A program made the position numbers and the translations under genes. A stretch of DNA of 64,000 bases from Actinomycetota bacterium (lineage in GTDB: Bacteria; Actinomycetota; AC-67): positions 330-64,329 of the forward strand of contig JBKHYG010000121.1 of NCBI GenBank assembly GCA_046565595.1, given 5' to 3'. Positions 1 to 64,000 of the stretch are shown here, one piece after another (within the stretch, counting starts at the first letter, position 1; each line of letters begins with the position of its first letter). Below the pieces are notes generated by a model that did no database searches, had not been told where the DNA came from, and was given only the letters and a program-made list of their open reading frames with translations.

Positions 1-862
1 CGAAGAAGCCGGGCAGCCGATCGTCGAGCATCCGGATGTTCCGGTGATCTCGTTCACCGGCTCGCTCGAGGTAGGTCGCAAGATCAACTCGATGGGCGCG
101 GGCATGATGAAGCGTGTTTCGCTGGAACTCGGCAGCAAGAACATGTTGATCGTGATGCCCGACGCGGACCTCGATCTGGCGGTGGAGGCCGGCGCATGGG
201 GTGCGTTCGCAACCAGCGGACAGCGCTGCACAGCCACGAGCCGCATCGCCGTTCACGGTGCTGTGATCGGCGAGTTCCGTGAGCGGTTCCTGCAGCGGGT
301 CAAGACGATGAAGGTAGGCGCCGGCTATGACCCGAGCGTCGAGTTGGCGCCGGTCATCAACGCCAAACAGAAGGAACGGATCCTCGACTACATAGAGATC
401 GGCCAGAAGGAAGGCGCGAAGATCCTGACCGGCGGGCATGCTTTGGACGAGGGCGAGTATTCCAAGGGCAACTTCATCGCCCCGACCGTCTTCGACGGCA
501 TGACCCCGGACATGCGCATCGCTCAGGAAGAGATCTTCGGGCCGGTCACCGGGTTCATCGAGATCAGCGGCATCGAGGAAGCCATCTCGATCGCGAACGG
601 CACCCAGTACGGGCTCAGTTGCGCGGTCTACACCCGCGACATAACCAACACCTTCAAGGCGATCGAACAACTCGAGTTCGGCATCGTCTACATCAATGCG
701 CCAACGATCGGCGCTGAGGTAGGACTGCCGTTCGGCGGCATGAAATCGACCGGCAACGGCCACCGCGAAGCAGGTCCGGTCGCCTTGGACGAGTTCACCG
801 AATGGAAGAGCGTCAGCATCGACTTCTCGGGCAAGGTGCAGAAAGCCCAAGGCATCGACTGA
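1..862 (+). CDS. aldehyde dehydrogenase family protein, 5'-truncated at the window edge
   Basis: Frame 1 is open from nt 1. The translation carries ALDH catalytic-domain motifs (FTGS.EVGRKI, ELGSKN, GQRCTATSR, EEIFGPV). Confidence 0.85.
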   Translation, partial: EEAGQPIVEHPDVPVISFTGSLEVGRKINSMGAGMMKRVSLELGSKNMLIVMPDADLDLAVEAGAWGAFATSGQRCTATSRIAVHGAVIGEFRERFLQRVKTMKVGAGYDPSVELAPVINAKQKERILDYIEIGQKEGAKILTGGHALDEGEYSKGNFIAPTVFDGMTPDMRIAQEEIFGPVTGFIEISGIEEAISIANGTQYGLSCAVYTRDITNTFKAIEQLEFGIVYINAPTIGAEVGLPFGGMKSTGNGHREAGPVALDEFTEWKSVSIDFSGKVQKAQGID

Positions 863-923
863 TCCTGGCTGCGGCGCCGAACTCGCCGAACGACCACATG
901 AACACGCCCGGATCCATCCACTC

Positions 924-2102
924 ATGAGTGAGCGCATAGCCGCCATCTGGGGCCCTGCTTACGCAGAGGCCGCGCGCATCTACGACTTCGGTCCGCAGCA
1001 TCCGCTGCGACCCGGCCGTGTGATCCTGGCAGCCGAACTTTCCCGCATCAACGGGTTGTTCGATCTGCCCGAGGTGTCGCTGGTGGAACCCCGCGTGGCG
1101 ACCCGCCGAGAACTCGAACTGGTTCACCAGCCCTCCTACATAGATGCGATCATCAGGATCGGTGAGGGCCGCTGGGAGCCGTCGGACACGAGGTCTTGGG
1201 GGGTCGGCCCTGGCGACAATCCGCCGTTCGAAGGGATGCACGATGCGAGCGCGCTGGTCGCCGGCAGTGCCGTGCTGGCCGCCGACTCTTGTTGGACCGA
1301 CGGCTTCGAACATGTCTGGTATCCGGCCGGCGGCCTGCATCATGCGATGCCGGCAAGGGCCAGCGGCTTCTGCATCTACGACGATCCGGCGATCGCGATC
1401 GCTCACCTCTTGGAACTAGGTGCCGAGAGGGTCGCTTACCTGGATGTCGATGTTCACCACGGAGACGGCGTCCAAGAGATCTTCTACAGCGACCCTCGGG
1501 TCCTGACCATCAGCCTCCACGAATCCGGGCGCTTCCTCTTCCCAGGCACCGGTTTCGTCGACGAGGTCGGCTCGGGTGATGCCGTTGGCACCAGCGTCAA
1601 TGTGCCCCTGCCGCCATACACCGGCGACGACGCCTATCTGGCCGCCTTCGACCAGGTCGTCCCGCCGCTGGTCGAGGCCTTCAAGCCGAGCGTGTTGTTC
1701 ACCCAACTCGGTTGTGACACCCATGTGACCGATCCGCTCGCTCACCTCCAGTTGACGACACATGCGTGGCGCAAGCTCGCGACGCGGATCCATCAGCTCG
1801 CGCATTCAGCGGCGCAGGGCCGCTGGATCGCCACCGGAGGAGGCGGCTATTCGGTCGCCGCGGTTCCGAGAGGCTGGGCGAACTACTTCGCCGAGATGTG
1901 CGGCGGTCGGGAACTCGCCGAAGAACTGTCTGAAGAGTGGCGCGAGATCGCCCGAGGATGGGGGCTCGAGAAGCCTCCCCGGATGCTGCATGACGAGGTC
2001 AACGAACCCGACCGATACATCCAGGAAGCCGCCGAAGAGGCGGAACGATCAGCCCGGAAGACGGCGGAACGCGTGTTCGGCTATCACGGTCTGAAGGCTT
2101 GA
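924..2102 (+). CDS. acuC: acetoin utilization protein AcuC / histone-deacetylase-family amidohydrolase
   Basis: 392 aa with an HDAC/AcuC-like arrangement (HQPSYID, DVDVHHGDG, GGGGY). ATG at 924. Confidence 0.75.
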   Translation: MSERIAAIWGPAYAEAARIYDFGPQHPLRPGRVILAAELSRINGLFDLPEVSLVEPRVATRRELELVHQPSYIDAIIRIGEGRWEPSDTRSWGVGPGDNPPFEGMHDASALVAGSAVLAADSCWTDGFEHVWYPAGGLHHAMPARASGFCIYDDPAIAIAHLLELGAERVAYLDVDVHHGDGVQEIFYSDPRVLTISLHESGRFLFPGTGFVDEVGSGDAVGTSVNVPLPPYTGDDAYLAAFDQVVPPLVEAFKPSVLFTQLGCDTHVTDPLAHLQLTTHAWRKLATRIHQLAHSAAQGRWIATGGGGYSVAAVPRGWANYFAEMCGGRELAEELSEEWREIARGWGLEKPPRMLHDEVNEPDRYIQEAAEEAERSARKTAERVFGYHGLKA

Positions 2103-2111
2103 AGGACCCGA

Positions 2112-2489
2112 TCAGTCGAGATCGCGATCACGGGGGAGGTTCGGCCGTTCCATGGTGATCATGAAGCCGCCGCTCTTCATGCGGCGACTCATGCCGATCG
2201 CGCGAGTGATGATCAGCGCGCCGATAGCGATCAGCGTGGTCGCTACGAGCGGGATACCTCGATCGTCGCCGTTCAGATCGTTCACGCCGAGCAGCACGAG
2301 CAGCAGCCCGTTGACCGACAGCAGGAAGCCCGCGCGACGGCCGACGCTTCGTCGTATCAGCGCTCCCGTGAGCAGGATCGCGCCCGCACCGATGCTCGCG
2401 ATGCCCGGATCCTCGTCGATGATCAGCATCAACCCGATCCACACGAACAGCGCGCCCCACATGAGCGGCCCGATCCGCCAAGCGTCCAT
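2112..2489 (-). CDS. hypothetical small integral membrane protein
   Basis: 125 aa with three hydrophobic helices. No family recognised. Confidence 0.4.
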   Translation of the reverse strand: MDAWRIGPLMWGALFVWIGLMLIIDEDPGIASIGAGAILLTGALIRRSVGRRAGFLLSVNGLLLVLLGVNDLNGDDRGIPLVATTLIAIGALIITRAIGMSRRMKSGGFMITMERPNLPRDRDLD

Positions 2490-3305
2490 GTGAGCATCAT
2501 ACGGAGCCGCCTAGACTCCCCGCGCATGCCTCTTCCGGATCGAGAACCGCTGCGCGCGCACCTGATCTCCAGCGGCATCAGTGGCGATACCGCCACGCCC
2601 CGCTCGAACGCCGTGAGGCATGCGGAGGCTCTAGCCGCAGACGACGCTGACAAGCATCTGGGCATCGGTCGGCGCGGGCGTGACGCCAAGGGTGTGTTGA
2701 GAGCCGTGGCTGAACTCTGCGGTTGCTCCGACGACCTGACGGACCGAGATGGTCCCGGTGTGATCGACCCGGACCAGACCCTCGCCGGACTCGAGGCGAT
2801 GGCCTTGCGGCTGAAGGTCGCAGGAACGAAGGGCGAGCGGGTGCTGTTCGCGACAGGACATCCCTCCGCGTTGACGCCCTGGTATGCGCGGATGGCCGCC
2901 GCGGTCGAAGGGCTCGGCGCGAGGATCATCGAGCCGCTAGAGGATGTGCGGCTCGACGCACCCGGGGGCAGCCGCCATTCCAGAGGTCCCAGGCTCATCC
3001 GTTACTTCGATCGGGTCGGTGTCCTCTGCGTCGGATGGGCGCTGGTTCACACCCACGAGTCGTGGCCCATGCAAGCGATGCTCGATGCCGAGACCCCTGA
3101 TCTGGTCGTCTCCGATCATGGATTCGCCGGGGCCGCCGCGGCACGGGGCATCCAGACGATCGCGGTGACCGATGTGAACGACCCCGCGATAGCGGTCGGA
3201 TGGCAGGATGGGATGTTCGAAGCGGTCGTCCCGCTGGACGACAACCTGTCTCCCAGGGTCTACCAACCCTTGGCAGACGCGGTCGTCGCGGCCCTCACCG
3301 CCTGA
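2490..3305 (+). CDS. hypothetical protein
   Basis: 271-aa ORF with coding-like composition. No family recognised by eye. Start uncertain; an alternative ATG lies at ~2526. Confidence 0.35.
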   Translation: MSIIRSRLDSPRMPLPDREPLRAHLISSGISGDTATPRSNAVRHAEALAADDADKHLGIGRRGRDAKGVLRAVAELCGCSDDLTDRDGPGVIDPDQTLAGLEAMALRLKVAGTKGERVLFATGHPSALTPWYARMAAAVEGLGARIIEPLEDVRLDAPGGSRHSRGPRLIRYFDRVGVLCVGWALVHTHESWPMQAMLDAETPDLVVSDHGFAGAAAARGIQTIAVTDVNDPAIAVGWQDGMFEAVVPLDDNLSPRVYQPLADAVVAALTA

Positions 3306-3397
3306 TCTGCGCGAAGGTCTGTTCGGGGAGGTTCTGCCGTTACCCAAGGTCGCCCAGGCAGGATGCGGGGGCGCCCAGGACGAACCCTGAGTGCCAA

Positions 3398-3406
3398 GGG
3401 GTATCC
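3398..3406 (+). promoter_or_regulatory. candidate -10 element GGGTATCCT upstream of the HTH gene
   Basis: The 9-mer GGGTATCCT contains a TANNNT hexamer ~38 nt upstream of the ATG at 3444. The same 9-mer recurs at 3674. Confidence 0.3.
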
Positions 3407-3443
3407 TCCAGCGTTGCGGAGGAAGCCCACTGGGACTGGAGCG

Positions 3444-3656
3444 ATGCAAGTGGCAGATCGAGACGAGCTGTTCATGACGCCTACGGAGGCGGCCGACAGG
3501 CTGCGCGTCTCCAAGATGACCGTCTACCGGCTCATCCACGGAGGCCACCTACCGGCGGTACAGATCGGCAAGGCCTTCCGGATCCGGTCTGCGGATCTCG
3601 ATACCTATCTAGAGTCCTGCACCGTCAGGGTCGATTCGGCCAACGGGGTCGTCTAG
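3444..3656 (+). CDS. excisionase/MerR-type helix-turn-helix DNA-binding protein
   Basis: The translation has the excisionase-family HTH signature (MTPTEAADRLRVSKMTVYRLIHGGHLPAVQIGKAFRIRSADLDTYL). An HTH gene next to bS22 is a conserved actinobacterial arrangement. Start chosen at the internal ATG at 3444; 3474 is an alternative. Confidence 0.7.
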   Translation: MQVADRDELFMTPTEAADRLRVSKMTVYRLIHGGHLPAVQIGKAFRIRSADLDTYLESCTVRVDSANGVV

Positions 3657-3673
3657 AAGCCACGGCCCCGCCC

Positions 3674-3682
3674 GGGTATCCT
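3674..3682 (+). promoter_or_regulatory. candidate -10 element GGGTATCCT upstream of bS22
   Basis: Second copy of GGGTATCCT, ~35 nt upstream of the ATG at 3717. Confidence 0.3.
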
Positions 3683-3716
3683 GTGGGTACCGGATGACCT
3701 CTACAGCAGGAGACCC

Positions 3717-3815
3717 ATGGGTTCGTTGATCAAGAAGCGGCGCAAGAAGATGCGCAAGCACAAGCACAAGAAGTTGCTGAAGAAGACCCGCTGGCAGCGC
3801 CGTCAGCAGAAGTAG
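3717..3815 (+). CDS. 30S ribosomal protein bS22 (32 aa, lysine/arginine-rich)
   Basis: Not in the ORF track because it is too short. ATG at 3717, TAG stop at 3813-3815. Translation MGSLIKKRRKKMRKHKHKKLLKKTRWQRRQQK. A strong AGGAGA Shine-Dalgarno sits 5 nt upstream. It matches the actinobacterial bS22 peptide family. Confidence 0.8.
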   Translation: MGSLIKKRRKKMRKHKHKKLLKKTRWQRRQQK

Positions 3816-3834
3816 TCCCTTCGGCCGACACGCA

Positions 3835-3865
3835 CGCGCCGCCTGGAAACGGGCGGCGTTTCGCG
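3835..3865 (+). terminator. putative intrinsic terminator after bS22
   Basis: GC hairpin CGCCGCC-(loop TGGAAACG)-GGCGGCG followed by TTTCGCG, 20 nt after the stop. Confidence 0.4.
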
Positions 3866-3884
3866 CACCTGGGGGTGTTCATCC

Positions 3885-4709
3885 TTGGCTCGCTCCTTCC
3901 GTTTCATCACCTTCCTGTCTGACTACGGGCTCCAAGATGAGTTCGTAGGTGTGTGTCGTGGCGTGATCAAGCGCTTCGCCCCACAGGTCGAGATCCTGGA
4001 CCTGGCCCATGGGATCCCGCCCCAAGATGTCGTCGCAGGGTCCACCGTCCTGGCGCAGTCGGTCCCCTATCTACCTCCGGCGGTGCACCTGGCGGTCGTG
4101 GACCCGGGCGTCGGCACGCAGAGGCGAGCCGTGGTGCTGGGCACCGGGGACGGTCCGGTCCTCGTTGGACCCGACAACGGCTTGCTCACCCCGGCAGGTG
4201 ATGCGCTCGGCGGCATCAGCCAGGCGTTCGCGATCACCAACCGAGACCTCTGGTTGGACAACCCGAGTCGCACCTTCCACGGACGAGACATCTTCGCTCC
4301 GGTGTGCGCGCGGCTCGCGCTCGGGATGTCGCCCGAGGAGGTGGGGGAGCGCATCGACCCGGAGCAACTCGTTCGCATCGAACCCAAGCGAGCCGTGGTG
4401 GACGACGACCACCTACATGCCAAGGTCGTGCAGATCGACCACTTCGGCAACATGCAGCTGAATGTCATCAGGGCAGAGTTGCACGCGATCGGCATCCTCG
4501 ACGGCGACCGGTGCGAGGTCCGGCTGAACGGCCGATCCTTCGATCCGGTCTACGGCAACGCCTTCAGCGAGGTTCGTCCCGGGGAACTCATCCTGCTCGA
4601 AGACTCCTATCGATGGATGACCCTGGCCGCCAACCAGGCGAACGCATCCGCGCTGCTGGAAGCCCGGCGCGGAGACAATGTCGTGCTCGCCCGATCCCAT
4701 CAGGGCTAG
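3885..4709 (+). CDS. S-adenosyl-L-methionine hydroxide adenosyltransferase family protein (DUF62, fluorinase/chlorinase superfamily)
   Basis: 274 aa. N-terminus ITFLSDYGLQDEFVGVCRGV and overall length match the SAM hydroxide adenosyltransferase fold family. Confidence 0.7.
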   Translation: MARSFRFITFLSDYGLQDEFVGVCRGVIKRFAPQVEILDLAHGIPPQDVVAGSTVLAQSVPYLPPAVHLAVVDPGVGTQRRAVVLGTGDGPVLVGPDNGLLTPAGDALGGISQAFAITNRDLWLDNPSRTFHGRDIFAPVCARLALGMSPEEVGERIDPEQLVRIEPKRAVVDDDHLHAKVVQIDHFGNMQLNVIRAELHAIGILDGDRCEVRLNGRSFDPVYGNAFSEVRPGELILLEDSYRWMTLAANQANASALLEARRGDNVVLARSHQG

Positions 4710-4750
4710 ACCGTCACGCTCATGCTGGCCGCACTATCCTCAGACGATAG

Positions 4751-5800
4751 ATGGCCAGACGACGCGTCCTGATCACCGGGGTCTCGAGATACCTGGGCGG
4801 AAAACTCGCTCAGAAGCTCGAGAGAGATGACGATGTCGAGGTGGTCGGCGTCGATCTCGAAGAGCCGGGCTTCGACCTGACCCGAACCGAGTTCATCCGG
4901 GCTGATATACGAAATCCGCTGATCGTCAAGGTCGTGCAAGCCACCGAGGTGGACACGGTCATCCATACCAGCGTCGTGGCCACCCCCGCCCGAGCCGGCG
5001 GTCGCGCGATGATGAAAGAGGTCAATGTCATCGGCGCCATGCAACTCTTCGGAGCTTGCCAGAAGGCAGAACATGTGCGGCGCTTCGTCCTCAAATCGAC
5101 GACGGCGGTCTACGGCGCGGACCCGAGCGAACCGAGCGTGTTCACCGAGGGGATGGTCCCGGTCGGCCATGCACGCACCGGGTACGCCAAGGACGCCTGG
5201 GAGGTCGAGAACTACGCTCGCAACTTCGGGCGTCGGCGTCCCGATGTTCAACTGACCGTTCTGCGCTTCGCGAACTTCATCGGACCCGAGATCGACACTC
5301 CGCTGACCCGATTCTTCAGGCTGCCGATCGTCCCCACAGCGCTCGGATACGACCCGCGCATCCAGTTCATACACGAGCATGATGCGGTCGAGATCCTCTA
5401 TCGAGCGGCGACGGGAGAGCGACCCGGGACCTTCAACGCTACAGGCGATGGCGTCTTGTACCTGTCTCAGGCCGTGAGGCTGGCCGGGAAGCTTGGGATC
5501 CCCATCGTTCATCCCTTGGCCACCATGGTGGGGACATTCGTGCGCCAGCTCGGTCTGGTCGATTTCTCCCCAGAGCAACTGGATTTCCTGCTCTTCGGTC
5601 GGGTGGCCGACAACAGGCGCCTCAAGGAGGCATTCGGATACACACCGAGGTATTCGACCGTAGAGGCCTTCAAGGACTTCGTCGCTCGAGCCCGGGTGGC
5701 TCGGATGTTCAGCGAGGAGCAGGCAGAGTCCTGGGAACGCAACCTGTTCGACATGTTCTCGCGGATCGCGTCTTCCGCAGGCTTGAAGGAGGCCCGATGA
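4751..5800 (+). CDS. NAD-dependent epimerase/dehydratase family protein (extended SDR)
   Basis: N-terminal Rossmann motif VLITGVSRYLGGKL, 349 aa. Translationally coupled to the next gene. Confidence 0.8.
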   Translation: MARRRVLITGVSRYLGGKLAQKLERDDDVEVVGVDLEEPGFDLTRTEFIRADIRNPLIVKVVQATEVDTVIHTSVVATPARAGGRAMMKEVNVIGAMQLFGACQKAEHVRRFVLKSTTAVYGADPSEPSVFTEGMVPVGHARTGYAKDAWEVENYARNFGRRRPDVQLTVLRFANFIGPEIDTPLTRFFRLPIVPTALGYDPRIQFIHEHDAVEILYRAATGERPGTFNATGDGVLYLSQAVRLAGKLGIPIVHPLATMVGTFVRQLGLVDFSPEQLDFLLFGRVADNRRLKEAFGYTPRYSTVEAFKDFVARARVARMFSEEQAESWERNLFDMFSRIASSAGLKEAR

Positions 5801-6792
5801 GTGCTGCGGTCGCTCGTGCCGGCGGCTCCCCGACCCGATGCGCGGGCGTGACGGCGGGCGGTACCCGATGCCGTAACCGTGCCAGCGTGGAAGGCTTCTG
5901 TCACCTTCACGCCATCCCGGTCGAACGCACCGTCGAAGCACGAGAACCGGTGCCGTCCACCCCTTTCGAGGAGCAGATCAAGGATCTGCTCGGATTCCTG
6001 CGTCGGCGGCTCACCGGTGACTACTCGGTTGACGACATGGGCCTCGACGCTGAACTGACCGAGCGATTCATCCTGCCGATGCTTCGGCTGCCTTACAGCA
6101 ACTGGTGGCGCGTCGAGCAGCGCGGCATCGAGAACCTTCCGGCGCAGGGTCCCGCCCTGCTGGTCTCCAACCATTCAGGCACTCTGCCCTGGGACGCGCT
6201 CATGTTGAAGGTCGGAGTGTTCGAGGCCTCGGAGCGCCATGTGCGGCTGCTCGCCGCGGATCTGGCGATGCGCTTGCCGTTCTCTGGAGAGATCGCACGC
6301 AAGACCGGGAATACCCTCGCCTGCCAGGAGGATTCCTATCGACTGCTTGATTCCGGAGAACTGGTCGGGGTCTTCCCAGAGGGATTCAAGGGTGTCGGCA
6401 AGAGGTTCCGCGAGCGCTACAAGTTGCAGCGGTTCGGGCGAGGCGGGTTCGTGGAGGTGGCCGTCAAGGCGAAGGTGCCGATCATCCCGGTCAGCATCGT
6501 CGGAGCCGAAGAGATCTATCCCATCGTCGGGGACATCAAGCCCCTCGCTCGGCTGTTCGGCTTCCCGTACTTCCCCGTGACGCCCTTCTTCCCGGCCCTG
6601 GGGCCGCTGGGCATGATCCCGCTGCCGAGCAAGTGGATGATCACCTATGGCGAACCGATCCCGACCGATCAGGTATCTGAGGCGGACGCAGCCGACCCGA
6701 TGTTCGTCTTCAACCTCACCGACGAGGTTTGCGAGACGATCCAGCAGATGCTCTACAAGACGCTCATGACGCGGCGCAGCGTCTTCGTCTGA
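5797..6792 (+). CDS. lysophospholipid (1-acyl-sn-glycerol-3-phosphate) acyltransferase family protein with a Cys/His-rich N-terminal extension
   Basis: ATGA overlap with the upstream stop. PlsC-like motifs present (NHSG...D, FPEG). The N-terminus carries C-x9-C-x9-C-H-x-H (RCAGVTAGGTRCRNRASVEGFCHLH). Confidence 0.75.
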   Translation: MSAAVARAGGSPTRCAGVTAGGTRCRNRASVEGFCHLHAIPVERTVEAREPVPSTPFEEQIKDLLGFLRRRLTGDYSVDDMGLDAELTERFILPMLRLPYSNWWRVEQRGIENLPAQGPALLVSNHSGTLPWDALMLKVGVFEASERHVRLLAADLAMRLPFSGEIARKTGNTLACQEDSYRLLDSGELVGVFPEGFKGVGKRFRERYKLQRFGRGGFVEVAVKAKVPIIPVSIVGAEEIYPIVGDIKPLARLFGFPYFPVTPFFPALGPLGMIPLPSKWMITYGEPIPTDQVSEADAADPMFVFNLTDEVCETIQQMLYKTLMTRRSVFV

Positions 6793-6798
6793 GGTCTG

Positions 6799-8304
6799 TC
6801 AGCGTCCGAGTGCGAAGCGACGAACCCCGACCGCTAGGCCAAGGAGCGCTAGCGCCCAGACGGCCTTGCTCTCGACACCCGTCTTCGGCACGCATGATCC
6901 GATGCAGACCGGCTTCACATTGGTCGCGGCGACCGCAGCCGTGGCGCTGGGCAGATCGACCGTGATCGACAACCCGCTCGGGGTGAAGTCGCTCTTGGTG
7001 AACTTGGGGATCACCGAGCCACCCGAGTTGATCGACATCAGCTTCTCGTAGTTCGGAAGGGCAGGCGCGATCCGCAGGCGCAGTGAGTTGGCGGTTGCCG
7101 TAGCGAGCGTTCCCGCCGGGCTGACCTTCTCTTCGTTGGCCAGCTTCTCGAGCGTGATACCAGCGGTCCCGTACGCGAGGTCGAGTGCGTTCTCGAGTTC
7201 GGTGACAGCCGCCCCGAGTCCGAGGTTCTCAAGCGTCTGACCGCCCGCGTCCTTCAGCGTCTTCGGGTCGAGCAGGCGTGCGAGATCCTCGCTTGAGACA
7301 TGGACACCAAGCAGGCCACCAACATCCAGGTTGACCACATCGGTCTTGGAATCGGCCTTGGCCGAAGCCTCACCCTTGACGCCATTGGCGAACGCGCTCG
7401 CCTTGACCTCGATCGAGTCGGCGGTCACCCAGCCGCCGAAGATCCCGAGGTCGACGATCTGCGTCAGCGAGGTCGCACGGAGACCATCGAGGGTCTTCGC
7501 GGGCTCGTCGGACAGGTTCGCGGCACCGGCCAGCACGCGACCCGAGATCAGGTCCGCGGTGCGGATGTCCGGCAGAGGCTTGATGTTGCCGACGGTGATG
7601 ACACGGTCGAGTTCGTCCTTGATCGGCTTCAAGGCGGTGATGCCATCGAGGGTGGACTTGACCGTGTCGATCGAGTTGTTGACCACCGGGAGGACGCTTC
7701 CGTTCACGGTGGTGCGAACGGTGTTCAGCGCGTTACCGACCGCTGCCAAGGCCGCTCCTTCGCCGATGAGCGACTCGAGCTTCAGGCCGATGTCAACGAT
7801 CCCGGTGGTACCTTGCGTGCGCAGGTTCCCGGTCGTGCGGCTGAGCGCGCCAGCGACATCTACCGAGCCCAGGGCCAAGGGAGCGGGGAGTTCGATCCGC
7901 GTCTTGGCAAGAGATGCCTCGTCTGCGCACGAGGTCGAGTCGCAGCGGGAGGACGACTTGGGCATGGAAGTGTCGCCCAACAGCGGAGCTGCCCACGAAG
8001 AGGCTGCGCCCGTCGCGTTGGTGCGAGTCACATCACCGTAGTTCGATGAGATGACCAGGGTCTGTGAAGTAGCCCCTAGGTCAAGGGCTGGCATCGCCGT
8101 GACCGGATACCCGGCGTCTAGGAGCGCCTGGCGAACCTGAGCCACCGAAGGGATCGTCACGACGACCTTCATGGCTTCTGAATACGCCTGCCCGTTGATG
8201 ACGGGAGGGATCGCGCTCTGCGCGGAGGGCATGGACATCGCGAAGAGACCCGTGACTGCGAAAGCCATCGTGGTCACTCGCTTGGTGAGCGAACGCTGCT
8301 TCAT
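6799..8304 (-). CDS. secreted Ala/Thr/Gly/Leu-rich protein with an N-terminal signal peptide and a sortase-like C-terminal sorting signal
   Basis: 501 aa. Signal peptide MKQRSLTKRVTTMAFAVTGLFAMSMPSAQSA. C-terminus has VPKTG, then a ~20-residue hydrophobic segment, then RRFALGR. Confidence 0.6.
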   Translation of the reverse strand: MKQRSLTKRVTTMAFAVTGLFAMSMPSAQSAIPPVINGQAYSEAMKVVVTIPSVAQVRQALLDAGYPVTAMPALDLGATSQTLVISSNYGDVTRTNATGAASSWAAPLLGDTSMPKSSSRCDSTSCADEASLAKTRIELPAPLALGSVDVAGALSRTTGNLRTQGTTGIVDIGLKLESLIGEGAALAAVGNALNTVRTTVNGSVLPVVNNSIDTVKSTLDGITALKPIKDELDRVITVGNIKPLPDIRTADLISGRVLAGAANLSDEPAKTLDGLRATSLTQIVDLGIFGGWVTADSIEVKASAFANGVKGEASAKADSKTDVVNLDVGGLLGVHVSSEDLARLLDPKTLKDAGGQTLENLGLGAAVTELENALDLAYGTAGITLEKLANEEKVSPAGTLATATANSLRLRIAPALPNYEKLMSINSGGSVIPKFTKSDFTPSGLSITVDLPSATAAVAATNVKPVCIGSCVPKTGVESKAVWALALLGLAVGVRRFALGR

Positions 8305-8523
8305 ATCTCTCCGAACTCCAGGTCCATCCCGAAGGGGTCACCTTCGAAAGGTGGTTGGTGCATACTTAGATTCGCCGCTGATGACCGCGACCCCTCCGTC
8401 GCAAATCGGGACAACAGCCCTCATGACTTCCCGGTTCTCCACGATGCCGCGGTGTGTGTGAGGCCGCTGACGGTCACAGTATGCCAAGGAATCGGGGCTT
8501 CGGGTAGTCCCATCTCGCCAGTA

Positions 8524-8551
8524 GAAACGAAAGACTCGGACCTTTCGTTTC
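8524..8551. repeat. perfect 10-bp inverted repeat (GAAACGAAAG-N8-CTTTCGTTTC) in a relatively AT-rich intergenic region
   Basis: Read directly from the sequence. It lies between the 3' end of the anti-sigma gene and the 5' region of the secreted-protein gene. Confidence 0.5.
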
Positions 8552-8671
8552 GCTCCCCAGCAGATCTTGCCAGGGAATCTCCAGGTCGTATGGGGTAGAT
8601 GGGGCTTCTCGGCCTGCCCGGTGCCCCCGAGGGAAGAGTTGTTCGACTCGTCAGAGCAGTTTATCGACTGG

Positions 8672-9820
8672 TCAGAGCGGCTGGGTGAATTCCTCGATCA
8701 GCCGCCGGAAGGGGTCTTCCAATTCGTCGTCGATGCGGCCAGGCAGGTTCGGGATCCGGTCGGGATCTGGGACCGGTTCGATCCGAGGCGGCTCGGGACG
8801 CGGGGCCGTGGTCGGGCGAGGCGCCGGCGGGGGGCTCGGCTCTGGCGGGGTTTTGGAGAAGCCTGGATCGATGCTCGGAGCCGGACACACGCCAGCGCAT
8901 CCAGGCGGGGGTCCACCGCCCAAGCCAGGTCGCGTCGGATCTTGCTCGGGGGAGCATCCGACGCAGCCGGTGGTGATCGTTGCGGTTCGCTCTGCGGCCC
9001 GCTCTATGGTCGCGATCGCTTGCAGCAACAGGGGCTTCGCGGCGGCCGGGACAGCTTCTTCAAGCCCGACCAGCCGGTCATGCTGAACCTCTAGGAACTC
9101 GGTCAAGGCGGGGAGCGCTTCTGCGGCGCCCGCGACTCCGTCTGCTTGCGCCGCCAAGATGAGGTCGGTCCCGCGCATGGTCTGGATCTCGAGGTCGTCC
9201 ACGGGTATCTGGAAGAGTGAGGCTCTCGTCTCGTTGCGCTCGGTCAGACCTTCGATCTCGTCCACTCGGGTGCCCGCGAAACTCAGCATGCGCAAGCCTT
9301 CAGGTAACCCCGACATGCCCCAGGTCTGTACGCGCTCACGGAACCGCTTCACGCCGTACAGCGGGTCACCCGGAAGGGCTGACCCGCTCGCAGCCACCGC
9401 GACCGCCGAAGTCGCCACCAACGATGAGGCGACGGCTGCCACCGCCATCATCCGGGCTGATTCGCGTGCCCTGACCAAGACGCTCTTGCGCGCTCTGGCG
9501 GCCGACAGGGACGCGACCGGCGTGCTGGCACCTGTAAGTTCGGCCCGTAGGCCTCGACGCAATCCCTGCGGCGCAGCCACCTGGATCCTCGGTCTGAGCG
9601 CGGTCGCGAACCCCGCCAGCGCCGCGGCGTCTCCGCTGACCGTCATGCCGTCTAGCGCACGGTCGAAGGCTTCGGCAGCAGATGTCTCAAGTGAGCGGGC
9701 CTCGGTCAGCAGACGCTGACGCAAGGAATCCGAGAAGCCTGCGCGAGGCGAGGTCGAACGCACCGTCTCGCCGAGCTCGGTCAGCGCGCCGTTGATCGTC
9801 CCGACCTGGTCCGGAGTCAT
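8672..9820 (-). CDS. putative membrane-spanning anti-sigma factor (non-ZAS) with a proline-rich C-terminal tail
   Basis: Overlaps the ECF sigma stop by 4 nt, so it is co-transcribed. One transmembrane segment (MMAVAAVASSLVATSAVAVAAS). C-terminal ~90 aa is Pro-rich low complexity. Confidence 0.5.
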   Translation of the reverse strand: MTPDQVGTINGALTELGETVRSTSPRAGFSDSLRQRLLTEARSLETSAAEAFDRALDGMTVSGDAAALAGFATALRPRIQVAAPQGLRRGLRAELTGASTPVASLSAARARKSVLVRARESARMMAVAAVASSLVATSAVAVAASGSALPGDPLYGVKRFRERVQTWGMSGLPEGLRMLSFAGTRVDEIEGLTERNETRASLFQIPVDDLEIQTMRGTDLILAAQADGVAGAAEALPALTEFLEVQHDRLVGLEEAVPAAAKPLLLQAIATIERAAERTATITTGCVGCSPEQDPTRPGLGGGPPPGCAGVCPAPSIDPGFSKTPPEPSPPPAPRPTTAPRPEPPRIEPVPDPDRIPNLPGRIDDELEDPFRRLIEEFTQPL

Positions 9821-10410
9821 GCATCCTCCGTAACGAGCCGGTAGAGGGCTTTGACCGCCCGGAACTGCATGGCCTTTATCGCGCCTTCGGTCTTCTCCAA
9901 CGCAGCCGCAGTCTCTGCCACTGACAGTTCCTGCATGAAGCGCAGATGGATGACCTCTTGCTGTTCCTCATTGAGTTTCGAGATCGCCCTGGCTAGCTCG
10001 GCGCGGGTCACGCTCCGGAGAGCCTCATGCTCTGGATCGACGATCTCGTCGCCACGATGCCCGGTTGGGTCGATCCCAGTGATCTCGAGGCGGACCTTGC
10101 CGGACTTGTAGTGGTCGTAGACCAGGTTGCGTGCGATCGTGATGAACCAAGCGCCGATGTCGCGGCCCTGCCAGTTGAAATCGCCGATCCGACGCAACGC
10201 TCGGATGAATGTCTCGCTGGTGAGGTCCTCAGCCAGGGCCTGGTCGGCATTGCACTTGAAGTAGATGAACCGATACACCTTGTCCAGGTATCGGTCATAG
10301 AGTTTGGCGAATGCTTCCGCGTCCCCGTCGCGCGCATCGTCGACGAGGATGATCACATCGTCCTCACCGGCTCGCATGGAGCCGGTGATGGCGACCGGTT
10401 CGACCGTCAT
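9817..10410 (-). CDS. ECF-type RNA polymerase sigma-70 factor
   Basis: 197 aa with sigma-70 region 2 and region 4 signatures (FAKLYDRYLDKVYRFIY, EQQEVIHLRFMQELSVAETAAALEKTEGAIKAMQFRAVKAL). Confidence 0.85.
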   Translation of the reverse strand: MTVEPVAITGSMRAGEDDVIILVDDARDGDAEAFAKLYDRYLDKVYRFIYFKCNADQALAEDLTSETFIRALRRIGDFNWQGRDIGAWFITIARNLVYDHYKSGKVRLEITGIDPTGHRGDEIVDPEHEALRSVTRAELARAISKLNEEQQEVIHLRFMQELSVAETAAALEKTEGAIKAMQFRAVKALYRLVTEDA

Positions 10411-10504
10411 CCCACCTCTAACATCGTCATTCGGACGCCTCGGGTTGAGCTTTCATCAACGCTGGGCCAATTGCGTCAACATCGCCGCGACCACCGCTGC
10501 TAGC

Positions 10505-10530
10505 AACGCGACCAACAACATCGCGGTTCC
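10505..10530 (-). promoter_or_regulatory. candidate autoregulated ECF promoter (GGAAC-N17-CGTT on the minus strand)
   Basis: The minus strand reads GGAACC (plus 10525-10530), a 17-nt spacer, then CGTT (plus 10505-10508). This sits ~95 bp upstream of the sigma start codon. Confidence 0.4.
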
Positions 10531-10598
10531 TTTTCGCATGTCGGACAAGGTTACGGGCGTGCCCGGTTGCCCGCAATGGCCAAATCGGGATCATTTCT

Positions 10599-12017
10599 AT
10601 GCTTTCGGGGATGCGAAGGGACATCCTCTGCGGCGACGGGGTGATGGAAGTGGTCGTTCCATCCGAATGCCGCATCTTGGGCGCGCCTGAGAGCCTGCCC
10701 GCTCTGGCGGACCCGCACGCCGCGGTTCGGGTTGCCCTCGACGATCCGATCGGTCACGACGGGTTGTCGTCAACCGTCGGTCCCGGGTCGAAGGTGACGA
10801 TCGCACTCGACGATCTGACGATCCCTGTCGTGCCCATGGAACCCGACTTCCGGCGCGTCGCTCTCGAGGTGGTCCTGGAAGAGCTCCACGGTCTAGGGGT
10901 CAAGCCTGAGGATGTGCGCATCGTGGTCGCCAACGCGCTGCATAGGCAGTGGACCCGCAGCGAGTTGGCGACCGCGCTCGGTCCGCTGCTATCCCTGTTG
11001 CCGCCCCAACGGCTGTTCAACCACGATGCATGCGATCCGGAGAGCCTGGTCTACCTCGGTGAGACCGAGCGCGGGTTCGAGGTTGAGGTGAATCGGCTGC
11101 TCGTCGAGAGCGACCAGTTCATCTACATCAACTGCACGCCGTCACCCATGAACGGGGGATGGAAGTCGCTCGTCGTCGGCATGTCCACCTTCCGATCGAT
11201 CCGCCACCACCACCGGCCGTTCCCGTTCGCGCGCGGCCACTCGATCATGGATCCGCACAAGAGCGCCTTCCATCGGCTGCTGGCCGAGATGGGAGAGGTG
11301 CTGATGAGCCATCTCGCTCCTCAGGGCCGCAAGCCGCTCTCGATCGAGTTCGTCCCGACCGGAACGGTCCCGGCCGGTATCGCGGGAGTGTTCGCCGGCT
11401 TCACCCCGGAGGTTCATGAACACACCCTCGAGCTGCTCGCGAGCCAGCAACGCGTCACCGTGGAAGGGCAGAGCGATATCGGGATCTGGGGACTGCCGAA
11501 CCGCGACCCCTACTCGGCGCACTCGCGTATCAACCCGATCCTCGTGGCCAATCTCGCTTGCTCGTACACCTTCGGTCTCTACTCCAACCAACCGCTGGTT
11601 CGAGAGGGCGGTGTCGCCATCTTCGCCAACCCGGTCGATGTCGAGTTCGAGCGGCATCACGCGTCGTACCCGGAACTGTGGGAGCTCTTGACTCGCACCA
11701 CCGACCCGGTCGAGTTGTGGGACGAGTACGCCGAGGATTTCGCCGCCCGACCCGAGTACATCTATGCCTACAGGAAACGCTTCTCGTTCCACGGTGCGCA
11801 TCCGCTGTTCCTGTGGGGCCAGACCCGATTCCCTCGCAAACACCTAGGACGGATCATCTTATGCGGTGGTAGCGACCCGGCGCCGGTCGAACGGATGGGC
11901 TTCACCCACGCGCCAGACATGGACCAAGCTCTGGCCATAGCTAGGAGCGACATCGGCGCCAACGCCAGCACGAGCCTGGTGGACCTACCACCGATATTCA
12001 TCCCCGAGGTGGTCTGA
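10599..12017 (+). CDS. LarA-like (lactate racemase / DUF2088 family) protein
   Basis: 472 aa. Its N-terminal domain resembles the LarA N-domain (DDLTIPVVP, ANALHR like GTHR). Assignment is from memory of the family, not a search. Confidence 0.45.
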   Translation: MLSGMRRDILCGDGVMEVVVPSECRILGAPESLPALADPHAAVRVALDDPIGHDGLSSTVGPGSKVTIALDDLTIPVVPMEPDFRRVALEVVLEELHGLGVKPEDVRIVVANALHRQWTRSELATALGPLLSLLPPQRLFNHDACDPESLVYLGETERGFEVEVNRLLVESDQFIYINCTPSPMNGGWKSLVVGMSTFRSIRHHHRPFPFARGHSIMDPHKSAFHRLLAEMGEVLMSHLAPQGRKPLSIEFVPTGTVPAGIAGVFAGFTPEVHEHTLELLASQQRVTVEGQSDIGIWGLPNRDPYSAHSRINPILVANLACSYTFGLYSNQPLVREGGVAIFANPVDVEFERHHASYPELWELLTRTTDPVELWDEYAEDFAARPEYIYAYRKRFSFHGAHPLFLWGQTRFPRKHLGRIILCGGSDPAPVERMGFTHAPDMDQALAIARSDIGANASTSLVDLPPIFIPEVV

Positions 12018-12044
12018 CCTCAGGCGCGCTTGATGGTCTGAACA

Positions 12045-12836
12045 TCAGTCCTTCATGGCGAGCTTCGCTCGCATGTGCTCTACCTGTTGGCTCAACACGC
12101 GCACCAGTTCCGCTGGGCGCGAGGCATGTTCACGAACATCCATCTCCAGCGCGATCGATCCGCCGAACCCGTTCTTCGCGATCTCCTCTAGTAGCGCGCC
12201 GATCGGCAGTACGCCCGTCTGTAGAGGAGAGTGCGAGTCGCGGCCGGTTCCCAGGTTGTTGGACAGGTGGATGTGTGCGATGCGGTCCTGCAGCGAGCGG
12301 AAAGCGTCGATCACATCGATGCCACTTACACCGAGGTGGCTCGTGTCCAGCGTCACATCTTCGAAGTCTGAGAGATCCTCTACCGTCGTTACCCGATGGA
12401 AGGTGAGGCCCCTTCCTCGGACCCAGACGGGGAACATGTTCTCCATGCTGATCTTGATCTCGTTGTCTGCACAGAAGGAAGGCAACTCGTCCTCGAGCCA
12501 GCGCGCGTAAGAGTTCTGCCACCGGTACGGAGGGTGTACCACGACCAGATCGGCTCCAGCGTCATGGGCCACCTCGGTGCTCCGCTTGATCTTCTCGATC
12601 GGATCTGACGAGAAGACCCCCCGGGTAAGGAGCAGGAACGGCGCATGGACGCTGCCTATCGACAGTCCCTCTCGGCCCGCGAGATCCTTCAGCGCCTTGC
12701 CATCCTGGGTGGTCTTGTCCCCGGTGACCATGACCTCTAGGCCGTCGAAGCCTGCTTTCGCGATCGATCCGACCGCATGCTCGAACGCCAACATGTAGAA
12801 GGGGCCGGTCGAGCACAGCAGGGCAGGTGATGGCAC
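12045..12836 (-). CDS. sugar phosphate isomerase/epimerase (xylose isomerase-like TIM barrel)
   Basis: TIM-barrel isomerase signatures (GFDGLEV, HAPF, ENMF, EIAKNGFGG). The track's long Pro/Arg-rich N-terminal extension was rejected. GTG at 12836 chosen; ATG at 12794 is an alternative. Confidence 0.65.
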   Translation of the reverse strand: MPSPALLCSTGPFYMLAFEHAVGSIAKAGFDGLEVMVTGDKTTQDGKALKDLAGREGLSIGSVHAPFLLLTRGVFSSDPIEKIKRSTEVAHDAGADLVVVHPPYRWQNSYARWLEDELPSFCADNEIKISMENMFPVWVRGRGLTFHRVTTVEDLSDFEDVTLDTSHLGVSGIDVIDAFRSLQDRIAHIHLSNNLGTGRDSHSPLQTGVLPIGALLEEIAKNGFGGSIALEMDVREHASRPAELVRVLSQQVEHMRAKLAMKD

Positions 12837-12888
12837 ACCCGGATGGTATCGGGTGTCACCGCGCGGCGTGGGTATGGATCCGGTTCGT

Positions 12889-13671
12889 TTACCTGAACGA
12901 TACGACCCGGAGCAACAGACCCACCGCGCGGGACGGAACCGATGTGTCTGAACCCTCTGGTTCCTCGGCCGCTGTCGGCTCAGCTCTGCTGGGTCGCTCT
13001 GCGGGCTTCCCGTCGGCCTTGTTCTCGCTTGACTCCTTAGGGGAGCTCGTCTCGGCGGGAGCCGGTTCACGCCGATGATCGGCGTCCGACTTCTTGCTGG
13101 TGTCACCCTTGGACCGCTGGGCTCCGCCAGCCGATGAGTCGGCCGGGTCGGATCCACCCCCATGGGAGCCGCTACGGCTGCTGCCGCTGCTGGGCGACGA
13201 TGACGAGGATGACGAGGATGACGAGGATGACGAGGATGACGAGCGGGCTCGCCTGACGAACACCTGGGTTACATAGGTCTCCCCAGACTCATCGACCACC
13301 ACGCCCACACCTATCTCGGTATATCCGCCGAGCATGTTCGCTCGGTGCTGCGGCGAAGCCATGAAGGCTTCGTGAAGCATGTATATGTCGCCGCCGACGC
13401 CTACATTCTCGCCGGCTGCCTCCCAGGATCCGGGGATCTCATCACCGAGGTTCTTGTTGTGATAGATCTCGCCGCGCTGCTGCATCCGCTTCGAATGCCT
13501 CTCGGCGATCTGCGACAGATCGTCTCGCAGGATCAGCGCTCTGTACCCGCGCTGGGCGCGTTCCTGGTTGATCATCTCCGCGACCTGGCTCTCTGGGGTC
13601 GCCGCTCGTGCGGCGTTCGGAACCCCGATGAGCCCGATCAGCAAGCATGTGAGTGTGACCGTCCTTCTCAT
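12889..13671 (-). CDS. secreted CAP-domain (SCP/PR-1, YkwD-like) protein with a poly-Ser/low-complexity C-terminal tail
   Basis: Signal peptide present. CAP motifs NQERAQRG, SPQHRANML, GENVGVGG. Followed by a 17-Ser run and a Ser/Glu/Lys-rich tail. Confidence 0.75.
   Translation of the reverse strand: MRRTVTLTCLLIGLIGVPNAARAATPESQVAEMINQERAQRGYRALILRDDLSQIAERHSKRMQQRGEIYHNKNLGDEIPGSWEAAGENVGVGGDIYMLHEAFMASPQHRANMLGGYTEIGVGVVVDESGETYVTQVFVRRARSSSSSSSSSSSSSSSSPSSGSSRSGSHGGGSDPADSSAGGAQRSKGDTSKKSDADHRREPAPAETSSPKESSENKADGKPAERPSRAEPTAAEEPEGSDTSVPSRAVGLLLRVVSFR
13196..13243. repeat. tandem repeat: five perfect copies of the 9-bp unit GATGACGAG, encoding the poly-Ser tract of the CAP protein on the minus strand
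   Basis: Read directly from the sequence: unit copies at 13199-13243, plus a partial copy upstream. Confidence 0.85.
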
Positions 13672-13714
13672 CTTCCCCTGCCCTGTCGCCCGTGCCGCGC
13701 AGGAGGTATCGGAT

Positions 13715-15409
13715 GTGGGTGGTGCGGTCTTGACTCGGAATTCCTATGCCTTCTCGGGCACAAGAGTCGGAATCGGGCGCGCCGTGTCGGAAGTTGTCCG
13801 GTTCTGGGAAGGAAGTCGTTTCGCGGCTCATCCTCCGCTTGACCTAGGCTCGGCTCGGCACACCGGGACAGGAGGGACGACCCTGAGCAAGGAACAGCAA
13901 GCCAGCAACGCCGCCGCGCCGCTCCGCAGCAGCGCCGCGGGTGATGGCTCGCATATCGCCTTGATCTATCAGGACCGCTCCATCTCGTACGCGGATCTGG
14001 ATAGCCGGGTCGATCGGGTCACAGCGGCGCTGACATCGGTCGGCGTCCGCAAGGGAGACCGTGTTGCGCTGATGATCCAGAACATCCCGGCGTTCGTCGA
14101 GACCTACTACGGGATCTTGCGCACCGGTGCCGTAGCGGTCCCAATGAACATCGGCTACACGCCAGACGAGGTTGCTCACATCCTGAGCGACAGCGAGGCT
14201 CGTGCCCTGATCGTCGCCGATCCCTTCGCGGGGGTCGTCGACGGGCTACGTGAGACCCTGCCGATGCTCGAGCATGTCGTGGTGGTAGGTGGCACGCGCA
14301 CGGGAACCATCTCTTACGACCAGTTCCTCAACATGGGGGACACCGCTACGGATGCCGATTGCGCCGAGGATGACCTCGCGTGTCTGGTGTACACCAGCGG
14401 GACCACCGGCAGGCCCAAGGGCGCGATGCTCTCGCATGGGAACCTGCTGTCCAACCTCGAACAGATGTCGCAGGTGCCTTTGCTTCAAGCACAGGAGAGC
14501 GATGTGGTGTTGCTCGTCCTGCCGCTGTTCCACATCTACGCGCTGAATGTGTGCCTCGGGCTGGCGATCCGGGAGGGCGCGACCGCTCTGCTGCTGGAGC
14601 GATTCGACGCGGTCGGTTCACTGGATCAGGTCGAGAAGCACGGAGTGACCGTGCTCTATGGCGCGCCGCCGATGTACTCGGCCTGGCTCAACACCCCGGG
14701 GACAGAAAGCAGGGACCTCTCCAAGGTCCGGCTGGCGGTTTCGGGAGCTGCCGCGCTGCCCGCGTCGGTGATGGAGGCATTCCGCGATCGACTCGGGATC
14801 ACGATCTGGGAGGGATACGGCCTCACCGAGACTTCGCCGGCGTTGACCAGCAACGCCATGGGTGATGAGGCGAAGCCCGGATCGATCGGCAGGGCGCTAC
14901 CCGGTGTAGAGATCAGGCTCGTTGACGAGGACGGCGAAGATGTCGTCGAGGGCGACCCTGGCGAGATCGTCACCAGGGGTCCGAACATCTTCCAAGGCTA
15001 TTGGCGACGCGATCAGGACACCAAGGAAGCCTTCAGATCCGGATGGTTCCACACCGGTGATGTCGCCTATCGCGACGAGGATGGGTACCTGTTCATCGTG
15101 GATCGCAAGAAGGATCTCATCATCGTGAGCGGGTTCAATGTGTATCCGCGCGAGGTCGAGGAGGTGCTCTTGCGACACCCCAAGGTGGCCGAGGTCGCTG
15201 TCGTCGGCGTGGCGCATCCATACTCTGGAGAGGCCGTCAAGGCCGTGATCGTCTTGACCGAAGGAGCCAGCGCGACGGAGGAAGAGTTCGACGATTTCAG
15301 TCGTCGCCACCTCGCGCGCTTCAAGTGTCCGTCCGTGATCGAGTTCGCTAGCGCGTTGCCTCATACCATGACGGGCAAGGTGTTGCGTAGGGCGTTGCGC
15401 GAAGACTGA
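13715..15409 (+). CDS. long-chain-fatty-acid--CoA ligase (AMP-binding enzyme)
   Basis: AMP-binding motifs present (YTSGTTGRPKG, GYGLTETS, DGYLFIVDRKKD). The start was moved to GTG 13715, which sits 8 nt after a strong AGGAGG. The track's start at 13568 would overlap the divergent CAP gene. Confidence 0.75.
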   Translation: MGGAVLTRNSYAFSGTRVGIGRAVSEVVRFWEGSRFAAHPPLDLGSARHTGTGGTTLSKEQQASNAAAPLRSSAAGDGSHIALIYQDRSISYADLDSRVDRVTAALTSVGVRKGDRVALMIQNIPAFVETYYGILRTGAVAVPMNIGYTPDEVAHILSDSEARALIVADPFAGVVDGLRETLPMLEHVVVVGGTRTGTISYDQFLNMGDTATDADCAEDDLACLVYTSGTTGRPKGAMLSHGNLLSNLEQMSQVPLLQAQESDVVLLVLPLFHIYALNVCLGLAIREGATALLLERFDAVGSLDQVEKHGVTVLYGAPPMYSAWLNTPGTESRDLSKVRLAVSGAAALPASVMEAFRDRLGITIWEGYGLTETSPALTSNAMGDEAKPGSIGRALPGVEIRLVDEDGEDVVEGDPGEIVTRGPNIFQGYWRRDQDTKEAFRSGWFHTGDVAYRDEDGYLFIVDRKKDLIIVSGFNVYPREVEEVLLRHPKVAEVAVVGVAHPYSGEAVKAVIVLTEGASATEEEFDDFSRRHLARFKCPSVIEFASALPHTMTGKVLRRALRED

Positions 15410-16116
15410 TGTTGATATTCCCTGCCGCCGCTACAGTCATCAGCGCCCTGTTCTCGTGGTCCTTGTTCCGGGCTTACGGCCGCACGAAGCGGCTCCAATC
15501 CTTCGCATGGGGCGTGTCCCTGGCGATGTACGCGGTCGCGAGCGCGATGCTGCTCCTAGCCGATGTCTACGGCTGGGGAGGCATCTCGTATCGGCTCTTC
15601 TGGTTGTTCGGGGCGCTGCTGAATGTTCCCTGGCTAGCCGCTGGAAGCTTCGCCCTCGCCTTCCCGAAACTGGCTCGCGTCGGGATCGCGGTCGTGGCCG
15701 TCGCGAGCGCTCTCATGATCGGTGCGACGCTCGCCGCTGATCCCGATACCGCCTTGCTCGCTCTGGAAGATGGGATCCCGCGCGGTAAGGAGATCTGGCC
15801 AGCGGGCTCCAACATGCTGTCGATGGTCCGCTGGGCATCGATCGGAGGATGGCTGATAGTCGTCGGTATAGCGCTGTGGACCTCTCGTAGTCGAGGGGGG
15901 ATGCGTCCGTCGAAGGACCGAAGGCTCGGCAACACGCTGATCGTTATCGGAGTCTCGATCGTCGCCGTCGGTGGATTCGCGCTGGGAAGGCTAGGAGGGA
16001 CCGCGGCTTTCTCCGCGACCCTGGCCATGGGGGTCGCCTTCATGTACGCGGGCTTCCGCGCTGCGAGCAGAGCACCTAGGTTCGAGGTGACCGATCCCGG
16101 TGAACAGTCGACCTGA
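15409..16116 (+). CDS. hypothetical polytopic membrane protein
   Basis: TGATG overlap with the ligase stop. About six hydrophobic helices. Confidence 0.5.
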   Translation: MLIFPAAATVISALFSWSLFRAYGRTKRLQSFAWGVSLAMYAVASAMLLLADVYGWGGISYRLFWLFGALLNVPWLAAGSFALAFPKLARVGIAVVAVASALMIGATLAADPDTALLALEDGIPRGKEIWPAGSNMLSMVRWASIGGWLIVVGIALWTSRSRGGMRPSKDRRLGNTLIVIGVSIVAVGGFALGRLGGTAAFSATLAMGVAFMYAGFRAASRAPRFEVTDPGEQST

Positions 16117-16333
16117 CCCTCCTCGCGTCGTCCTGTACTCGAAGGATGGCTGTCACCTGTGTGAGGATGCCGCCGAGATGTTGCGGGCACTCGGCATCGA
16201 GTTCCTAGTAGCGCACGATCCAGCGTTCGATGAGCGCATCCCGGTCATCAAGGTGGACGGACGGATCGTCACCGAGGGTCGGGTCAGCATGCGCCCGGTG
16301 CGCGCCGCATTGAAGCGCCAACCTAAAGGCTGA
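16100..16333 (+). CDS. glutaredoxin-like small redox protein (CxxC)
   Basis: 77 aa with VVLYSKDGCHLCEDA; thioredoxin-fold glutaredoxin family. Overlaps the upstream gene by 17 nt. Confidence 0.65.
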   Translation: MNSRPDPPRVVLYSKDGCHLCEDAAEMLRALGIEFLVAHDPAFDERIPVIKVDGRIVTEGRVSMRPVRAALKRQPKG

Positions 16334-16357
16334 GGGCCGGCCTGAAGGCCGACCCTC
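16332..16357. terminator. putative bidirectional terminator hairpin between convergent genes
   Basis: GAGGGCCGGCC-(TGAA)-GGCCGACCCTC, an 11-bp stem with one mismatch. Confidence 0.35.
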
Positions 16358-16381
16358 GAAGTCCTGTTGCTCATCCGGAGA

Positions 16382-16834
16382 TCAGTTGCCAGGTACCGTC
16401 GAGGTGACGATGATCTCGCCCTGTAGTCCGACGCCCGGAGAGGTGCCCAGGCAGTCGATCGGGCCGAGAGCGGCGTCCACATAGACCGCGAGGCTGAACG
16501 CGCCATCGGGTACCTCGATGTCGGCGGTCGAACCGCAGAAAGAGCCGTTCGCGAGGCTGTTTCCGTCCAGGCCGATGGCATCCGACAGGTCCCAGTAGCC
16601 GCCAACGGGTAACCCACTGACATCCTCGATCGTGATCTGCACGCTCGTCTCGTCGCCGATCAGATCGAAGCAAGCCCCGCCGAGGCCGCCAAGGTCAGGG
16701 TCGGATGCGTCGCACTGCAGCACGATCGCGTCCCCGGCTAGTTGTGTGTAGAGCTTGGTCTCTGTACGCGTGTCAGCCTGAGCGCTGCCCATGGCCATCA
16801 GTACGGCCATAGCGGCCAGCAGGATCCTTCGCAT
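16382..16834 (-). CDS. secreted hypothetical protein (signal peptide, three Cys)
   Basis: 150 aa. N-terminal signal peptide MRRILLAAMAVLMAMGSAQA. Confidence 0.5.
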   Translation of the reverse strand: MRRILLAAMAVLMAMGSAQADTRTETKLYTQLAGDAIVLQCDASDPDLGGLGGACFDLIGDETSVQITIEDVSGLPVGGYWDLSDAIGLDGNSLANGSFCGSTADIEVPDGAFSLAVYVDAALGPIDCLGTSPGVGLQGEIIVTSTVPGN

Positions 16835-16895
16835 CGTCCCTCCATGAGTATGGACCGGCGGGAGCCGGGGTGCCTAACGATTCGCCGCGGGGGCG

Positions 16896-17936
16896 TCACT
16901 TCCTCTGTAGCACGGGTACGACCTCATGCTGGAAGCGCTCGAGCGATCTCCTGGCGCGGTCCTTCGGCATGCCGACGGGAGCGAGGATCCCGCTGATGAA
17001 GGCTTCTCGTAGCGGAAGGTCTGCGAGCCCATCTACCAGCGGCCTCAGTTGTGTGGCGACCTCCTCGGGCGTGCCGATGACGGTGCCCGCTCTGACGGCA
17101 TCTTCCCACTGCGCTGCCTCTTCGTCGCATCCCTCTAGATCGCTGCGCCCCTGAGCCCACCGCAGGTAGGAGCCCCGCGTGTGGAGGACGCCTCGCCGGA
17201 TCGATGCCCAGGCGTCGTCGGCGTCATCACCGATCCCGATGGGCAGGAAACACCCGAACGAGAACGGAGCCGTCACGCCGTGGGCGCCGCGTATGGCGAG
17301 TACCTCCTTGACCTTCTCGAGCAGTTGTTCGGGTCCGCCTGCGGTGGAGGGTGGGAAGTAGCCGTCCGCCTCGAGAGCGGCCCGCTTGATCGCGGGTTCA
17401 CTCGCGCCGCCGAGGAAGATCGGGATCTGATGGCCAGGTACCGGCGTGATCCGGATGTCGTCATACCTCAGTTGGTCGCCATCGGTCGAGAACCGACCAC
17501 CCGACCAAGCGTCGCGCAACATCGAGACGAGTTCGCTCATGCGCTTACCGCGTGCTCGCTTCTCGACCCCGAACATGCGGTATTCCTCTTCGCTCCAGCC
17601 GAGTCCGAGTCCGAGTCGGAGCCTCCCTCCCGAGATGAGATCCACGACGGCGGCATCCTCTGCGATCCGGATCGGGTCATGCAGCGGAGCTAGTAGGACG
17701 CCGGTTCCTATCCCGATGTTCTGCGTGCGCGCGGCGACGGCCGCCAGGAAGGCAAGCGTCGACGGGATGTATCCATCCTCGCTCCCATGGTGCTCAGCTA
17801 GCCAGAATGAGTGGTATCCCAACTCATCGGCGTACTGGGCCAACTCGAGCGCGTCGGCATACAGCTCTCTGTACGAGCGGGTCTCCCAGGACGGCCGCTG
17901 CAGTGTCATCTGCCCGAAGGCGAAAGAGACGGTCAT
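16896..17936 (-). CDS. LLM-class (luciferase-like) flavin/F420-dependent oxidoreductase
   Basis: 346 aa with luciferase-like monooxygenase signatures (FWLAEHH, GGRLRLGLGLGW). Confidence 0.75.
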   Translation of the reverse strand: MTVSFAFGQMTLQRPSWETRSYRELYADALELAQYADELGYHSFWLAEHHGSEDGYIPSTLAFLAAVAARTQNIGIGTGVLLAPLHDPIRIAEDAAVVDLISGGRLRLGLGLGWSEEEYRMFGVEKRARGKRMSELVSMLRDAWSGGRFSTDGDQLRYDDIRITPVPGHQIPIFLGGASEPAIKRAALEADGYFPPSTAGGPEQLLEKVKEVLAIRGAHGVTAPFSFGCFLPIGIGDDADDAWASIRRGVLHTRGSYLRWAQGRSDLEGCDEEAAQWEDAVRAGTVIGTPEEVATQLRPLVDGLADLPLREAFISGILAPVGMPKDRARRSLERFQHEVVPVLQRK

Positions 17937-17960
17937 GACTGCGACGCTACCGTCGCACGG

Positions 17961-18887
17961 TCACTTCGCGTAGGAATGCAAGCCAGCGATCCAGAGGTTC
18001 ACCGCGAAGTAGGTGAACATCACCGCAGCGAACCCGACCGTGTTGATGACCGCAACGCGCGTGCCCTTCCATCCAGCCGTCGAACGGGCGTGTAGTTCCG
18101 CTGCGTAGATGACCCAGGTCACGAAGGCCCAGGTCTCTTTAGGGTCCCAACCCCAATACCGCCCCCACGCTTCGTGCGCCCAGACCGCACCGGCCAGGAC
18201 AGCGAAGGTCCAGATCGGGAAGGCGAATGCCACTGTGCGAGCCGACATGCGATCGAGAGCGAGCGACGATGGGAGGCGTGCCATCAGGCCGCTTCGCCTC
18301 GGTTCCGGGGGCAGGGCTGGGTCGATCTCGGTCTCCGGCTCGAATGTCGAAACATGGGCTGCTCCGACGGTGGATCCGATGGTCCGCCGCTCCCAGCGTC
18401 TCTTGGTGACCGTGAGCACGGTGAATAGGAAGGAGATGCCGAAGAGGGTCGAACCGATGATCGCAGCGATCACATGGAACTTCAGCCAGATCGAGTTCAG
18501 GGCGGGCACCAATTCGCGCGCCGGTACATAGACCATCCTCGCGAAGGCGAGAGAGAGGACCGCGGCGCCTAGGGCGAATCCGGCGAACTCGCGCAGTCCG
18601 AGGCGCCTATCGATCCAGAGTAGATAGACGAGCACCAACAGCAAGCCGAGCAACGATGAGTACTCGTACATATTGCCCCAAGGGACCCTGCCAGCAGCCA
18701 GGCCTCTTGCTGTGACGGATCCGAGATGGACCGCCGCTCCGAGCCAGGTGACCCCTACTGCGAGGGAACCCAGTCGGTCCTTCTTGAAGGCCAGGAACGC
18801 GAAGCTGGCGACCATCGCAACGCCGTAAGCAGCCAACGCCCACCAGAACAGCGAATCCGATAGCGCAGCCAGTCCGGTGTCGATCAC
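17961..18887 (-). CDS. ccsA: cytochrome c-type biogenesis protein CcsA/ResC (System II heme handling)
   Basis: C-terminal W-rich heme-handling motif WGWDPKETWAF. Start set to GTG 18887, which overlaps the resB stop as GTGA and follows a GGAGGG Shine-Dalgarno. The Arg-rich extension in the track was rejected. Confidence 0.8.
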   Translation of the reverse strand: MIDTGLAALSDSLFWWALAAYGVAMVASFAFLAFKKDRLGSLAVGVTWLGAAVHLGSVTARGLAAGRVPWGNMYEYSSLLGLLLVLVYLLWIDRRLGLREFAGFALGAAVLSLAFARMVYVPARELVPALNSIWLKFHVIAAIIGSTLFGISFLFTVLTVTKRRWERRTIGSTVGAAHVSTFEPETEIDPALPPEPRRSGLMARLPSSLALDRMSARTVAFAFPIWTFAVLAGAVWAHEAWGRYWGWDPKETWAFVTWVIYAAELHARSTAGWKGTRVAVINTVGFAAVMFTYFAVNLWIAGLHSYAK

Positions 18888-20353
18888 GGTACCTTCACCC
18901 CTCCTAGTGCTCGTTCGTGCCCGATCACTCGATCGATCTCCTCGACCAGCCCATCGAACTCTTCGCTGGCGGCCTGCTTGCGTTGGAAAGCGTGTCCTGC
19001 GATCTCGAGGACGGTCATGTAGCCGTCCGTCGTGGCTCGCAGCCATACACGGCGGCGGAAACCATACAGGCCTGGGATGAGCCCGACCAACATGGCGACC
19101 GCCCCTGCGAACAGCATCCAGGCGCCAGGGTTGTACCCGATCTGGAACACCGAGTATTGAACCATGTCGGAGAAGGTGATCGTGATGCCGTTGGTCAGCT
19201 CGTCGCTTCGTCCTATCCCCACGATCGAATCACCGACTCGGGTCAGTCCGGCAGGGTCGAGAGCGTAGACATTCTGCGGCTTGTCCAAACCCAGGTCACC
19301 GAGCAGCACCTGCGAGACGATGACAGGGTCGCGGGGCGCTCGGTTGCGGTCTCGCAACCCTCCCTCGGGCCCCTCGAACGGGTCGACGAAGAGTTGCATG
19401 GCGAGACCTAGTTGCTGCGGCTGTGTTCCCGGCACCTTGGCTACCCCGGTCCATGCGCCGTTGTTGGGCAGGAATACGGTGGGGCCGTCATACAGGACCC
19501 GACCCTCCTGTTCGACCTTGATCACCGGAGCCCAGCCCCAGGCGATCTGGTAGATCCTTCGGCCCTCGTACCGCAGGGGATAGTTGACGGTGATCTTCTC
19601 GTCTTCCACGATGACCTGGCCATCGGCGTCGCGCAGGGTGACGGTCGACTCGAAGTGCTTCGGGATCCCGGATGGGAACCACTCGACATCGAACTCCTCT
19701 AGACGGAGTTGGAACCCGGTATGGCGTGAGCCGAAGAAGCGTCCGGGAGAGATGGTGTCGTATTCGGTAGGCGTGTCGGTGAAGGTCGCTCCTTCGACCA
19801 CGAGGACCTGGCCGCTCGCTCCGAAGAGTCTCCCAAGGGCAACCCCGAGCAATATGACGAGGATGGAGGTGTGGAACAGCAGACTGCCCGACTCGCGCAG
19901 GTGCCCACGCTCAGCGGCTACGCCGTCGTCGATATCGACGACCTTGAATCGCCTTCGGAGCAGCACCGAGCGCGCGGACTCGAGGACCTCGCTGGGCGAG
20001 CGGGTCGTGCGCGCGCGCACATACCGTTCCTGACGCTCGAGGTCTCCGGTCGCGTGCGGATCACGACGCAGCCGTCGAAGTTGGACCCGGTATCGGCTCG
20101 TCAAGCAGCCGATCAAGGAGACCAACAGGAGCAGATAGATGGGAGTGAACCACCAAGAGCCGTAGACATCGAACAGATCGAAGAACTCCGCGACAGGCGT
20201 CCAACCCGGGTTCTTGCTCTGCCACTGGCTGACCGAACGCGCCGAGATGGCTCGCTGAGGGAACAGCGAACCCACTGCCGATCCGGCAGCCAAGAAGAAC
20301 AGCAGGATGATCGCCGTACGCATCCGCGTCAGCCCCTGCCAGGCGCGTCTCAT
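18884..20353 (-). CDS. ccsB: cytochrome c biogenesis protein ResB/CcsB
   Basis: 489 aa. N-terminal transmembrane segment, large periplasmic domain, C-terminal transmembrane segment; ResB-like. Confidence 0.8.
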   Translation of the reverse strand: MRRAWQGLTRMRTAIILLFFLAAGSAVGSLFPQRAISARSVSQWQSKNPGWTPVAEFFDLFDVYGSWWFTPIYLLLLVSLIGCLTSRYRVQLRRLRRDPHATGDLERQERYVRARTTRSPSEVLESARSVLLRRRFKVVDIDDGVAAERGHLRESGSLLFHTSILVILLGVALGRLFGASGQVLVVEGATFTDTPTEYDTISPGRFFGSRHTGFQLRLEEFDVEWFPSGIPKHFESTVTLRDADGQVIVEDEKITVNYPLRYEGRRIYQIAWGWAPVIKVEQEGRVLYDGPTVFLPNNGAWTGVAKVPGTQPQQLGLAMQLFVDPFEGPEGGLRDRNRAPRDPVIVSQVLLGDLGLDKPQNVYALDPAGLTRVGDSIVGIGRSDELTNGITITFSDMVQYSVFQIGYNPGAWMLFAGAVAMLVGLIPGLYGFRRRVWLRATTDGYMTVLEIAGHAFQRKQAASEEFDGLVEEIDRVIGHERALGGVKVP

Positions 20354-20404
20354 CCGGGTCTACAGGGTACGCGCCTTCGGAGGGCGGCGCATCAGGCCTC
20401 GCTC

Positions 20405-21154
20405 TTAGATGGCGGGCACGAAGTTGTTGGACCAGCGCAGGATCGGAGCCATCAACGAGGTCCAGAGATCGGTCACGAGCAGGATGCCGATCGCGACCAT
20501 GAAGGTGCCGCCTACGACCTGGATCTTGCGGAGGTTCCTCTTGAAGAACGAGCCACGGAGGATGCGTTCTGCTCCCAGGGACGCGAGCAGGAACCACAGA
20601 CCGAAACCGAGCGAGAAGAAGATCAGCAGAAGCGTGCCTCGGACGACCGAGCCCTCGTTCGCTGCCAGCGTCAGGATGACCCCGAGGCCCGGTCCCACGC
20701 AGGGTGTCCATCCAGCGCCGAAGGCCATCCCGAGAGGGAACGCACCGGCCATGCCGGGCTTTACGCTCTTCAAGAATGGACGCTTCTCGCGTTCCAGGAA
20801 CGGGAAGAGTCGTGGGAGGATGAAGGCCATCCCCATCACTATGACGATCACGCCGGCGATGCGGGTTATCGCCTTGAGATTGCGGGTCAGTACGGATCCC
20901 AAAGCGCTCGCCGAAGCGCCGAGCGCAGCGAAGATGACAGTGAACCCCAGGATGAACAGCAGGGTTGCGAAGATCAGGCGTTTACGGCCTTGGCCCGGTT
21001 GAGCCGCGAGTTCCTGGCCGCCAACGCCTCCCATGTACGAGAGGTATCCCGGCAACAACGGCAAGACGCAGGGCGAGAAGAACGAGACGGTGCCGACGAT
21101 GAAGGCGATCAGCGGCCCGATCGGTCCGAGCAGTGCATCCTCGACGCCGCTCAC
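20405..21154 (-). CDS. ccdA: cytochrome c-type biogenesis thiol-disulfide transporter CcdA
   Basis: Two conserved Cys in transmembrane segments (FSPCVLPLLP, GWTPCVGP). Confidence 0.8.
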   Translation of the reverse strand: MSGVEDALLGPIGPLIAFIVGTVSFFSPCVLPLLPGYLSYMGGVGGQELAAQPGQGRKRLIFATLLFILGFTVIFAALGASASALGSVLTRNLKAITRIAGVIVIVMGMAFILPRLFPFLEREKRPFLKSVKPGMAGAFPLGMAFGAGWTPCVGPGLGVILTLAANEGSVVRGTLLLIFFSLGFGLWFLLASLGAERILRGSFFKRNLRKIQVVGGTFMVAIGILLVTDLWTSLMAPILRWSNNFVPAI

Positions 21155-21750
21155 GCCTGGACCTCTCTGATCAGCCCGACCAGTTCGTCGGCAGAACGAA
21201 CCGCCCCCAGAACCTGTGCCGCGATCCTCCCCTCGGCGTCGATCACGAAGGTCGCCGGCATGACCCGAACCCCGTACGCGAACGCGATGTTGGAGTCGGG
21301 GTCGTAGATGCTCGGGTAGGACACTTCGAACTCCTCGAGGAACGCGATCGCGGCGGCCCGTTGATCGCGCCTGGTGTTGACGCCTACGAATACAACGCCC
21401 TCAGGCTCGAGACGCTTCCATGCTTCTTCCAGCCGGGGCTCTTCGAGCCTGCAGGGTCCGCACCAGGAGCCCCAGAAGTTGACGACCGCCACCTTGCCTT
21501 CGATCTGGGAGGCTGCGAAGTATCCGCTCTGAAGGGTCTCGCCTTCCAAGGCCGGAGCTTCTCGGCGATCAGATGGCGCGATCCGAGAGATGTTCGTGCC
21601 CTCGGCTACAGATATGCCAGCGATCTGGGTTCCAGAAGAGCAACTCGCCAAGGCGAGCAGCAGGAGCGCGGCGGGGCGCGGTCGGATCACACCTGGAAGG
21701 CTAACCAGGACCGGCAGTGGGCGCTCTCGGGTGGTTGGATGAGGGGTCAT
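21151..21750 (-). CDS. TlpA/ResA-family thiol:disulfide oxidoreductase lipoprotein
   Basis: Lipobox LASC and WGSWCGPC active site. Start is ATG at 21750; a GTG at ~21690 is an alternative. Confidence 0.7.
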   Translation of the reverse strand: MTPHPTTRERPLPVLVSLPGVIRPRPAALLLLALASCSSGTQIAGISVAEGTNISRIAPSDRREAPALEGETLQSGYFAASQIEGKVAVVNFWGSWCGPCRLEEPRLEEAWKRLEPEGVVFVGVNTRRDQRAAAIAFLEEFEVSYPSIYDPDSNIAFAYGVRVMPATFVIDAEGRIAAQVLGAVRSADELVGLIREVQA

Positions 21751-22288
21751 GCAGCGTTGGTTGGCGATGGTTCTGCTGGTCCTGGCGGCGTGCGCTACGG
21801 GAGGTCCGGTGGCGGACGAACTCGGGGACTGCTCCGCGCCCAAGCTCTTGAAGGAGGGCGATCGGCTGCCCGAGTGCCGCTTCGAGACGCTCGACGGATC
21901 GGAGGTCGTGGCTACTTCCGACCTGTTGGGCAAGCCGACCTTGCTGAACTTCTGGGCATCCTGGTGCCTGGCATGCCAGAAGGAGATGCCCGCACTTGAC
22001 CGGTACGCCTCGGAGACCCCGGAGGTGAGGGTGCTAGGGGTCGATGTCATCGGGCTTCAGGGCGAGTCACTCGAAGCCGGCCGCAGGTTCTTCGAGTCGA
22101 TGGGGGTTTCCTATGAGAGCCTTGCCGACCGTGACGGACGCTTCTACGGCCTCTTCGGAGCTACGGCCCGCCCCATCATGCCGTTCACGATCGTCGTAGA
22201 TGCCGAAGGGACGGTCGCCGCTCGACGATTCGGTGAGTTGACCTTCGAGGAGATCCGGACCTTGGTGGACGAAGCCCTAGCCGCCTGA
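21749..22288 (+). CDS. TlpA-family thiol:disulfide oxidoreductase lipoprotein (second, divergent paralog)
   Basis: Lipobox LAAC and WASWCLAC active site. Confidence 0.7.
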   Translation: MQRWLAMVLLVLAACATGGPVADELGDCSAPKLLKEGDRLPECRFETLDGSEVVATSDLLGKPTLLNFWASWCLACQKEMPALDRYASETPEVRVLGVDVIGLQGESLEAGRRFFESMGVSYESLADRDGRFYGLFGATARPIMPFTIVVDAEGTVAARRFGELTFEEIRTLVDEALAA

Positions 22289-22389
22289 GGCTTCACTTCT
22301 TCACGAAGGCCCGACCGCCATGTCGACGCGCCGTCGCCAAGCGAGATAGTCTCGCGCTCGAACCGCACCGATCCGGGGAGTTACTGACG

Positions 22390-22812
22390 GTGAACATCAC
22401 CTGGGACCCGCTCGACCCGATCCTGCTGCTGTTCGAGGGCGTTTACATCGTCATCGCCGTCGGACTGCTGCTCTGGTCGTCGAGGGTCAAGAGCGAATGG
22501 GTCCGCGCCACGCTGGCCGGACTGGGGATCTCGATCCTCGGCTTCCGTCTGCTGGCGATCATCCCCAGTTGGTGGCTCTACTTCGCCGAGGGTCGCATGG
22601 GGTGGGGCGGTCAAGGTTGCATCGAGATCACCCCGAACACCCCAGACGGCATCCAGTGTTACAAGCAGGTCGGCAAGGATCTCGTCGTCGTGATCCAGAA
22701 CGCAGTCGTCCTTGGAGGGTTCGTGGCCGCGTTCGTGTGGTGGCAGAAGAAGCACCCGAAGCAACTCGCCCCCGGTGAAGAGAAACTCGAGACCACGGGC
22801 GGATACAAGTGA
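22390..22812 (+). CDS. hypothetical membrane protein, first gene of the cytochrome b6c-like operon
   Basis: GTG start. Three to four transmembrane helices. Its stop overlaps the ferredoxin GTG start as GTGA. Confidence 0.5.
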   Translation: MNITWDPLDPILLLFEGVYIVIAVGLLLWSSRVKSEWVRATLAGLGISILGFRLLAIIPSWWLYFAEGRMGWGGQGCIEITPNTPDGIQCYKQVGKDLVVVIQNAVVLGGFVAAFVWWQKKHPKQLAPGEEKLETTGGYK

Positions 22813-23147
22813 GCGCCAAGAGCAACAAGCCGCAGTTCTACGATGACTACGACCTGCAGGTCGTCGATCCTGGATGGCTGCAGAAGCGCGTCAAGCCCAA
22901 GCGCCACATCGGTCTCGAAGCCGACCTGTGCATCCTGTGTCGCGCATGTGAAGATGTCTGTCCGTGGGATTGCATCTACATGCTCTCTGGCGACATCGTG
23001 GCGACCGCGGACCAGCCCGCGATCAAGGACGCCGCCGGCCAAGCTCATGCTGTGTTCGTGATCGATGACACCGAGTGCACGCGTTGCGGGATCTGCGTTG
23101 ACCGCTGCCCTTCTGACGCGTTGTTCTACATCCGGATGGCCCAGTAG
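22809..23147 (+). CDS. 2[4Fe-4S] dicluster ferredoxin-domain protein
   Basis: Two CxxCxxCxxxCP motifs (CILCRACEDVCP, CTRCGICVDRCP). Confidence 0.7.
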   Translation: MSAKSNKPQFYDDYDLQVVDPGWLQKRVKPKRHIGLEADLCILCRACEDVCPWDCIYMLSGDIVATADQPAIKDAAGQAHAVFVIDDTECTRCGICVDRCPSDALFYIRMAQ

Positions 23148-23177
23148 GGCTGCTGATAGAGGCAGGGGAACCGAACC

Positions 23178-23966
23178 GTGTCGACCAAGGAAGACAAGCC
23201 GCTCCTCCAGGAGCAGTTGACGCTTCTCAAGGAGAAGACGCAGGACTCACAGGTCTGGAAGTCGATCTTCCGGCCGGGGTCCTTCCTGCGCAAGGGCTAC
23301 CGCGACACCTCTCGCGATCGCGCTCTGGCGACCATGAACAATGTCCTGTACCACCTCCATCCGACCAAGGTGCGGAGGCACGGGCTCAAACTGACCTACA
23401 CCTTCTGCTTGGGTGGGCTCTCGTTCTTCCTGTTCGTGCTCCTGACCATCACGGGCATCTATCTGATGTTCTTCTACCGTCCCGCGGTGGATCTGATCAG
23501 TGCGCCGGTCTTCCAAGATATGAAGGACCTGTCGCAGGCCATCACCTTCGGCCAACTCGTTCGAAACATGCACCGTTGGGCTGCTCACCTCATGGTGTTC
23601 AGCGTGTTCCTGCACATGGCTCGGGTCTTCTATCACGGCGCGTACAAGCCCCCGCGCGAGTTCAACTGGGTGGTCGGCGTCAACCTGTTGCAGATCACCT
23701 TGCTGCTGAGTTTCACCGGCTATCTGCTGCCCTGGGACCAGTTGGCGATCTGGGCCGTGACCGTTGGTACGAACATGATGGGTTACACCCCGGTGTTCGG
23801 AAGGCAGGTGAAGTTCGTGCTCGTGGGCGGGCTAGAGGTAGGGCCCCCTACCTTGATCCGATGGTATGTGCTTCATGTGTTGGCGTTACCGTTCGTAGCC
23901 GTGTTGCTGATGGCCGTGCACTTCTGGCGCATCCGCAAGGACGGCGGGATCTCAGGTCCGCTCTAG
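23178..23966 (+). CDS. qcrB: cytochrome b6-type subunit (N-terminal four-helix half of a split cytochrome b)
   Basis: Heme-ligand His residues in helices B and D. Conserved GYLLPWDQ motif. Sized like b6 (262 aa). GTG start with an AGGGGA Shine-Dalgarno. Confidence 0.85.
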   Translation: MSTKEDKPLLQEQLTLLKEKTQDSQVWKSIFRPGSFLRKGYRDTSRDRALATMNNVLYHLHPTKVRRHGLKLTYTFCLGGLSFFLFVLLTITGIYLMFFYRPAVDLISAPVFQDMKDLSQAITFGQLVRNMHRWAAHLMVFSVFLHMARVFYHGAYKPPREFNWVVGVNLLQITLLLSFTGYLLPWDQLAIWAVTVGTNMMGYTPVFGRQVKFVLVGGLEVGPPTLIRWYVLHVLALPFVAVLLMAVHFWRIRKDGGISGPL

Positions 23967-23996
23967 GCCGATGTTGATGTATACGGGAGACTCGCT

Positions 23997-24839
23997 ATGA
24001 GCGATGAAGTCGGTCTCGATCAAGAGGTATTCGATAAGGCGATCGCCGATGGGAAGAGCGAACGCGTGGCTCGCGCGTTGGCGAAATCTGCGTGGGTTCG
24101 TAAGACGCGCGGTCCGGCCGACCCCGGCACCCCGAAGGCGGCAGCGGCCGAAGCTGGCACCCCTGAACCATCGAGCGCGGCACCCGCAGCCGGGGCGGGT
24201 GCAGCCCCTACCGCGACCGCGGTGGCTGCTCCTGCAGCCGGCTCGGTCGAGAGACTGACGCCCGAGCAGCGTGCCGCCCGCGTGGCCGCCGCGACAGGGC
24301 GCAAGGTCGACGAGAACGGCGGGGGCGGCCGCGGCTTGACCGGTGAGCAGACCCAGCGACTCCTCGCGGTGGTCCCGCCGGCCGGTATCCAGCGTGTCTC
24401 CAAGCGGCAGGACGACAAGGTCAACACCTGGCCGCATCTGATCCTCGCCGAGTTCGTCGCGATCCTGGTGATGACCGCCTTCGTCCTGGTCTTCTCGAGC
24501 TTCAAGGACGCACCCTTCCGGGAACTCGCGAACCCGAGCCTGACCCCGAACCCTTCCAAGGCTCCGTGGTACTTCCTGGGCCTGCAGGAGTTGCTGCGCT
24601 ACTTCCACCCGATGGTCGCCGGTGTGACGATCCCCGGTCTGGGCTTGTTCGCTCTTATGGCGGTTCCGTACGCGGACAAGAATCCGAGCATGCGGCCCGA
24701 CCGGCGCAAGTTGGCGATCATCTTGTTCACGATCTTCATGATGTTCTGGGCCGTCTTGACCATCGTCGGTGTCCTGTTCCGTGGCCCCGGCTACAACTTC
24801 ATCTGGCCGTGGAACGACGGCGTGTTCTTCGACCTCTAG
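23997..24839 (+). CDS. subunit IV-like (C-terminal half of split cytochrome b) with a ~140-aa Ala/Pro-rich N-terminal extension
   Basis: PEWY-region motif present as KAPWYFLGLQELL. Three C-terminal transmembrane helices. Confidence 0.8.
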   Translation: MSDEVGLDQEVFDKAIADGKSERVARALAKSAWVRKTRGPADPGTPKAAAAEAGTPEPSSAAPAAGAGAAPTATAVAAPAAGSVERLTPEQRAARVAAATGRKVDENGGGGRGLTGEQTQRLLAVVPPAGIQRVSKRQDDKVNTWPHLILAEFVAILVMTAFVLVFSSFKDAPFRELANPSLTPNPSKAPWYFLGLQELLRYFHPMVAGVTIPGLGLFALMAVPYADKNPSMRPDRRKLAIILFTIFMMFWAVLTIVGVLFRGPGYNFIWPWNDGVFFDL

Positions 24840-24849
24840 GAGTGGATGG

Positions 24850-25578
24850 ATGTTCGCGCTGACCAAAGTTCAATGGGCCGTCGCCGGGATCGCGATCCTG
24901 GTTGCGCTCGCTGGTCTAGCCCTGATGGCCGTGAACGCTCTGGCCATCCTCAGGCCACGCAAACCCGGTGAAGAGAAGACCCCCCGCAAGTTGCTGGGTC
25001 GTCCCCAGCAGCTGTCTCGTCGTGCGTTCTTCAGGCGCGTCCTAGGAGCGGGTTTCGCTCTCGCCATCACCGAAGGTTTGGCGCTGACCTCGCTGGCCTA
25101 CCTCTGGCCGAGCCAGTCAGGAGGCTTCGGCGGGAAGATCCGCCTGCCCGACAGCGCGACGACGATCAAGGAAACCATCGCACAGACCAAGCAGCCCTAT
25201 TACTTCGCACCGGGACGCGTCTATGTGGTCCGGTACGACGCCGCTGACGACGCCAACGGCATCTATACCGATGCCGGCCTGGTGTCCGACGGCCTGATGG
25301 CGCTGTACCAGCGATGCGTGCACCTCGGATGCCGCGTGCCCTTCTGCGAGACTTCCCAGTGGTTCGAGTGCCCTTGTCATGGATCGAAGTACAACAGGGC
25401 CGGAGAGTTCCGTGCCGGCCCTGCGCCCCGGGGATTGGACCGATTCCCGATCGAGGTCGCCGACGATGTCGTCACCGTCAACACCGGCGTGATCGTGACC
25501 GGCCCGCCACGAGGCACCAACACCACCGGCCAGGACCCCGAAGGCCCCTTCTGCGTCGGCGTTGGCGCAGCGGAGTGA
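24850..25578 (+). CDS. qcrA: Rieske [2Fe-2S] iron-sulfur subunit with Tat signal
   Basis: Tat motif SRRAFFRR. Rieske boxes CVHLGC and CPCHGS. Confidence 0.85.
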   Translation: MFALTKVQWAVAGIAILVALAGLALMAVNALAILRPRKPGEEKTPRKLLGRPQQLSRRAFFRRVLGAGFALAITEGLALTSLAYLWPSQSGGFGGKIRLPDSATTIKETIAQTKQPYYFAPGRVYVVRYDAADDANGIYTDAGLVSDGLMALYQRCVHLGCRVPFCETSQWFECPCHGSKYNRAGEFRAGPAPRGLDRFPIEVADDVVTVNTGVIVTGPPRGTNTTGQDPEGPFCVGVGAAE

Positions 25579-25588
25579 GGTAGACCTG

Positions 25589-26464
25589 ATGACGATCCTC
25601 GCACTCTCCTCCCGCACGACCATCGCTTTGACGGTGGCGATCGTGCTCCTGCTGATCGGCGGGCTGCTCTATGTGACGGCCCGCGGAGAGATAAAGGGCA
25701 AGCGTAAGGCTCGCATCCCTGCTGCGATGCGACCGGGTTCCTCCGATGCGGATCTCGAGAAGTCGGTCATCGAGCGGTACCTGTTGGTAGGGGCTTTGAC
25801 CGCGCTCGGTATCGCGATCTGGATGCCGCTGTACTGGCTGAAGGAGCCCTCACGGCTCGCCGGCAAGCAGCAGTTCTTCCTCGAACGCGAGGTCGCCGAA
25901 GGACAGGATCTGTACCTGAGTCTGTGTTCGACCTGCCATGGGCAGGAGGCTCAAGGCAGTCCCAGGACGGTCTTCATCGACGGCAAGCAGTTCCAGTACG
26001 CGGAGCCGCCACTCAAGTACGCCTACTCGCGCTACCGCCAGGCCGGGCGCAACGAGGAAGACATCACCCAGTTGCTTCACGACGCGATAGCACGCGGCCG
26101 CCCGGGTACCCCGATGCCTACCTGGAGCCTCGCCTACGGAGGCCCGTTGAACAGTGCTCAGGTCGAGAACATCATGCTCTGGCTGCAGAGCATCCAAGAA
26201 GACTTCCCGAAACCTGATGCGGGTGCCACTGGTGAGCAGTTGTTCGCTGCCAACTGTGCGATCTGCCACGGTAAGGAGGGTCAAGGCGCGATCGGCCCCA
26301 ACCTTCAGGTCGCCTTCGATCGACTCACGCGCGAGCAGGTCAGGACTGCCATACATGAGGGCCGCTTGAACACGAACAGGCCATCGATGCCTGCCTGGGC
26401 GGGGCTCGGAGACAGGGCTATCGAGAAGCTGATCGACTTCATAGCGAGCATCCAGAAGGGTTGA
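25589..26464 (+). CDS. qcrC: membrane-anchored diheme cytochrome c subunit
   Basis: N-terminal transmembrane helix and two CxxCH motifs (CSTCHG, CAICHG). Confidence 0.8.
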   Translation: MTILALSSRTTIALTVAIVLLLIGGLLYVTARGEIKGKRKARIPAAMRPGSSDADLEKSVIERYLLVGALTALGIAIWMPLYWLKEPSRLAGKQQFFLEREVAEGQDLYLSLCSTCHGQEAQGSPRTVFIDGKQFQYAEPPLKYAYSRYRQAGRNEEDITQLLHDAIARGRPGTPMPTWSLAYGGPLNSAQVENIMLWLQSIQEDFPKPDAGATGEQLFAANCAICHGKEGQGAIGPNLQVAFDRLTREQVRTAIHEGRLNTNRPSMPAWAGLGDRAIEKLIDFIASIQKG

Positions 26465-27264
26465 TGACGATGATCGCAGCGCTCACTCAGTTCTTCCCGC
26501 TCGCGTGCGACGGGTGTTTCAAGGGGTTCCCCGCATGGGTCGGCCTCTTCCTGCTGGTGGTGAGTCTCATCGGCAGCATCTGGGTTCTGCTCTGGTCGAA
26601 CCTTGGAGCACGGCTGGCTTATCTGGTCGTGATGGTCTCGTTGTCGGCGTTCATGATGATCTTGAGCTTGCTCTGGATGATCGGAGGACCGGGGACCACG
26701 ACCATGACGGGTCCGCGTGGACGAGAAGTGTCATGGGTGCCTTTCCTGCCGAACTCTGAATTCGCGAACGATTTCAGGGCAGAGATCGAGTCGTTCCCGA
26801 GCGGTGGGGGATGGGAACCGATCGGTACCGTGTTCCCGGGCAATGTTGACACCAACGGCGAATTCGAGGTCGTCCGTAACGATGTCGCCACCGCGCTGGC
26901 GGATCTCGCCGTCGTTCAAGGACTCGAAGCGACCGAACCGAGCGACTGGCTGTTCTACGACCAACAGAAGGGTCCTCTAACCCCGGACGAAAGGGATAAG
27001 GCGGCCGCGGCCACGGTCAAGTTCAATCAGGCCGCTTCGACCAAGCTGATCGCGGGGATCCAGATCCCGGCTACCGACAAGCATCGCGGCATGACCGTGT
27101 TCGTCTACAGGGACAAGGGTCTGGTGTTCCTGCCCTCGCTGCTGTTCCTGATCGTCAGCGTGCTCGGGTTCGTCCTTCATACCTGGCTGCTCGCACGGTA
27201 CGAGGAGGAAGAGCGCCAGCGCGAAGAGCAGATGGGAGAAGCACCCGAGCCAGCGATGGCTTAA
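26464..27264 (+). CDS. hypothetical membrane protein, last gene of the b6c-like operon
   Basis: TGATG coupling to the cytochrome c stop. Transmembrane helices at both ends with a soluble middle domain and an acidic C-terminus. Confidence 0.5.
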   Translation: MTMIAALTQFFPLACDGCFKGFPAWVGLFLLVVSLIGSIWVLLWSNLGARLAYLVVMVSLSAFMMILSLLWMIGGPGTTTMTGPRGREVSWVPFLPNSEFANDFRAEIESFPSGGGWEPIGTVFPGNVDTNGEFEVVRNDVATALADLAVVQGLEATEPSDWLFYDQQKGPLTPDERDKAAAATVKFNQAASTKLIAGIQIPATDKHRGMTVFVYRDKGLVFLPSLLFLIVSVLGFVLHTWLLARYEEEERQREEQMGEAPEPAMA

Positions 27265-27284
27265 CCGGGGCCAGGTACATCCGG

Positions 27285-27310
27285 GAGGCCTCGCCGTTCG
27301 GCGGGGCCTC
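27285..27310. terminator. GC-rich hairpin between convergent operons (candidate bidirectional terminator)
   Basis: GAGGCCTCGCC-(GTTC)-GGCGGGGCCTC, an 11-bp stem including one G-U pair. Confidence 0.4.
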
Positions 27311-27315
27311 TCTCG

Positions 27316-28794
27316 TCACGGGCGTATGCCGGCCTGGTCGAGCCAGGCGCGTGCGGCTGCCGCGAGGCTCGATGCGCTCGCGACCTCTGCTACGCCAACC
27401 ACGGGGAAGCCCTCGGACCTCGCCGCCTCGGCGGTTGGGGGCCCCAGGCAAACCGCTGGCAGGTGCGCTGGTTCCGAGCCGTGCGACCTCATCAGTTCCG
27501 CCGTCGAGCGTGCTGTCTCTGCGCTTGCCAGCAGAACGGCTCGGACCTGGCCGCGCTCGATCATCTGCAAGAGCTGGTCAGAGAGGGCTTCAACTCGCGC
27601 GGTTGTGTACGCATGGCGGTGTTCGACCGTCCAGCCTTTGGCTTCCAGCGCGATCGCTAAGCCCGGGTCCGTCATGTTCCCTCCGACGATGGCGACGGTT
27701 CCCTTTCCTCGAGGGAAGCCCGCGGCGAGATCCGCTACGGAGTAGGCCTCGGGCACGAGATCGGGTCTCCCGATGAGCGGACGCAGAGGTTCGCCGGTCG
27801 CAGGTCCGATGCAGGCGAATCCGATCCCCGCGAGTTCCCTACCTCCCCTGCCTTGCGAACGCATGGCAGAGGCGAAAGCCTCGGAGCCGTTGCGGCTGGT
27901 GAACACGAACCAGGCGATCCCCTCGGCCCGAGCTATGGATCCGTCGTTGGTGGGTGCGATCTTTATCGTCGGCTCGATGTGCGCTGCGATGTGACGATCG
28001 GCCAACTCCTTGACGAGCCTCGAGACCTGGCGGATCGGTCGCGTCACCCAGACGATCGGGCGTGGATCCCTTGGTTCCGCGAACCGGACGGTTGCGCCGA
28101 CGACGATCGTTACCGGAGCTTCCAGGTGGCTCGTTGCTCCTGGAAGTTCTGCGAGCGTCGTCACTACCGTCTGCTCGAGAGGAGTCGTTGCCGCCTGGAT
28201 GGCTGCCGCCGGTTCGTCCGGCTCTCGTCCTGCGTCGATCAACCCCCGGCTGACATCACGGACCGATGCAAGTCCCATGAGCACGACGACGGTGTCGGCT
28301 GCAGACGCCGCGGACCAGTCGCGCCGCGGGCCGTCGGCTTCGGTGGCGGTCAGCACGCAGAAGGACGACGCGGCACCCCGGTGGGTCACCGGTATCCCTG
28401 CCGAAGCGGGAGCCGCCAGGGCGGAACTGATACCGGGAACCACGACGCACTCCGTTCCCTCTTGGATGAGCCGCGAAACCTCTTCGCCGCCGCGCCCGAA
28501 GACGAAAGGGTCGCCTCCCTTCAGTCGCACGACGCGGCGTCCCCTCCGCGCCTGATCGACCAGCGCCTGGGTGATGTCATCCTGCTGGGGTCCAGAGCCA
28601 GGAGCCTTGCCGACCTCGACCACCTCAGACGTCGGTGCGATCAGGGCTCTGATCTCAGCTCCCACGAGCCGATCGATGTAGACGATCTCGGCTCTGCGGA
28701 TCTCCTCCAATGCTCGCAGCGTCAACAGATCGGCGGCTCCGGGGCCGGCGCCGACGATGGCGACGCGACCGCGCGCACCGCCGCCTGAGGTCAT
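27316..28794 (-). CDS. bifunctional uroporphyrinogen-III C-methyltransferase / uroporphyrinogen-III synthase (CobA-HemD fusion)
   Basis: N-terminal CobA domain (VAIVGAGPGAADLLTLRA, GGDPFVFGRGGEE) plus a C-terminal HemD-like domain. Start set to the ATG overlapping the hemC stop as ATGA. The track's Arg-rich extension was rejected. Confidence 0.8.
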   Translation of the reverse strand: MTSGGGARGRVAIVGAGPGAADLLTLRALEEIRRAEIVYIDRLVGAEIRALIAPTSEVVEVGKAPGSGPQQDDITQALVDQARRGRRVVRLKGGDPFVFGRGGEEVSRLIQEGTECVVVPGISSALAAPASAGIPVTHRGAASSFCVLTATEADGPRRDWSAASAADTVVVLMGLASVRDVSRGLIDAGREPDEPAAAIQAATTPLEQTVVTTLAELPGATSHLEAPVTIVVGATVRFAEPRDPRPIVWVTRPIRQVSRLVKELADRHIAAHIEPTIKIAPTNDGSIARAEGIAWFVFTSRNGSEAFASAMRSQGRGGRELAGIGFACIGPATGEPLRPLIGRPDLVPEAYSVADLAAGFPRGKGTVAIVGGNMTDPGLAIALEAKGWTVEHRHAYTTARVEALSDQLLQMIERGQVRAVLLASAETARSTAELMRSHGSEPAHLPAVCLGPPTAEAARSEGFPVVGVAEVASASSLAAAARAWLDQAGIRP

Positions 28795-29690
28795 GACCTG
28801 AGCAGAGCGTCCGCGCCGCGCGCACGCAGGCGCTCGGCAAGTTCGATGCCAGCTTTCTCTGCGTCGGTGTGTTCGACCTGATCGGTGAGCACCGTCGTGC
28901 CGTCTTCGGAGGCGACCAATCCTCGTAGACGAACGGTGTCGTCTCGGATCTCGGCGAGCGCGGCGATGGGAAGGTGACAGTCCCCTCCCAGTGCAGCTAC
29001 CAGTGATCGCTCTGCATCCACGGCTCGACGGCTCGCCTCGTCCTCGATCTTGCCCAAGGCCGCCCGCATGTTCCGGTCCGTAGCGCGACATTCGACCGCC
29101 AGCGCTCCTTGGCCTGGCGCGGGCAGCATCGTGGTGATGGGCAGGATCTCTGCTGACGCCATCGAGCGCCGAAGTCTCTTCAGGCCGGCCACCGCCAGGA
29201 CGACCGCATCGACCTCTGCGTCGGTCATCTTCTTGATGCGCGTATCCACATTGCCTCGGATGGGGACCGGACGCAGACCCTTTGGCAATGCTCGCAACTG
29301 TGCGCTGCGACGCAGGCTCGATGTCCCCACCGTGGATCCGGTGGCCAGACCTCCCAGTCCCTTACCTGTCCGGGTGAGGATGCAATCCCTCGGGTCCTCT
29401 CGCTTAGGCACGCCGCCTAGGACGATGCCCCGAGGTGAGTCGACCGGGAGATCCTTCACCGAGTGAACTACCAGGTCCACCTTGTTCGAGGTCAATGCCT
29501 CCTGAAGTTCCGCAACCCAGGCTTCCTTGTTGGCGGCAGGGTCGTCACCTCGATCGCCGGCGGTGGACATCGGCACCAACTCGAAGCTCCGATGGGTGAT
29601 CACCTGTGAGACCTGTTGGCGAACCAACTCGGCCTGGGCGAGCGCCAGGGGAGAGGTCCTGGTGCCTATGCGTAGGACGCTTCGCGGCAT
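28791..29690 (-). CDS. hemC: hydroxymethylbilane synthase (porphobilinogen deaminase)
   Basis: HemC signatures IGTRTSPLALAQ and the C-terminal cofactor Cys region (GGDCHLPIA). Confidence 0.9.
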   Translation of the reverse strand: MPRSVLRIGTRTSPLALAQAELVRQQVSQVITHRSFELVPMSTAGDRGDDPAANKEAWVAELQEALTSNKVDLVVHSVKDLPVDSPRGIVLGGVPKREDPRDCILTRTGKGLGGLATGSTVGTSSLRRSAQLRALPKGLRPVPIRGNVDTRIKKMTDAEVDAVVLAVAGLKRLRRSMASAEILPITTMLPAPGQGALAVECRATDRNMRAALGKIEDEASRRAVDAERSLVAALGGDCHLPIAALAEIRDDTVRLRGLVASEDGTTVLTDQVEHTDAEKAGIELAERLRARGADALLRS

Positions 29691-29742
29691 GAGGCGAGTC
29701 TACGGTCGCTGCGGCGTGCGTGATGCCGTGTGTGAGCGGGTG

Positions 29743-30390
29743 TCAAGCGTGCTCTTCGAGCGCCTGCTTGCGCTGCTCGTGGAAGGACAGGATCTGCAAC
29801 TCCATCGAGAGGTCCACCTTGCGGACCGTGACATCTTCGGGTGTCTGCAGCGTCGTCGGCGCGAAGGACAGGATGCTCTTGACGCCCGCCGAGACGAGCC
29901 GGTCGCACGCATCCTGCGCAGATTCGGCGGGCGTTGCGATGATGCCGATCACGACCTCGCGTTCCTTGACGGTGCGCTCTAGGTCGTCGAGATCGTCCAC
30001 GACGACACTGCCGACACGGGTTCCGATGGTCTCGCTAGAAACATCGAACGCTGCTACCAGGCGGAAGCCTCGTTCATCGAATCCCGGATACGAGGCCAGG
30101 GCTCGGCCCAGGTTGCCCACGCCGACGATCGCGCAGCGCCATTGCTCGGTCAGGCCGAGCACCCGCTCGATGTGGTGGATCAGGTAGGGGATGTCATATC
30201 CGACCCCGCGGGTCCCGTACTGGCCGAGGTAGGAGAGGTCCTTCCGCACCTTGGCCGCGTTGACGCTGGTCGCCTCGGCAAGTTCCTGGCTGGAGGTGGT
30301 GTGCGCGCCGCCCTGGAGCATCTCGGTGAGAGCCTCCAGGTAAGCCGGGAGGCGGGAGACGGTTGCCTCGGGGATGGGACGGTCCCGCAT
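29743..30390 (-). CDS. rex: redox-sensing transcriptional repressor Rex
   Basis: Winged-helix N-terminus plus Rossmann fold (IVGVGNLGRAL); 215 aa. Confidence 0.9.
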   Translation of the reverse strand: MRDRPIPEATVSRLPAYLEALTEMLQGGAHTTSSQELAEATSVNAAKVRKDLSYLGQYGTRGVGYDIPYLIHHIERVLGLTEQWRCAIVGVGNLGRALASYPGFDERGFRLVAAFDVSSETIGTRVGSVVVDDLDDLERTVKEREVVIGIIATPAESAQDACDRLVSAGVKSILSFAPTTLQTPEDVTVRKVDLSMELQILSFHEQRKQALEEHA

Positions 30391-30408
30391 GAGGTTCAGG
30401 ATACGACC

Positions 30409-30426
30409 TCGTGAACGCGTTCACAA
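30409..30426. promoter_or_regulatory. Rex operator (ROP) site 1: TCGTGAACGCGTTCACAA
   Basis: 17 of 18 positions match the actinobacterial Rex consensus TTGTGAA-N4-TTCACAA. It lies 19 bp upstream of the rex start codon. Confidence 0.6.
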
Positions 30427-30535
30427 ACCCTCGACCGGGGGAGAGCTGTCGCCCTCGGCGGGCCGAGATATGGAACCTCGGGCGAAGCGGGACGCAGATG
30501 AGGTGACCAGATCGGTAGAGAGGACTAGGCTGCGC

Positions 30536-30553
30536 TAGTGAAGCCGTTCACAA
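30536..30553. promoter_or_regulatory. Rex operator (ROP) site 2: TAGTGAAGCCGTTCACAA
   Basis: One mismatch to consensus. It lies 29 bp upstream of the geranylgeranyl reductase ATG that heads the nuo gene string. Confidence 0.55.
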
Positions 30554-30581
30554 GCGTTAGCGGTGCGAAAGCGATAGGGGG

Positions 30582-31898
30582 ATGGTGGTCCGAGAGGTCG
30601 ATGTGATCATCGCCGGGGGAGGACCCGGCGGGTCCACCGCTGCCTACCATCTGGCCGTCCGCGGCAAGCGCGTACTGGTGATCGAGAAGAGCGCCTTTCC
30701 TCGCGAGAAGGTCTGCGGTGACGGACTCACTCCCAGGGCGGTCAAGGCGCTCCACCACCTCGGCCTGGACACCACCGGCCCCGAATGGGCTCGTTCCGAG
30801 GGGCTCAGGATCATCGGGGCTGGGCATACCCTCGAGCTCCCCTGGCCAGAGTTGAACGGATGGCCGGGCTATGCCTTGGTGCGCGCGCGCCTCGATCTAG
30901 ATGAGCTATTGCTGCGCCACGCCGAGAAGGCGGGTGCGACGGTCTGGACCGAGACCGAGGTCGTGGATCCCATCCTTGACCCTGACGGCGTCGTGATCGG
31001 GGTGCGGTGCCGCTCGGTGCAGTCGCCAGACGACGATCAGCCCAGCCTGTTCGACGGCCACGCTAAACGGGGTCGGGTCCGCGGCGAGATCCTCGAGGTT
31101 CGAGCTCCGGTCGTGATCGCCGCGGATGGCGTGGCGAACAGGTTCGGACAGGCCCTCGGGATCAGACGGATCGAGAAGCGCCCCATGGGCGTCGCGGTAC
31201 GAACCTACTTCCGCTCTCCTCGGGCCAGCGATAACTACCTCGAGAGCTACCTGGAACTGTGGCGCGGCGACGATCTGCTGCCAGGCTACGGGTGGATCTT
31301 CCCGACCCCAGACGGGACCGTGAACATCGGGCTGGGATTGTTGAACTCCTCCGCGCACTTCCAGCAGGTCGACTATCGAGGGCTGCTGACCGACTGGGTG
31401 GCGAACCTGCCGCCAGATTGGGAACTGGACCGGGACAACCAGGTCGGCCAGATCAGGGGAGCCGGCCTGCCGATGGGCTTCAACCGGACCGCTCTGGCCA
31501 AGCCCGGGCTCATGCTCATCGGAGACGCGGCGGGAGCGGTGAACCCCTTCAACGGCGAGGGGATCGCCTACGCGATGGAGACCGGCGAGTTGGCCGCCGG
31601 TGCCGCTATCGAGGCCTTGGCTTCGGGCTCTCCTCACGCCTTGCGGGTCTACCCCGATCGACTGAAGGAGACCTACGAGGGCTACTTCATCTTGGGGCGT
31701 GCGTTCGTCAGGTTGATCGGCGAGCCGAAGGTCATGCGCTTCCTGACCCAACATGGTTTGAAGCGCCGAGATCTGATGCGCTTCGCCTTCAAGGTCTTGG
31801 CGAACCTGGCGGAACCTCGTCGTGGTGACTCTCACGACCGGTTGTTCAACGCGATGGTCAAGGTCGCGCCCACCATCAACAAGGTGGTGGGGATCTGA
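30582..31898 (+). CDS. FAD-dependent geranylgeranyl reductase family oxidoreductase (MenJ-like)
   Basis: FAD-binding GxGxxG (VIIAGGGPGGSTAAYHLA). Length and motifs fit the geranylgeranyl reductase family. Confidence 0.75.
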   Translation: MVVREVDVIIAGGGPGGSTAAYHLAVRGKRVLVIEKSAFPREKVCGDGLTPRAVKALHHLGLDTTGPEWARSEGLRIIGAGHTLELPWPELNGWPGYALVRARLDLDELLLRHAEKAGATVWTETEVVDPILDPDGVVIGVRCRSVQSPDDDQPSLFDGHAKRGRVRGEILEVRAPVVIAADGVANRFGQALGIRRIEKRPMGVAVRTYFRSPRASDNYLESYLELWRGDDLLPGYGWIFPTPDGTVNIGLGLLNSSAHFQQVDYRGLLTDWVANLPPDWELDRDNQVGQIRGAGLPMGFNRTALAKPGLMLIGDAAGAVNPFNGEGIAYAMETGELAAGAAIEALASGSPHALRVYPDRLKETYEGYFILGRAFVRLIGEPKVMRFLTQHGLKRRDLMRFAFKVLANLAEPRRGDSHDRLFNAMVKVAPTINKVVGI

Positions 31899-31992
31899 TG
31901 CATCTCGAGTGTGCGCTCGTGAAGCCCCGGGGTGTTTGCGAACCCCAGCAAGCGGTCCATAGCCTGCGGTCGTCCCGGGGGAGGACCACTTC

Positions 31993-32442
31993 TTGACGCT
32001 CGTTGATTACCTGCCCATCTTGATCCTGCTCGCGATCGCAACCGCGTTCGCGGGTCTGTCGATCCTGGTCGCCTCCAAGACCGGCCCAAGGGCTCCATCC
32101 CCCGAGAAACTCGCGCCTTACGAGTGTGGCATCGAACCTGAGCGGGAGCTGGTCGAACGGTTCCCCGTGAAGTTCTACGGGATCGCGATGCTGTTCATCA
32201 TCTTCGACATCGAGATCATCTTGTTGCTGCCCTACGCGGTCATGACACGCGAGCTCGGCATCTTCGGGCTGATGGAGATGGGTGTGTTCCTGCTGCTGCT
32301 GCTCGGGGCTTACCTGTACATCCGCCGGGCGGGCGGCTTGGAATGGGAAGAAGAAGAGACCACCCTGCGGCGGCGTGTCTCGGCGCAGCTCATCCAGCGG
32401 TACAGGACACAGTCGGACAGCGGTGAGAGGCTGGGCGCCTGA
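31993..32442 (+). CDS. nuoA: NADH-quinone oxidoreductase subunit A (with a ~30-aa C-terminal extension)
   Basis: TTG start after a GGGGGAGG Shine-Dalgarno. Three transmembrane helices and the PYECG motif. Confidence 0.8.
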
Positions 32443-32921
32443 TGGGCTGGGAGCAGAACCTCCCCAACGGGATCCTCCTTACGAGCGTAGAGAAGTTCGT
32501 CCAGTGGTCTCGCGCGAATTCCCTCTGGCCGGCGACCTTCGGTCTGGCCTGCTGCGCCATCGAGATGATGGCTACCGGCGCAGCGACCCATGATCTCGCT
32601 CGGTTCGGGATGGAGGTCTTCCGGGCATCGCCGCGCCAAGCCGACCTGATGATCGTCGCCGGCCGCGTCAGCCAGAAGATGGCGCCGGTCCTCCGTCAGA
32701 TCTACGACCAGATGCCCGAGCCCAAGTGGGTCATCAGCATGGGCGTGTGTGCCACCAGCGGAGGCATGTTCAACAACTATGCGATAGTCCAAGGCGTCGA
32801 CCAGATCGTCCCCGTGGACATGTATGTGCCCGGGTGTCCCCCACGGCCCGAGATGCTGATGGACGGCATCTTGAAGTTGCACGAGCAGATCAAGGCGACC
32901 CCGCTGAAGGCGGACCGATGA
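32442..32921 (+). CDS. nuoB: NADH-quinone oxidoreductase subunit B
   Basis: Cluster N2 ligands present ([20 protein letters not shown]). Confidence 0.9.
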
Positions 32922-33478
32922 CGAGCGAAGAGTTGCTAGCGCTTTGCGCACGAGCCTCGTCCGAGGTCGGAGGCTCGCTTGAACCTGTGGATGAGCGAGG
33001 CGTGACGAGCCTGGAAGTGGCCGCGGATCGTTTGGTCGAAGTCGTCACCTGGTTCAGGGACAACGGACCCTTCGAACTTCTAGCCGACCTATCGGTGATC
33101 GACTGGCTCGGGATCAATCCTGACGAGAAGCGCTTTTGCGTGGGGTACATGCTCGCATCGCCACAGCATCCCGCACGGTTGCAACTGCGCGTCTACCTCG
33201 GGTCGCAACAGCCTAAGGTCGCTTCCTTGACCGGTCTGTGGCCGGGTGCGGATGCGCTGGAACGCGAGGCGTACGACTTCTTCGGGATCGGGTTCGAGGG
33301 CCATCCGAACCTGCGTCGCATGTTCATGCCCGACGATTGGGAGGGTCACCCTCAGCGCAAGGACTATCCCCTCGGCGGGATCGATGTTCGTTACGAGCAT
33401 GGGCAGGCTGTCACCCCACCCGATGACCGTGCGAAGCGTTCGACGACCACCTCTGGCTATCCGGGCAGGACCGCATGA
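32918..33478 (+). CDS. nuoC: NADH-quinone oxidoreductase subunit C
   Basis: ATGA coupling. NuoC 30-kDa subunit motifs. The upstream extension in the track was rejected. Confidence 0.85.
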
Positions 33479-34743
33479 GCGAGGTCTTCACCACCGGACA
33501 GGATTGGAGCGCCGCGGTCTCCGAGATCAGCGACGAGACGCTGGTCATCAACATGGGGCCGCAGCATCCGTCCACCCACGGGGTGCTCCGGTTGGTTCTC
33601 ACCCTCGACGGTGAGACGGTGATCGACGCCGACAGCGTCATCGGGTACCTACATACCGGCATCGAGAAGAACGCCGAGGTTCGTACCTGGGTCCAGGGCG
33701 TCACCTTCGTGACTCGTATGGATTACCTGTCGCCGTTCTTCAACGAGGTGGGTTACTGCCTTGCCGTCGAACAGCTGCTGGGGATCGAAGCTCCGCCACG
33801 CGCGCAGGCCATCCGCGTCCTGCTGATGGAGTTGAACAGGATCAGCAGCCACCTGGTCTGGCTGGCGACGACAGGCATGGAGCTCGGAGCGTTGTCGATG
33901 ATGCTCTACGGCTTCCGCGAGCGCGAACAACTCCTGGACATCTTCGAGCACATAACCGGCCTACGGATGAACCACGCTTTCATCAGGCCGGGCGGTCTCG
34001 TGACCGATCTTCCTGAAGGGTCGGTCGAGAAGATCGAGGAGTTCCTGGCCTCGTTCCCCGACCGTCTCGCAGAGTACGAAGGGTTGCTGACCCAGAACCC
34101 GACCTGGATCGACCGCAACCGCGGGATCGGGATCCTCGACGCTCCTACCGCTCTCGGACTCGGCGTGACCGGTCCGCTTCTACGCGCAGCAGGCGTCGAC
34201 TGGGATCTCCGCAAGCAACGCCCATACTGCGGTTATGAGAACTACGAGTTCGATGTCCCGACCGACACCGACGCCGACTGCATGGCCCGGTACCGGGTGC
34301 GTCTGGAAGAGATGCGCCAATCGATGAGGATCGTGCGGCAGGTCCTCGATTCCCTGCCCGCCGGACGGATCATGATCGAGGACCCGAAGATCGCTTGGCC
34401 AGCGCAACTGTCGCTGGGCCCGGACGGGCTCGGGAACGCTCAGGAGTACATCCGCCGGATCATGGGCGAATCGATGGAAGCGCTGATCCAGCATTTCAAG
34501 CTGGTTACCGAAGGCTTCAGCATCCCGGTCGGCGAGACGACCGTCGCGGTCGAGTCGCCCCGCGGTGAGACCTCGTTCCGTGTGGCGAGCGGAGGCAAGA
34601 ACAGGCCTTGGCGCGTCCATGTACGCGACGCCTCCTTCGTGAACCTCCAAGCGATGCCGCACATGGTCCGCGGGTTGCTGGTGGCAGATGTGATCTCGGC
34701 CGTCGCGTCGATCGACCCGGTGATGGGAGGTGTGGATCGATGA
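33475..34743 (+). CDS. nuoD: NADH-quinone oxidoreductase subunit D
   Basis: 49-kDa subunit. N-terminus [14 protein letters not shown] and C-terminus DPVMGGVDR. Confidence 0.9.
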
Positions 34744-35369
34744 GCGGTGGTGGCAAGGCGGATACATCGCTGATGGGGGTACCCCTGATCAGACCGGCCG
34801 TTGCGCCTCTCTCGGATCGGTTCCGTTCCGACGCCGACGAGGTGATCGCTAGATACCCCAAGGGCCAGGAACGCAGCGCGCTACTTCCGCTGCTCTACCT
34901 GGTCCAGGGTGAGCACGGCTTCGTCTCGAGCCAAGGCATCAGCGCCATCTCGGAGATGCTTGGCCTGACCCGAGCCGAAGTGGCGGGCGTGGCCAGCTTC
35001 TACACGATGTTCAAACGGTCGCCGCAAGGAAGATGGTTGATCAGCGTGTGTACCCAACCCGCGTGCGCGTTCGCTGGCGGGACCGAACTCATCCGGAGGT
35101 TGGAGGAGACGCTGGGCGTCGAGCGTGGAGGCACGAGCCCTGACGGCACGATCTCCATCGAAGAGGTCGAGTGTCTATGCGCCTGTGACGGCGCACCGGT
35201 GTTCAGCGTCAACTATGAGAACTACGAACGCATGGCCGTCGAGGACGCCGTGTCGATGGTCGAGTCCTTGAGATCTGGCGGCGAGCCTCCTGCGGGTGCG
35301 CGCGGTGAGATCCCGGCGGACTTCAAGACCGTGTCGCGCCGCATGAGCGGAGTGGAGGCGCCGCGATGA
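34740..35369 (+). CDS. nuoE: NADH-quinone oxidoreductase subunit E
   Basis: Thioredoxin-like [2Fe-2S] Cys ligands ([14 protein letters not shown]). ATGA coupled. Confidence 0.85.
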
Positions 35370-36649
35370 GCGCGACGCTTCAAGAGACCAAGATCCTGTC
35401 CGCCAGATGGGACCGGCCCGACGGCAACACGCTGGCCGGATACCTCGCGACCGGAGGGTACGAGGCGCTGCGCACGGCCCTCGAGATGCAGCCCGACCAG
35501 ATCATCGAGACCGTCAAAGAGTCGAACCTGCGGGGCCGCGGAGGCGCAGGATTCCCGGCTGGACTGAAGTGGTCCTTCATCCCCAAGGACCGTAGACCGT
35601 CCTACATAGTCTGTAATTTCGACGAAGGCGAGCCTGGAACTTTCAAGGACCGCGAACTGGTCGAGCGTGACCCGCACCAGATGATCGAAGGCATGGCCAT
35701 CGCATCCCTGGCGATCGGCGCACACGAGATGTACATCTTCTGCCGAGGTGAGTTCGCCTACGCCGCCCGTGTCCTCGAGCGCGCGATCGCCGAGGCGATG
35801 CAGGAGGGATATCTGGGGAAGGGGATCCTGGGAAGCGACTACGACCTGGATTGCATCCTCGTGCGCGGTGCAGGCGCATACATCTGTGGCGAGGAGACCG
35901 CGTTGCTCGAGGCGATAGAAGGCCGTCGAGGTCAACCTCGTCTCCGCCCACCGTTCCCGGCCACCCACGGACTGTTCAACCTGCCGACCGTCGTCAACAA
36001 TGTCGAGACCTTCGCATGCGTCCCCCACATCATCTCTCGGGGAGCGGAGTGGTTCCGTTCGCTGGGTACCGAGAAGGCGTCGGGAACCAAGATCTTCAGC
36101 ATCTCTGGCGATGTGGAGAAGCCGGGTAACTACGAGGTGCCCTTCGGCACATCGGCTCGAGACCTGATCGAGGGCTTCGCCGGCGGCGTTAAGGGCGGGA
36201 AGGGATTGAAGGCCTTCACCCCCGGTGGCGCATCCTCGACACCCTTCTTCGGCCCCGAGGAACTGGATGTCGGCATGGATTGGGAGTCCGTCCAAGAGGC
36301 GGGGTCCCTCCTTGGTACCGGCGCGATCATCGTCTTCTCCGAGGACAGGTGCATGGTACGAGCGGCCCATCGTTACACGCGTTTCTACGCGCACGAGTCA
36401 TGCGGCAAGTGCACGCCATGCCGCGAAGGGACCTACTGGCTCGAGCAGACGCTCCGTCGGTTCGAGGCAGGCGGAGGACGGGAGGATGACCTCCCGATCT
36501 TGCTGGATGTCGCCAACAGCATCCCGGGGCGTTCGTTCTGTGCGCTCGGTGACTTCTCTGCCGCACCGGTCACTTCGACCGTGAGGCGCTGGGAGGCCGA
36601 TTTCCGCAAACACATTGGCAGCGGGGGAGGCTGCCCGATCGAACCATGA
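35366..36649 (+). CDS. nuoF: NADH-quinone oxidoreductase subunit F
   Basis: FMN/NADH motifs (GRGGAGFP). 4Fe-4S ligands CGKCTPCREG. Confidence 0.9.
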   Translation: MSATLQETKILSARWDRPDGNTLAGYLATGGYEALRTALEMQPDQIIETVKESNLRGRGGAGFPAGLKWSFIPKDRRPSYIVCNFDEGEPGTFKDRELVERDPHQMIEGMAIASLAIGAHEMYIFCRGEFAYAARVLERAIAEAMQEGYLGKGILGSDYDLDCILVRGAGAYICGEETALLEAIEGRRGQPRLRPPFPATHGLFNLPTVVNNVETFACVPHIISRGAEWFRSLGTEKASGTKIFSISGDVEKPGNYEVPFGTSARDLIEGFAGGVKGGKGLKAFTPGGASSTPFFGPEELDVGMDWESVQEAGSLLGTGAIIVFSEDRCMVRAAHRYTRFYAHESCGKCTPCREGTYWLEQTLRRFEAGGGREDDLPILLDVANSIPGRSFCALGDFSAAPVTSTVRRWEADFRKHIGSGGGCPIEP

Positions 36650-38979
36650 GCAACGGCACGGTGACGCTCACCATCGACGATCGCGAGATCACGGTTCCTG
36701 CCGGAACCCTGGTGATCCGCGCCGCCGAGCAACTCGGGATCTACATCCCGCGCTTCTGCGACCATCCGCTACTGGATCCAGCGGGAGCGTGTCGCCAGTG
36801 CATCGTGGATGTCGAAGGGCAGCGCAAACCCCTGACCAGTTGCACCACCGTGTGCACCGAAGGCATGGTCGTGCGCACCCAGCTCTCTAGCGACGCGGCG
36901 GCCGAGGCGCAGCGCAGCGTCCTCGAACTGTTGCTCATCAACCACCCCTTGGACTGCCCGATGTGCGACAAGGGCGGTGAGTGCCCGCTGCAGGATCAGG
37001 CCCTCGAGTATGGCCCCGGCGGCTCGCGCTACATCGACACCAAACGGCGTTTCACCAAGCCCGTAGCCATAAGCCCGCTGATCAAGTTGGATCGAGAGCG
37101 GTGCGTCCTGTGCGCGCGCTGCACACGCTTCAGCGATCAGATCGCCGACGATCCGTTCATCGAGTTGTTCGAACGAGGCGCCCTGGAGCAGGTAGCGATC
37201 TACGAGGATGAGCCCTATCGCAGCGAATACTCGGGCAATGTGGTCCAGATCTGTCCGGTCGGAGCGCTGACCTCGAGCGAGTTCCGCTTCCAGGCTCGAC
37301 CCTTCGACATGACCACGACGGTCTCGACCTGCAACCGTTGTGCGTCTGGCTGTCAGACCCTCGTGCAAGAGCGCCGCGGCCAACTCGTACGGGTACTCAG
37401 CTCGACCGATCCGACCGGGCAGGATGAGTGGATCTGCGACAAGGGCAGGTTCGGGTATCTGTACGCACAGACCCCCGAACGCGTGACCGAACCGCTGGTC
37501 CGCAAAGGTGACGGCTTCGTGGCCGTCTCGTGGGCCGAGGCCATCTCCACGGTGGCAGCGGCGATCCGCGAGACCCGCGATTCGAGGCTCGGAAGTGCCG
37601 TTCTGGGAGGATCGATCTCGACCGATGAGGACGCGTATGCGCTCTCCAGGTTCGCTCGCGTCGTGCTGGCGACCAACGACATAGATCACCGTCTGGGCGG
37701 GTCGACCCCTGAGGACTACGCGGCGCTGGGACAGATCGCCAGCGGCGTCGAGACCGCGGGCTTCGCCGACATCGATGCAGCCGACACCATCGTCATCGCT
37801 GGAGCGGACCTCCGAGAGGTGTCGCCCATCGTTGCTCTACGGATCCGCAAGCGTCTCCACGCGGGCGGCGTCAGGGTCATCGAGGTAGCGCCGCGAGCAT
37901 CTCGGCTGATCGAGAACGGCGCTAGCTGGGTTCCCGTCAAGACGGGAGCAGAGGCCGCAGCACTCCGGAGCCTCGAGTCCGACGGTCGCACCATCCTGCT
38001 GGTCGGTGACGCTCTGATCGGAGACGGCTCCTTCGCGCACGCCTGGAACCTGGCCCTGGATCGGGGTTGGAAGTTCGGGTGGGTGCCGCGTAGAGCGAAT
38101 GCCCGAGGCGCTGTGGCCGCGGGCTGCTTGCCGACCGCTCTGCCGGGAGGTCGCTCGATCACCGAACCCGAGGATCGAGCAGCCGTGCAGAAGGTCTGGA
38201 ACAGCGTTCCGCCCGATCAGCCTGGCAGGGAAGGCGCCGCGATCCTGCGCGAAGCCGCCGAGCTCGGTTTCCTCCTGATCGTCGGCGCAGACCCGGTTGC
38301 TGACGCGGCGGGATCGCTGAAGGCAGCCTCGGGGATCGACGCTGCCGGCTTCGTGGTGTCGATCGACATGTTCCTGACCGAGACCGCGAGGCGCGCAGAT
38401 GTTGTGCTGCCTGCGGCGGCCGTCTACGAGCGGGCGGGTTCGATCACCTCGTGGGAGGGACGGCGCTCGCGGGTGAGAGCCGCGATCGACCCTCCTGGCC
38501 TTGCCCAAGAGGACCGCGAGATACTCGCTCAGATCGCAACCGAGCTCGGACACAGCGGGTTCCCTCGAACGGCACAAGCCGTGCAGGACGAGATGGCGCG
38601 GCTATCGCCCGACGGTGGCGCACCACGACCCGTTCCGACCGAAGCACTCGATCAGACGCCAGCAGAGATGGTGTTGTGCACCTACCCGCTGCTGATCGAT
38701 TCGGGCGCGATGATGCACGGATCCGACGCGCTGGCTGCAACGGCTCATCCGGCCGCCATCGAGATCTCACCCGATGACGCAGCGCGCCTGAACCTGACCG
38801 ACGGGCAACTGGTTCGCGTAACGAGCTCTCACGGGTCGCTGAAGGGTCCGATCAGGGTCGAGGGTCGTGTCGCTAACGGAGTCGTCTTCATCCCGGCGCA
38901 ACATTCCTCCCTCGAGGGCGTGGATCTCCAGGCCGCGAGTGGCGTGACGACCGTCCGGATCGAGAAGGAGGGGCCATGA
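36646..38979 (+). CDS. nuoG: NADH-quinone oxidoreductase subunit G
   Basis: 777 aa. N-terminal 2Fe-2S and 4Fe-4S Cys clusters, followed by a molybdopterin-like domain. Confidence 0.9.
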   Translation: MSNGTVTLTIDDREITVPAGTLVIRAAEQLGIYIPRFCDHPLLDPAGACRQCIVDVEGQRKPLTSCTTVCTEGMVVRTQLSSDAAAEAQRSVLELLLINHPLDCPMCDKGGECPLQDQALEYGPGGSRYIDTKRRFTKPVAISPLIKLDRERCVLCARCTRFSDQIADDPFIELFERGALEQVAIYEDEPYRSEYSGNVVQICPVGALTSSEFRFQARPFDMTTTVSTCNRCASGCQTLVQERRGQLVRVLSSTDPTGQDEWICDKGRFGYLYAQTPERVTEPLVRKGDGFVAVSWAEAISTVAAAIRETRDSRLGSAVLGGSISTDEDAYALSRFARVVLATNDIDHRLGGSTPEDYAALGQIASGVETAGFADIDAADTIVIAGADLREVSPIVALRIRKRLHAGGVRVIEVAPRASRLIENGASWVPVKTGAEAAALRSLESDGRTILLVGDALIGDGSFAHAWNLALDRGWKFGWVPRRANARGAVAAGCLPTALPGGRSITEPEDRAAVQKVWNSVPPDQPGREGAAILREAAELGFLLIVGADPVADAAGSLKAASGIDAAGFVVSIDMFLTETARRADVVLPAAAVYERAGSITSWEGRRSRVRAAIDPPGLAQEDREILAQIATELGHSGFPRTAQAVQDEMARLSPDGGAPRPVPTEALDQTPAEMVLCTYPLLIDSGAMMHGSDALAATAHPAAIEISPDDAARLNLTDGQLVRVTSSHGSLKGPIRVEGRVANGVVFIPAQHSSLEGVDLQAASGVTTVRIEKEGP

Positions 38980-40142
38980 ACGAGGGCCTGCTCATCTCGA
39001 CCATCAAAGCCGTGATCGTCTTCGGAGCCCTGATGGGATCCGTACCTCTGGCCGTATGGGCTGAGCGCCGGGTCGTCGCCTTCATGCAGCAGCGGCTCGG
39101 ACCTAACCGCGTAGGGCCTTTCGGCATCCTTCAAGGCCTCGCCGATGGCGTGAAGCTCTTCTTCAAGGAGGACATCCGGCCGACCAATGTGGACAGAGGC
39201 ACCTACATCGCGGCGCCCATGATGTCGGTGATCCCGGCCTTCCTGTCAGCAGCGGTGATCCCCTTCGGTCCAGACATCACGATCGGCGGCCGTGTCGTCT
39301 CGATGCAACTGGCCGAACTGAATGTGGGCGTGTTGTTCTTCCTGGCGATGGGAAGCATGATGGTCTACGGCGTAACGCTGGCCGGTTGGTCGTCTGGCTC
39401 GGTCTATCCGCTGCTCGGTGGCGTCCGCAGCGCCGCACAGATGATCTCCTACGAGATGGCGCTTGGCCTCTCGGTGGTCGCTGTGGTGATGCAGTCGGGA
39501 ACCTTGTCGACCTCGGGGATCGTGGACGCCCAAGCGGGCTCCTTCCTGGGAGTCCTTCCTGCGTGGAACATCTTCACCCAGCTGCCGGCTTTCCTGATCT
39601 TCTGCGTGGCGGGTCTGGCTGAGACGAACCGAGCTCCCTTCGATCTGGCAGAAGCCGAGAGTGAGCTCGTCGGCGGCTTCCATACCGAGTACTCGAGCAT
39701 CAAGTTCGCGATGTTCATGCTGGCCGAGTACCTACATGTCATCACCACGAGCGCGATCGCGGTGACCTTGTTCCTCGGCGGCTGGCGCGGACCCACGCTG
39801 CCCTTCCTGACACCGCTGTGGCCGCTCGTCTGGTTCGGGCTGAAGCTCGGCTTCATGGTGTTCCTGTTCATGTGGGTGCGCGCAAGCCTTCCACGGGTCC
39901 GCTACGACATCCTCATGCGGTACGGATGGAAGACCCTGCTGCCCGCATCGCTGGGCTGGGTTGCCATCACCGCGGTCCTGCTGGTCCTGAGTTCGGAACT
40001 CGATCGGCCAACGCTCGCCTCCGTCCTCGGCTTGATCGCGGCACTGGTGATCCTGGGGCGTGCCGCGCTTGTGACCTGGCGTCGGTTCGGCACGCTAGGA
40101 CCCCTAGCCCTGATGAGGAAGGTGCGTCATGGCGTTCAGTGA
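38976..40142 (+). CDS. nuoH: NADH-quinone oxidoreductase subunit H
   Basis: NuoH/ND1 signature ([23 protein letters not shown]). Confidence 0.9.
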
Positions 40143-40695
40143 CATCGCAAGAGGGATGTCGATCGTCGCACGGCACCTCTTCAAGAAGCCGGTGACCAAG
40201 AGCTATCCCGAAGACCCCAAGGACCCGTCCCCGCGTTACCACGGTCGTCATGTCCTGAACAGGTATGAGGATGGCCTCGAGCGCTGCATCGGGTGCGAAC
40301 TGTGCGCTTGGGCATGTCCGGCCGACGCCATATTCGTGGAGAGCGCCGAGAACTCTCCGGAGGAGCGGTACTCGCCAGGCGAACGGTACGCGATCGACTA
40401 CCAGATCTCTTACGCGCGGTGCATCTTCTGTGGCCTGTGCATCGAAGCCTGCCCGACGCGCGCACTCACCATGTCGACCGAGTACGAACTGGCCGGACCG
40501 AGCCGCGAGGCTCTCGTCTACACAAAGGGCATGTTGCTGGCCGCACCCAACGAGGGAGCGGCGCCGACACCTCACACCGACGCCGAGGTCCAGGCGAGAG
40601 GCATCGACTACTACGGCGGACCGCAGGCGACCGACCCCCTGGCGTCTTCTGAGCGCGCAGAGCATCTACCTCCGCCGGAACCGGGGGCGCCCTGA
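40129..40695 (+). CDS. nuoI: NADH-quinone oxidoreductase subunit I
   Basis: Two CxxCxxCxxxCP motifs. Confidence 0.9.
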
Positions 40696-41231
40696 TGGAA
40701 CAGTGGGTCTTCTGGCCGATGGCCGTGTTCGCTCTGGCGAGCGCGATGATCGTCATCGTCACTCCCAACGCGGTGCATGCTGCCCTGGCCCTGGTTGCGA
40801 ACCTGTTCTCGATCGCGGTGCTGTACCTGCTGTTGGACGCACACTTCCTGGCTGCGGCTCAGGTGGTGGTCTACGCGGGAGCGATCGTCGTCCTCTTCCT
40901 CTTCGTGATCATGTTGCTCGGCGTGGATCGGCGAGAGGACCTTGCCGAGAAGGTCCCGGGTCAGCGCGCGATCGGCTTGGCATCCGTGCTGGGGATCGGC
41001 GCGATAACCGTCCTGGTCGTCCGTGCGGTCTACGCGACCACGACCTTCGGTGACCTATCTGCTGCGAACGAGAGTGGGAACATCGAGGCGCTCGGTCGGC
41101 TGCTCTTCAGCAGTTACCTCTGGCCCTTCGAGGTCGTATCGGTCCTGTTGGTAGTCGCAGCGATCGCTGCCATGGTCCTTGGGCGCAAGCGTCCAACCAG
41201 GGAACTCACTCATCAGGATCGTGACGCATGA
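40695..41231 (+). CDS. nuoJ: NADH-quinone oxidoreductase subunit J
   Basis: Five transmembrane helices, ND6-like. TGATG coupled. Confidence 0.8.
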
Positions 41232-41530
41232 TCCAGCCCGCACAGTTCTTGGCATTGGCCGCCATGCTCTTCGCGGTCGGTTCGGCTGGCGTGATCCTGC
41301 GTCGGAACCCGCTGGTGATGTTCATGGGGATCGAGCTGATGCTGAACGCGGTCAACCTGACCCTGGTCACCTTCGCCAAGGTGCATGGGACGCTCGACGG
41401 TCAGGTGCTCGCCTTCTTCGTCATCGTCGTCGCTGCTGCCGAGGTGGTTGTCGGACTCGCGATCATCGTGCAGATGTTCCGACGGGTCCGAGGCGCCGAT
41501 GTGGATGATCGGAGTTCGCTCAGATGGTGA
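41228..41530 (+). CDS. nuoK: NADH-quinone oxidoreductase subunit K
   Basis: 100 aa, three transmembrane helices, ND4L-like. Confidence 0.85.
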
Positions 41531-43437
41531 TAGCCCACCAGAGCACACCCGCGATCATCGAGAACGCGTGGATCGTCGTCGCCTTCCCCCTCCTAGGTGC
41601 AGCCTTGTTGTTCGCCTTCGGGCGGAGGATCGGCCGCGGTTCCGGACCTATCGCGACGATCATGATGATCGGATCGGCGGTGGGCTCGCTGATGATCTTC
41701 GGCGAGTTGCTGAAGCGACCGAGCGAACAGAGATCCTTCGTCGAGCCTCTATGGCAGTGGTTCAGCGCGGGCGATGCGAGCGTCAGCATCTCGACCCGTA
41801 TCGATCCTCTGACGGTCATGATGCTGCTGGTAGTGACCTGCGTGGGGGCGCTGATCCACCTCTACTCGGTCGGCTACATGAGGGGCGACGCGCGCGAACC
41901 GCGCTTCTTCGCCTACCTCAATCTCTTCGCGGCCTCGATGCTTGTACTGGTGCTGGCTGACAACTTCCTGGTGCTGTTCCTCGGCTGGGAGCTGGTCGGC
42001 ATGTGCTCGTACCTGTTGATCGGATTCTGGTTCGAGGATCGAGGCAACGCCGCTGCGGCCAAGAAGGCGTTCATCACGAACCGTGTGGGAGACGCGGCCT
42101 TCCTGATCGCGCTCTTCCTGATGCTGTCGACCTTCGGTTCCTTCTCGTTCGAGGTGATCGGGCAGGCTTCCGGCGCGGTCCTGTCCGCGGGCACCGCGCT
42201 GGCGATCGCGCTGCTGCTGTTCGTGGGGGCAGCCGCCAAGAGCGCCCAGATCCCGCTGTATGTGTGGCTGCCGGACGCCATGGCCGGGCCCACGCCGGTG
42301 TCGGCTCTCATCCATGCCGCCACCATGGTCACTGCCGGCATCTATCTGGTGGTGCGTGCGGCCCCCATCTTCGAGGTATCTCCGCTGGCCTCCGATGTGG
42401 TCGCATGGGTCGGTGTCGCGACGATGCTCCTGGCTGGGTTGATGGCGATCGTCCAGGACGACATCAAGAAGATCCTCGCCTACTCGACCGTCAGCCAGCT
42501 CGGCTACATGTTCATCGGGGTCGGAGTTGGAGCCAGCGCCGCTGGTCTCTTCCATCTCGTCACACACGCCTTCTTCAAGGCGTTGCTGTTCCTGGGCGCG
42601 GGGAGCGTCATGCATGCCCTCTCCGGGCGCACCGACATCACCACGATGGGTGGCTTGTTCCGCAAGATCCCGTGGACCTCGGTCACCTTCATCGCTGGTT
42701 GGCTAGCGATCATCGGCTTCCCCTTGACTGCGGGCTTCTTCTCCAAGGACCAGATCCTCGAGGGCGCCTATGTCGCCGACCAGCAGGCCATCTGGATCCT
42801 CGGTCTGGTTGGAGCAGTCATCACCGGGTTCTACATGACCCGCCTGGTTGTGCTGACCTTCTTCGGCAAGCCACGAGATCCGGATCTACATCCTCACGAG
42901 TCGCCTCCCTCCATGGTCTTCCCGCTGGTGTTGCTGGCGGTCGCGAGCCTCGTCGGCGGTTGGCTGATCAACGCGCATCCCGAGGATGGTCGTCTCGTCG
43001 GCTGGCTCGCTCCAGTCCTTGGCCAGCACGAGGCCGCCCACGGGGCACTCTCTGCGACGACGCTGTCGATCATCGCCTCTGGCGCCGGCCTCATAGGAGC
43101 CCTGGTAGCCATCGTCGCGTACGGCTTCCGCCGCTTCGACTGGCAGGCCCGCCGCGAGAGGCCGGGGATCCTCTGGCGGGTTGCCCGCGACAGGTTCTAT
43201 GTCGACCACGCGTACGAGTTCATCTTCACCGGCCTCGGGAAGGTTGGCGCTACCGCGCTTGCCTATGTCGTCGATGCGCGATGGATCGACGGAGCGGTCG
43301 GGTCGGTCGGAGCTGTGTCCACCAGGGTCGCGCAGCTCGCTCGGCGCCTACAGAACGGCCTGGTACGGACCTACGCGCTCGGGATCCTGGCGGGGACGGT
43401 CCTGATGCTCGCGTACATGGTGGGGAGGAACTGGTAG
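41524..43437 (+). CDS. nuoL: NADH-quinone oxidoreductase subunit L
   Basis: 637 aa, antiporter-like ND5 family. Confidence 0.9.
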
Positions 43438-44931
43438 ATGGGCTGGCTGTCGGTGACCCTCTGGGCGCCTGTCGTGGGGGCTCTAGTCATCGGGTTCCTT
43501 CCGCGTCGGTACGGTGCCGCTGCCAAGGGGCTCGCCCTGGCCGCTTCCTTGACAGCCTTCATCTCGTCGCTGGTCGTGCTCGGGCTGTTCGAGACCGGAG
43601 TGGCCGGCTATCAACTGGCCGAGAAGGCCGAGTGGATCCGGTCCTTGGGCGCTTCCTATGGACTCGCCGTCGACGGGATCAGTCTCTGGCTGGTCATCCT
43701 CACCGCGTTCCTGACACCGATCTGCATCCTTGCCTCTTGGGACAACATCAACGAGCCCAAGCGCTTCTTCGCGTTGCTGCTCGTCCTCGAGACCGCAGTC
43801 ATCGGCGTGTTCATGGCTACGGACCTGCTGCTGTTCTACCTGTTCTGGGAAGCGATGCTGATCCCGATGTACTTCCTGATCGGGATGTGGGGTCACGAGC
43901 GGCGGATCTACGCGGCGATCAAGTTCTTCCTCTACACGCTGCTGGGAGGTCTGGTCATGCTCGCGGGGGTCGTCGTGTTGGCCTTCAGCGCGAAGGGCCA
44001 GCTTGGTGGCATCACCTTCGATCTCGAGCAACTCCAGACCGCGACGATAGGACTTGGCACGCAGCGGTGGTTGTTCGCTGCCTTCATGCTCGCCTTCGCG
44101 ATCAAGATCCCGATCTTCCCCTTCCATACCTGGCTTCCCGATGCGCACACCGAAGCGCCGACGGCAGGGTCGGTCATGCTGGCCGGAGTGCTGCTGAAGT
44201 TGGGTGCCTACGGGATGCTGCGTTACGGGCTGGGGCTGTTCCCGGAAGTGGCGATCGAGGCGGGTCCGATACTTGCGGTCCTTGCGATCATCGGTATCGT
44301 CTATGGCGCTCTGGTCGCAACGATGCAGACCGACCTGAAGCGTCTGGTCGCATATTCGAGCGTCAGCCACCTGGGTTTCGTGGTCCTGGGGATCGCCGCT
44401 CTGACCACCACCAGTCTGCAAGGCGCGACCCTGCAGATGATCAATCATGGACTGTCGACCGGAGCCTTGTTCCTGGTGGTCGGGATGGTCTACGAGCGAC
44501 GCCACACCAGACAGATCGAGGAACTCGGCGGCCTCGCGTCGGCTGCGCCGTTGATGGGAGGAGCGATGCTGTTGGCGAGCCTCGCCAGCCTTGGCCTGCC
44601 CGGCTTGAACGGCTTCGTGGGCGAGTTCCTGATCCTCGCCGGCAGCTTCGGGGTGAACAAGCTCTACGCGATCGTCGGTGTCAGCGGCGTGATCCTCGCG
44701 GCTCTCTACCTGTTGTGGGCCTACCAGCGGAGCTTCCAAGGACCTATCGAGCGACCGGAGAACCGCATCGTCGACCTCACCGGCCGAGAGCGTCTGGTGT
44801 TGGCACCGGTATTGGCTCTGCTGATCGTCTTCGGCCTCTTCCCGCGTCCGATCCTCGAGCGCAGCGAACCAACCGTGCGTTCGCTGCTCGAGCGGGTTGA
44901 ACAGATCCGCGCTGCGCAGGAGGCCCGCTGA
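43438..44931 (+). CDS. nuoM: NADH-quinone oxidoreductase subunit M
   Basis: 497 aa, ND4 family. Confidence 0.9.
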   Translation: MGWLSVTLWAPVVGALVIGFLPRRYGAAAKGLALAASLTAFISSLVVLGLFETGVAGYQLAEKAEWIRSLGASYGLAVDGISLWLVILTAFLTPICILASWDNINEPKRFFALLLVLETAVIGVFMATDLLLFYLFWEAMLIPMYFLIGMWGHERRIYAAIKFFLYTLLGGLVMLAGVVVLAFSAKGQLGGITFDLEQLQTATIGLGTQRWLFAAFMLAFAIKIPIFPFHTWLPDAHTEAPTAGSVMLAGVLLKLGAYGMLRYGLGLFPEVAIEAGPILAVLAIIGIVYGALVATMQTDLKRLVAYSSVSHLGFVVLGIAALTTTSLQGATLQMINHGLSTGALFLVVGMVYERRHTRQIEELGGLASAAPLMGGAMLLASLASLGLPGLNGFVGEFLILAGSFGVNKLYAIVGVSGVILAALYLLWAYQRSFQGPIERPENRIVDLTGRERLVLAPVLALLIVFGLFPRPILERSEPTVRSLLERVEQIRAAQEAR

Positions 44932-46385
44932 TGCCGGTAGAGCAGGCTCCCGAGATCATCTGGCACGCGCTCTCGCCGATGCTGATCCTGCTGGCTGGCG
45001 GCATGCTGCTGCTCCTCGTTGGAGTGTTCGCTCCCGCCCTTCCCCGTCGCTTCCTGGCGATCGGATCGTTCCTGACCGTCGTGCTGTCGGGCATCTTCCT
45101 CGCCGCTCAGCTCCCTTCCCAACCTCGCATCACCATGAACGACATGGTCATCATCGATGGTGTGGGCCTCTTCGCTTCGATGGTGATCCTCGCAGCTGCG
45201 GCGTTCGTGATCCCGGTGACCCATTCGTATCTCCGCGAACATGGATGGAACCGGGTCGAGTATCAGCCGCTGCTGTTGTTCGCGACCCTCGGGATGGTCA
45301 TGCTCGCCACGGCGAACGATCTCATCATGGTCTTCATCGCCATCGAGGTCTTGTCGCTCGCGCTGTACACGATGGTGGGCATCGCCAAGAGAGAACGCAC
45401 GGCTCAGGAAGCGAGCCTGAAGTACTTCCTCCTCGGTGCCTTCTCCAGCGCGATCCTGCTCTACGGAGTGGCCTTGTTGTTCGGCGGTACCGGATCCACT
45501 CGGATCCCCGCCATCGCCGACACGATCGCTGCGGGCGGAGCTGACGGCAGACTGGTCTTCGCCGGGCTCGCCTTGCTCATCACCGGTTTCGCCTTCAAGA
45601 TCGGCGCGGTGCCGTTCCACGCTTGGACACCAGATGTGTATCAGGGCGCTCCCACCGCTGTGACGGCATTCATGGCTGCGGGGACCAAGGCCGCCGCCTT
45701 CGCAGCGTTGCTCCGCACGCTGCTGGTGTCCTTCGGAGCGATCGCGTGGGATTGGCGTCCGGTGCTCTGGGCCATCGCCATCGCAAGCATGGTCCTCGGA
45801 TCCGTGGTCGCGATCGTCCAGACCGACATCAAACGGATGCTCGGATATTCGAGCGTCGCACATGCGGGTTTCATCCTCATCGGCGTGGTCGCGGCCGATC
45901 GTGACGGGCTCGCCTCCTCTCTGTTCTATCTGGCCGTCTACGCCCTGATGACCATCGGAGCGTTCGTGTCGGTGATGGCCAGTGGTAGGGGAGACGATGA
46001 GCGAAGCGACCTGGCATCCTGGGCTGGGCTCGGGCACGCCGAGCCGCTGTTCGCGGGCGTCATGACCTTCTTCCTGTTGTCGCTCGCAGGGATCCCGCCT
46101 ACGGGAGGTTTCGCCGCCAAGTTCCTGGTGTTCGCCGCCGCCGAAGGCCAGGGTGAAACAGGACTGGTGATCGTGGGTGTCTTGAGCAGCGTCGTAGCGG
46201 CGTTCTTCTATCTCCGCGTGATAGTCCTCATGTGGCTGCAGGACCCGCTGGACATGCAGCGATCCGCGCTCGATCGGGTCAGTGCCTGGACGCTCGGCGC
46301 AGCAGCAGGTCTCGTCGCGATCATCGGCATCTACCCACAGGCGTTGATCGACCTCGCCCGCAACGCCGCGACGCTGGCAGGCTGA
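44931..46385 (+). CDS. nuoN: NADH-quinone oxidoreductase subunit N
   Basis: 484 aa, ND2 family. Confidence 0.9.
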   Translation: MPVEQAPEIIWHALSPMLILLAGGMLLLLVGVFAPALPRRFLAIGSFLTVVLSGIFLAAQLPSQPRITMNDMVIIDGVGLFASMVILAAAAFVIPVTHSYLREHGWNRVEYQPLLLFATLGMVMLATANDLIMVFIAIEVLSLALYTMVGIAKRERTAQEASLKYFLLGAFSSAILLYGVALLFGGTGSTRIPAIADTIAAGGADGRLVFAGLALLITGFAFKIGAVPFHAWTPDVYQGAPTAVTAFMAAGTKAAAFAALLRTLLVSFGAIAWDWRPVLWAIAIASMVLGSVVAIVQTDIKRMLGYSSVAHAGFILIGVVAADRDGLASSLFYLAVYALMTIGAFVSVMASGRGDDERSDLASWAGLGHAEPLFAGVMTFFLLSLAGIPPTGGFAAKFLVFAAAEGQGETGLVIVGVLSSVVAAFFYLRVIVLMWLQDPLDMQRSALDRVSAWTLGAAAGLVAIIGIYPQALIDLARNAATLAG

Positions 46386-47365
46386 TGGGCCTGAAACTGC
46401 CCGCGCTCCCTCGGCTAGAGGCTGAGCTGCGAGAAGATCTTGAGGCGGTCGAGTCGCTCCTCAGGTCCTCCGTCGCCTCGGATCTGCCACTGCTGGACGA
46501 AGCTTCGCGCTTCTTGATCGAGGCCGGAGGGAAGCGCTTCCGCCCTCTCCTGGTGCTCCTGTCGGGACGCTTCGGGAAACAGGACGCGCCCGAGAGCCTG
46601 CGTGCGTGCGCGGCGGCGATCGAACTGACGCATCTCGCGACGCTGTATCACGACGATGTGATGGATGAGACCATGACCCGTCGCGGGGTCGACACGGCCC
46701 ATCGCAGGTACGGCAACGCGACCGCGATCTTGGTCGGCGACTTCCTGTTCGCGCGAGCCTCGAAACTGTCCGCACCGCTCGGGGTATATGTATCAGAGAG
46801 ATTGGCTTCGACGATCGGGGACCTGGTAACCGGTCAGGTCATGGAGACCGAACTCTCCTCCGGTGGAGACCAGCGTGTGCCTACCGTAGAGGAACACCTC
46901 GAGGTGCTGCGGTTGAAGACTGCCGTGCTGATCGAAACCTCATGCCACCTCGGGGCCTATCTAAGTGGAGCAGACCACGGGACAGTCCAGGCGCTGACGA
47001 GGTTCGGCGCACAGATCGGCCTTGCCTTCCAGTTATCCGACGATCTGCTCGACCTCGTTGGGGACGAGAGCGAGACAGGCAAGCGGCCGGGAACGGACCT
47101 GCGTGAAGGGGTCCTGACCCTGGCGCCGCTGCTGACCTTGTCCAGCGACTCCGAGTCAGCGAAGCGTCTGCGGTCGGCCCTTCAGGAGGCGGATCTGGAT
47201 ACGGCGATCGAACTGTTGCGGCAGGACGGCAGCATCGATCTTGCGCGGGAAAAGGTACGCGCCCATCGAGACATGGCGCTTCAGGCCTTGGAGCAACTTC
47301 CTAGGTCCGACGCGGCTGACGCGCTCAGATGGATGGCCGAGACACTCGACGATCGGACGCTGTGA
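46385..47365 (+). CDS. polyprenyl diphosphate synthase (trans-isoprenyl diphosphate synthase family)
   Basis: DDxxD motifs (LYHDDVMDE, FQLSDDLLD). Start overlaps the nuoN stop as TGATG. Confidence 0.8.
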   Translation: MGLKLPALPRLEAELREDLEAVESLLRSSVASDLPLLDEASRFLIEAGGKRFRPLLVLLSGRFGKQDAPESLRACAAAIELTHLATLYHDDVMDETMTRRGVDTAHRRYGNATAILVGDFLFARASKLSAPLGVYVSERLASTIGDLVTGQVMETELSSGGDQRVPTVEEHLEVLRLKTAVLIETSCHLGAYLSGADHGTVQALTRFGAQIGLAFQLSDDLLDLVGDESETGKRPGTDLREGVLTLAPLLTLSSDSESAKRLRSALQEADLDTAIELLRQDGSIDLAREKVRAHRDMALQALEQLPRSDAADALRWMAETLDDRTL

Positions 47366-48513
47366 TGCGGGTCGCGATCATCGTTCACTCCTACTACCTG
47401 CGAGACACCCGTCCTCGCCGTCACGCCGCCATCCTCTCTCGCGCCGGACACCAGGTCGAGGTCATCTGCGCGCGCGATGTCGACGAATCTGCCTCCGAGG
47501 AGATCGGGGGAGTGAAGATCCGCCGGCTACCTGCTAGACGCAAGCGCGGATCCAAGCTCCGATACATCTTCGAGTATCTCTCCTTCACGCTCATGGCTTC
47601 GCTGGCGCTGCTACGGAGAAGAGGCCGCTACGACGCGATCATCGTGCTCGGCATCCCGAACTTCCTGGTGGCTTCCACGCTCGTCCTGCGACCCCGCAAG
47701 CAGCAGCGTCCGAGGATCCTGCTCGACATGCGTGATCCATTGCCCGAGTTCTTCCAGGCCAAGTATCAGATGCCGGCTGGGTCCCTGGCGCATCGGCTCT
47801 TGCTCGCCGAGGAGCGTTTCTCTTGTCGCCTTGCCGACCAGATCCTGACGGTGGTCGGTTCGATGGCTCGGCTGTATGCGCGCAGTGTCGATCCATCCAA
47901 GATCAAGGTCGCGATGAACGCGCCCGACACGAGGCTCTTCAAGGTGACCGATGTCAGACGGGACCCCTCTGATCGGACCATGCTCTACACCGGCACGGTG
48001 GCAGAACGCTATGGCGTGGATCTGGCGGTTCATGCGGTCGCGCTCCTCAAGGCAGAGATCCCTGGTCTGCGCCTGCGGATCGTCGGGGATGGCGATCTCA
48101 TCGAGGACTGTCGCGCGAAGGCAACATCCCTGGGGGTATCCGACAGGGTCGAGTTCCTCGCCCCGGTGCCGCTGGATCAGGTGCCTGGGCTCATCGCGTC
48201 GGCTTGGATCGGGGTGCAGCCCAACCGTAGCGATGCGCTGATGGATCACAGCCTGTCGACCAAGATCCTCGAGTGGGCGAGCCTCAGGCTGCCCGTCGTG
48301 GCTGGTCGAACCGATGCACTCGAGGCGGTGTTCGGATCGGACTCGATCTGGCTGCACGAACCCGGCGATCTAGAGGACCTGTGCCGCTGTATCCGCGAGG
48401 TCCAGGCCGGCCAAGACACCGCTCGTCGCCTAGAGCTGGCGCAGCAGCGGGCCGAGGCGGTCGACTTCGAGTCACAGGCCAAGGTCCTCCTGGCGGCGGT
48501 CGAGGGGGCGTGA
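47365..48513 (+). CDS. glycosyltransferase family 4 (GT-B fold)
   Basis: GT4-like C-terminal domain. TGATG coupled to the polyprenyl synthase. Confidence 0.7.
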   Translation: MRVAIIVHSYYLRDTRPRRHAAILSRAGHQVEVICARDVDESASEEIGGVKIRRLPARRKRGSKLRYIFEYLSFTLMASLALLRRRGRYDAIIVLGIPNFLVASTLVLRPRKQQRPRILLDMRDPLPEFFQAKYQMPAGSLAHRLLLAEERFSCRLADQILTVVGSMARLYARSVDPSKIKVAMNAPDTRLFKVTDVRRDPSDRTMLYTGTVAERYGVDLAVHAVALLKAEIPGLRLRIVGDGDLIEDCRAKATSLGVSDRVEFLAPVPLDQVPGLIASAWIGVQPNRSDALMDHSLSTKILEWASLRLPVVAGRTDALEAVFGSDSIWLHEPGDLEDLCRCIREVQAGQDTARRLELAQQRAEAVDFESQAKVLLAAVEGA

Positions 48514-48580
48514 TGCTGCAGAAGAGCGTCATCGTCGTTGCTATCCTCGCCGCGGAGGCCGCCCAACGCAGGCGGGACCG

Positions 48581-49408
48581 ATGAGCACCAAGACCGACAG
48601 CGTCGTCATAGAGAACGACTCGAGACTCGCGTCCTATGGGGCCTACATCAACGAGATGTGGGAGCGCAAGGGGCTCGTCCGGGTGCTCGCCAGTCGCGAG
48701 TTGAAGTCGTCCTACGACATGAATGTCGTCGGCTTCATGTGGTGGCTGCTCGAGCCCCTCACCCTGACCGGGGTCTACTTCATCCTCTTCAGTGTGATCT
48801 TCAACAACCGCCGTGAGAACTATCTACTCGTTCTGCTCACGGCTCTGCTGCCCTTCAAGTGGTTCAACCAGACGATCGTCCAGTCCATGGGTACGGTCCG
48901 GTCGCACGCGAGCCTGATAACCGATGTGTACTTCCCGCGGGCTCTACTACCGATGACCGAGACCGTCATCGGGCTCGCGCATTTCTCGGTGGGTCTGTTG
49001 GTCGTTCCGGTGCTCATGATCATCATGGGTGTCCCGGCGACCTGGAACCTGCTCGCGCTGCCCGGGATCATGTTGGTTCAGTTGATCTTCGGCCTCGGCC
49101 TCGCCTATCCGATGTCGGTCCTCGGCTTGAACTACCGCAACCTGCCGAACCTCATGGGCAACATCCTGAGGCTGTGGTTCTATCTCTCTCCAGCGATCTG
49201 GAGCATCGAGAGGGTGCCCGAGAGGTACCACTGGCTGGTCAGTCTCAATCCCTTGAGCGGGCTCTTCCAGGGATATCACTCGGCGATCCTGGGTGATCCA
49301 TGGCGGGTCTGGGATCTGATGTGGACCCTCACGCTGGGCACCGTGCTGCTGATCGGCGGCACCTATTACTTCACGCGCCGAGAAGCGCAGTTCGGGAAGA
49401 TGTTGTGA
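48581..49408 (+). CDS. ABC-2 type polysaccharide/teichoic acid export permease (Wzm/TagG-like)
   Basis: 275 aa with six transmembrane helices in an ABC-2 exporter layout. Confidence 0.8.
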   Translation: MSTKTDSVVIENDSRLASYGAYINEMWERKGLVRVLASRELKSSYDMNVVGFMWWLLEPLTLTGVYFILFSVIFNNRRENYLLVLLTALLPFKWFNQTIVQSMGTVRSHASLITDVYFPRALLPMTETVIGLAHFSVGLLVVPVLMIIMGVPATWNLLALPGIMLVQLIFGLGLAYPMSVLGLNYRNLPNLMGNILRLWFYLSPAIWSIERVPERYHWLVSLNPLSGLFQGYHSAILGDPWRVWDLMWTLTLGTVLLIGGTYYFTRREAQFGKML

Positions 49409-50298
49409 GCAACGAGTTTGCGATCCAAGCGCGCGATGTCGGCGTCCGGTTCTTCATCCGCCATCACACCCCGACGGTCCACTCGGGCCTGGTGCGGTTC
49501 ATGAAGGGGAAGGTCAAGCCTGACGAGTTCTGGGCGTTGCGACACATCGACTTCGACATCCCGAGGGGGAGCGTCTTCGGATTCATCGGGGCGAACGGAT
49601 CTGGCAAGTCGACCATGCTGCGTACCATCGCGCGCATCTACCATCCCGACGAAGGATCCCTGAAGGTCCGTGGCAAGATCTCGAACCTGATCTCGCTGGG
49701 GGCAGGTTTCCAGAAGACGCTGTCTGGCATGGAGAACATCACCTTCAACGGCATGTTGCTCGGACTGTCGCGCCAAGAGATCGAGCGCAAGAAGGAAGCG
49801 ATCATAGAGTTCGCGGACATCGGGAAGTTCATCCACGCCCCCGTCCGAACCTATTCGAGCGGTATGCGAGCACGGCTGGGTTTCGCTATCGCGGTCCATG
49901 TCGATCCCGAGATCCTGGTCGTGGACGAGGTGTTGGTCGTCGGCGACGCGCAGTTCCGTCAGAAGTGTTCGGACAAGATCCGCGAGTTGTTCACCAACGG
50001 TGCGACGGTCGTCATGGTCCAGCACAACATGGATGTCATCGTCGACATGTGCCAGCAGGTCATGTGGCTGGACAAGGGCAAGGCCCGGATGCTCGGAGAC
50101 CCGGAGACCGTCGCCAACGAGTACCTCGCAAGCAAGGGCCTACCACCTCTCGAGCCAAAGGCCGCTGACGCCGCTGATCCAAAGGCCGCCGGCGGCGCTG
50201 GCCCTAGGGACGCGGGTGGCGCGGGCCCTAAGGACGCGGGTGGCGACGGTAACGCAACCGAGGGCGACGGCCCCAGGGTTCAGGCCAAGCGTTCGTAG
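49405..50298 (+). CDS. ABC transporter ATP-binding protein (Wzt/TagH-like) with a low-complexity C-terminal tail
   Basis: Walker A GANGSGKST, signature SSGMRARL, Walker B ILVVDE. GTG start overlaps the permease stop as GTGA. Confidence 0.8.
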   Translation: MSNEFAIQARDVGVRFFIRHHTPTVHSGLVRFMKGKVKPDEFWALRHIDFDIPRGSVFGFIGANGSGKSTMLRTIARIYHPDEGSLKVRGKISNLISLGAGFQKTLSGMENITFNGMLLGLSRQEIERKKEAIIEFADIGKFIHAPVRTYSSGMRARLGFAIAVHVDPEILVVDEVLVVGDAQFRQKCSDKIRELFTNGATVVMVQHNMDVIVDMCQQVMWLDKGKARMLGDPETVANEYLASKGLPPLEPKAADAADPKAAGGAGPRDAGGAGPKDAGGDGNATEGDGPRVQAKRS

Positions 50299-51494
50299 AC
50301 ACCCAGGAGTTCCTTCGCCTGGCCGTCCCAGGTGAAGTTGCCAGCCAGCTTCGAACTTCGCTCTTTCAGTGGCCCCAGGTCGGCACCGATCAATCGCGCC
50401 AGAGCCTGCTTCATGTCGCTCGCGTCGCCAGGCCTGAACACCTCACCCAGCTTCTCTCCGCGGACGATCCTCGCGATATCAGGCAGGTCCGATGCGCAGA
50501 TCGCGAGGCCGGCATGCATGTACTCGAAGAGCTTGTTCGGTGCGGCGAGCTCGTTGTTCAAACCCACCGGTTCGTAGCTGACGATCCCGATGTCCGCAGC
50601 CGCCGCGGCGTTCACTACCCCGTCGGGTTCCACCGAGCCTGCGAAGACCACACGGTCGCCGGCAGGTTGAGCGAGTTGACGGAGCTGGTCCTCGATCGGG
50701 CCCCAACCCAGCATCACCAGCCTGGCTCCGGTCAGATCAGCCATCGCCGATACGAGGGCCTCGAGTCCACGGTTCGGAGTGAAGCCTCCCGCATAGATGA
50801 GCAGCCGTTCGTCGCCTCGGCGAAGCTCGACGATCCGGGGATCGGGCTGGATCTGCGCGGGCGGATCGGGACAGTTCATGACCACCGTCGGCTCTGGGAT
50901 ACCGTAACGCTCGACGAGTATCTGTCCCCTGGCGGCTGTTGGCACGATCGTCGCCTGGGCGTGCGAGATGTACCTGGCTTCCACCGCTCGCCAAGCGCGC
51001 CGTTCGAGTTTCGTCAGGCCGGTGAGATCGGGATACAACTCATGAGCGTCGTACACCAGGTGCGCTCGCGAATGATTCGCGACGGCAGCGCCAGCGGCCA
51101 GGGTGTTCAGGTCGTGGGCATGCACCAGTTCCGGCATCGGCAATCGGCTGGCCGCGCGGACGAACGCCCTATCCAGCCAGAGATCCCTCGCCAGGATGCC
51201 GGTAGCGATCAGTCCGCGAGGCGGTCTGATCCCTATCCGGCTGTGGCCATCGGCTTCGCCCGCGCTCGAGGCAGATGCCCTTCCAGCCGTGCCCGTGATG
51301 GTGGGTCCCGCCCAACGACCCGTCCGGACTCCTCTCACCACTCGGATCCGATCTACCAGATCGTCCTTCGGAAGGTCTCCCGCTTGCAGGCAGAGGATCG
51401 TCACTTCATGGCCGGCTTGTATAGCGCTCCTTGCCTCCCGCAAGACGCGAGCGTCCCGGGTGAAGGGGTTGCGAAGCAGCATCAGGACGCGCAC
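50280..51494 (-). CDS. glycosyltransferase family 4
   Basis: 404 aa. GT-B fold with an EX7E-like C-terminal region. Confidence 0.7.
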   Translation of the reverse strand: MRVLMLLRNPFTRDARVLREARSAIQAGHEVTILCLQAGDLPKDDLVDRIRVVRGVRTGRWAGPTITGTAGRASASSAGEADGHSRIGIRPPRGLIATGILARDLWLDRAFVRAASRLPMPELVHAHDLNTLAAGAAVANHSRAHLVYDAHELYPDLTGLTKLERRAWRAVEARYISHAQATIVPTAARGQILVERYGIPEPTVVMNCPDPPAQIQPDPRIVELRRGDERLLIYAGGFTPNRGLEALVSAMADLTGARLVMLGWGPIEDQLRQLAQPAGDRVVFAGSVEPDGVVNAAAAADIGIVSYEPVGLNNELAAPNKLFEYMHAGLAICASDLPDIARIVRGEKLGEVFRPGDASDMKQALARLIGADLGPLKERSSKLAGNFTWDGQAKELLGVYERLA

Positions 51495-51532
51495 TCCTTC
51501 AGCCTACGCAGACCGGAGGCCCGCGAAGCCCG

Positions 51533-54500
51533 GTGATAGCCTCGCTGCATCTCATGACGGACGCCAACCCCGCCGACCTTGACGCCATCGGCGTCCTACG
51601 ACGCACCCGCGACACGCTAACTCTTCGAGCCGAGATCGAAGAGGCCCGTGCGCGCGCCGCCAACGAGCGGCTCCAGATGTTCGGCAAGAGCATCTGGGGA
51701 TTGCTGGGGATCATCTTGTCGGCTGGATGGAAGCGTCCCTGGAAGCTGCCGAAACTCTTCTATCTGCTAGCCCGTACGCGCTTCGCTGGCCCGAAGCGCC
51801 GCCGCGCCTTCTCCGAGGCACGGCGTTGCTTCGAGGATCGACGATACGAGGATGCGCTCGCGAGGTGTGACGAGATCCTTCGAGACAACCCCGCGGACCT
51901 TCCGGTGTTGCGCTTCAAGCGAGAGATCCTCGGCAAGATGGGTGACCTCTCAGGCATGCTCGCCACCGTTCGGCAGGCGCGCGCACTGGGCGAACTCGAG
52001 AGCCTGCGTCGGTCAGAACGCGTGCTCGAGAGCCGCCTGAAGGAACTCGATCCCACCTGGCTGCCGCCGATCCCGGGTCGTCCCGAGCGGTACGAGGCCG
52101 TTCCCGGCCGGGTCTTGCATCTGCTGAAGAACTCGATGCCCCAACACACCTCGGGGTACACCGCTCGTAGCCGTTACACGATGCTCGCCCAACGCGGCGC
52201 TGGGCTCGATCCGGTCGTGGTCACATCCTTGGGCCAGCCGAGGCTCGACGGGCTGACCGACTTCCCGCTCGTCGAGGCGGTCGATGGGATCGAACACCAC
52301 CGACTCGACCTCGGGGACCTGCCCTACCTGGGTCTGCCCCCTCACGAATATCTCGAGCTGTTCGCTTGGACCGCGGCCGAGAAGGTCCGGGCGTTGAAGC
52401 CGGCCGTCATCCACGCCCGCTCTGGCTTCCGCGGCTACGAGATACCGCTGGTCGGCTTGGCACTGTCGAGGCACTTCGGGATCCCTCTGGTCTACGAGGC
52501 TTCGATGTTCCTCGAGGGAACCTGGACCGACGATGTCGAGTGGATGGAGCGGGGCGAGCTCTATCGCTTACGCACCGAACAAGAGAACCGGTGCATGCGT
52601 GAGGCCGACCATGTCGTGACGATCGCCGAAAGCATGAAGCAAGAGATCGTGGGTCGCGGGATCCCCAGTGACCATGTCACGGTCATCCCGAACGGTGTCG
52701 ATCCAGAGAGGTTCCAACCCCGTCCCAAGGACCCTGAACTCCTGCGATCACTCGGCCTAGAGGATCGAGTGGTGCTCGGCTACATCTCTAACATCGGTTA
52801 CCGGGAAGGCCTCGACATCATGGTGCGAGGCCTGGCTGAACTGATCTCTCGCGGAGAGGATGTCGGCGGCCTGATCGTCGGAGACGGTCCGCAGTTACCC
52901 GCCCTGCGTGAACTCGCCGAGGAGTTAGGTATCACCGATCGTGTGGCGATCACGGGACCGGTCTCGCATGAGGTTGTCGCGGACTACTACGCGGCGATCG
53001 ACCTGTTCGTGATCCCTCGCCGCGATGAGCGCGCCGCGAGGCTCGTGACGCCGTTGAAGCCGTACGAGGCGATGGCTCTCGGCAAGCCGCTACTGGTTGC
53101 AGGTTTGCCGGCGCTCCTGGAGGTTGCGGAGCCGCCCCTCCGCGGAGCCGCGTTCACTCCGGAAGATCCGATCTCGATGGCGGACGCCGCCACGCCACTG
53201 ATCCGCGATCATGCCGAACGCGAACGCCTGGGGGAAGAGGCTAGACGCTGGGTCCTGTCCGAGAGGACCTGGGACAGGGTCGGTCCGATGTATAGGGATG
53301 TCTATGCGCGAGCATCCGAGGTGGCCGCTAGCCGGAGTACGCCGGTTGGCGATCCGGCGCCGGCGGCACTAGGAGAGGCGGAAGCCTTACGCGTCGAGAT
53401 CGAGCAACTCGGGACCCGGATCGCCAAGGCCCGTTCCAGGGCTGCGGCCACAGAAGAGAAGTATTGGAACGATCCGATGCGCAAGGTTCGAAAGGGGGTC
53501 CGCGAGGTCTTGAAGGCGTCCGGTCCGATCGGAAAACTGAAGCAGTTGGTGCGCGTGGCGAGACGGTGGAGAGCAGCCCGGCTGGAAACGCCTGACCGTT
53601 TCCCGCCGCAGAGGATCGTCGCGCGCAAGACGCAAGCCCTGCCGAGCCTCGCCTCGGAGGGAAGCGAAGGGTCTCTGCTCGAACTCGCCAGGACCGCTCT
53701 TGCCACGCTACCCAAGGGAGGCGACCGGCCTCCGGGCATCCTCTTGTACGCGCCACTGGTCCGCAACAACCCGTTCCAGGCTCTGCTGTACAGCGCATGT
53801 TGGGAGTCCGGGATCGCGCCGCTGCCGCTGACCGATCTGGATGTCGCTGACGAGGCCAAGGCGCTGCCTGGTCTCGGCGTCGAGACCTGGTTCCACATCC
53901 ACTGGACCGGTCAGGTGCTGCAAGGTGCGACATCCAAGTCGGACGCGGCCGAGAGACTGAAGGCCTTCACCGAACGGCTGGAGGGGCTCGTGCACGCGGG
54001 TGTGCGGATCGCTTACACGGTCCACAATGCCTTGCCTCACGAACACGAGTTCCCAGCTCTGGAAGCAGGCGTGGTCAAGGCGATCTTGGATCGCGCCAGC
54101 CTCGTTCACTGCCTGACCGAGGATGCCCCCGATCTGGTGAAGCCGACCATCGATCTGCCCTCAGACAAGATCGAGGTCATCCCTCATCCCTCGTACATCG
54201 GCGTCTACCCCGAGCATCTCTCCAAACTGCAGGCTCGTTTCGAACTCGGGCTCACAGACGATGATCTGGTCGTAGCCACGCTCGGAGGCATCCGGGCCTA
54301 TAAGGGCATCGGCCCGCTCCTGGAAGCCTTCGAACAAGCTGCCGAGCAAGAGCCACGCCTCCGTCTGATCGTCGCAGGCAAACCGATCGCTTTCCCAGAG
54401 GCCAAGGCGCTGCGCGGACGCTGCGAAGGCGATGATCGGATCATCTCCTTCTTCGGACGGGTCCCCGAGGATCAACTGCAGCGCTACGCGAAGGCCGCAG

Positions 54501-54793
54501 ACGCCATCGTGCTAGCCCACGATGCCGTGTTGAACTCTGGCGTACTGCCGCTGTCGCTGACCTTCGGCCGCCCTGTGATCGCTGCCAAGCGCGGGGCGCT
54601 TGAGCGGCTGGTGACCTCTGACATCGGGATCACCTACGACCCCGACGAGCCGGGTGGCCTGAAGCGCGCCCTCTTACAGGTTAAGGATCTGCGAGATCCG
54701 AACTACGAGGCGGCAGCTAGGAAGCGGGCGGAAGAGATCGCGCCCGACCGGATCGCTGCCTCGTTCGCGGAAGCCTTGCGCCGCCGCTACTGA
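51533..54793 (+). CDS. large multidomain glycosyltransferase: N-terminal amphipathic/TPR-like region, GT4 domain, coiled-coil spacer, second GT-B domain
   Basis: 1086 aa. First GT4 domain at ~aa 190-600. Predicted coiled coil at ~aa 600-680. Second GT-B domain at ~aa 700-1086. The true start may lie downstream of 51533, because only 38 bp separate it from the divergent gene. Confidence 0.6.
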   Translation: MIASLHLMTDANPADLDAIGVLRRTRDTLTLRAEIEEARARAANERLQMFGKSIWGLLGIILSAGWKRPWKLPKLFYLLARTRFAGPKRRRAFSEARRCFEDRRYEDALARCDEILRDNPADLPVLRFKREILGKMGDLSGMLATVRQARALGELESLRRSERVLESRLKELDPTWLPPIPGRPERYEAVPGRVLHLLKNSMPQHTSGYTARSRYTMLAQRGAGLDPVVVTSLGQPRLDGLTDFPLVEAVDGIEHHRLDLGDLPYLGLPPHEYLELFAWTAAEKVRALKPAVIHARSGFRGYEIPLVGLALSRHFGIPLVYEASMFLEGTWTDDVEWMERGELYRLRTEQENRCMREADHVVTIAESMKQEIVGRGIPSDHVTVIPNGVDPERFQPRPKDPELLRSLGLEDRVVLGYISNIGYREGLDIMVRGLAELISRGEDVGGLIVGDGPQLPALRELAEELGITDRVAITGPVSHEVVADYYAAIDLFVIPRRDERAARLVTPLKPYEAMALGKPLLVAGLPALLEVAEPPLRGAAFTPEDPISMADAATPLIRDHAERERLGEEARRWVLSERTWDRVGPMYRDVYARASEVAASRSTPVGDPAPAALGEAEALRVEIEQLGTRIAKARSRAAATEEKYWNDPMRKVRKGVREVLKASGPIGKLKQLVRVARRWRAARLETPDRFPPQRIVARKTQALPSLASEGSEGSLLELARTALATLPKGGDRPPGILLYAPLVRNNPFQALLYSACWESGIAPLPLTDLDVADEAKALPGLGVETWFHIHWTGQVLQGATSKSDAAERLKAFTERLEGLVHAGVRIAYTVHNALPHEHEFPALEAGVVKAILDRASLVHCLTEDAPDLVKPTIDLPSDKIEVIPHPSYIGVYPEHLSKLQARFELGLTDDDLVVATLGGIRAYKGIGPLLEAFEQAAEQEPRLRLIVAGKPIAFPEAKALRGRCEGDDRIISFFGRVPEDQLQRYAKAADAIVLAHDAVLNSGVLPLSLTFGRPVIAAKRGALERLVTSDIGITYDPDEPGGLKRALLQVKDLRDPNYEAAARKRAEEIAPDRIAASFAEALRRRY

Positions 54794-55905
54794 GCGGCAA
54801 GCGTCGTTGAGACGACCTCGGCGATCCGCTCACCGGCCCGGCCATCCCACAGCGGAGGCCGCTTGGGATCAGGTGATCGACCCGCGCGGATCGCATCTGC
54901 GCCTTCCTTGCGGATCGTCTCTGGGTCGGGGCCGATCAGACGGTTGGTCCCCATGGAGCAGGTGATCGGCCTCTCGGTGTTCCAACGCAGCGTCAGACAA
55001 GGCACGCCCAGGACCGTGGTCTCCTCTTGTATGCCTCCCGAGTCGGTGAGTACCACCCTCGCATCGGCCATCAACTTGAGGAAATCCAGATAGCCGACGG
55101 GTTCTATGACGCTGACCCGTCCGCTGACCACATGACCAGAGCGCAGATCGACCAGATGGTCCAAACCGAAGGACGCCATCATCTTCACCGTGCGCGGATG
55201 AGCCGGGAACAGGATGGGCACTTCGCGAGCAAGATCAGCAAGGGCTTCGAGGATGCCCTTCAGCGTCTCTGGATCATCGACATTGGACGGGCGATGCAGG
55301 GTCACGAGCCCGTAGGCGTGGGGATCAGCCCCCAGGTTGCTGACGATGTTCGAGGAGTTGGCACGATCCAGATGCCTGAGCAGCGAATCGATCATCGGGT
55401 TGCCTACGAAGTGCACCCGCTCCTTTGCGACACCCTCGGCGACGAGGTTGTCCAAGGCTTCCGGGGAGGTCGTGAACAGCAGATCCGAGATCTGGTCGGT
55501 GAGTACCCGGTTGATCTCTTCTGGCATCTCTCGGTCGAAGGAGCGTAAGCCTGCCTCGACATGTGCGATCGGCAGCCGCTCCTTGGCGCACACCAACGCG
55601 GCTGCGATCGTCGAGTTCACATCACCTACGACGATGGTCAGGTCGGGGCGATGCTCGAGTAGCACCGGCTCTATGGTCTCCATGATCCGGGCGGTCTGAT
55701 ACGCATGGCTCCCGCTGCCGACCTCTAGATGGTGATCTGGCTCGGGCAGATCCAGATCGTCGAAGAAGGCTTGAGACATCTTGTGGTCGTAATGCTGGCC
55801 CGTGTGAACCAGGATGTTGGAGGCGCCACGCTCCTTCAGGGCTCGAAGGACCGGAGCGACCTTCATGAAGTTCGGGCGTGCTCCGGCGACATGTAGAACC
55901 TTCAC
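54787..55905 (-). CDS. wecB: UDP-N-acetylglucosamine 2-epimerase (non-hydrolysing)
   Basis: N-terminus MKVLHVAGARPNFMK..HTGQHYD and overall WecB/MnaA architecture. Confidence 0.85.
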   Translation of the reverse strand: MKVLHVAGARPNFMKVAPVLRALKERGASNILVHTGQHYDHKMSQAFFDDLDLPEPDHHLEVGSGSHAYQTARIMETIEPVLLEHRPDLTIVVGDVNSTIAAALVCAKERLPIAHVEAGLRSFDREMPEEINRVLTDQISDLLFTTSPEALDNLVAEGVAKERVHFVGNPMIDSLLRHLDRANSSNIVSNLGADPHAYGLVTLHRPSNVDDPETLKGILEALADLAREVPILFPAHPRTVKMMASFGLDHLVDLRSGHVVSGRVSVIEPVGYLDFLKLMADARVVLTDSGGIQEETTVLGVPCLTLRWNTERPITCSMGTNRLIGPDPETIRKEGADAIRAGRSPDPKRPPLWDGRAGERIAEVVSTTLAAQ

Positions 55906-56001
55906 GATGCTTCGAGTACCTCCGATGGGCCTGCCTCGCCCTGCGCTAGTGTTCGAGCGAGTCTACGAGCCGCACGGTGCGGCCCGTCCCGGAGGCTGTA
56001 G

Positions 56002-57306
56002 GTGACCGTCGAAGCGCTCCTTTCCCGTCTAGAGAACTCCCAGAGCAAGGCTGCGGTGCTGGGCCTGGGCTATGTCGGCTTGCCTCTGGTGATCAGCCTC
56101 GCCCGCACCGGCGTGCCGGTGATCGGTTTCGATGTGAAGCCCGATGTCGCGAGCCGCCTGGGCAGAGGTGTCAGTCACATCGACGATGTCTCCGATGCCG
56201 ACCTCGCCGAGGTCTCCGCGCTGACCCGGTTCACCGCCGACATCCAAGACATCGAGGTTGCCGATGTCATCTTCATCTGCGTTCCGACCCCGCTCGCCGT
56301 CGGGAAGCAGCCGGATGTGTCCTACATAGAGCGCGCCGCCCACCTGATCGCGACGGTCATGAGGCCAGGCCAACTCGTGATCCTCGAGTCGACGACATAT
56401 CCCGGCACGACCGACGACGCCGTGCTACCGATCCTCGAAGGATCGGGCCTGAAACTCGATAAGGATTTCCTGCTCGCCTATTCGCCCGAGCGCGTGGATC
56501 CAGGCAACAGCTCGTTCCACACGATGAACATCCCGCGCGTCGTCGGTGGCGTGACACCCCTATCGACCCGGGCTGCAGAGCTCATCTACTCGAGGATCGT
56601 GCCGAAGATCTTCACCGTCAGCAGCGCGCGCACCGCCGAGATGGCCAAACTGCTCGAGAACACCTTCCGGTGGGTCAACATAGCTCTCGTCAACGAGTTG
56701 ACCTTCGTCGCGCGAGCGATCGGCGTCGACATCTACGAGGTCATCGACGCGGCGGCGACCAAGCCGTTCGGCTTCATGCCCTTCTATCCCGGCCCCGGTG
56801 TGGGCGGACACTGCATCCCACTCGACCCGTTCTACCTGCAGTGGGTGGCCAAGGTCACCGGCGAGGGGACGCGCTTCGTCGAACTTGCCGAGTCGGTCAA
56901 CTCCTCGATGCCGCGCGTGGTGGTCGACCGTGTGACGGAAGCTCTGAACGACAGGAGCAGATCGGTACGCGGCTCGAACATCCTGGTTCTGGGGGTCGCC
57001 TACAAGCCGGATGTGAGCGATCAGCGCGAGTCGCCTGCGGCCGCCTGCATCTTGAGGCTCCAGAAGCTCGGCGCGCGCGTCACATACTCAGATCCGCACG
57101 CACCCACCTACCGAGAGCACGGTGTCGATCTGGCCTCCGTCGAACTGAGCGAAGAGGCCATCCGGGGGGCGGACTGCGTCCTGGTGCTCACCGATCACTC
57201 GGCTTTCGACTACGACATGGTCCTGGCGACTGCAGACCTGATCGTCGATACCCGGAACGCCTTCGGTCGTCGTGGTCTACGCGACGACAAGATATCCACC
57301 CTGTAA
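56002..57306 (+). CDS. wecC: UDP-N-acetyl-D-mannosamine dehydrogenase / nucleotide-sugar dehydrogenase
   Basis: GTG start after a GGAGG Shine-Dalgarno. NAD-binding GLGYVGLPL and catalytic-Cys region GGHCIPLDP. Confidence 0.8.
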   Translation: MTVEALLSRLENSQSKAAVLGLGYVGLPLVISLARTGVPVIGFDVKPDVASRLGRGVSHIDDVSDADLAEVSALTRFTADIQDIEVADVIFICVPTPLAVGKQPDVSYIERAAHLIATVMRPGQLVILESTTYPGTTDDAVLPILEGSGLKLDKDFLLAYSPERVDPGNSSFHTMNIPRVVGGVTPLSTRAAELIYSRIVPKIFTVSSARTAEMAKLLENTFRWVNIALVNELTFVARAIGVDIYEVIDAAATKPFGFMPFYPGPGVGGHCIPLDPFYLQWVAKVTGEGTRFVELAESVNSSMPRVVVDRVTEALNDRSRSVRGSNILVLGVAYKPDVSDQRESPAAACILRLQKLGARVTYSDPHAPTYREHGVDLASVELSEEAIRGADCVLVLTDHSAFDYDMVLATADLIVDTRNAFGRRGLRDDKISTL

Positions 57307-57430
57307 CCGCACTATTTCGCCCCGCTTTGGGCTGATTCGTAGTGGTTGCGTATCCGGTGTGGTCCCTGTGAACTACCGGAGGTCCTTGACCTGCTTCCGC
57401 ATGTCCTTAAGCATCAGTCTCCCTCCCCGT

Positions 57431-60325
57431 ATGCGACGCGCCGCTGCATGTGTCGTGGCGGCGGCGTTAACGCTCACGCTGCCGGCCGTGGCTGCGCGCG
57501 CACAGACCCCGCTCCCGCCTGACGCCGTCCTCACGATCCCCGGTCATGGTTGGGGCCACGGCCGGGGGATGGGCCAGTGGGGAGCCAAGGGCATGGCCGA
57601 CCAGGGTAAGAACTACCGAGAGATCCTGTCCTACTACTACTCCTCGGTCGAGTTCGGAGACAGAGGCGATGAGTGGTTGCGGGTGCTGGTGGAAGCGTCT
57701 CCCGATGTCGTCATCACGAGCGAGTCGAGCTTCAAGATCAGTTACTCAGACGGCGAGGTCTTAGCGACATCTGGCGATGCGAAGCCCTTCTGGCGTGTCA
57801 TCTACACCGGGGGCGCGCATCGCGCTCAGCGATCCGAAGCCTGGAACGGCCCCTGGGAGACCGTCGCCACCGATACCCGGTACATGATCTTCGCGCCGCA
57901 GGGCTCATTGCTCGAGGTCGTCTTCGGCAACGGAACCGTGCGGCGCTATCGGGGGAACATCATCGCCCGCTACGCGAGTGTCGATGGTATGCGCACGATA
58001 AACAGCCTCCGGATGGAGGACTATCTGCGCGGCGTCGTGCCTCGCGAATCTCCCTCGGGTTGGCCGGCAGAACAGTTGAAGTCTCAAGCGGTCGCTGCAC
58101 GCACCTATGCGTACCGCAAGCGCGACGACTCGAGATCGCGCGGCAACACCTTCGACATCTGTGCGACTACCGCGTGTCAGGTCTACGGAGGCGCAGGCCA
58201 ACGCTCCCGCCCCGGCGGGGCCATCAGCAGCCTCGAGGCATCCTCAACCGACGGGGCGCTCTCGGCGACGAAGGGGACCGTCCTGAACTACGCCGGAAAG
58301 GCCATCCTGGCGGAGTATTCGAGCAGCACGGGTGGCTACACAGCCCCTGGCTCGGTCCCATATCAGAAGGCGGTCCCTGACCCGACCGATGCCGTGAGCC
58401 CACACCATGAGTGGACCGCGAAGGTATCGGTCCGCGAGATCGAGTCCACCTGGCCCGCCATCGGTCGCCTGGTCCGCATCGAGGTGACCGAACGCAACGG
58501 CTTCGGCGAGTGGGGTGGCCGCGTGAAGCGTCTGAGGATCGTCGGGTCGTCGAAGACGATCGAGATCTCTGGGGACGCCTTCCGAGGAGCCTTCGCCTGG
58601 CCTTCCAAGTCCGACGGCCTCCGTTCGAGTTGGTTCACGATCGGCTACTGGGCTTCCGAACGGGTCCTCACCCCCGGCTCGACGACCATCCCGAGAGGCC
58701 AATCGAAACAACTGACCTACCGGTTCCGCAACCTCGGCACCGAGCCGTGGCCGGTCGGCGGGACGGTCGGCTTCTCCACCGATGCCGGAAGCAGCCTGCA
58801 AGCCGCCTCCTGGCCGTCACCGACCCGCCCCGCCTGGATCTCTCGCAATGTGACCCGCCCCGCCGCATCGAGCATCGCCGAGGGGGAGGTAGCCGAACTG
58901 ATCGTCGCGCTCGACACATCGTCTGCCCCGGTGGGCAGCGTGACCCTGCCCCTACGGCTAGAGGTCGAGGGCGGCACGCGGCTGGATGCGATCAACCTGA
59001 AGGTAGATGTCGTGCCGTCCTGGTTCGAGTTGGCTCCCAACATCCTGTCGAACGGTTCCTTCGAGAAGGGACTCTGGGCTTGGAGCGCTGACCGTGCTTC
59101 GCTCGTCGATGGCCGTGACCTGACCCGAGGCGTGTCAATGCAGCCCGGAGGCTCGATCACCCAGACCGTGAACCTGGCTGGCGGTTCCGGGCGTCGTTTC
59201 ATGTGGGGAGCCTGGACGAGCGCGGACCAGGGCGCAGACCTCGAGGTCAAGGTGCTTGTGACCTTCGCGGACGGACGCAGCTACATCAAGCGTCTCGCCG
59301 TACCGGGTGGTCCTCACGACTGGACATACACCGAGCAGGGGTTCCGGACCGCTGCGGACCGGCAGGTATCGAACATCCGTTTCGAGGCCAGGTCCGTCGG
59401 GGGATCTGCCCGCCTGGACGCTGTCAGACTGATCGAGGATCCGGTCGCCAACTCGAGCTTCGAGCAGGACGAGCTGACCGCCTGGTCGATCCCTTTGGCT
59501 CCTGCGGACGCGCCGTTCGCGCGCACCGCGACTTGGACCGCCTCCGACGGAGATCAGGCCCTGATCATCCCCGGTCGGGTCGAACCGATCCTCGTCGAAC
59601 AGCGGTTCGCTCTGGACGCTCCGGCATGGGAACGCTACTCGTGGCGCTTCAGCCATCGGTCCTACCAGTCCACGGCGGGCCAGGGATCGTGGCTGGCTTC
59701 GCTGACACTCGTGCATCCCGACGGCACCGAGACCGTCTCGGAGATCCCGATAGACACAGCGCAACATCCTTGGGAGAGCGCGCGGGCCGAGCTGGTGGCT
59801 CGAAAACCGGTCACCGAAGGGATCCTCCGATTCCGGGCCGAGGGCCAGACGGGCTCTCTCTATATGGATCAGATCCGAGTCTTCCGCTCGAGGGTCAGCG
59901 ACGCCAGTTTCGAGGCAGGTGACCTGTCGGCGTGGAACACCGGCGGTCTCCAACCAGACGACCAGGTCGCCACTTGGGCCGCTCGGGACGGCGACCTGGG
60001 CCTGCGCCTGACCGGGCCGGCCAGATCCTTCGTCACCCAGAACCTCGTCCTGCGGGGCACCCCCAGCCGGACCTTCCGTCTGGCAGCCTGGAACAATTCC
60101 AGCAGGGCCAGATCGGGCCGCGTGGATGTGGCGGTGACCTTCTTCCACACCGACGGCACCCGTTCAGCGCAGGTGTTGGACTTCACAGGGCCAGATCACG
60201 CCTGGACCTACCGCGAGATCCGCATCAGCTCGGCCAAGCGCTTCGACGGCGTCCGGGTGGCTGTGATGCTGGACGGCCCATCTGGCTGGACGAGTTTCGA
60301 CTCGATACGGCTGATCGACGCCTAG
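57431..60325 (+). CDS. secreted SpoIID/LytB-domain protein with three tandem CBM4_9-like modules
   Basis: Signal peptide MRRAAACVVAAALTLTLPAVAARA. SpoIID hallmark GHGWGHGRGMGQWGA. Three ~140-aa repeats begin NGSFEKGLWAW, NSSFEQDELTAW and DASFEAGDLSAW. Start chosen at ATG 57431; an in-frame ATG at 57401 is an alternative. Confidence 0.7.
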   Translation: MRRAAACVVAAALTLTLPAVAARAQTPLPPDAVLTIPGHGWGHGRGMGQWGAKGMADQGKNYREILSYYYSSVEFGDRGDEWLRVLVEASPDVVITSESSFKISYSDGEVLATSGDAKPFWRVIYTGGAHRAQRSEAWNGPWETVATDTRYMIFAPQGSLLEVVFGNGTVRRYRGNIIARYASVDGMRTINSLRMEDYLRGVVPRESPSGWPAEQLKSQAVAARTYAYRKRDDSRSRGNTFDICATTACQVYGGAGQRSRPGGAISSLEASSTDGALSATKGTVLNYAGKAILAEYSSSTGGYTAPGSVPYQKAVPDPTDAVSPHHEWTAKVSVREIESTWPAIGRLVRIEVTERNGFGEWGGRVKRLRIVGSSKTIEISGDAFRGAFAWPSKSDGLRSSWFTIGYWASERVLTPGSTTIPRGQSKQLTYRFRNLGTEPWPVGGTVGFSTDAGSSLQAASWPSPTRPAWISRNVTRPAASSIAEGEVAELIVALDTSSAPVGSVTLPLRLEVEGGTRLDAINLKVDVVPSWFELAPNILSNGSFEKGLWAWSADRASLVDGRDLTRGVSMQPGGSITQTVNLAGGSGRRFMWGAWTSADQGADLEVKVLVTFADGRSYIKRLAVPGGPHDWTYTEQGFRTAADRQVSNIRFEARSVGGSARLDAVRLIEDPVANSSFEQDELTAWSIPLAPADAPFARTATWTASDGDQALIIPGRVEPILVEQRFALDAPAWERYSWRFSHRSYQSTAGQGSWLASLTLVHPDGTETVSEIPIDTAQHPWESARAELVARKPVTEGILRFRAEGQTGSLYMDQIRVFRSRVSDASFEAGDLSAWNTGGLQPDDQVATWAARDGDLGLRLTGPARSFVTQNLVLRGTPSRTFRLAAWNNSSRARSGRVDVAVTFFHTDGTRSAQVLDFTGPDHAWTYREIRISSAKRFDGVRVAVMLDGPSGWTSFDSIRLIDA

Positions 60326-60337
60326 GTAGGCCGCGCC

Positions 60338-60353
60338 GCGCGCACGAGCGCGC
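60338..60353. terminator. GC hairpin GCGCGC-ACGA-GCGCGC downstream of the SpoIID gene
   Basis: Perfect 6-bp GC stem, 13 nt after the stop. No clear U-tract follows. Confidence 0.3.
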
Positions 60354-60478
60354 ATGCCTGATGCGCCGCTTTGAAGAGCGCCCGGAATGCTGGGTTATGA
60401 TGCCGCGCGCCGTGGGGAGATCCGCGGTCCGCGCCGGTGCGCGCGGCGACGCAAGGCGACCGGGGGGCGCCAACGGCA

Positions 60479-60850
60479 GTGACCGACTACTTCTGGCAGT
60501 ACGGAACCCTTGGGGCTCTCGCGGTCCTCGCGGTCGGGTTCGTCGCGGTCGGATTCACGGTCAACCGCATCATGAGGCCCAAGAAGCCTCGCCCCGAGAA
60601 GCTCACGACCTACGAGTGTGGCGTGGATCCCGTCGGTGACGGTTGGTCTCAGACGCAGATCCGTTACTACGTCTTCGCCTTCCTGTTCGTGATCTTCGAT
60701 GTTGAAAGCGTCTTCCTGTTCCCGTTCGCGACCATCTTCGAGACCTTCCCGAACCCCGGTCTCGTGTTGGTCGAGATGATCATCTTCATCCTCATCCTGG
60801 CGGTCGGCCTGCTGTATGCATGGCGCCGCCGCGTCCTCGAGTGGCTCTGA
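60479..60850 (+). CDS. nuoA: NADH-quinone oxidoreductase subunit A, second paralog
   Basis: Start uncertain. GTG 60479 aligns with the N-terminus of the first NuoA (VTDYFWQYG against TLVDYLPIL); GTG 60437 is an alternative. ECG motif and three transmembrane helices present. Confidence 0.7.
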
Positions 60851-60851
60851 C

Positions 60852-61397
60852 ATGGGTCTGATCGACAAGGTCGATTTCCCGCAACCGGCGAAGTTCATCT
60901 TCAACTGGGGCCGGCGGTATTCCCTTTGGGTCATGAACTTCGGCCTGGCTTGCTGTGCGATCGAACTGATCGCGGCTTCCACCAGTCGTCATGACTTCAT
61001 CCGCCTGGGCGTCATCCCCGTGGCGCATGGTCCCCGCCAGGCGGACCTGCTGGTCGTGGCTGGCACGCTGACCGACAAGATGGCTCCTGCCCTGAAGCGC
61101 GTCTATGAGCAGATCCCCGAGCCCAAGTATGTGATCAGTTTCGGCTCCTGCTCCAACTGCGGGGGTCCCTTCTGGGACTCGTATTCGGTCACCAAGGGGG
61201 TCGACCAGATCGTTCCCGTGGATGTCTATGTACCGGGTTGCCCTCCGCGTCCCGAGGCCCTGCTCGAAGGCATCCTGCTGCTGCAAGACCGCATCAAGGA
61301 CGAGTCCTTGAAGGAACGCTTCGAGCGGCGCGCCGCGACCGAACCGATCGTGGTCGGTGGCGGCTCCATCAACGACACGAGCATCGACGACGGATGA
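60852..61397 (+). CDS. nuoB: NADH-quinone oxidoreductase subunit B, second paralog
   Basis: N2 ligand motifs [20 protein letters not shown]. Confidence 0.85.
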
Positions 61398-61879
61398 ACG
61401 CTTCCGAACTAGCCACCTACATCACCGGCCAGACCGACGCGGTCTCCCGGCACGAGGAATCGTGCGGGCAACTGTCGATCTGGGTAGACCCCTCGCGCTG
61501 GGTCGACGTCGCGACGCTCCTGCGGGACGACCCGCGATTGCACTTCGACTTCGTGACCTTCCTGACCGCTGTGGATCTTGAGACCGACGGCTTCGAGATC
61601 GTGGCGAACCTCTACTCTGTGCGTCGCATCCACCGTGTGCTGCTGAAGACGATCGTCGGTCGCGAGGCACCGCGCTTGCCGACCCTTTCTCAGGTCTGGA
61701 AGGGCATGAACTGGTGTGAGCGTGAGACATGGGAGCAGTTCGGGATCCAGTTCGACGGACACCCGAACCTCGTGAAACTGCTGCTTCCGGTCGAGTTCGA
61801 CGGCTATCCGCTCCGTAAGGACTTCCTGCTCATGACCCGCGAGGCCAAGGAATGGCCGGGGGAGAAGGAGCCGGCATGA
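61394..61879 (+). CDS. nuoC: NADH-quinone oxidoreductase subunit C, second paralog
   Basis: ATGA coupled. 161 aa, 30-kDa subunit family. Confidence 0.8.
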
Positions 61880-63057
61880 GCATGGACACCTCTGAACTCG
61901 GCATGCTCCCTGGCGGTCCAGGCGAAGGCGTGCAGGTGATCATCGCCGGCGATGACGACTTCGCGACACAAGAGATGACGCTGTCCATCGGGCCGCAGCA
62001 CCCTGCGACCCACGGGGTCCTGCGTGTCGTGCTGACCCTCGACGGAGAGGTCATCAAGGAAGCCGTGCCCGTCATCGGCTACATGCACCGCGGGTTCGAC
62101 AAACTTGCCGAGGTCCGCGACTACCGCCAGATCATCGCGCTCAGCAATCGCCACGACTGGCTCTCGGCGTTCGGGAACGAGGTCGGCGTCGCGCTGGCGG
62201 TCGAACGCCTGATGGACCTCGAGGTTCCCGATCGGGCGCAGTGGATCAGGATGCTGTTCTGCGAGTGGAACCGGATCCTGAATCACCTGATGTTCATCGG
62301 CTCCTTCGGGCTCGAGCTCGGAGCGATGACGCCGATCTTCCTGGCTTTCCGTGAACGCGAACAGATCCAGGCACTCCTCGAGATGGCAACCGGCGCGCGG
62401 ATGCACTACACCTACTGCCGCGTCGGCGGGCTGAAGGAAGATCTTCCTCGCGGGTTCCTCAAGCGGTCCGAGCAGATGGTCAAGACGATCCGTAGCCGCC
62501 TGGTCGATTACGAAGGTCTGCTGCTCGGGAACGAGATATTCAAGAAGCGCACCGTAGGTATCGGCGCCCTGGCGCCCGAGATCGCCAAGGCCTACGGCGT
62601 GACGGGTCCGATCCTTCAGGCCACCGGCGTCGCAGAGGACTCACGCAAGACCGACCCATATCTCAAGTACGACCAGATCGACTTCGAGGTTCCGGTCGGA
62701 GACAACGGCGACTCGTTCGATCGGTTCTTCGTGCTGTACCGCCGCGTCCAGGAATCGCTGAAGATCATCGAGCAGATCCACGACAAGATCCCTGCCGGCC
62801 CGATCATGCCGGGCAAGATGCCGAAGAACCTCAAGCCGCCGGAAGGTTGGGTCTATCAGCGCACCGAGAACTCGCTCGGCGAGACCGGCTACTACCTGGT
62901 CAGCCGCGGCGAGAAGGAGCCATGGCGCTTCAAGATGCGCACACCCAGCTTCCACAATGTTTCGATGATCCCCGAACTACTCGAGGGCATCCTGTTGCCC
63001 GACCTGATCAGTGTGTTGGGTAGCGTCTTCTATGTCGTGGGGGATGTCGACAGGTGA
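61876..63057 (+). CDS. nuoD: NADH-quinone oxidoreductase subunit D, second paralog
   Basis: ATGA coupled. 49-kDa subunit motif LSIGPQHPATHGVLRVVL. Confidence 0.85.
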   Translation: MSMDTSELGMLPGGPGEGVQVIIAGDDDFATQEMTLSIGPQHPATHGVLRVVLTLDGEVIKEAVPVIGYMHRGFDKLAEVRDYRQIIALSNRHDWLSAFGNEVGVALAVERLMDLEVPDRAQWIRMLFCEWNRILNHLMFIGSFGLELGAMTPIFLAFREREQIQALLEMATGARMHYTYCRVGGLKEDLPRGFLKRSEQMVKTIRSRLVDYEGLLLGNEIFKKRTVGIGALAPEIAKAYGVTGPILQATGVAEDSRKTDPYLKYDQIDFEVPVGDNGDSFDRFFVLYRRVQESLKIIEQIHDKIPAGPIMPGKMPKNLKPPEGWVYQRTENSLGETGYYLVSRGEKEPWRFKMRTPSFHNVSMIPELLEGILLPDLISVLGSVFYVVGDVDR

Positions 63058-64000
63058 TCTTCGAGCACTTCTTCGACAACGCTTGGGTCGTGCTCGGCCT
63101 CAAGTTGGGCGCGGTCTTCGGCTTCTTCCTGACCGCGCCGTTGATCATCGGTTACGCCGAGCACAAGGTCCTGGCGCACATGCAGTCACGGCTTGGTCCG
63201 ATGGAGGCGGGCAAGTTCCACGGTTGGGCACAGCTGATAGCCGATGGCGTGAAGTTCGTCCAGAAGGAAGACATCATCCCGGCGGCCGCTGACCGCAAGG
63301 TCTTCGCCTTCGCGCCGGCGGTCGCGCTCCTTCCGGTGATGCTGACCTTCCTGGTGCTGCCCTTCGGCCCCGGTCCCGCAGGCAACGAAGCCGCGGGGTA
63401 CTGGGGCGAGAACCTGGATCTGTCCCTGTTCTTCGTGCTAGCCATCAGCGCGGTCGGAGTCATCGGGATGCTCATGGCCGGATGGTCCAGCGCCAACAAG
63501 TATTCGCTGATCGGCGCCCTGCGTGGAGCTGCGCAGCTGATCGCATACGAGCTTCCTCTGGTCCTGGCAGCTGCCGCGGTCGCGATGATGGCCGGAAGCG
63601 TGTCTCTGGTCGAGATCGCCGCCGCGCAAGAGAACACCCTTTGGTTCGTGGTTCCCCAGTTCGCCGGTTTCGCCATCTTCGTGATGGCATCGCTCGCCGA
63701 ACTCTCCCGCCCTCCCTTCGATATGCCGATCGCCGATTCCGAGATCATCTTCGGTCACATGACCGAGTACACCGGCCTGCGGTTCGCGTTGTTCCTGCTC
63801 GCCGAGTACGCAGGCATCGTCGCGCTCTCGGCGGTTGCGGTCGTGCTGTACCTGGGCGGCTGGAACGGCATCTTCGGTCTTCCCATCCCCGCTCCGCTAT
63901 GGACGCTGGCCAAGATCGGCGCGCTTAGCTTCTTCGTCATCTGGTTGCGGGCGACCATGCCGCGTCTCCGCGAGGACCAGTTGCAGAAGCTCGCATGGAA
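63054..64000 (+). CDS. nuoH: NADH-quinone oxidoreductase subunit H, second paralog (3'-truncated at the window edge)
   Basis: Absent from the ORF track because no stop is reached. GTG 63054 overlaps the nuoD2 stop as GTGA. The translation is unambiguously NuoH-like (GYAEHKVLAHMQSRLGPMEAGKFHGWAQLIADGVKF). Confidence 0.85.
   Translation, partial: MIFEHFFDNAWVVLGLKLGAVFGFFLTAPLIIGYAEHKVLAHMQSRLGPMEAGKFHGWAQLIADGVKFVQKEDIIPAAADRKVFAFAPAVALLPVMLTFLVLPFGPGPAGNEAAGYWGENLDLSLFFVLAISAVGVIGMLMAGWSSANKYSLIGALRGAAQLIAYELPLVLAAAAVAMMAGSVSLVEIAAAQENTLWFVVPQFAGFAIFVMASLAELSRPPFDMPIADSEIIFGHMTEYTGLRFALFLLAEYAGIVALSAVAVVLYLGGWNGIFGLPIPAPLWTLAKIGALSFFVIWLRATMPRLREDQLQKLAW

Follow-up and report, generated by a model that had tools for sequence, protein, structure and literature searches.

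The gene at 57431–60325 on the plus strand of the window, the whole 64,000-nucleotide stretch of DNA that was analysed, probably encodes a secreted, wall-associated SpoIID/LytB enzyme of peptidoglycan remodelling. Its catalytic module is circularly permuted and, by homology, would cleave glycan strands, and its CBM16-like modules would hold a wall glycan. SpoIID-domain proteins cleave glycan strands in non-sporulating bacteria too (PMC6635528). In the mechanism that we propose, the permuted module, with the GHGxGMxQxGA segment first, a beta-rich domain next and then a core with E206, would act as a lytic transglycosylase or muramidase that cuts MurNAc–GlcNAc strands. Most probably an amidase would first denude or loosen these strands, comparable to the SpoIIP/SpoIID and LytC/LytB pairs. 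The C-terminal half, an Ig-like spacer followed by three CBM16-like jelly rolls, may anchor the enzyme on peptidoglycan or on the secondary wall polymer of the neighbouring, ABC-transporter-dependent gene cluster.

The gene and its N-terminus

A single plus-strand open reading frame extends from at most position 57272 to the stop codon at 60323–60325. Counted from the ATG at 57431, its product has 964 amino acids and is identical to NCBI MFP5225793.1, annotated as a 'SpoIID/LytB domain-containing protein' of an Actinomycetota metagenome-assembled genome. The start codon is ambiguous between this ATG and a second possible one at 57401, which has GGAGG at 57379–57383; the NCBI annotation of the gene uses the 964-aa form. 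Read from the sequence, residues 1–24 (57431..57502, plus strand; MRRAAACVVAAALTLTLPAVAARA, with Q as the next residue) are signal-peptide-like, having a basic n-region, a hydrophobic core and an A-R-A site. On the same reading a lipoprotein signal is unlikely (Cys7 lies too near the N-terminus), as is a Tat signal (the S/T-RRxFLK motif is absent). A scan for promoters and terminators around the gene gave no signal beyond shuffle expectation, and a match to NTTRR-F1 (NCBIfam) was disregarded at 20.8 bits against a cut-off of 70.

A circularly permuted SpoIID/LytB module

The preliminary description had assigned the protein to the SpoIID family, and profile and structure searches agree. In the whole protein, PF08486 (Pfam, SpoIID) matches residues 185–287 with 87.3 bits against a cut-off of 23, and TIGR02669 (NCBIfam, SpoIID/LytB) matches residues 189–391 with 181.1 bits against 83.3; all 51 full-length homologues match PF08486 as well. 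Solved SpoIID structures align to the protein at E-values of 1e-22 to 1e-23, and the AF2 model of the N-terminal module (pLDDT 89.5) finds the SpoIID chain 5i1t_A as its top PDB match in Foldseek (E 2.3e-7). The score for TIGR02870, the spore_II_D equivalog, is 133.9 bits and falls under the cut-off of 234.75, so the protein is not an orthologue of the sporulation SpoIID.

The family's hallmark motif is found at residues 38–52 (GHGWGHGRGMGQWGA), just behind the signal-peptide-like N-terminus. Its position had been described correctly, but this N-terminal placement results solely from a circular permutation of the domain: in solved SpoIIDs, GHGxGMxQxGA is a C-terminal motif. The segment concerned, residues 31–81 (57521..57673, plus strand), holds GHGWGHGRGMGQWGA...ILSYYY and was recognised by PDB alignment, profile re-ordering and conservation. 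Its counterpart in canonical SpoIID is the C-terminal ~50 residues. Residues 35–81 align to 277–323 of 331 in B. anthracis SpoIID (4rwr), the segment aligns to 314–350 of 354 in C. difficile SpoIID (5txu), and the solved SpoIIDs align to the protein as two pieces in swapped order. In its native order the protein matches TIGR02669 in two stretches, the best of which covers model positions 2–191/194 of 270; when residues 31–81 are moved artificially behind residue 404, one match spans positions 2–268 of 270. Since only the re-ordered sequence gives one collinear match, the protein is a circular permutant and not a canonical family member. The permutation also explains why domain models cover such proteins partially. 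In the AF2 model the permuted segment has block-mean pLDDT values of 72–95 (residues 25–74).

The permuted segment is followed, ahead of the catalytic core, by a beta-rich domain (residues ~82–170; 57674..57940, plus strand), modelled by AF2 as ~8 beta-strands with block-mean pLDDT values of 95–98. It is covered by no Pfam or NCBIfam model, and Pfam is empty for residues 1–186. The core itself, residues ~171–404 (57941..58642, plus strand), is defined by PF08486, TIGR02669, PDB alignment and Foldseek, and carries the catalytic glutamate E206 together with a pair of cysteines, C244 and C249.

The permutation defines a large clade, part of which is cultivable. At least 556 candidate loci for permuted SpoIID relatives are found in species-representative genomes, almost all of them from Actinomycetota, and the clade includes the cultivable genera Modestobacter, Geodermatophilus, Blastococcus, Aeromicrobium, Georgenia and Cellulomonas. 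A search of the literature returned nothing on actinobacterial SpoIID/LytB, permuted SpoIID or SpoIID–CBM fusions, and it appears that no SpoIID/LytB-type protein of Actinomycetota has been studied so far. To our knowledge, the peptidoglycan hydrolases of this phylum are poorly known beyond mycobacteria and Streptomyces.

Catalytic residues and coupling to amidases

In the alignment to 5txu/5i1t, E206 stands opposite E101 of C. difficile SpoIID, for which the catalytic role of E101 and the roles of the Zn-site residues have been described (PMC6221140). Of the four residues that bind Zn in that enzyme, two are kept (C140 as C244 and C146 as C249) and two are lost (H134 is replaced by G238 and H145 by A248). 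Across the 51 homologues, E206, C244 and C249 are invariant, and so are G38, G40, G42, H43, G46, Q49 and G51 of the GHG motif. The module had been labelled an amidase activator, a term that describes LytB; the conserved catalytic Glu argues instead for a glycan-strand cleaving enzyme, one that probably also works with an amidase.

Relatives of the protein point to such a partnership. Among 80 loci of other Actinomycetota, 27 couple Amidase_2 to the permuted module: in six the two are fused (for instance, in Aeromicrobium terrae), in 18 the Amidase_2 gene lies directly upstream (for instance, in Modestobacter, Geodermatophilus and Blastococcus) and in three it lies directly downstream. No amidase gene adjoins in the window's own clade. 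The Aeromicrobium fusions (L056, L015) and the Geodermatophilaceae gene pairs (L054, L040, L023) share the permuted module with the window protein, collinear and at 35–40% identity. Unlike the window protein, they carry or adjoin an N-acetylmuramoyl-L-alanine amidase, and they have LGFP, FN3 or FG-GAP-like repeats as accessory domains in place of CBM16-like modules.

This coupling would also suit a protein that has no catalytic activity and, like LytB/CwbA, attaches to the wall and enhances a distinct N-acetylmuramoyl-L-alanine amidase. LytB of B. subtilis, which belongs to the same domain family, joins a SpoIID-type domain to wall-binding repeats and enhances lytic amidases; it is reported not to hydrolyse peptidoglycan by itself (PMC10653849). 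Moreover, the window protein is missing half of the Zn site that C. difficile SpoIID requires for activity in vitro (PMC6221140). However, B. anthracis SpoIID is itself without the Zn-site cysteines in the PDB alignment, and the invariance of the catalytic Glu and the GHG motif residues speaks for an enzyme. SpoIID and its chlamydial homologue are both active (PMC6635528; PMC6221140), and enhancement and catalysis can coexist in one protein, as they do in SpoIID. We consider a purely enhancing role unlikely and favour glycan-strand cleavage.

The Ig-like linker and the C-terminal jelly rolls

Behind the core, the region of repeats had been put at ~600 aa, but it measures ~430 aa, as residues ~408–532 (58652..59026, plus strand) form a separate Ig-like beta-sandwich. 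This linker is weakly NBR1-like: PF16158 (N_BRCA1_IG) scores 17.3–20.8 bits on it, under the cut-off of 28, and is matched by 10 of the 51 family members at E ≤ 1e-3 (best 6e-8). The AF2 fold is all-beta, with block-mean pLDDT values of 79–97 as far as residue ~524, falling to 61 where the linker joins the first repeat. Comparison by hhalign found no relation between the linker and the repeats. The domain is best called 'Ig-like, possibly NBR1-type'.

Three tandem repeats of ~140 aa follow on the plus strand, as had been proposed. R1 (residues 533–669; 59027..59437) is a CBM_4_9/CBM16-like jelly roll by PF02018, hhalign and AF2. R2 (residues 670–818; 59438..59884), the most divergent copy, belongs to the same fold family by hhalign and conservation. 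R3 (residues 819–964, with the stop codon; 59885..60325) is the copy nearest to CBM16 by phmmer, family profile and Foldseek. The repeats open with NGSFEKGLWAW (R1), NSSFEQDELTAW (R2) and DASFEAGDLSAW (R3), so that the consensus N/S-x-SFE-x-G-x-W, offered earlier for all three, is only approximate for R2 and R3. A plain self-BLASTP of the protein does not see the internal repeats, which were revealed by alignment and profile comparison only. Profiles of the three positions, built from the 51 homologues, match one another over their full length with 100% hhalign probability and E-values of 3e-42 to 8e-47, R2 matching R1 at 3e-42 and R3 at 8e-47; the repeats are thus homologous and their likeness is not due to chance. 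Residues F677, W685, H779, W781 and D813 of R2 are invariant among the homologues.

The preliminary description had likened the repeats to CBM_4_9 modules, and it is this family, not Big or FN3, to which they correspond. PF02018 (CBM_4_9, which covers CAZy families CBM4, 9, 16 and 22) scores 34.4 bits on the whole protein against a cut-off of 25.9. For single repeats it gives 25.0 bits for R1 (just under the cut-off, over model positions 2–131 of 136), 16.7 bits for R3 and no match for R2, and 20 of the 51 homologues match it at E ≤ 1e-3 (best 1e-17). R3 matches CBM16-1 of ManA (2zey/2zex/3oeb) by phmmer at E 3.8e-6, and the R3 family profile matches it at E 6.5e-13 with 52 bits, again over the full length. 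Structure prediction, which had been suggested as a check, returns a CBM16-like jelly roll. The AF2 model of the C-terminal region has a pLDDT of 90.8 (block-mean values in R1 are mostly 84–97), and Foldseek superposes the repeat model on CBM16-1 with TM 0.80–0.83, an rmsd of 2.5 Å and 25% identity. The tandem CBM22 of 4xup is matched as well.

The likeness to CBM_4_9 may nevertheless reflect a shared fold and framework, in which case the jelly rolls would be structural spacers or modules for protein–protein contact or adhesion instead of carbohydrate binders. The single-repeat scores at or under the Pfam cut-off would fit such a role, and so would the non-lectin Cry1/Cry8 protoxin and Vip3 toxin domains among the top Foldseek matches. 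The most conserved repeat residues (F-E near the start, D near the end and H-x-W) also look as if they belong to the framework. A word-indexed search for homologues of the C-terminal 432 aa gave one match only, and an exhaustive profile search was used instead; it found the same type of jelly roll as a C-terminal appendage on many unrelated secreted proteins, including partners unrelated to glycan metabolism (NHL/SBBP propellers, RCC1 and M4 peptidase). Against spacers stand the full-length profile match to a biochemically characterised CBM16, the agreement in fold with that module and the location of the gene in glycan clusters. In addition, proven wall-binding domains (SLH) occupy the same position in relatives. 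That the three modules bind no carbohydrate seems to us improbable, and we prefer to see them as putative anchors on wall glycan.

In relatives, the Ig and CBM region is replaced at the same boundary by SLH, FG-GAP/VCBS-like or multiple Ig domains, which is how wall-targeting modules behave. Near the gene, in the window and at 88 further loci, the jelly-roll repeats occur in no other proteins than the SpoIID proteins, which always have three copies. The permutation, the Ig-like separator, and the C-terminal swapping and amidase coupling in relatives are all absent from the preliminary description.

Gene neighbourhood

The gene stands at the end of an adjoining wall-glycopolymer cluster (47329..57306), which was annotated with Pfam and NCBIfam. 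On the plus strand the cluster encodes a GT4 glycosyltransferase (47329–48513), an ABC-2 permease (48581–49408), a TagH/Wzt-like ATPase (49300–50298), a 1086-aa GT4 protein (51533–54793) and an NDP-sugar dehydrogenase that most resembles UDP-ManNAc dehydrogenase (56002–57306). A further GT4 protein (50280–51494) and WecB (54787–55905) are encoded on the minus strand. Within the window's own clade, 12 contexts were annotated, and in 11 of them the gene lies within or beside a wall-glycopolymer cluster. These clusters hold WecB, an NDP-sugar dehydrogenase, GT4, a TagGH-like ABC exporter and sometimes LCP, and their gene content varies. One CBM-type relative (L086, 32% identity) is located away from glycan genes. 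Adjacency to WecB/WecC as a trait of the whole permuted family was considered and rejected, being confined to the window's clade, while other lineages show adjacency to amidases. The earlier suggestion that the protein is linked to the adjoining polymer cluster gains support from this conserved neighbourhood; binding of the polymer is a prediction.

That the polymer of the adjoining cluster, and not peptidoglycan, is the substrate, to be trimmed or released, for instance, is very improbable: the gene sits tightly and repeatedly inside variable wall-glycopolymer clusters and its clade is without an adjoining amidase, but all characterised SpoIID-family enzymes act on MurNAc–GlcNAc strands (PMC6635528; PMC6221140), the catalytic core is highly conserved though the neighbouring clusters vary in gene content, and relatives are fused to peptidoglycan amidases.

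With peptidoglycan as the preferred substrate, a wider reading can be put forward as speculation, and we think it unlikely. The permuted module could be the core of an undescribed, Actinomycetota-wide system for cleaving peptidoglycan glycan strands, which in the window's uncultured clade would have been recruited into a wall-glycopolymer assembly locus, with the CBM16-like modules reading a lineage-specific polymer (ManNAc/ManNAcA-containing and exported by a TagGH-like transporter). If so, the cutting of peptidoglycan would be spatially coupled to the sites of export or attachment of the secondary polymer, and wall-polymer-guided autolysis would have an origin separate from that of the CWB2, SLH and choline-binding systems. 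Amidase_2 coupling and swapped anchoring modules at wall-polymer clusters lead to testable hypotheses on the targeting of autolysins and on the coordination of glycan-strand cleavage with amidases and with secondary wall polymers.

Comparison with known systems

The protein reveals no novel type of system. With SpoIID of Bacillus and Clostridioides (4RWR, 5I1T, 5TXU), a lytic transglycosylase of sporulation, it shares a homologous core, the catalytic Glu and the GHGxGMSQxGA...YY segment. It differs in being permuted, in having the extra beta-rich domain, the Ig domain and the three CBM-like modules, and in lacking the counterparts of H134 and H145. Sporulation SpoIID is membrane-anchored, whereas the window protein would be secreted by means of a cleavable-looking signal peptide.

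In B. subtilis 168, lytABC presumably lies in the teichoic/teichuronic-acid gene region, beside tagU (lytR) and mnaA, a location that parallels the WecB/LCP/ABC-exporter neighbourhood of the window protein's clade. The repeats of LytB are N-terminal and of CWB2 type, and its domain order is taken to be canonical. LytB (CwbA), the modifier of the LytC amidase, resembles the window protein in that it is vegetative and secreted, combines a SpoIID/LytB-type domain with repeats that bind the wall and has an amidase as its partner (PMC10653849). A 1992 paper by Kuroda et al., cited in PMC10653849, likens these repeats in its title to those of the LytC autolysin, whereas the window protein has C-terminal CBM16-like jelly rolls.

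The SpoIID homologue of Waddlia chondrophila (Chlamydiales) likewise has a SpoIID domain in a non-sporulating host, binds peptidoglycan and acts as a lytic transglycosylase/muramidase (PMC6635528). It differs in belonging to another phylum and in being septal and periplasmic, and neither CBM-like modules nor a permutation have been reported for it. The jelly rolls belong to the same sequence family as CBM16-1 and CBM16-2 of Caldanaerobius polysaccharolyticus ManA (2ZEW, 2ZEX, 2ZEY, 2ZEZ, 3OEA, 3OEB), with full-length matches at E 6.5e-13 and 4.7e-9. In ManA, the modules sit on a glycoside hydrolase and are seen in PDB entries in complex with cello- and mannopentaose, whereas those of the window protein sit on a putative peptidoglycan enzyme.

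A circularly permuted SpoIID/LytB domain

The product of the SpoIID-CBM gene (57431–60325, forward strand; residues are numbered from ATG 57431) belongs to the SpoIID/LytB family, as the preliminary description had proposed: Pfam SpoIID matches residues 185–287 with 87.3 bits, and NCBIfam TIGR02669 gives 181 bits, above its cut-off of 83.3. With the sporulation-specific equivalog TIGR02870, the protein scores 134 bits, below the cut-off of 234.75. The solved SpoIID structures 4RWR, 5I1T, and 5TXU match it (E 1e-22 to 1e-23) in two pieces whose order is swapped. Residues 177/187–337 correspond to chain residues 50/60–217 of the solved proteins, and residues 35–81 (GHGWGHGRGMGQWGA...ILSYYY) correspond to 277–323 of 331 in 4RWR and 314–350 of 354 in 5TXU. 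Since the GHG segment aligns near the chain ends of 4RWR and 5TXU, GHGWGHGRGMGQWGA, earlier read as the SpoIID hallmark at the N-terminus of this protein, is indeed a SpoIID motif, but it is the C-terminal element of a canonical SpoIID that here comes first. Against TIGR02669, the native mature sequence gives two separate alignments, of which the best extends over positions 2–191 of the 270 in the model; when residues 31–81 are placed after residue 404, the re-ordered sequence aligns in a single stretch with TIGR02669 (positions 2–268 of 270) and likewise with TIGR02870 (67–334 of 338). This single near-full-length match after re-ordering indicates that the SpoIID/LytB domain is circularly permuted. 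The GHG motif does not occur a second time: each of the 120 best homologues has at most one copy.

The AF2 model of residues 25–408, built from 23 sequences, has a pLDDT of 89.5 and a pTM of 0.80, with block-mean pLDDT of 72–95 across its first 50 residues, which contain the N-terminal segment; it also places a beta-rich domain at residues ~82–170, a stretch covered by no family model. Foldseek against the PDB returned SpoIID 5i1t as the sole significant match (E 2.3e-7), and the moderate sequential TM of 0.56 would fit a permuted element in the model. By counting along the 5TXU alignment, E206 stands opposite the catalytic E101, C244 opposite C140, and C249 opposite C146; at the positions of the two Zn-ligand histidines, H134 and H145, the protein has G238 and A248. 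In Clostridioides difficile SpoIID, E101 is catalytic, and H134, C140, H145, and C146 have roles at the Zn site (PMC6221140). None of E206, C244, C249, or the GHG residues varies across 51 full-length homologues. We infer that the core is catalytically competent; the cysteine pair C244/C249 may form a disulfide instead of a Zn site.

The gene is one open reading frame, whose longest reading begins at GTG 57272. Translation from ATG 57431 gives 964 amino acids, identical to NCBI MFP5225793.1 (‘MAG: SpoIID/LytB domain-containing protein [Actinomycetota bacterium]’). The start codon is ambiguous, with two candidates within 57379–57433: ATG 57401 lies 17 nt downstream of a GGAGG (57379–57383), and the annotated ATG 57431 is without an obvious ribosome-binding site. 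Either start leaves a signal-peptide-like N-terminus; judged by sequence, MRRAAACVVAAALTLTLPAVAARA, followed by QT, resembles a Sec signal peptide. G+C is 61–66% across the whole window, and the composition does not shift at the gene.

An Ig-like domain and three jelly-roll repeats

Between the SpoIID module and the repeats lies an Ig-like beta-sandwich (residues ~408–532), on which N_BRCA1_IG scores weakly (17–21 bits against a 28-bit cut-off) and reaches E ≤ 1e-3 in 10 of 51 homologues. The three repeats follow as R1 (residues 533–669), R2 (670–818), and R3 (819–964). Taken alone, R1 and R3 score 25.0 and 16.7 bits with CBM_4_9, and R2 has no score; on the whole protein, the family reaches 34.4 bits, above the Pfam cut-off of 25.9, and it matches 20 of 51 homologues (best 1e-17). 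In the alignment, S-F-E, W, D-G, Q, H-x-W, and D-x-I/V-R are common to all three repeats. Position profiles built for each repeat from 51 homologues match one another with 100% probability (E 3e-42 to 8e-47), and the profile of the Ig-like domain gave no match to any of them. The R3 sequence alone matches CBM16-1 of ManA with E 3.8e-6, and its family profile matches CBM16-1 (E 6.5e-13) and CBM16-2 (E 4.7e-9), each over the full length. The AF2 model of residues 405–964 (pLDDT 90.8) is all-beta, and Foldseek aligns it to CBM16-1 with TM 0.80–0.83, rmsd 2.5 Å, and 25% identity; other matches include tandem CBM22 and multi-jelly-roll Cry protoxins, GH101, and Vip3. The earlier reading of the repeats as CBM4_9-like modules is thus borne out in sequence, profile, and fold.

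The CBM16-like jelly-roll module is promiscuous. The R3 profile matches 3181 representative proteins at E ≤ 1e-3 and 870 at E ≤ 1e-10, with one to seven copies each, often C-terminal. In the window and 88 loci, the module is confined to SpoIID proteins and always present in three copies. Elsewhere it is frequently appended C-terminally to unrelated secreted proteins (among them P0145, P0148, P0156, P0158, P0136, and P0134/P0135), with partners such as NHL and SBBP beta-propellers, an M4 thermolysin-like peptidase, RCC1 repeats, a plastocyanin-like domain, GEVED/Big domains, and SLH proteins.

Exchange of the C-terminal region among relatives

The full architecture is found in ~55 cluster representatives (32–71% identity), all from uncultured Actinomycetota except one labelled Acidobacteria. 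In other relatives, the signal peptide and permuted module are retained and the C-terminal region is replaced at the same boundary, by SLH domains (P0061, P0064, P0067), by FG-GAP/VCBS-like ‘GDWDGDG’ repeats (P0058, P0063; Modestobacter, Geodermatophilus, Blastococcus, Jatrophihabitans, and Georgenia), or by several NBR1-like Ig domains (Frankiales and Mycobacteriales MAGs). The C-terminal region therefore behaves like an exchangeable wall-targeting cassette. Species-representative genomes hold at least 556 candidate loci encoding a relative. Among the best 80 of these, nearly all are collinear from the N-terminal motif region to the core, a few start just past the motif, and almost all come from Actinomycetota, Acidimicrobiia included. 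The best identity among species representatives is only 52–53%, so the window’s lineage is absent from them.

Coupling to Amidase_2 and proposed function

Among 80 loci from other Actinomycetota (L005–L084), 27 couple an Amidase_2 domain to the permuted module. The two are fused in six, for instance as Amidase_2-LGFP-SpoIID in Aeromicrobium terrae and as Amidase_2-6xFN3-SpoIID in Aeromicrobium sp. PE09-221 (Aeromicrobium fusions at L056 8351–11116 and L015 7043–11101). In 18 loci, an Amidase_2 gene on the same strand immediately precedes the SpoIID gene, and in three an Amidase_2 gene immediately follows it. The upstream gene overlaps translationally in Modestobacter, Geodermatophilus, and Blastococcus; in Modestobacter marinus (L054), the amidase frame (7936–9930) overlaps the start of the SpoIID frame (9923–11833).

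Three points argue for an enzyme that would cleave peptidoglycan glycan strands in cooperation with an amidase: the conserved core keeps the catalytic Glu, relatives fuse or pair the module with muramoyl-L-alanine amidases, and published work assigns SpoIID-domain proteins a role in sporulating and non-sporulating bacteria alike (PMC6221140, PMC6635528). Such cooperation would follow the same logic as SpoIIP/SpoIID and LytC/LytB, and Amidase_2 with permuted SpoIID looks like an actinobacterial counterpart of these pairs. Of known proteins, Bacillus subtilis LytB has the most similar architecture; it is an amidase modifier with a SpoIID-type domain and wall-binding repeats. The B. subtilis LytB gene is located in the teichoic/teichuronic-acid region, adjoining tagU (lytR) and mnaA.

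A secondary-wall-polymer locus

The SpoIID-CBM gene is the final gene of a block between two nuo operons, which runs nuoN, polyprenyl synthase, GT4, ABC-2 permease, TagH/Wzt-like ATPase, GT4 (reverse strand), 1086-aa GT4 protein, WecB (reverse strand), NDP-sugar dehydrogenase, SpoIID-CBM gene, and nuoA-B-C-D-H. WecB is above its equivalog cut-off, and the dehydrogenase is nearest to UDP-ManNAc dehydrogenase. In L001 (55% identity), WecB and dehydrogenase genes precede the gene and nuoA follows it, as in the window, on a contig that ends short of any upstream nuo operon. The inter-nuo placement recurs in L002 (42%) and L003/4 (40%) with other glycan genes between the operons, and wecC is directly upstream in L005 and L007. 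More distant CBM-type relatives are without nuo flanks, yet lie in glycan clusters, beside WecB, dehydrogenase, GT4, LCP, and CW_binding_2 proteins (L085), GT4, GT2, PMT_2, and dehydrogenase (L089), GT4 and PMT_2 (L090), WecB, GT4, and dehydrogenase within 8 kb (L091), or GT4, ABC exporter, and LCP (L092); the SLH (L087) and VCBS (L088) variants do so too. This setting holds in 11 of the 12 annotated contexts of the window’s clade, the sole exception being L086 (32% identity), and was not found in the wider permuted-module family. In the window’s clade, the enzyme is encoded inside a secondary-wall-polymer locus.

Synteny with wall-polymer clusters supports the first suggestion, a reasonable one, that the jelly-roll modules may direct the enzyme to the polymer produced by the adjoining cluster. 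The modules may instead bind peptidoglycan itself or have a non-lectin role. The generic SpoIID/LytB name in public databases is correct, and precomputed Pfam assignments of several homologues already list SpoIID with CBM_4_9. No description of the circular permutation or its wide actinomycetal distribution, of systematic Amidase_2 pairing, or of the CBM16-like triple variant inside wall-glycopolymer loci was found in the literature searched, and these appear to be new.

A gene for a glycopolymer ligase of the LCP (LytR-CpsA-Psr) type is present at most a few kb from the SpoIID gene in L085 (15579–22946, where several CW_binding_2 proteins are also encoded), L087 (15689–17038), and L092 (11645–12991), and ~3 kb upstream in Geodermatophilaceae and Jatrophihabitans loci. 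The nuo operons flanking the cluster span 33475–46385 and 60437–63998. The upstream operon is of the 14-subunit type and encodes NuoD, F, G, H, L, and N. In the downstream operon, the gene order is A-B-C-D-H without E/F/G between D and H, and it continues I-J-K-L-M-N in L001. This layout also occurs in the relatives at 40–42% identity (L002, L003/4) with different intervening genes, which resemble a variable surface-polysaccharide island. In the 1086-aa protein (51533–54793, forward strand), a GT4 domain is recognized at residues ~193–594 only; a second glycosyltransferase-like match (850–1029) is weak, and no domain is assigned to the first ~190 residues or to much of the last ~490. The long-chain polyprenyl diphosphate synthase (46232–47365, forward strand) immediately follows nuoN, likewise in L002 and L003, and may work in quinone or carrier-lipid supply instead of being part of the glycan cluster. 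At 30582–31898 (forward strand), ~1.6 kb upstream of the NuoD gene (33475) of the upstream operon, a geranylgeranyl-reductase-like FAD protein is encoded.

Follow-up and report, generated by a model that had tools for sequence, protein, structure and literature searches.

An independent nuo2 operon in an uncultured Actinomycetota member, probably encoding an N-module-less complex I-like enzyme with tryptophan in place of the catalytic quinone-site tyrosine

The 3′ end of the window, by which we mean the whole 64,000-nt stretch of DNA analysed here, carries what we judge with moderate confidence to be the 5′ third of a separate operon, nuoA2-B2-C2-D2-H2(-I2-J2-K2-L2-M2-N2), that encodes a complex I-like enzyme with 11 subunits and no N-module in an uncultured member of the Actinomycetota. 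This arrangement is already known and is ordinary for the phylum, and the quinone-site signature of the second operon (nuo2) is so far uncharacterised. Start codons of the nuo2 genes were refined from the sequence together with the gene calls at the orthologous locus L003, and all coordinates are given in Table 1. The Pfam E-values of the nuo2 genes lie between 1e-28 and 1e-99; they reflect gene content and not a chance pattern, and the second paralogous series that the sequence-only reading had placed about 14 kb past nuoA-N is indeed present, with 14,093 bp separating the nuoN1 stop from the nuoA2 start. All five ORFs are intact, no frameshift occurs in the nuo2 part of the window, and the ATGA, ATGA and GTGA junctions indicate tight translational coupling. 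The earlier description of nuoD as fused to nuoH holds for the 4-nt overlap of stop and start codon; these are two separate genes and no fusion protein is encoded. An ORF and Pfam scan detected no NuoE, F or G domain in any ORF between nuoD2 and nuoH2, whereas the canonical upstream operon (nuo1) has E, F and G at this place, so that the gene content expected of a 14-subunit NDH-1 is found in nuo1 and not in nuo2. The nuoC2 product is short, with only ∼15 residues beyond the 30-kDa domain. Since the window ends inside nuoH2, which is open up to that end and whose ortholog has 336 aa, the full 11-gene set cannot be completed within it.

Table 1. Positions of the nuo1 and nuo2 genes and of other features in the window
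Feature	Position	Strand	Remarks
Luciferase-like gene	16896-17936
2[4Fe-4S] ferredoxin gene	22809-23147		in bc operon
nuo1, complete 14-gene nuoA-N	31993-46385	+	nuoE, F, G between D and H
nuo1 nuoA	31993-32442	+
nuo1 nuoB	32442-32921	+
nuo1 nuoC	end 33478	+
nuo1 nuoD	33475-34743	+
nuo1 nuoE	end 35369	+
nuo1 nuoF	35366-36649	+
nuo1 nuoG	36646-38979	+
nuo1 nuoH	38976-40142	+
nuo1 nuoI	40129-40695	+
nuo1 nuoJ	40695-41231	+
nuo1 nuoK	41228-41530	+
nuo1 nuoL	41524-43437	+
nuo1 nuoM	43438-44931	+
nuo1 nuoN	44931-46385	+
Conserved CTGGGTTATGAT motif, ∼80 nt upstream of nuoA2	60390-60401	+	candidate -10 element; TATGAT at 60396-60401
nuoA2	60479-60850	+	GTG start, 123 aa; PF00507, E=2.5e-34; length equals L003 called gene
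nuoB2	60852-61397	+	ATG start, 181 aa; PF01058
nuoC2	61394-61879	+	ATG start, 161 aa; PF00329; ATGA overlap with nuoB2 stop
nuoD2	61876-63057	+	ATG start, 393 aa; PF00346 in two stretches; ATGA overlap with nuoC2 stop
Trp95 codon (TGG) of NuoD2	62158-62160	+	site of catalytic Tyr87 of Thermus Nqo4 (Tyr108 of bovine NDUFS2)
Phe385-Tyr386 codons of NuoD2	63028-63033	+	replace Asp401-Pro402 of canonical SxDPVMGxVDR end motif
GTGA overlap of nuoH2 start (GTG) and nuoD2 stop (TGA, 63055-63057)	63054-63057	+	from sequence; same overlap in L003
nuoH2	63054-64000	+	GTG start, first 315 of ∼336 codons, cut by window end; PF00146, E=4.8e-99

The continuation from I to N was read from three same-clade relatives with shared synteny, L003, L009 and L010, whose NuoD proteins are 90, 81 and 70% identical to NuoD2, the window itself showing A2 to H2. 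In L003 and L009 the order is nuoA-B-C-D-H-I-J-K-L-M-N followed by an M48 peptidase gene; L010, an error-prone assembly, has the same order and the same peptidase, with nuoI uncalled and visible only as a frameshifted ORF. None of the three has nuoE, F or G inside the cluster or immediately downstream, where paralogs of these genes had been proposed as the decisive thing to look for, and the prediction of an 11-subunit enzyme without the NADH module is thus borne out by the relatives. More distant 11-gene clusters are found at L004 (46% NuoD identity) and L007 (50%). The nuo2 genes are under purifying selection, with dN/dS of 0.017–0.13 at dS of 0.7–1.5 against a relative (nuoB2 0.017; nuoA2 0.11, with 88% amino acid identity to L003), an NCBI protein from ‘MAG: Actinomycetota bacterium’ matches NuoD2 at 100% identity, and the cluster is kept in many genomes. 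Hence a decaying duplicate, for which nothing speaks except that a second copy exists and which the sequence-only reading had also disfavoured, is for all practical purposes ruled out by dN/dS values of 0.02–0.13, by the intact ORFs and by the retention of the cluster.

The region upstream of nuoA2 contains the CTGGGTTATGAT motif, which is common to the window and L003 and has one change (TATCAT) in L009, while the surrounding upstream DNA is poorly conserved. A consensus sigma-70 scan and an Rfam search of this region gave no match. The conservation of the motif suggests a nuo2-specific promoter, with a candidate -10 element; Rex operators were found before nuo1 and none before nuo2.

The two operons are by their sequences ancient paralogues and not the product of a recent duplication. 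NuoD1 and NuoD2 share 38% identity and fall in different clades; the best solved relative of NuoD1 is NuoD of Mycobacterium smegmatis (560 bits), and those of NuoD2 and NuoH2 are Thermus Nqo4 and Nqo8. NuoD2 belongs to an actinobacterial clade of its own and bears the clade signature, namely an NRHDW motif, an SxF[FY]VVGD[VI]D[RK] end, absence of a 25–41-residue insert and a position beside a canonical nuo operon. Named members of this Trp-type clade come from Actinomycetota, Egibacteraceae, Micromonosporaceae, Cryptosporangium, Sphaerisporangium and Nanopelagicales, and include the orphan Trp-type NuoD genes of cultured Actinomycetes (Cryptosporangium, Sphaerisporangium). NuoD2 is a short form with a gap opposite residues 307–347 of NuoD1 (a 41-residue segment), and its match to NF008974, the 366-aa NuoD profile of NCBIfam, runs from end to end (433 against a cut-off of 522). 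It has no NiFe-ligand Cys pairs, its N-terminal motif being GYMHRGFDK and its C-terminus GSVFYVVGDVDR, and it scores 339 bits with Nqo4, 224 bits with MBS and 140–144 bits with MbhL/HycE. The AlphaFold model (pLDDT 82, TM ∼0.85 to NDUFS2/Nqo4) predicts the fold of the 49-kDa subunit. In alignment to PSST/NDUFS7, NuoB2 keeps the ligands of cluster N2, a tandem Cys-Cys and two more Cys (GLACCA, GSC, PGCPP), and NuoI2 of L003 and L009 has CxxCxxCxxxCP twice, which supplies the eight Cys of two [4Fe-4S] clusters.

Wherever the flanking DNA can be seen, namely in the window and at L010, nuo1 is also present, and a shared NuoEFG is therefore conceivable. The Q and P modules of nuo2 might then borrow the single NuoEFG of nuo1, and there would be two NADH:menaquinone oxidoreductases that differ in quinone site and pumping arm. 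The two operons are neighbours, standing in tandem 14 kb apart here and only a few genes apart in L010; the Streptomyces literature speculates on hybrid machinery (PMC9239103), and in a genome listed by Spero et al. nuoEFG is single while the rest is present in two copies (PMC4453560). We consider such a hybrid rather unlikely, because NuoD2, C2 and I2 are only distant kin of their nuo1 counterparts, with NuoD2 lacking the 41-residue segment and C2 the longer C-terminus of C1. Moreover, short-form NuoD is also found in the N-module-less clusters L004 and L007, NuoD2 aligns in one piece with the short NuoD and FpoD profiles, and nuo2 appears to own a promoter and is without the Rex operators of nuo1.

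The canonical quinone site comprises His38 and Tyr87, with Asp139 backing His38 (Thermus Nqo4 numbering). In NuoD2 the His38 equivalent, H46, is invariant among the aligned relatives and the Asp139 equivalent is a conservative Glu (E147) that is nearly invariant, but Tyr87 is absent: ungapped alignments to Nqo4 and NuoD1 place Trp95 at this position, and the Trp is invariant in 106 aligned actinobacterial relatives. Relatives mostly have Phe-Phe at the position of Phe385-Tyr386, the position of Met85 is His in NuoD2, and NuoH2 carries R36H, R50E and E223I (Thermus Nqo8 numbering). As read from these alignments, the pocket lacks a tyrosine considered strictly conserved across complex I and is unlike that of every characterised complex I, the NuoH2 changes co-varying with those in NuoD2; L004, a Y-type 11-subunit cluster, keeps the canonical NuoD and NuoH residues. 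Because of these combined replacements the quinone chemistry or the inhibitor sensitivity of the nuo2 enzyme is probably altered. Site-directed mutants equivalent to Tyr87Trp lose most of their decyl-ubiquinone activity (PMC4758237, PMC9120487), and efficient quinone reduction by nuo2 is therefore not given.

A catalytically disabled or repurposed complex, which would no longer reduce quinone and, like MBS/Ehr-type relatives, would have another role, for instance in ion transport or with a different acceptor, would accord with the replacement of Tyr87, Asp401 and Glu223 (Nqo8) together, with the loss of the Asp139 region as well in more divergent orphan NuoD2 copies of Actinomycetes, and with the loss of C and D from the Streptomyces nuo2 cluster. 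We nevertheless find it distinctly improbable, since the clade retains, under strong purifying selection, His38, the Asp139 equivalent, every N2 ligand and the whole membrane arm, Q1/Q2 reduction persists in the Yarrowia Y144F/W/H mutants (PMC9120487), and NuoD2 is far nearer complex I than MBS or MBH (339 versus 224 and 140 bits). More tentatively, and as a possibility rather than a probability, the Actinomycetota-wide nuo2 might be a natural ‘tyrosine-less’ complex I (Trp95/Phe385 in NuoD2; His, Glu and Ile in NuoH2) that either donates protons for menaquinone reduction by a route other than the His/Tyr pair assumed for all complex I or is intrinsically insensitive to Q-site inhibitors of the piericidin and rotenone classes. 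Degli Esposti (2015) ascribed the Y87W change to piericidin producers; if insensitivity were true, Y87W would be a signature of the paralogue and not a producer-specific adaptation, and nuo2 would be a resistant, ferredoxin-fed back-up entry point to respiration in an inhibitor-producing phylum.

Ferredoxin appears to be the most likely candidate electron donor of the nuo2 enzyme, and it has been proposed as donor of bacterial 11-subunit enzymes (PMC11238625). On the model of cyanobacterial NDH-1 and of those proposals, a soluble low-potential carrier, most likely ferredoxin, would hand electrons straight to the clusters of NuoI2, left exposed by the absence of NuoG; from there they would reach N2 in NuoB2 and then menaquinone bound between NuoD2, NuoB2 and NuoH2, and the A/H/J/K/L/M/N membrane arm would couple this transfer to proton translocation, with nuo2 serving as an additional isozyme alongside the NADH-dependent nuo1. 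Neither the window nor the five related loci show a partner gene linked to nuo2, be it a ferredoxin, a PFOR/KOR or another one. The sequence-only reading had pointed to an LLM/F420-type oxidoreductase and to the ferredoxin of the bc operon as encoded nearby; the former, the luciferase-like gene, adjoins genes for cytochrome c biogenesis at a distance of 43 kb from nuo2, and the latter is 37 kb away. Both sit in other functional contexts and are too distant to be evidence.

Actinobacteria make F420, and this, together with the luciferase-like gene and an end-to-end alignment of NuoD2 with the FpoD profile in one stretch, could be taken to point to an F420H2-dependent, Fpo-like enzyme. This is highly improbable, as the Fpo profile scores are far under their cut-offs (FpoD 333 versus 600 bits, FpoH 256 versus 475, FpoC 73 versus 220), the luciferase-like gene is remote, and no FpoF/FrhB-domain protein was found among the window ORFs scanned or in the flanks of L003, L004, L007, L009 and L010; the earlier suggestion of F420H2 as donor is therefore without support here. 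Complex I is reversible, and the nuo2 enzyme might also run in reverse beside its forward NADH-dependent neighbour, as a pmf-driven menaquinol:ferredoxin oxidoreductase that provides an aerobe's ferredoxin-dependent reactions with low-potential electrons. A hydrophobic Tyr-less pocket might favour quinol oxidation or anion chemistry, and no donor-producing gene is linked to nuo2; equally, no ferredoxin-consuming pathway is linked to it and the sequence carries no sign of direction, and we regard reverse operation as unlikely.

The window is a further genomic example of a well-documented pattern, in which 11-subunit N-module-less enzymes are common, occur in Actinobacteria and are found as nuo2 near nuoA-N in Streptomyces. 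In this lineage nuo2 has stayed an intact operon of 11 genes (whole in the relatives, the first five genes in the window), which is probably the ancestral state of the fragmented nuo2/nuoD2 system of Streptomyces. If active, the enzyme is a natural test of whether the Tyr/His proton-donor pair is necessary for quinone reduction and coupling, and a tyrosine-less variant bears on natural inhibitor resistance. To the long-standing donor question of the 11-subunit enzymes the window brings no advance.

The 11-subunit complex I enzyme is widespread, Actinobacteria included (PMC3144371), and those of Desulfitobacterium hafniense, Dehalococcoides, Chlorobium and Bacillus cereus resemble nuo2 in gene set and order without NuoEFG, in a short NuoD without NiFe cysteines, in the retention of N2 and in ferredoxin as the suspected donor. 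Unlike them, nuo2 coexists with and adjoins a canonical 14-gene operon, and its NuoD2 forms a clade of its own, scores under the NF008974 cut-off and has Trp for Tyr87 and Phe for Asp401, where L004 is canonical. Streptomyces has nuo plus nuo2 (PMC9239103, PMC8388888), and its nuo2 (SCO4599-4608) with an orphan nuoD2 is likewise a second set close to nuoA-N without E, F and G; however, the cluster of the window is unbroken, with A, B, C, D and H adjoining in one operon (I–N in orthologs), whereas in Streptomyces C is missing and D2 lies elsewhere. From Degli Esposti's description and related genera we infer that Streptomyces NuoD2 belongs to the Trp clade.

The NDH-1 of cyanobacteria and chloroplasts, a ferredoxin:plastoquinone oxidoreductase, is the best-documented case of direct ferredoxin donation, at NdhI, and keeps the catalytic Tyr. 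It shares with nuo2 the 11 core subunits and the lack of an N-module, but NdhH keeps a 25-residue insert and its alignment to NuoD2 falls into two stretches (294 bits; NCBIfam NdhH profile 325 versus 583), and NDH-1 requires the extra subunits NdhS/V/O for ferredoxin binding, while there are no extra small genes inside the L003 and L009 clusters. Fpo, the F420H2 dehydrogenase of Methanosarcinales, is also without NuoEFG and has a short FpoD that aligns with NuoD2 in one stretch; it differs in needing FpoF, which the scanned window ORFs and related loci do not contain, and in lacking His38/Asp139 and keeping Tyr87 (PMC4758237), a pattern opposite to that of NuoD2. Finally, the 14-subunit NDH-1 enzymes (Thermus thermophilus Nqo1-14, M. 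smegmatis Nuo and nuo1) have homologous Q and P modules and the same NuoD fold as nuo2, which is distinguished from them by the absence of the N-module genes and of the NuoD insert and by the replacement of Tyr87, Asp401 and Met85 (Nqo4) and of Arg36, Arg50 and Glu223 (Nqo8).

Five successive complex I genes on the + strand at 60.4-64.0 kb were recognized by Pfam with E-values of 2e-28 to 5e-99, and their start codons were set from the sequence together with the gene calls of the orthologous locus L003. ATGA overlaps are present at both the nuoB2/nuoC2 and the nuoC2/nuoD2 junctions, and a GTGA overlap joins nuoD2 and nuoH2. The sequence-only reading had called nuoD2 fused to nuoH2; the stop/start overlap is as it described, but these are separate genes and no fusion protein exists. 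Its account of an A-B-C-D-H series (nuo2) about 14 kb past the complete nuoA-N operon (nuo1) was upheld in every detail by the ORFs, the Pfam matches and the gap of 14,093 bp between the end of nuo1 and the start of nuoA2, and nuo1 has E, F and G located between D and H. The gene directly upstream of nuoA2 encodes a secreted protein that has a SpoIID domain at its N-terminus and carries several CBM_4_9-like carbohydrate-binding repeats; this placement is kept in L003.

Coordinates of the features discussed, in the window and in the loci of relatives
Locus	Feature	Position	Strand	Remarks
Window	Luciferase-like gene	16896-17936
Window	Small membrane-protein ORF	22390-22812		precedes bc operon
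Window	bc-type complex operon	22809-26464
Window	2[4Fe-4S] ferredoxin-like gene	22809-23147		112 aa; bc operon
Window	Split cytochrome b, b6-like	23178-23966		bc operon
Window	Split cytochrome b, subunit-IV-like	23997-24839		bc operon
Window	Rieske	24769-25578		bc operon
Window	Di-haem cytochrome c	25562-26464		bc operon
Window	rex	29743-30390	-
Window	Rex operator matches	30409-30426; 30536-30553		1 mismatch each
Window	Geranylgeranyl-reductase-like (MenJ-like) gene	30582-31898
Window	nuo1, nuoA to nuoN	31993-46385
Window	Polyprenyl synthase	46232-47365		ORF as listed
Window	SpoIID protein	57272-60325		1017 aa
Window	nuoA2	60479-60850	+	GTG start; Pfam chain 3
Window	nuoB2	60852-61397	+	Pfam 20-kDa subunit
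Window	nuoC2	61394-61879	+	Pfam 30-kDa subunit
Window	nuoD2	61876-63057	+	Pfam 49-kDa subunit
Window	Trp95 codon of nuoD2	62158-62160	+	TGG
Window	nuoD2/nuoH2 overlap	63054-63057	+	GTGA
Window	nuoH2	63054 to window end	+	GTG start; Pfam NADHdh; 315 codons open, ortholog 336
L003	nuoI2	10344-11183
L009	nuoI2	12192-13067
L010	nuoI2	~12400-13300
L003	M48 peptidase	17133-17996
L007	M48 peptidase	19362-20201
L009	M48 peptidase	18929-19894
L010	M48 peptidase	20143-20673
L007	Methyltransf_28 (PF02636)	18385-19338		directly 3' of nuoN
L008	Methyltransf_28 (PF02636)	6337-7347		2.7 kb from orphan nuoD2
L007	Heliorhodopsin	6291-7094		1.2 kb upstream of nuo cluster
L006	Complex I-like cluster	3431-21231
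L010	nuo1 end to nuoA2	1-8355

The window ends within nuoH2, and the completeness of the cluster was judged from the loci of relatives. L003, whose NuoD is 90% identical, reads nuoA-B-C-D-H-I-J-K-L-M-N and then an M48 peptidase, and its upstream genes (epimerase, UDP-glucose dehydrogenase and the large SpoIID protein) are those of the window. L009 (NuoD 81% identical) has the same eleven genes and peptidase, and L010 (70%) the same order and peptidase, with nuoI uncalled and, in this error-prone assembly, a NuoI-like ORF recognizable only with a frameshift. The more distant clusters L004 and L007 (46-50%) are also nuoABCDHIJKLMN, and nuoE, nuoF and nuoG are absent inside or adjoining the clusters of all these loci. 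The contig scan for relatives further gave two distant loci at 62-65% identity, and little downstream sequence in L001. Thus the proposal of an 11-subunit enzyme without the NADH-oxidizing N-module (NuoE/F/G) is essentially right, the I-N continuation being seen in the relatives. Between the window and L003, dS of the five nuo2 genes is 0.7-1.5, near saturation, and dN/dS is only 0.02-0.13, indicating that nuo2 is functional; this excludes the decaying, pseudogenized duplicate that the sequence-only reading had named as its alternative. The M48 (HtpX-like) peptidase gene lies 3' of nuoN2 in four of four loci, a conserved linkage.

NuoD2 is 38% identical to NuoD1 and, in a neighbour-joining tree, forms its own clade with actinobacterial relatives, with NuoD1 among the insert-bearing canonical sequences. 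By these comparisons the two sets are evidently ancient paralogues, in line with the paralogy first suggested. The closest solved relative of NuoD1 is NuoD of Mycobacterium smegmatis (560 bits); for NuoD2 it is Nqo4 of Thermus, which scores just 339 bits. NuoD2 lacks the segment facing NuoD1 residues 307-347, where canonical NuoD, mitochondrial NDUFS2 and cyanobacterial NdhH carry at least 25 residues; MbsL, MbhL, HycE, the FpoD profile and the 366-residue NCBIfam NuoD profile align to NuoD2 in one uninterrupted stretch, and 83 of the 128 nearest 50%-identity cluster representatives are of the short form. A rule that the insert tracks the presence of an N-module was rejected on the evidence of cyanobacterial NdhH, which carries the insert in a complex that is without an N-module. 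L006 contains an odd cluster of complex I-like genes around a NuoCD fusion that is of the short form and distantly related (44% identical); it has duplicated NuoJ/K, five antiporter-like genes and several domain-less ORFs, contains no gene with a NuoB Pfam match and was set aside as a different complex. In L010 the end of nuo1 (nuoK-L-M/N) is followed by a polyprenyl synthase, a uracil-DNA glycosylase, one small ORF and then directly nuoA2, so that the tandem arrangement is conserved and ancestral; the 11-kb glycosyltransferase/ABC-2/epimerase/SpoIID block that separates nuo1 from nuo2 in the window (47.3-60.3 kb) appears to have been inserted. Menaquinone-related genes bracket nuo1, the geranylgeranyl-reductase-like gene upstream and the polyprenyl synthase downstream, and the true start of the latter is probably later than listed, because the ORF overlaps the nuoN1 end by ~150 nt. 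The coexistence of both operons wherever flanks are visible would suit a nuo2 complex that borrows NuoEFG from nuo1, which is possible, but the deep divergence of the docking subunits speaks against it.

The cofactor sites of nuo2 are in place. NuoB2, encoded by the most conserved gene of the set (dN/dS 0.017), retains the tandem Cys and two further Cys of cluster N2, the CxxCxxCxxxCP motif occurs twice in NuoI2 of L003 and of L009, and no Cys was found at the NiFe-ligand positions in the NuoD2 alignment. The AlphaFold model of NuoD2, built from 106 relatives (mean pLDDT 82, pTM 0.86), superposes on NDUFS2/Nqo4 chains with a TM of ~0.85, and a coil is predicted between helix 280-304 and strand 324-332 in place of the missing insert. 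Hence nuo2 encodes the Q and P modules of a true complex I-type enzyme that has no N-module. In close relatives NuoI2 is 279-291 aa long compared with the usual ~160-190, and the two 4Fe-4S motifs are followed by a linker rich in Ala and Pro and then by a basic tail that is conserved (IDxExYxxxxAxGKSERxARAxxKKAxxxxRR). This tail is duplicated in L010, is absent in L004 and L007, and had no match among Pfam families; speculatively, it could be a docking or membrane-contact element. Methyltransf_28 genes are located beside nuoN in L007 and near the orphan nuoD2 of Cryptosporangium arvum (L008). PF02636 is the family of NDUFAF7/MidA, which methylates an Arg beside cluster N2 in the 49-kDa subunit. 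This Arg is R92 in NuoD2 and is invariant across the clade.

Ungapped alignments of NuoD2 to Thermus Nqo4 and NuoD1 place Trp95 at the position of Tyr87 (Nqo4), His93 at that of Met85 and Phe385-Tyr386 at Asp401-Pro402, with His38 kept (H46) and Asp139 kept as Glu147. The quinone-pocket Tyr has been reported as strictly conserved, as head-group ligand and proton donor (PMC8119997; PMC9120487). Trp95 is invariant in the 106-sequence alignment at identities down to 37%, R[HT]DW occurs in 115 of the 120 closest database proteins and RHDW in 116 of 120 neighbours of one distant clade member; among cluster representatives, Trp was found in 19 short-form clusters versus 0 of 45 insert-bearing ones. 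Judged by these counts, Trp95 is no oddity of this genome. A 'tyrosine swap', with Tyr386 replacing Tyr87, was rejected: position 386 is Phe in ~90% of relatives, so a compensating Tyr is not conserved. NuoH2 changes in step with NuoD2 (Nqo8 numbering: Arg36 to His, Arg50 to Glu, Glu223 to Ile), the canonical residues being kept by NuoH1 and by NuoH of the Tyr-type cluster L004. Carriers of the Trp-type include Actinomycetota MAGs, Egibacteraceae, Micromonosporaceae, Pseudonocardiales and Nanopelagicales, and the cultured genera Cryptosporangium and Sphaerisporangium; in Cryptosporangium arvum this nuoD2 is an orphan gene. The Trp-type cluster of L007, whose host is a probable freshwater actinobacterium, has a heliorhodopsin gene upstream. 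Y87W, a position-401 change and NuoH E35/R36/R50 changes were reported by Degli Esposti (2015), who regarded them as rare traits of Streptomyces that produce piericidin and tied them to self-resistance; set beside that description, our comparison suggests that they may instead be a phylum-wide signature of the nuo2 paralogue. Yarrowia Y144F/W/H mutants lost decyl-ubiquinone activity and still reduced Q1/Q2 (PMC4758237; PMC9120487). With both the proton-donating Tyr of canonical enzymes and the neighbouring Asp missing from the pocket, nuo2 probably differs from nuo1 in quinone chemistry, preferred quinone or sensitivity to Q-site inhibitors. It is also conceivable from the sequence that nuo2 runs in reverse, or that it has lost quinone reductase function.

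Beyond the observed gene set, cofactor ligands, fold, purifying selection and absence of E, F and G, we infer an electron route in which a soluble low-potential carrier would deliver electrons at the NuoI2 clusters, from which they would pass to N2 and then to menaquinone, with protons pumped by the membrane arm. The best guess for this carrier is ferredoxin, which donates electrons to cyanobacterial NDH-1 and is currently proposed for the 11-subunit enzymes of bacteria (PMC11238625); a genome survey of 11-subunit enzymes found no universal partner (PMC3144371). An F420H2-dependent, Fpo-like enzyme, also raised from the sequence, finds no support, since Fpo profiles score far below cut-offs and no FpoF-like gene was found among the window ORFs scanned or in the related loci. 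The two genes suggested as nearby links to a donor are not near: the luciferase-like gene is 43 kb and the 2[4Fe-4S] ferredoxin gene 37 kb from nuo2, each in another operon. The bc-type operon that holds the latter has an unusual make-up.

Two near-perfect matches to the Rex operator (TTGTGAA-N4-TTCACAA) sit between rex and the geranylgeranyl-reductase-like gene preceding nuo1, whereas the motif scan gave none upstream of nuo2. This points to NADH/NAD+ control of nuo1 alone. A CTGGGTTATGAT motif ~80 nt upstream of nuoA2 is common to the window and L003, and L009 has it with one change (TATCAT); it could represent the -10 region of a promoter dedicated to nuo2. Scans of 60000-64000 gave no consensus sigma-70 promoter and no intrinsic terminator, and the nuo2 regulatory scan gave no Rfam family match.

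Complex I-like enzymes of 11 subunits are widespread, Actinobacteria included (PMC3144371), a second nuo2 cluster lies close to nuoA-N in Streptomyces (PMC9239103, PMC8388888), and some genomes are known to encode two isozymes of complex I (PMC4453560); the N-module-less arrangement is therefore of a known kind. What is added here is moderately surprising and experimentally tractable: by its sequences, actinobacterial nuo2 stands apart as an ancient clade of its own, in which NuoD is of the short form and the catalytic Tyr is replaced in an invariant and coordinated way. In Streptomyces nuoD2 has been reported as an orphan (PMC8388888), as it is in Cryptosporangium arvum.
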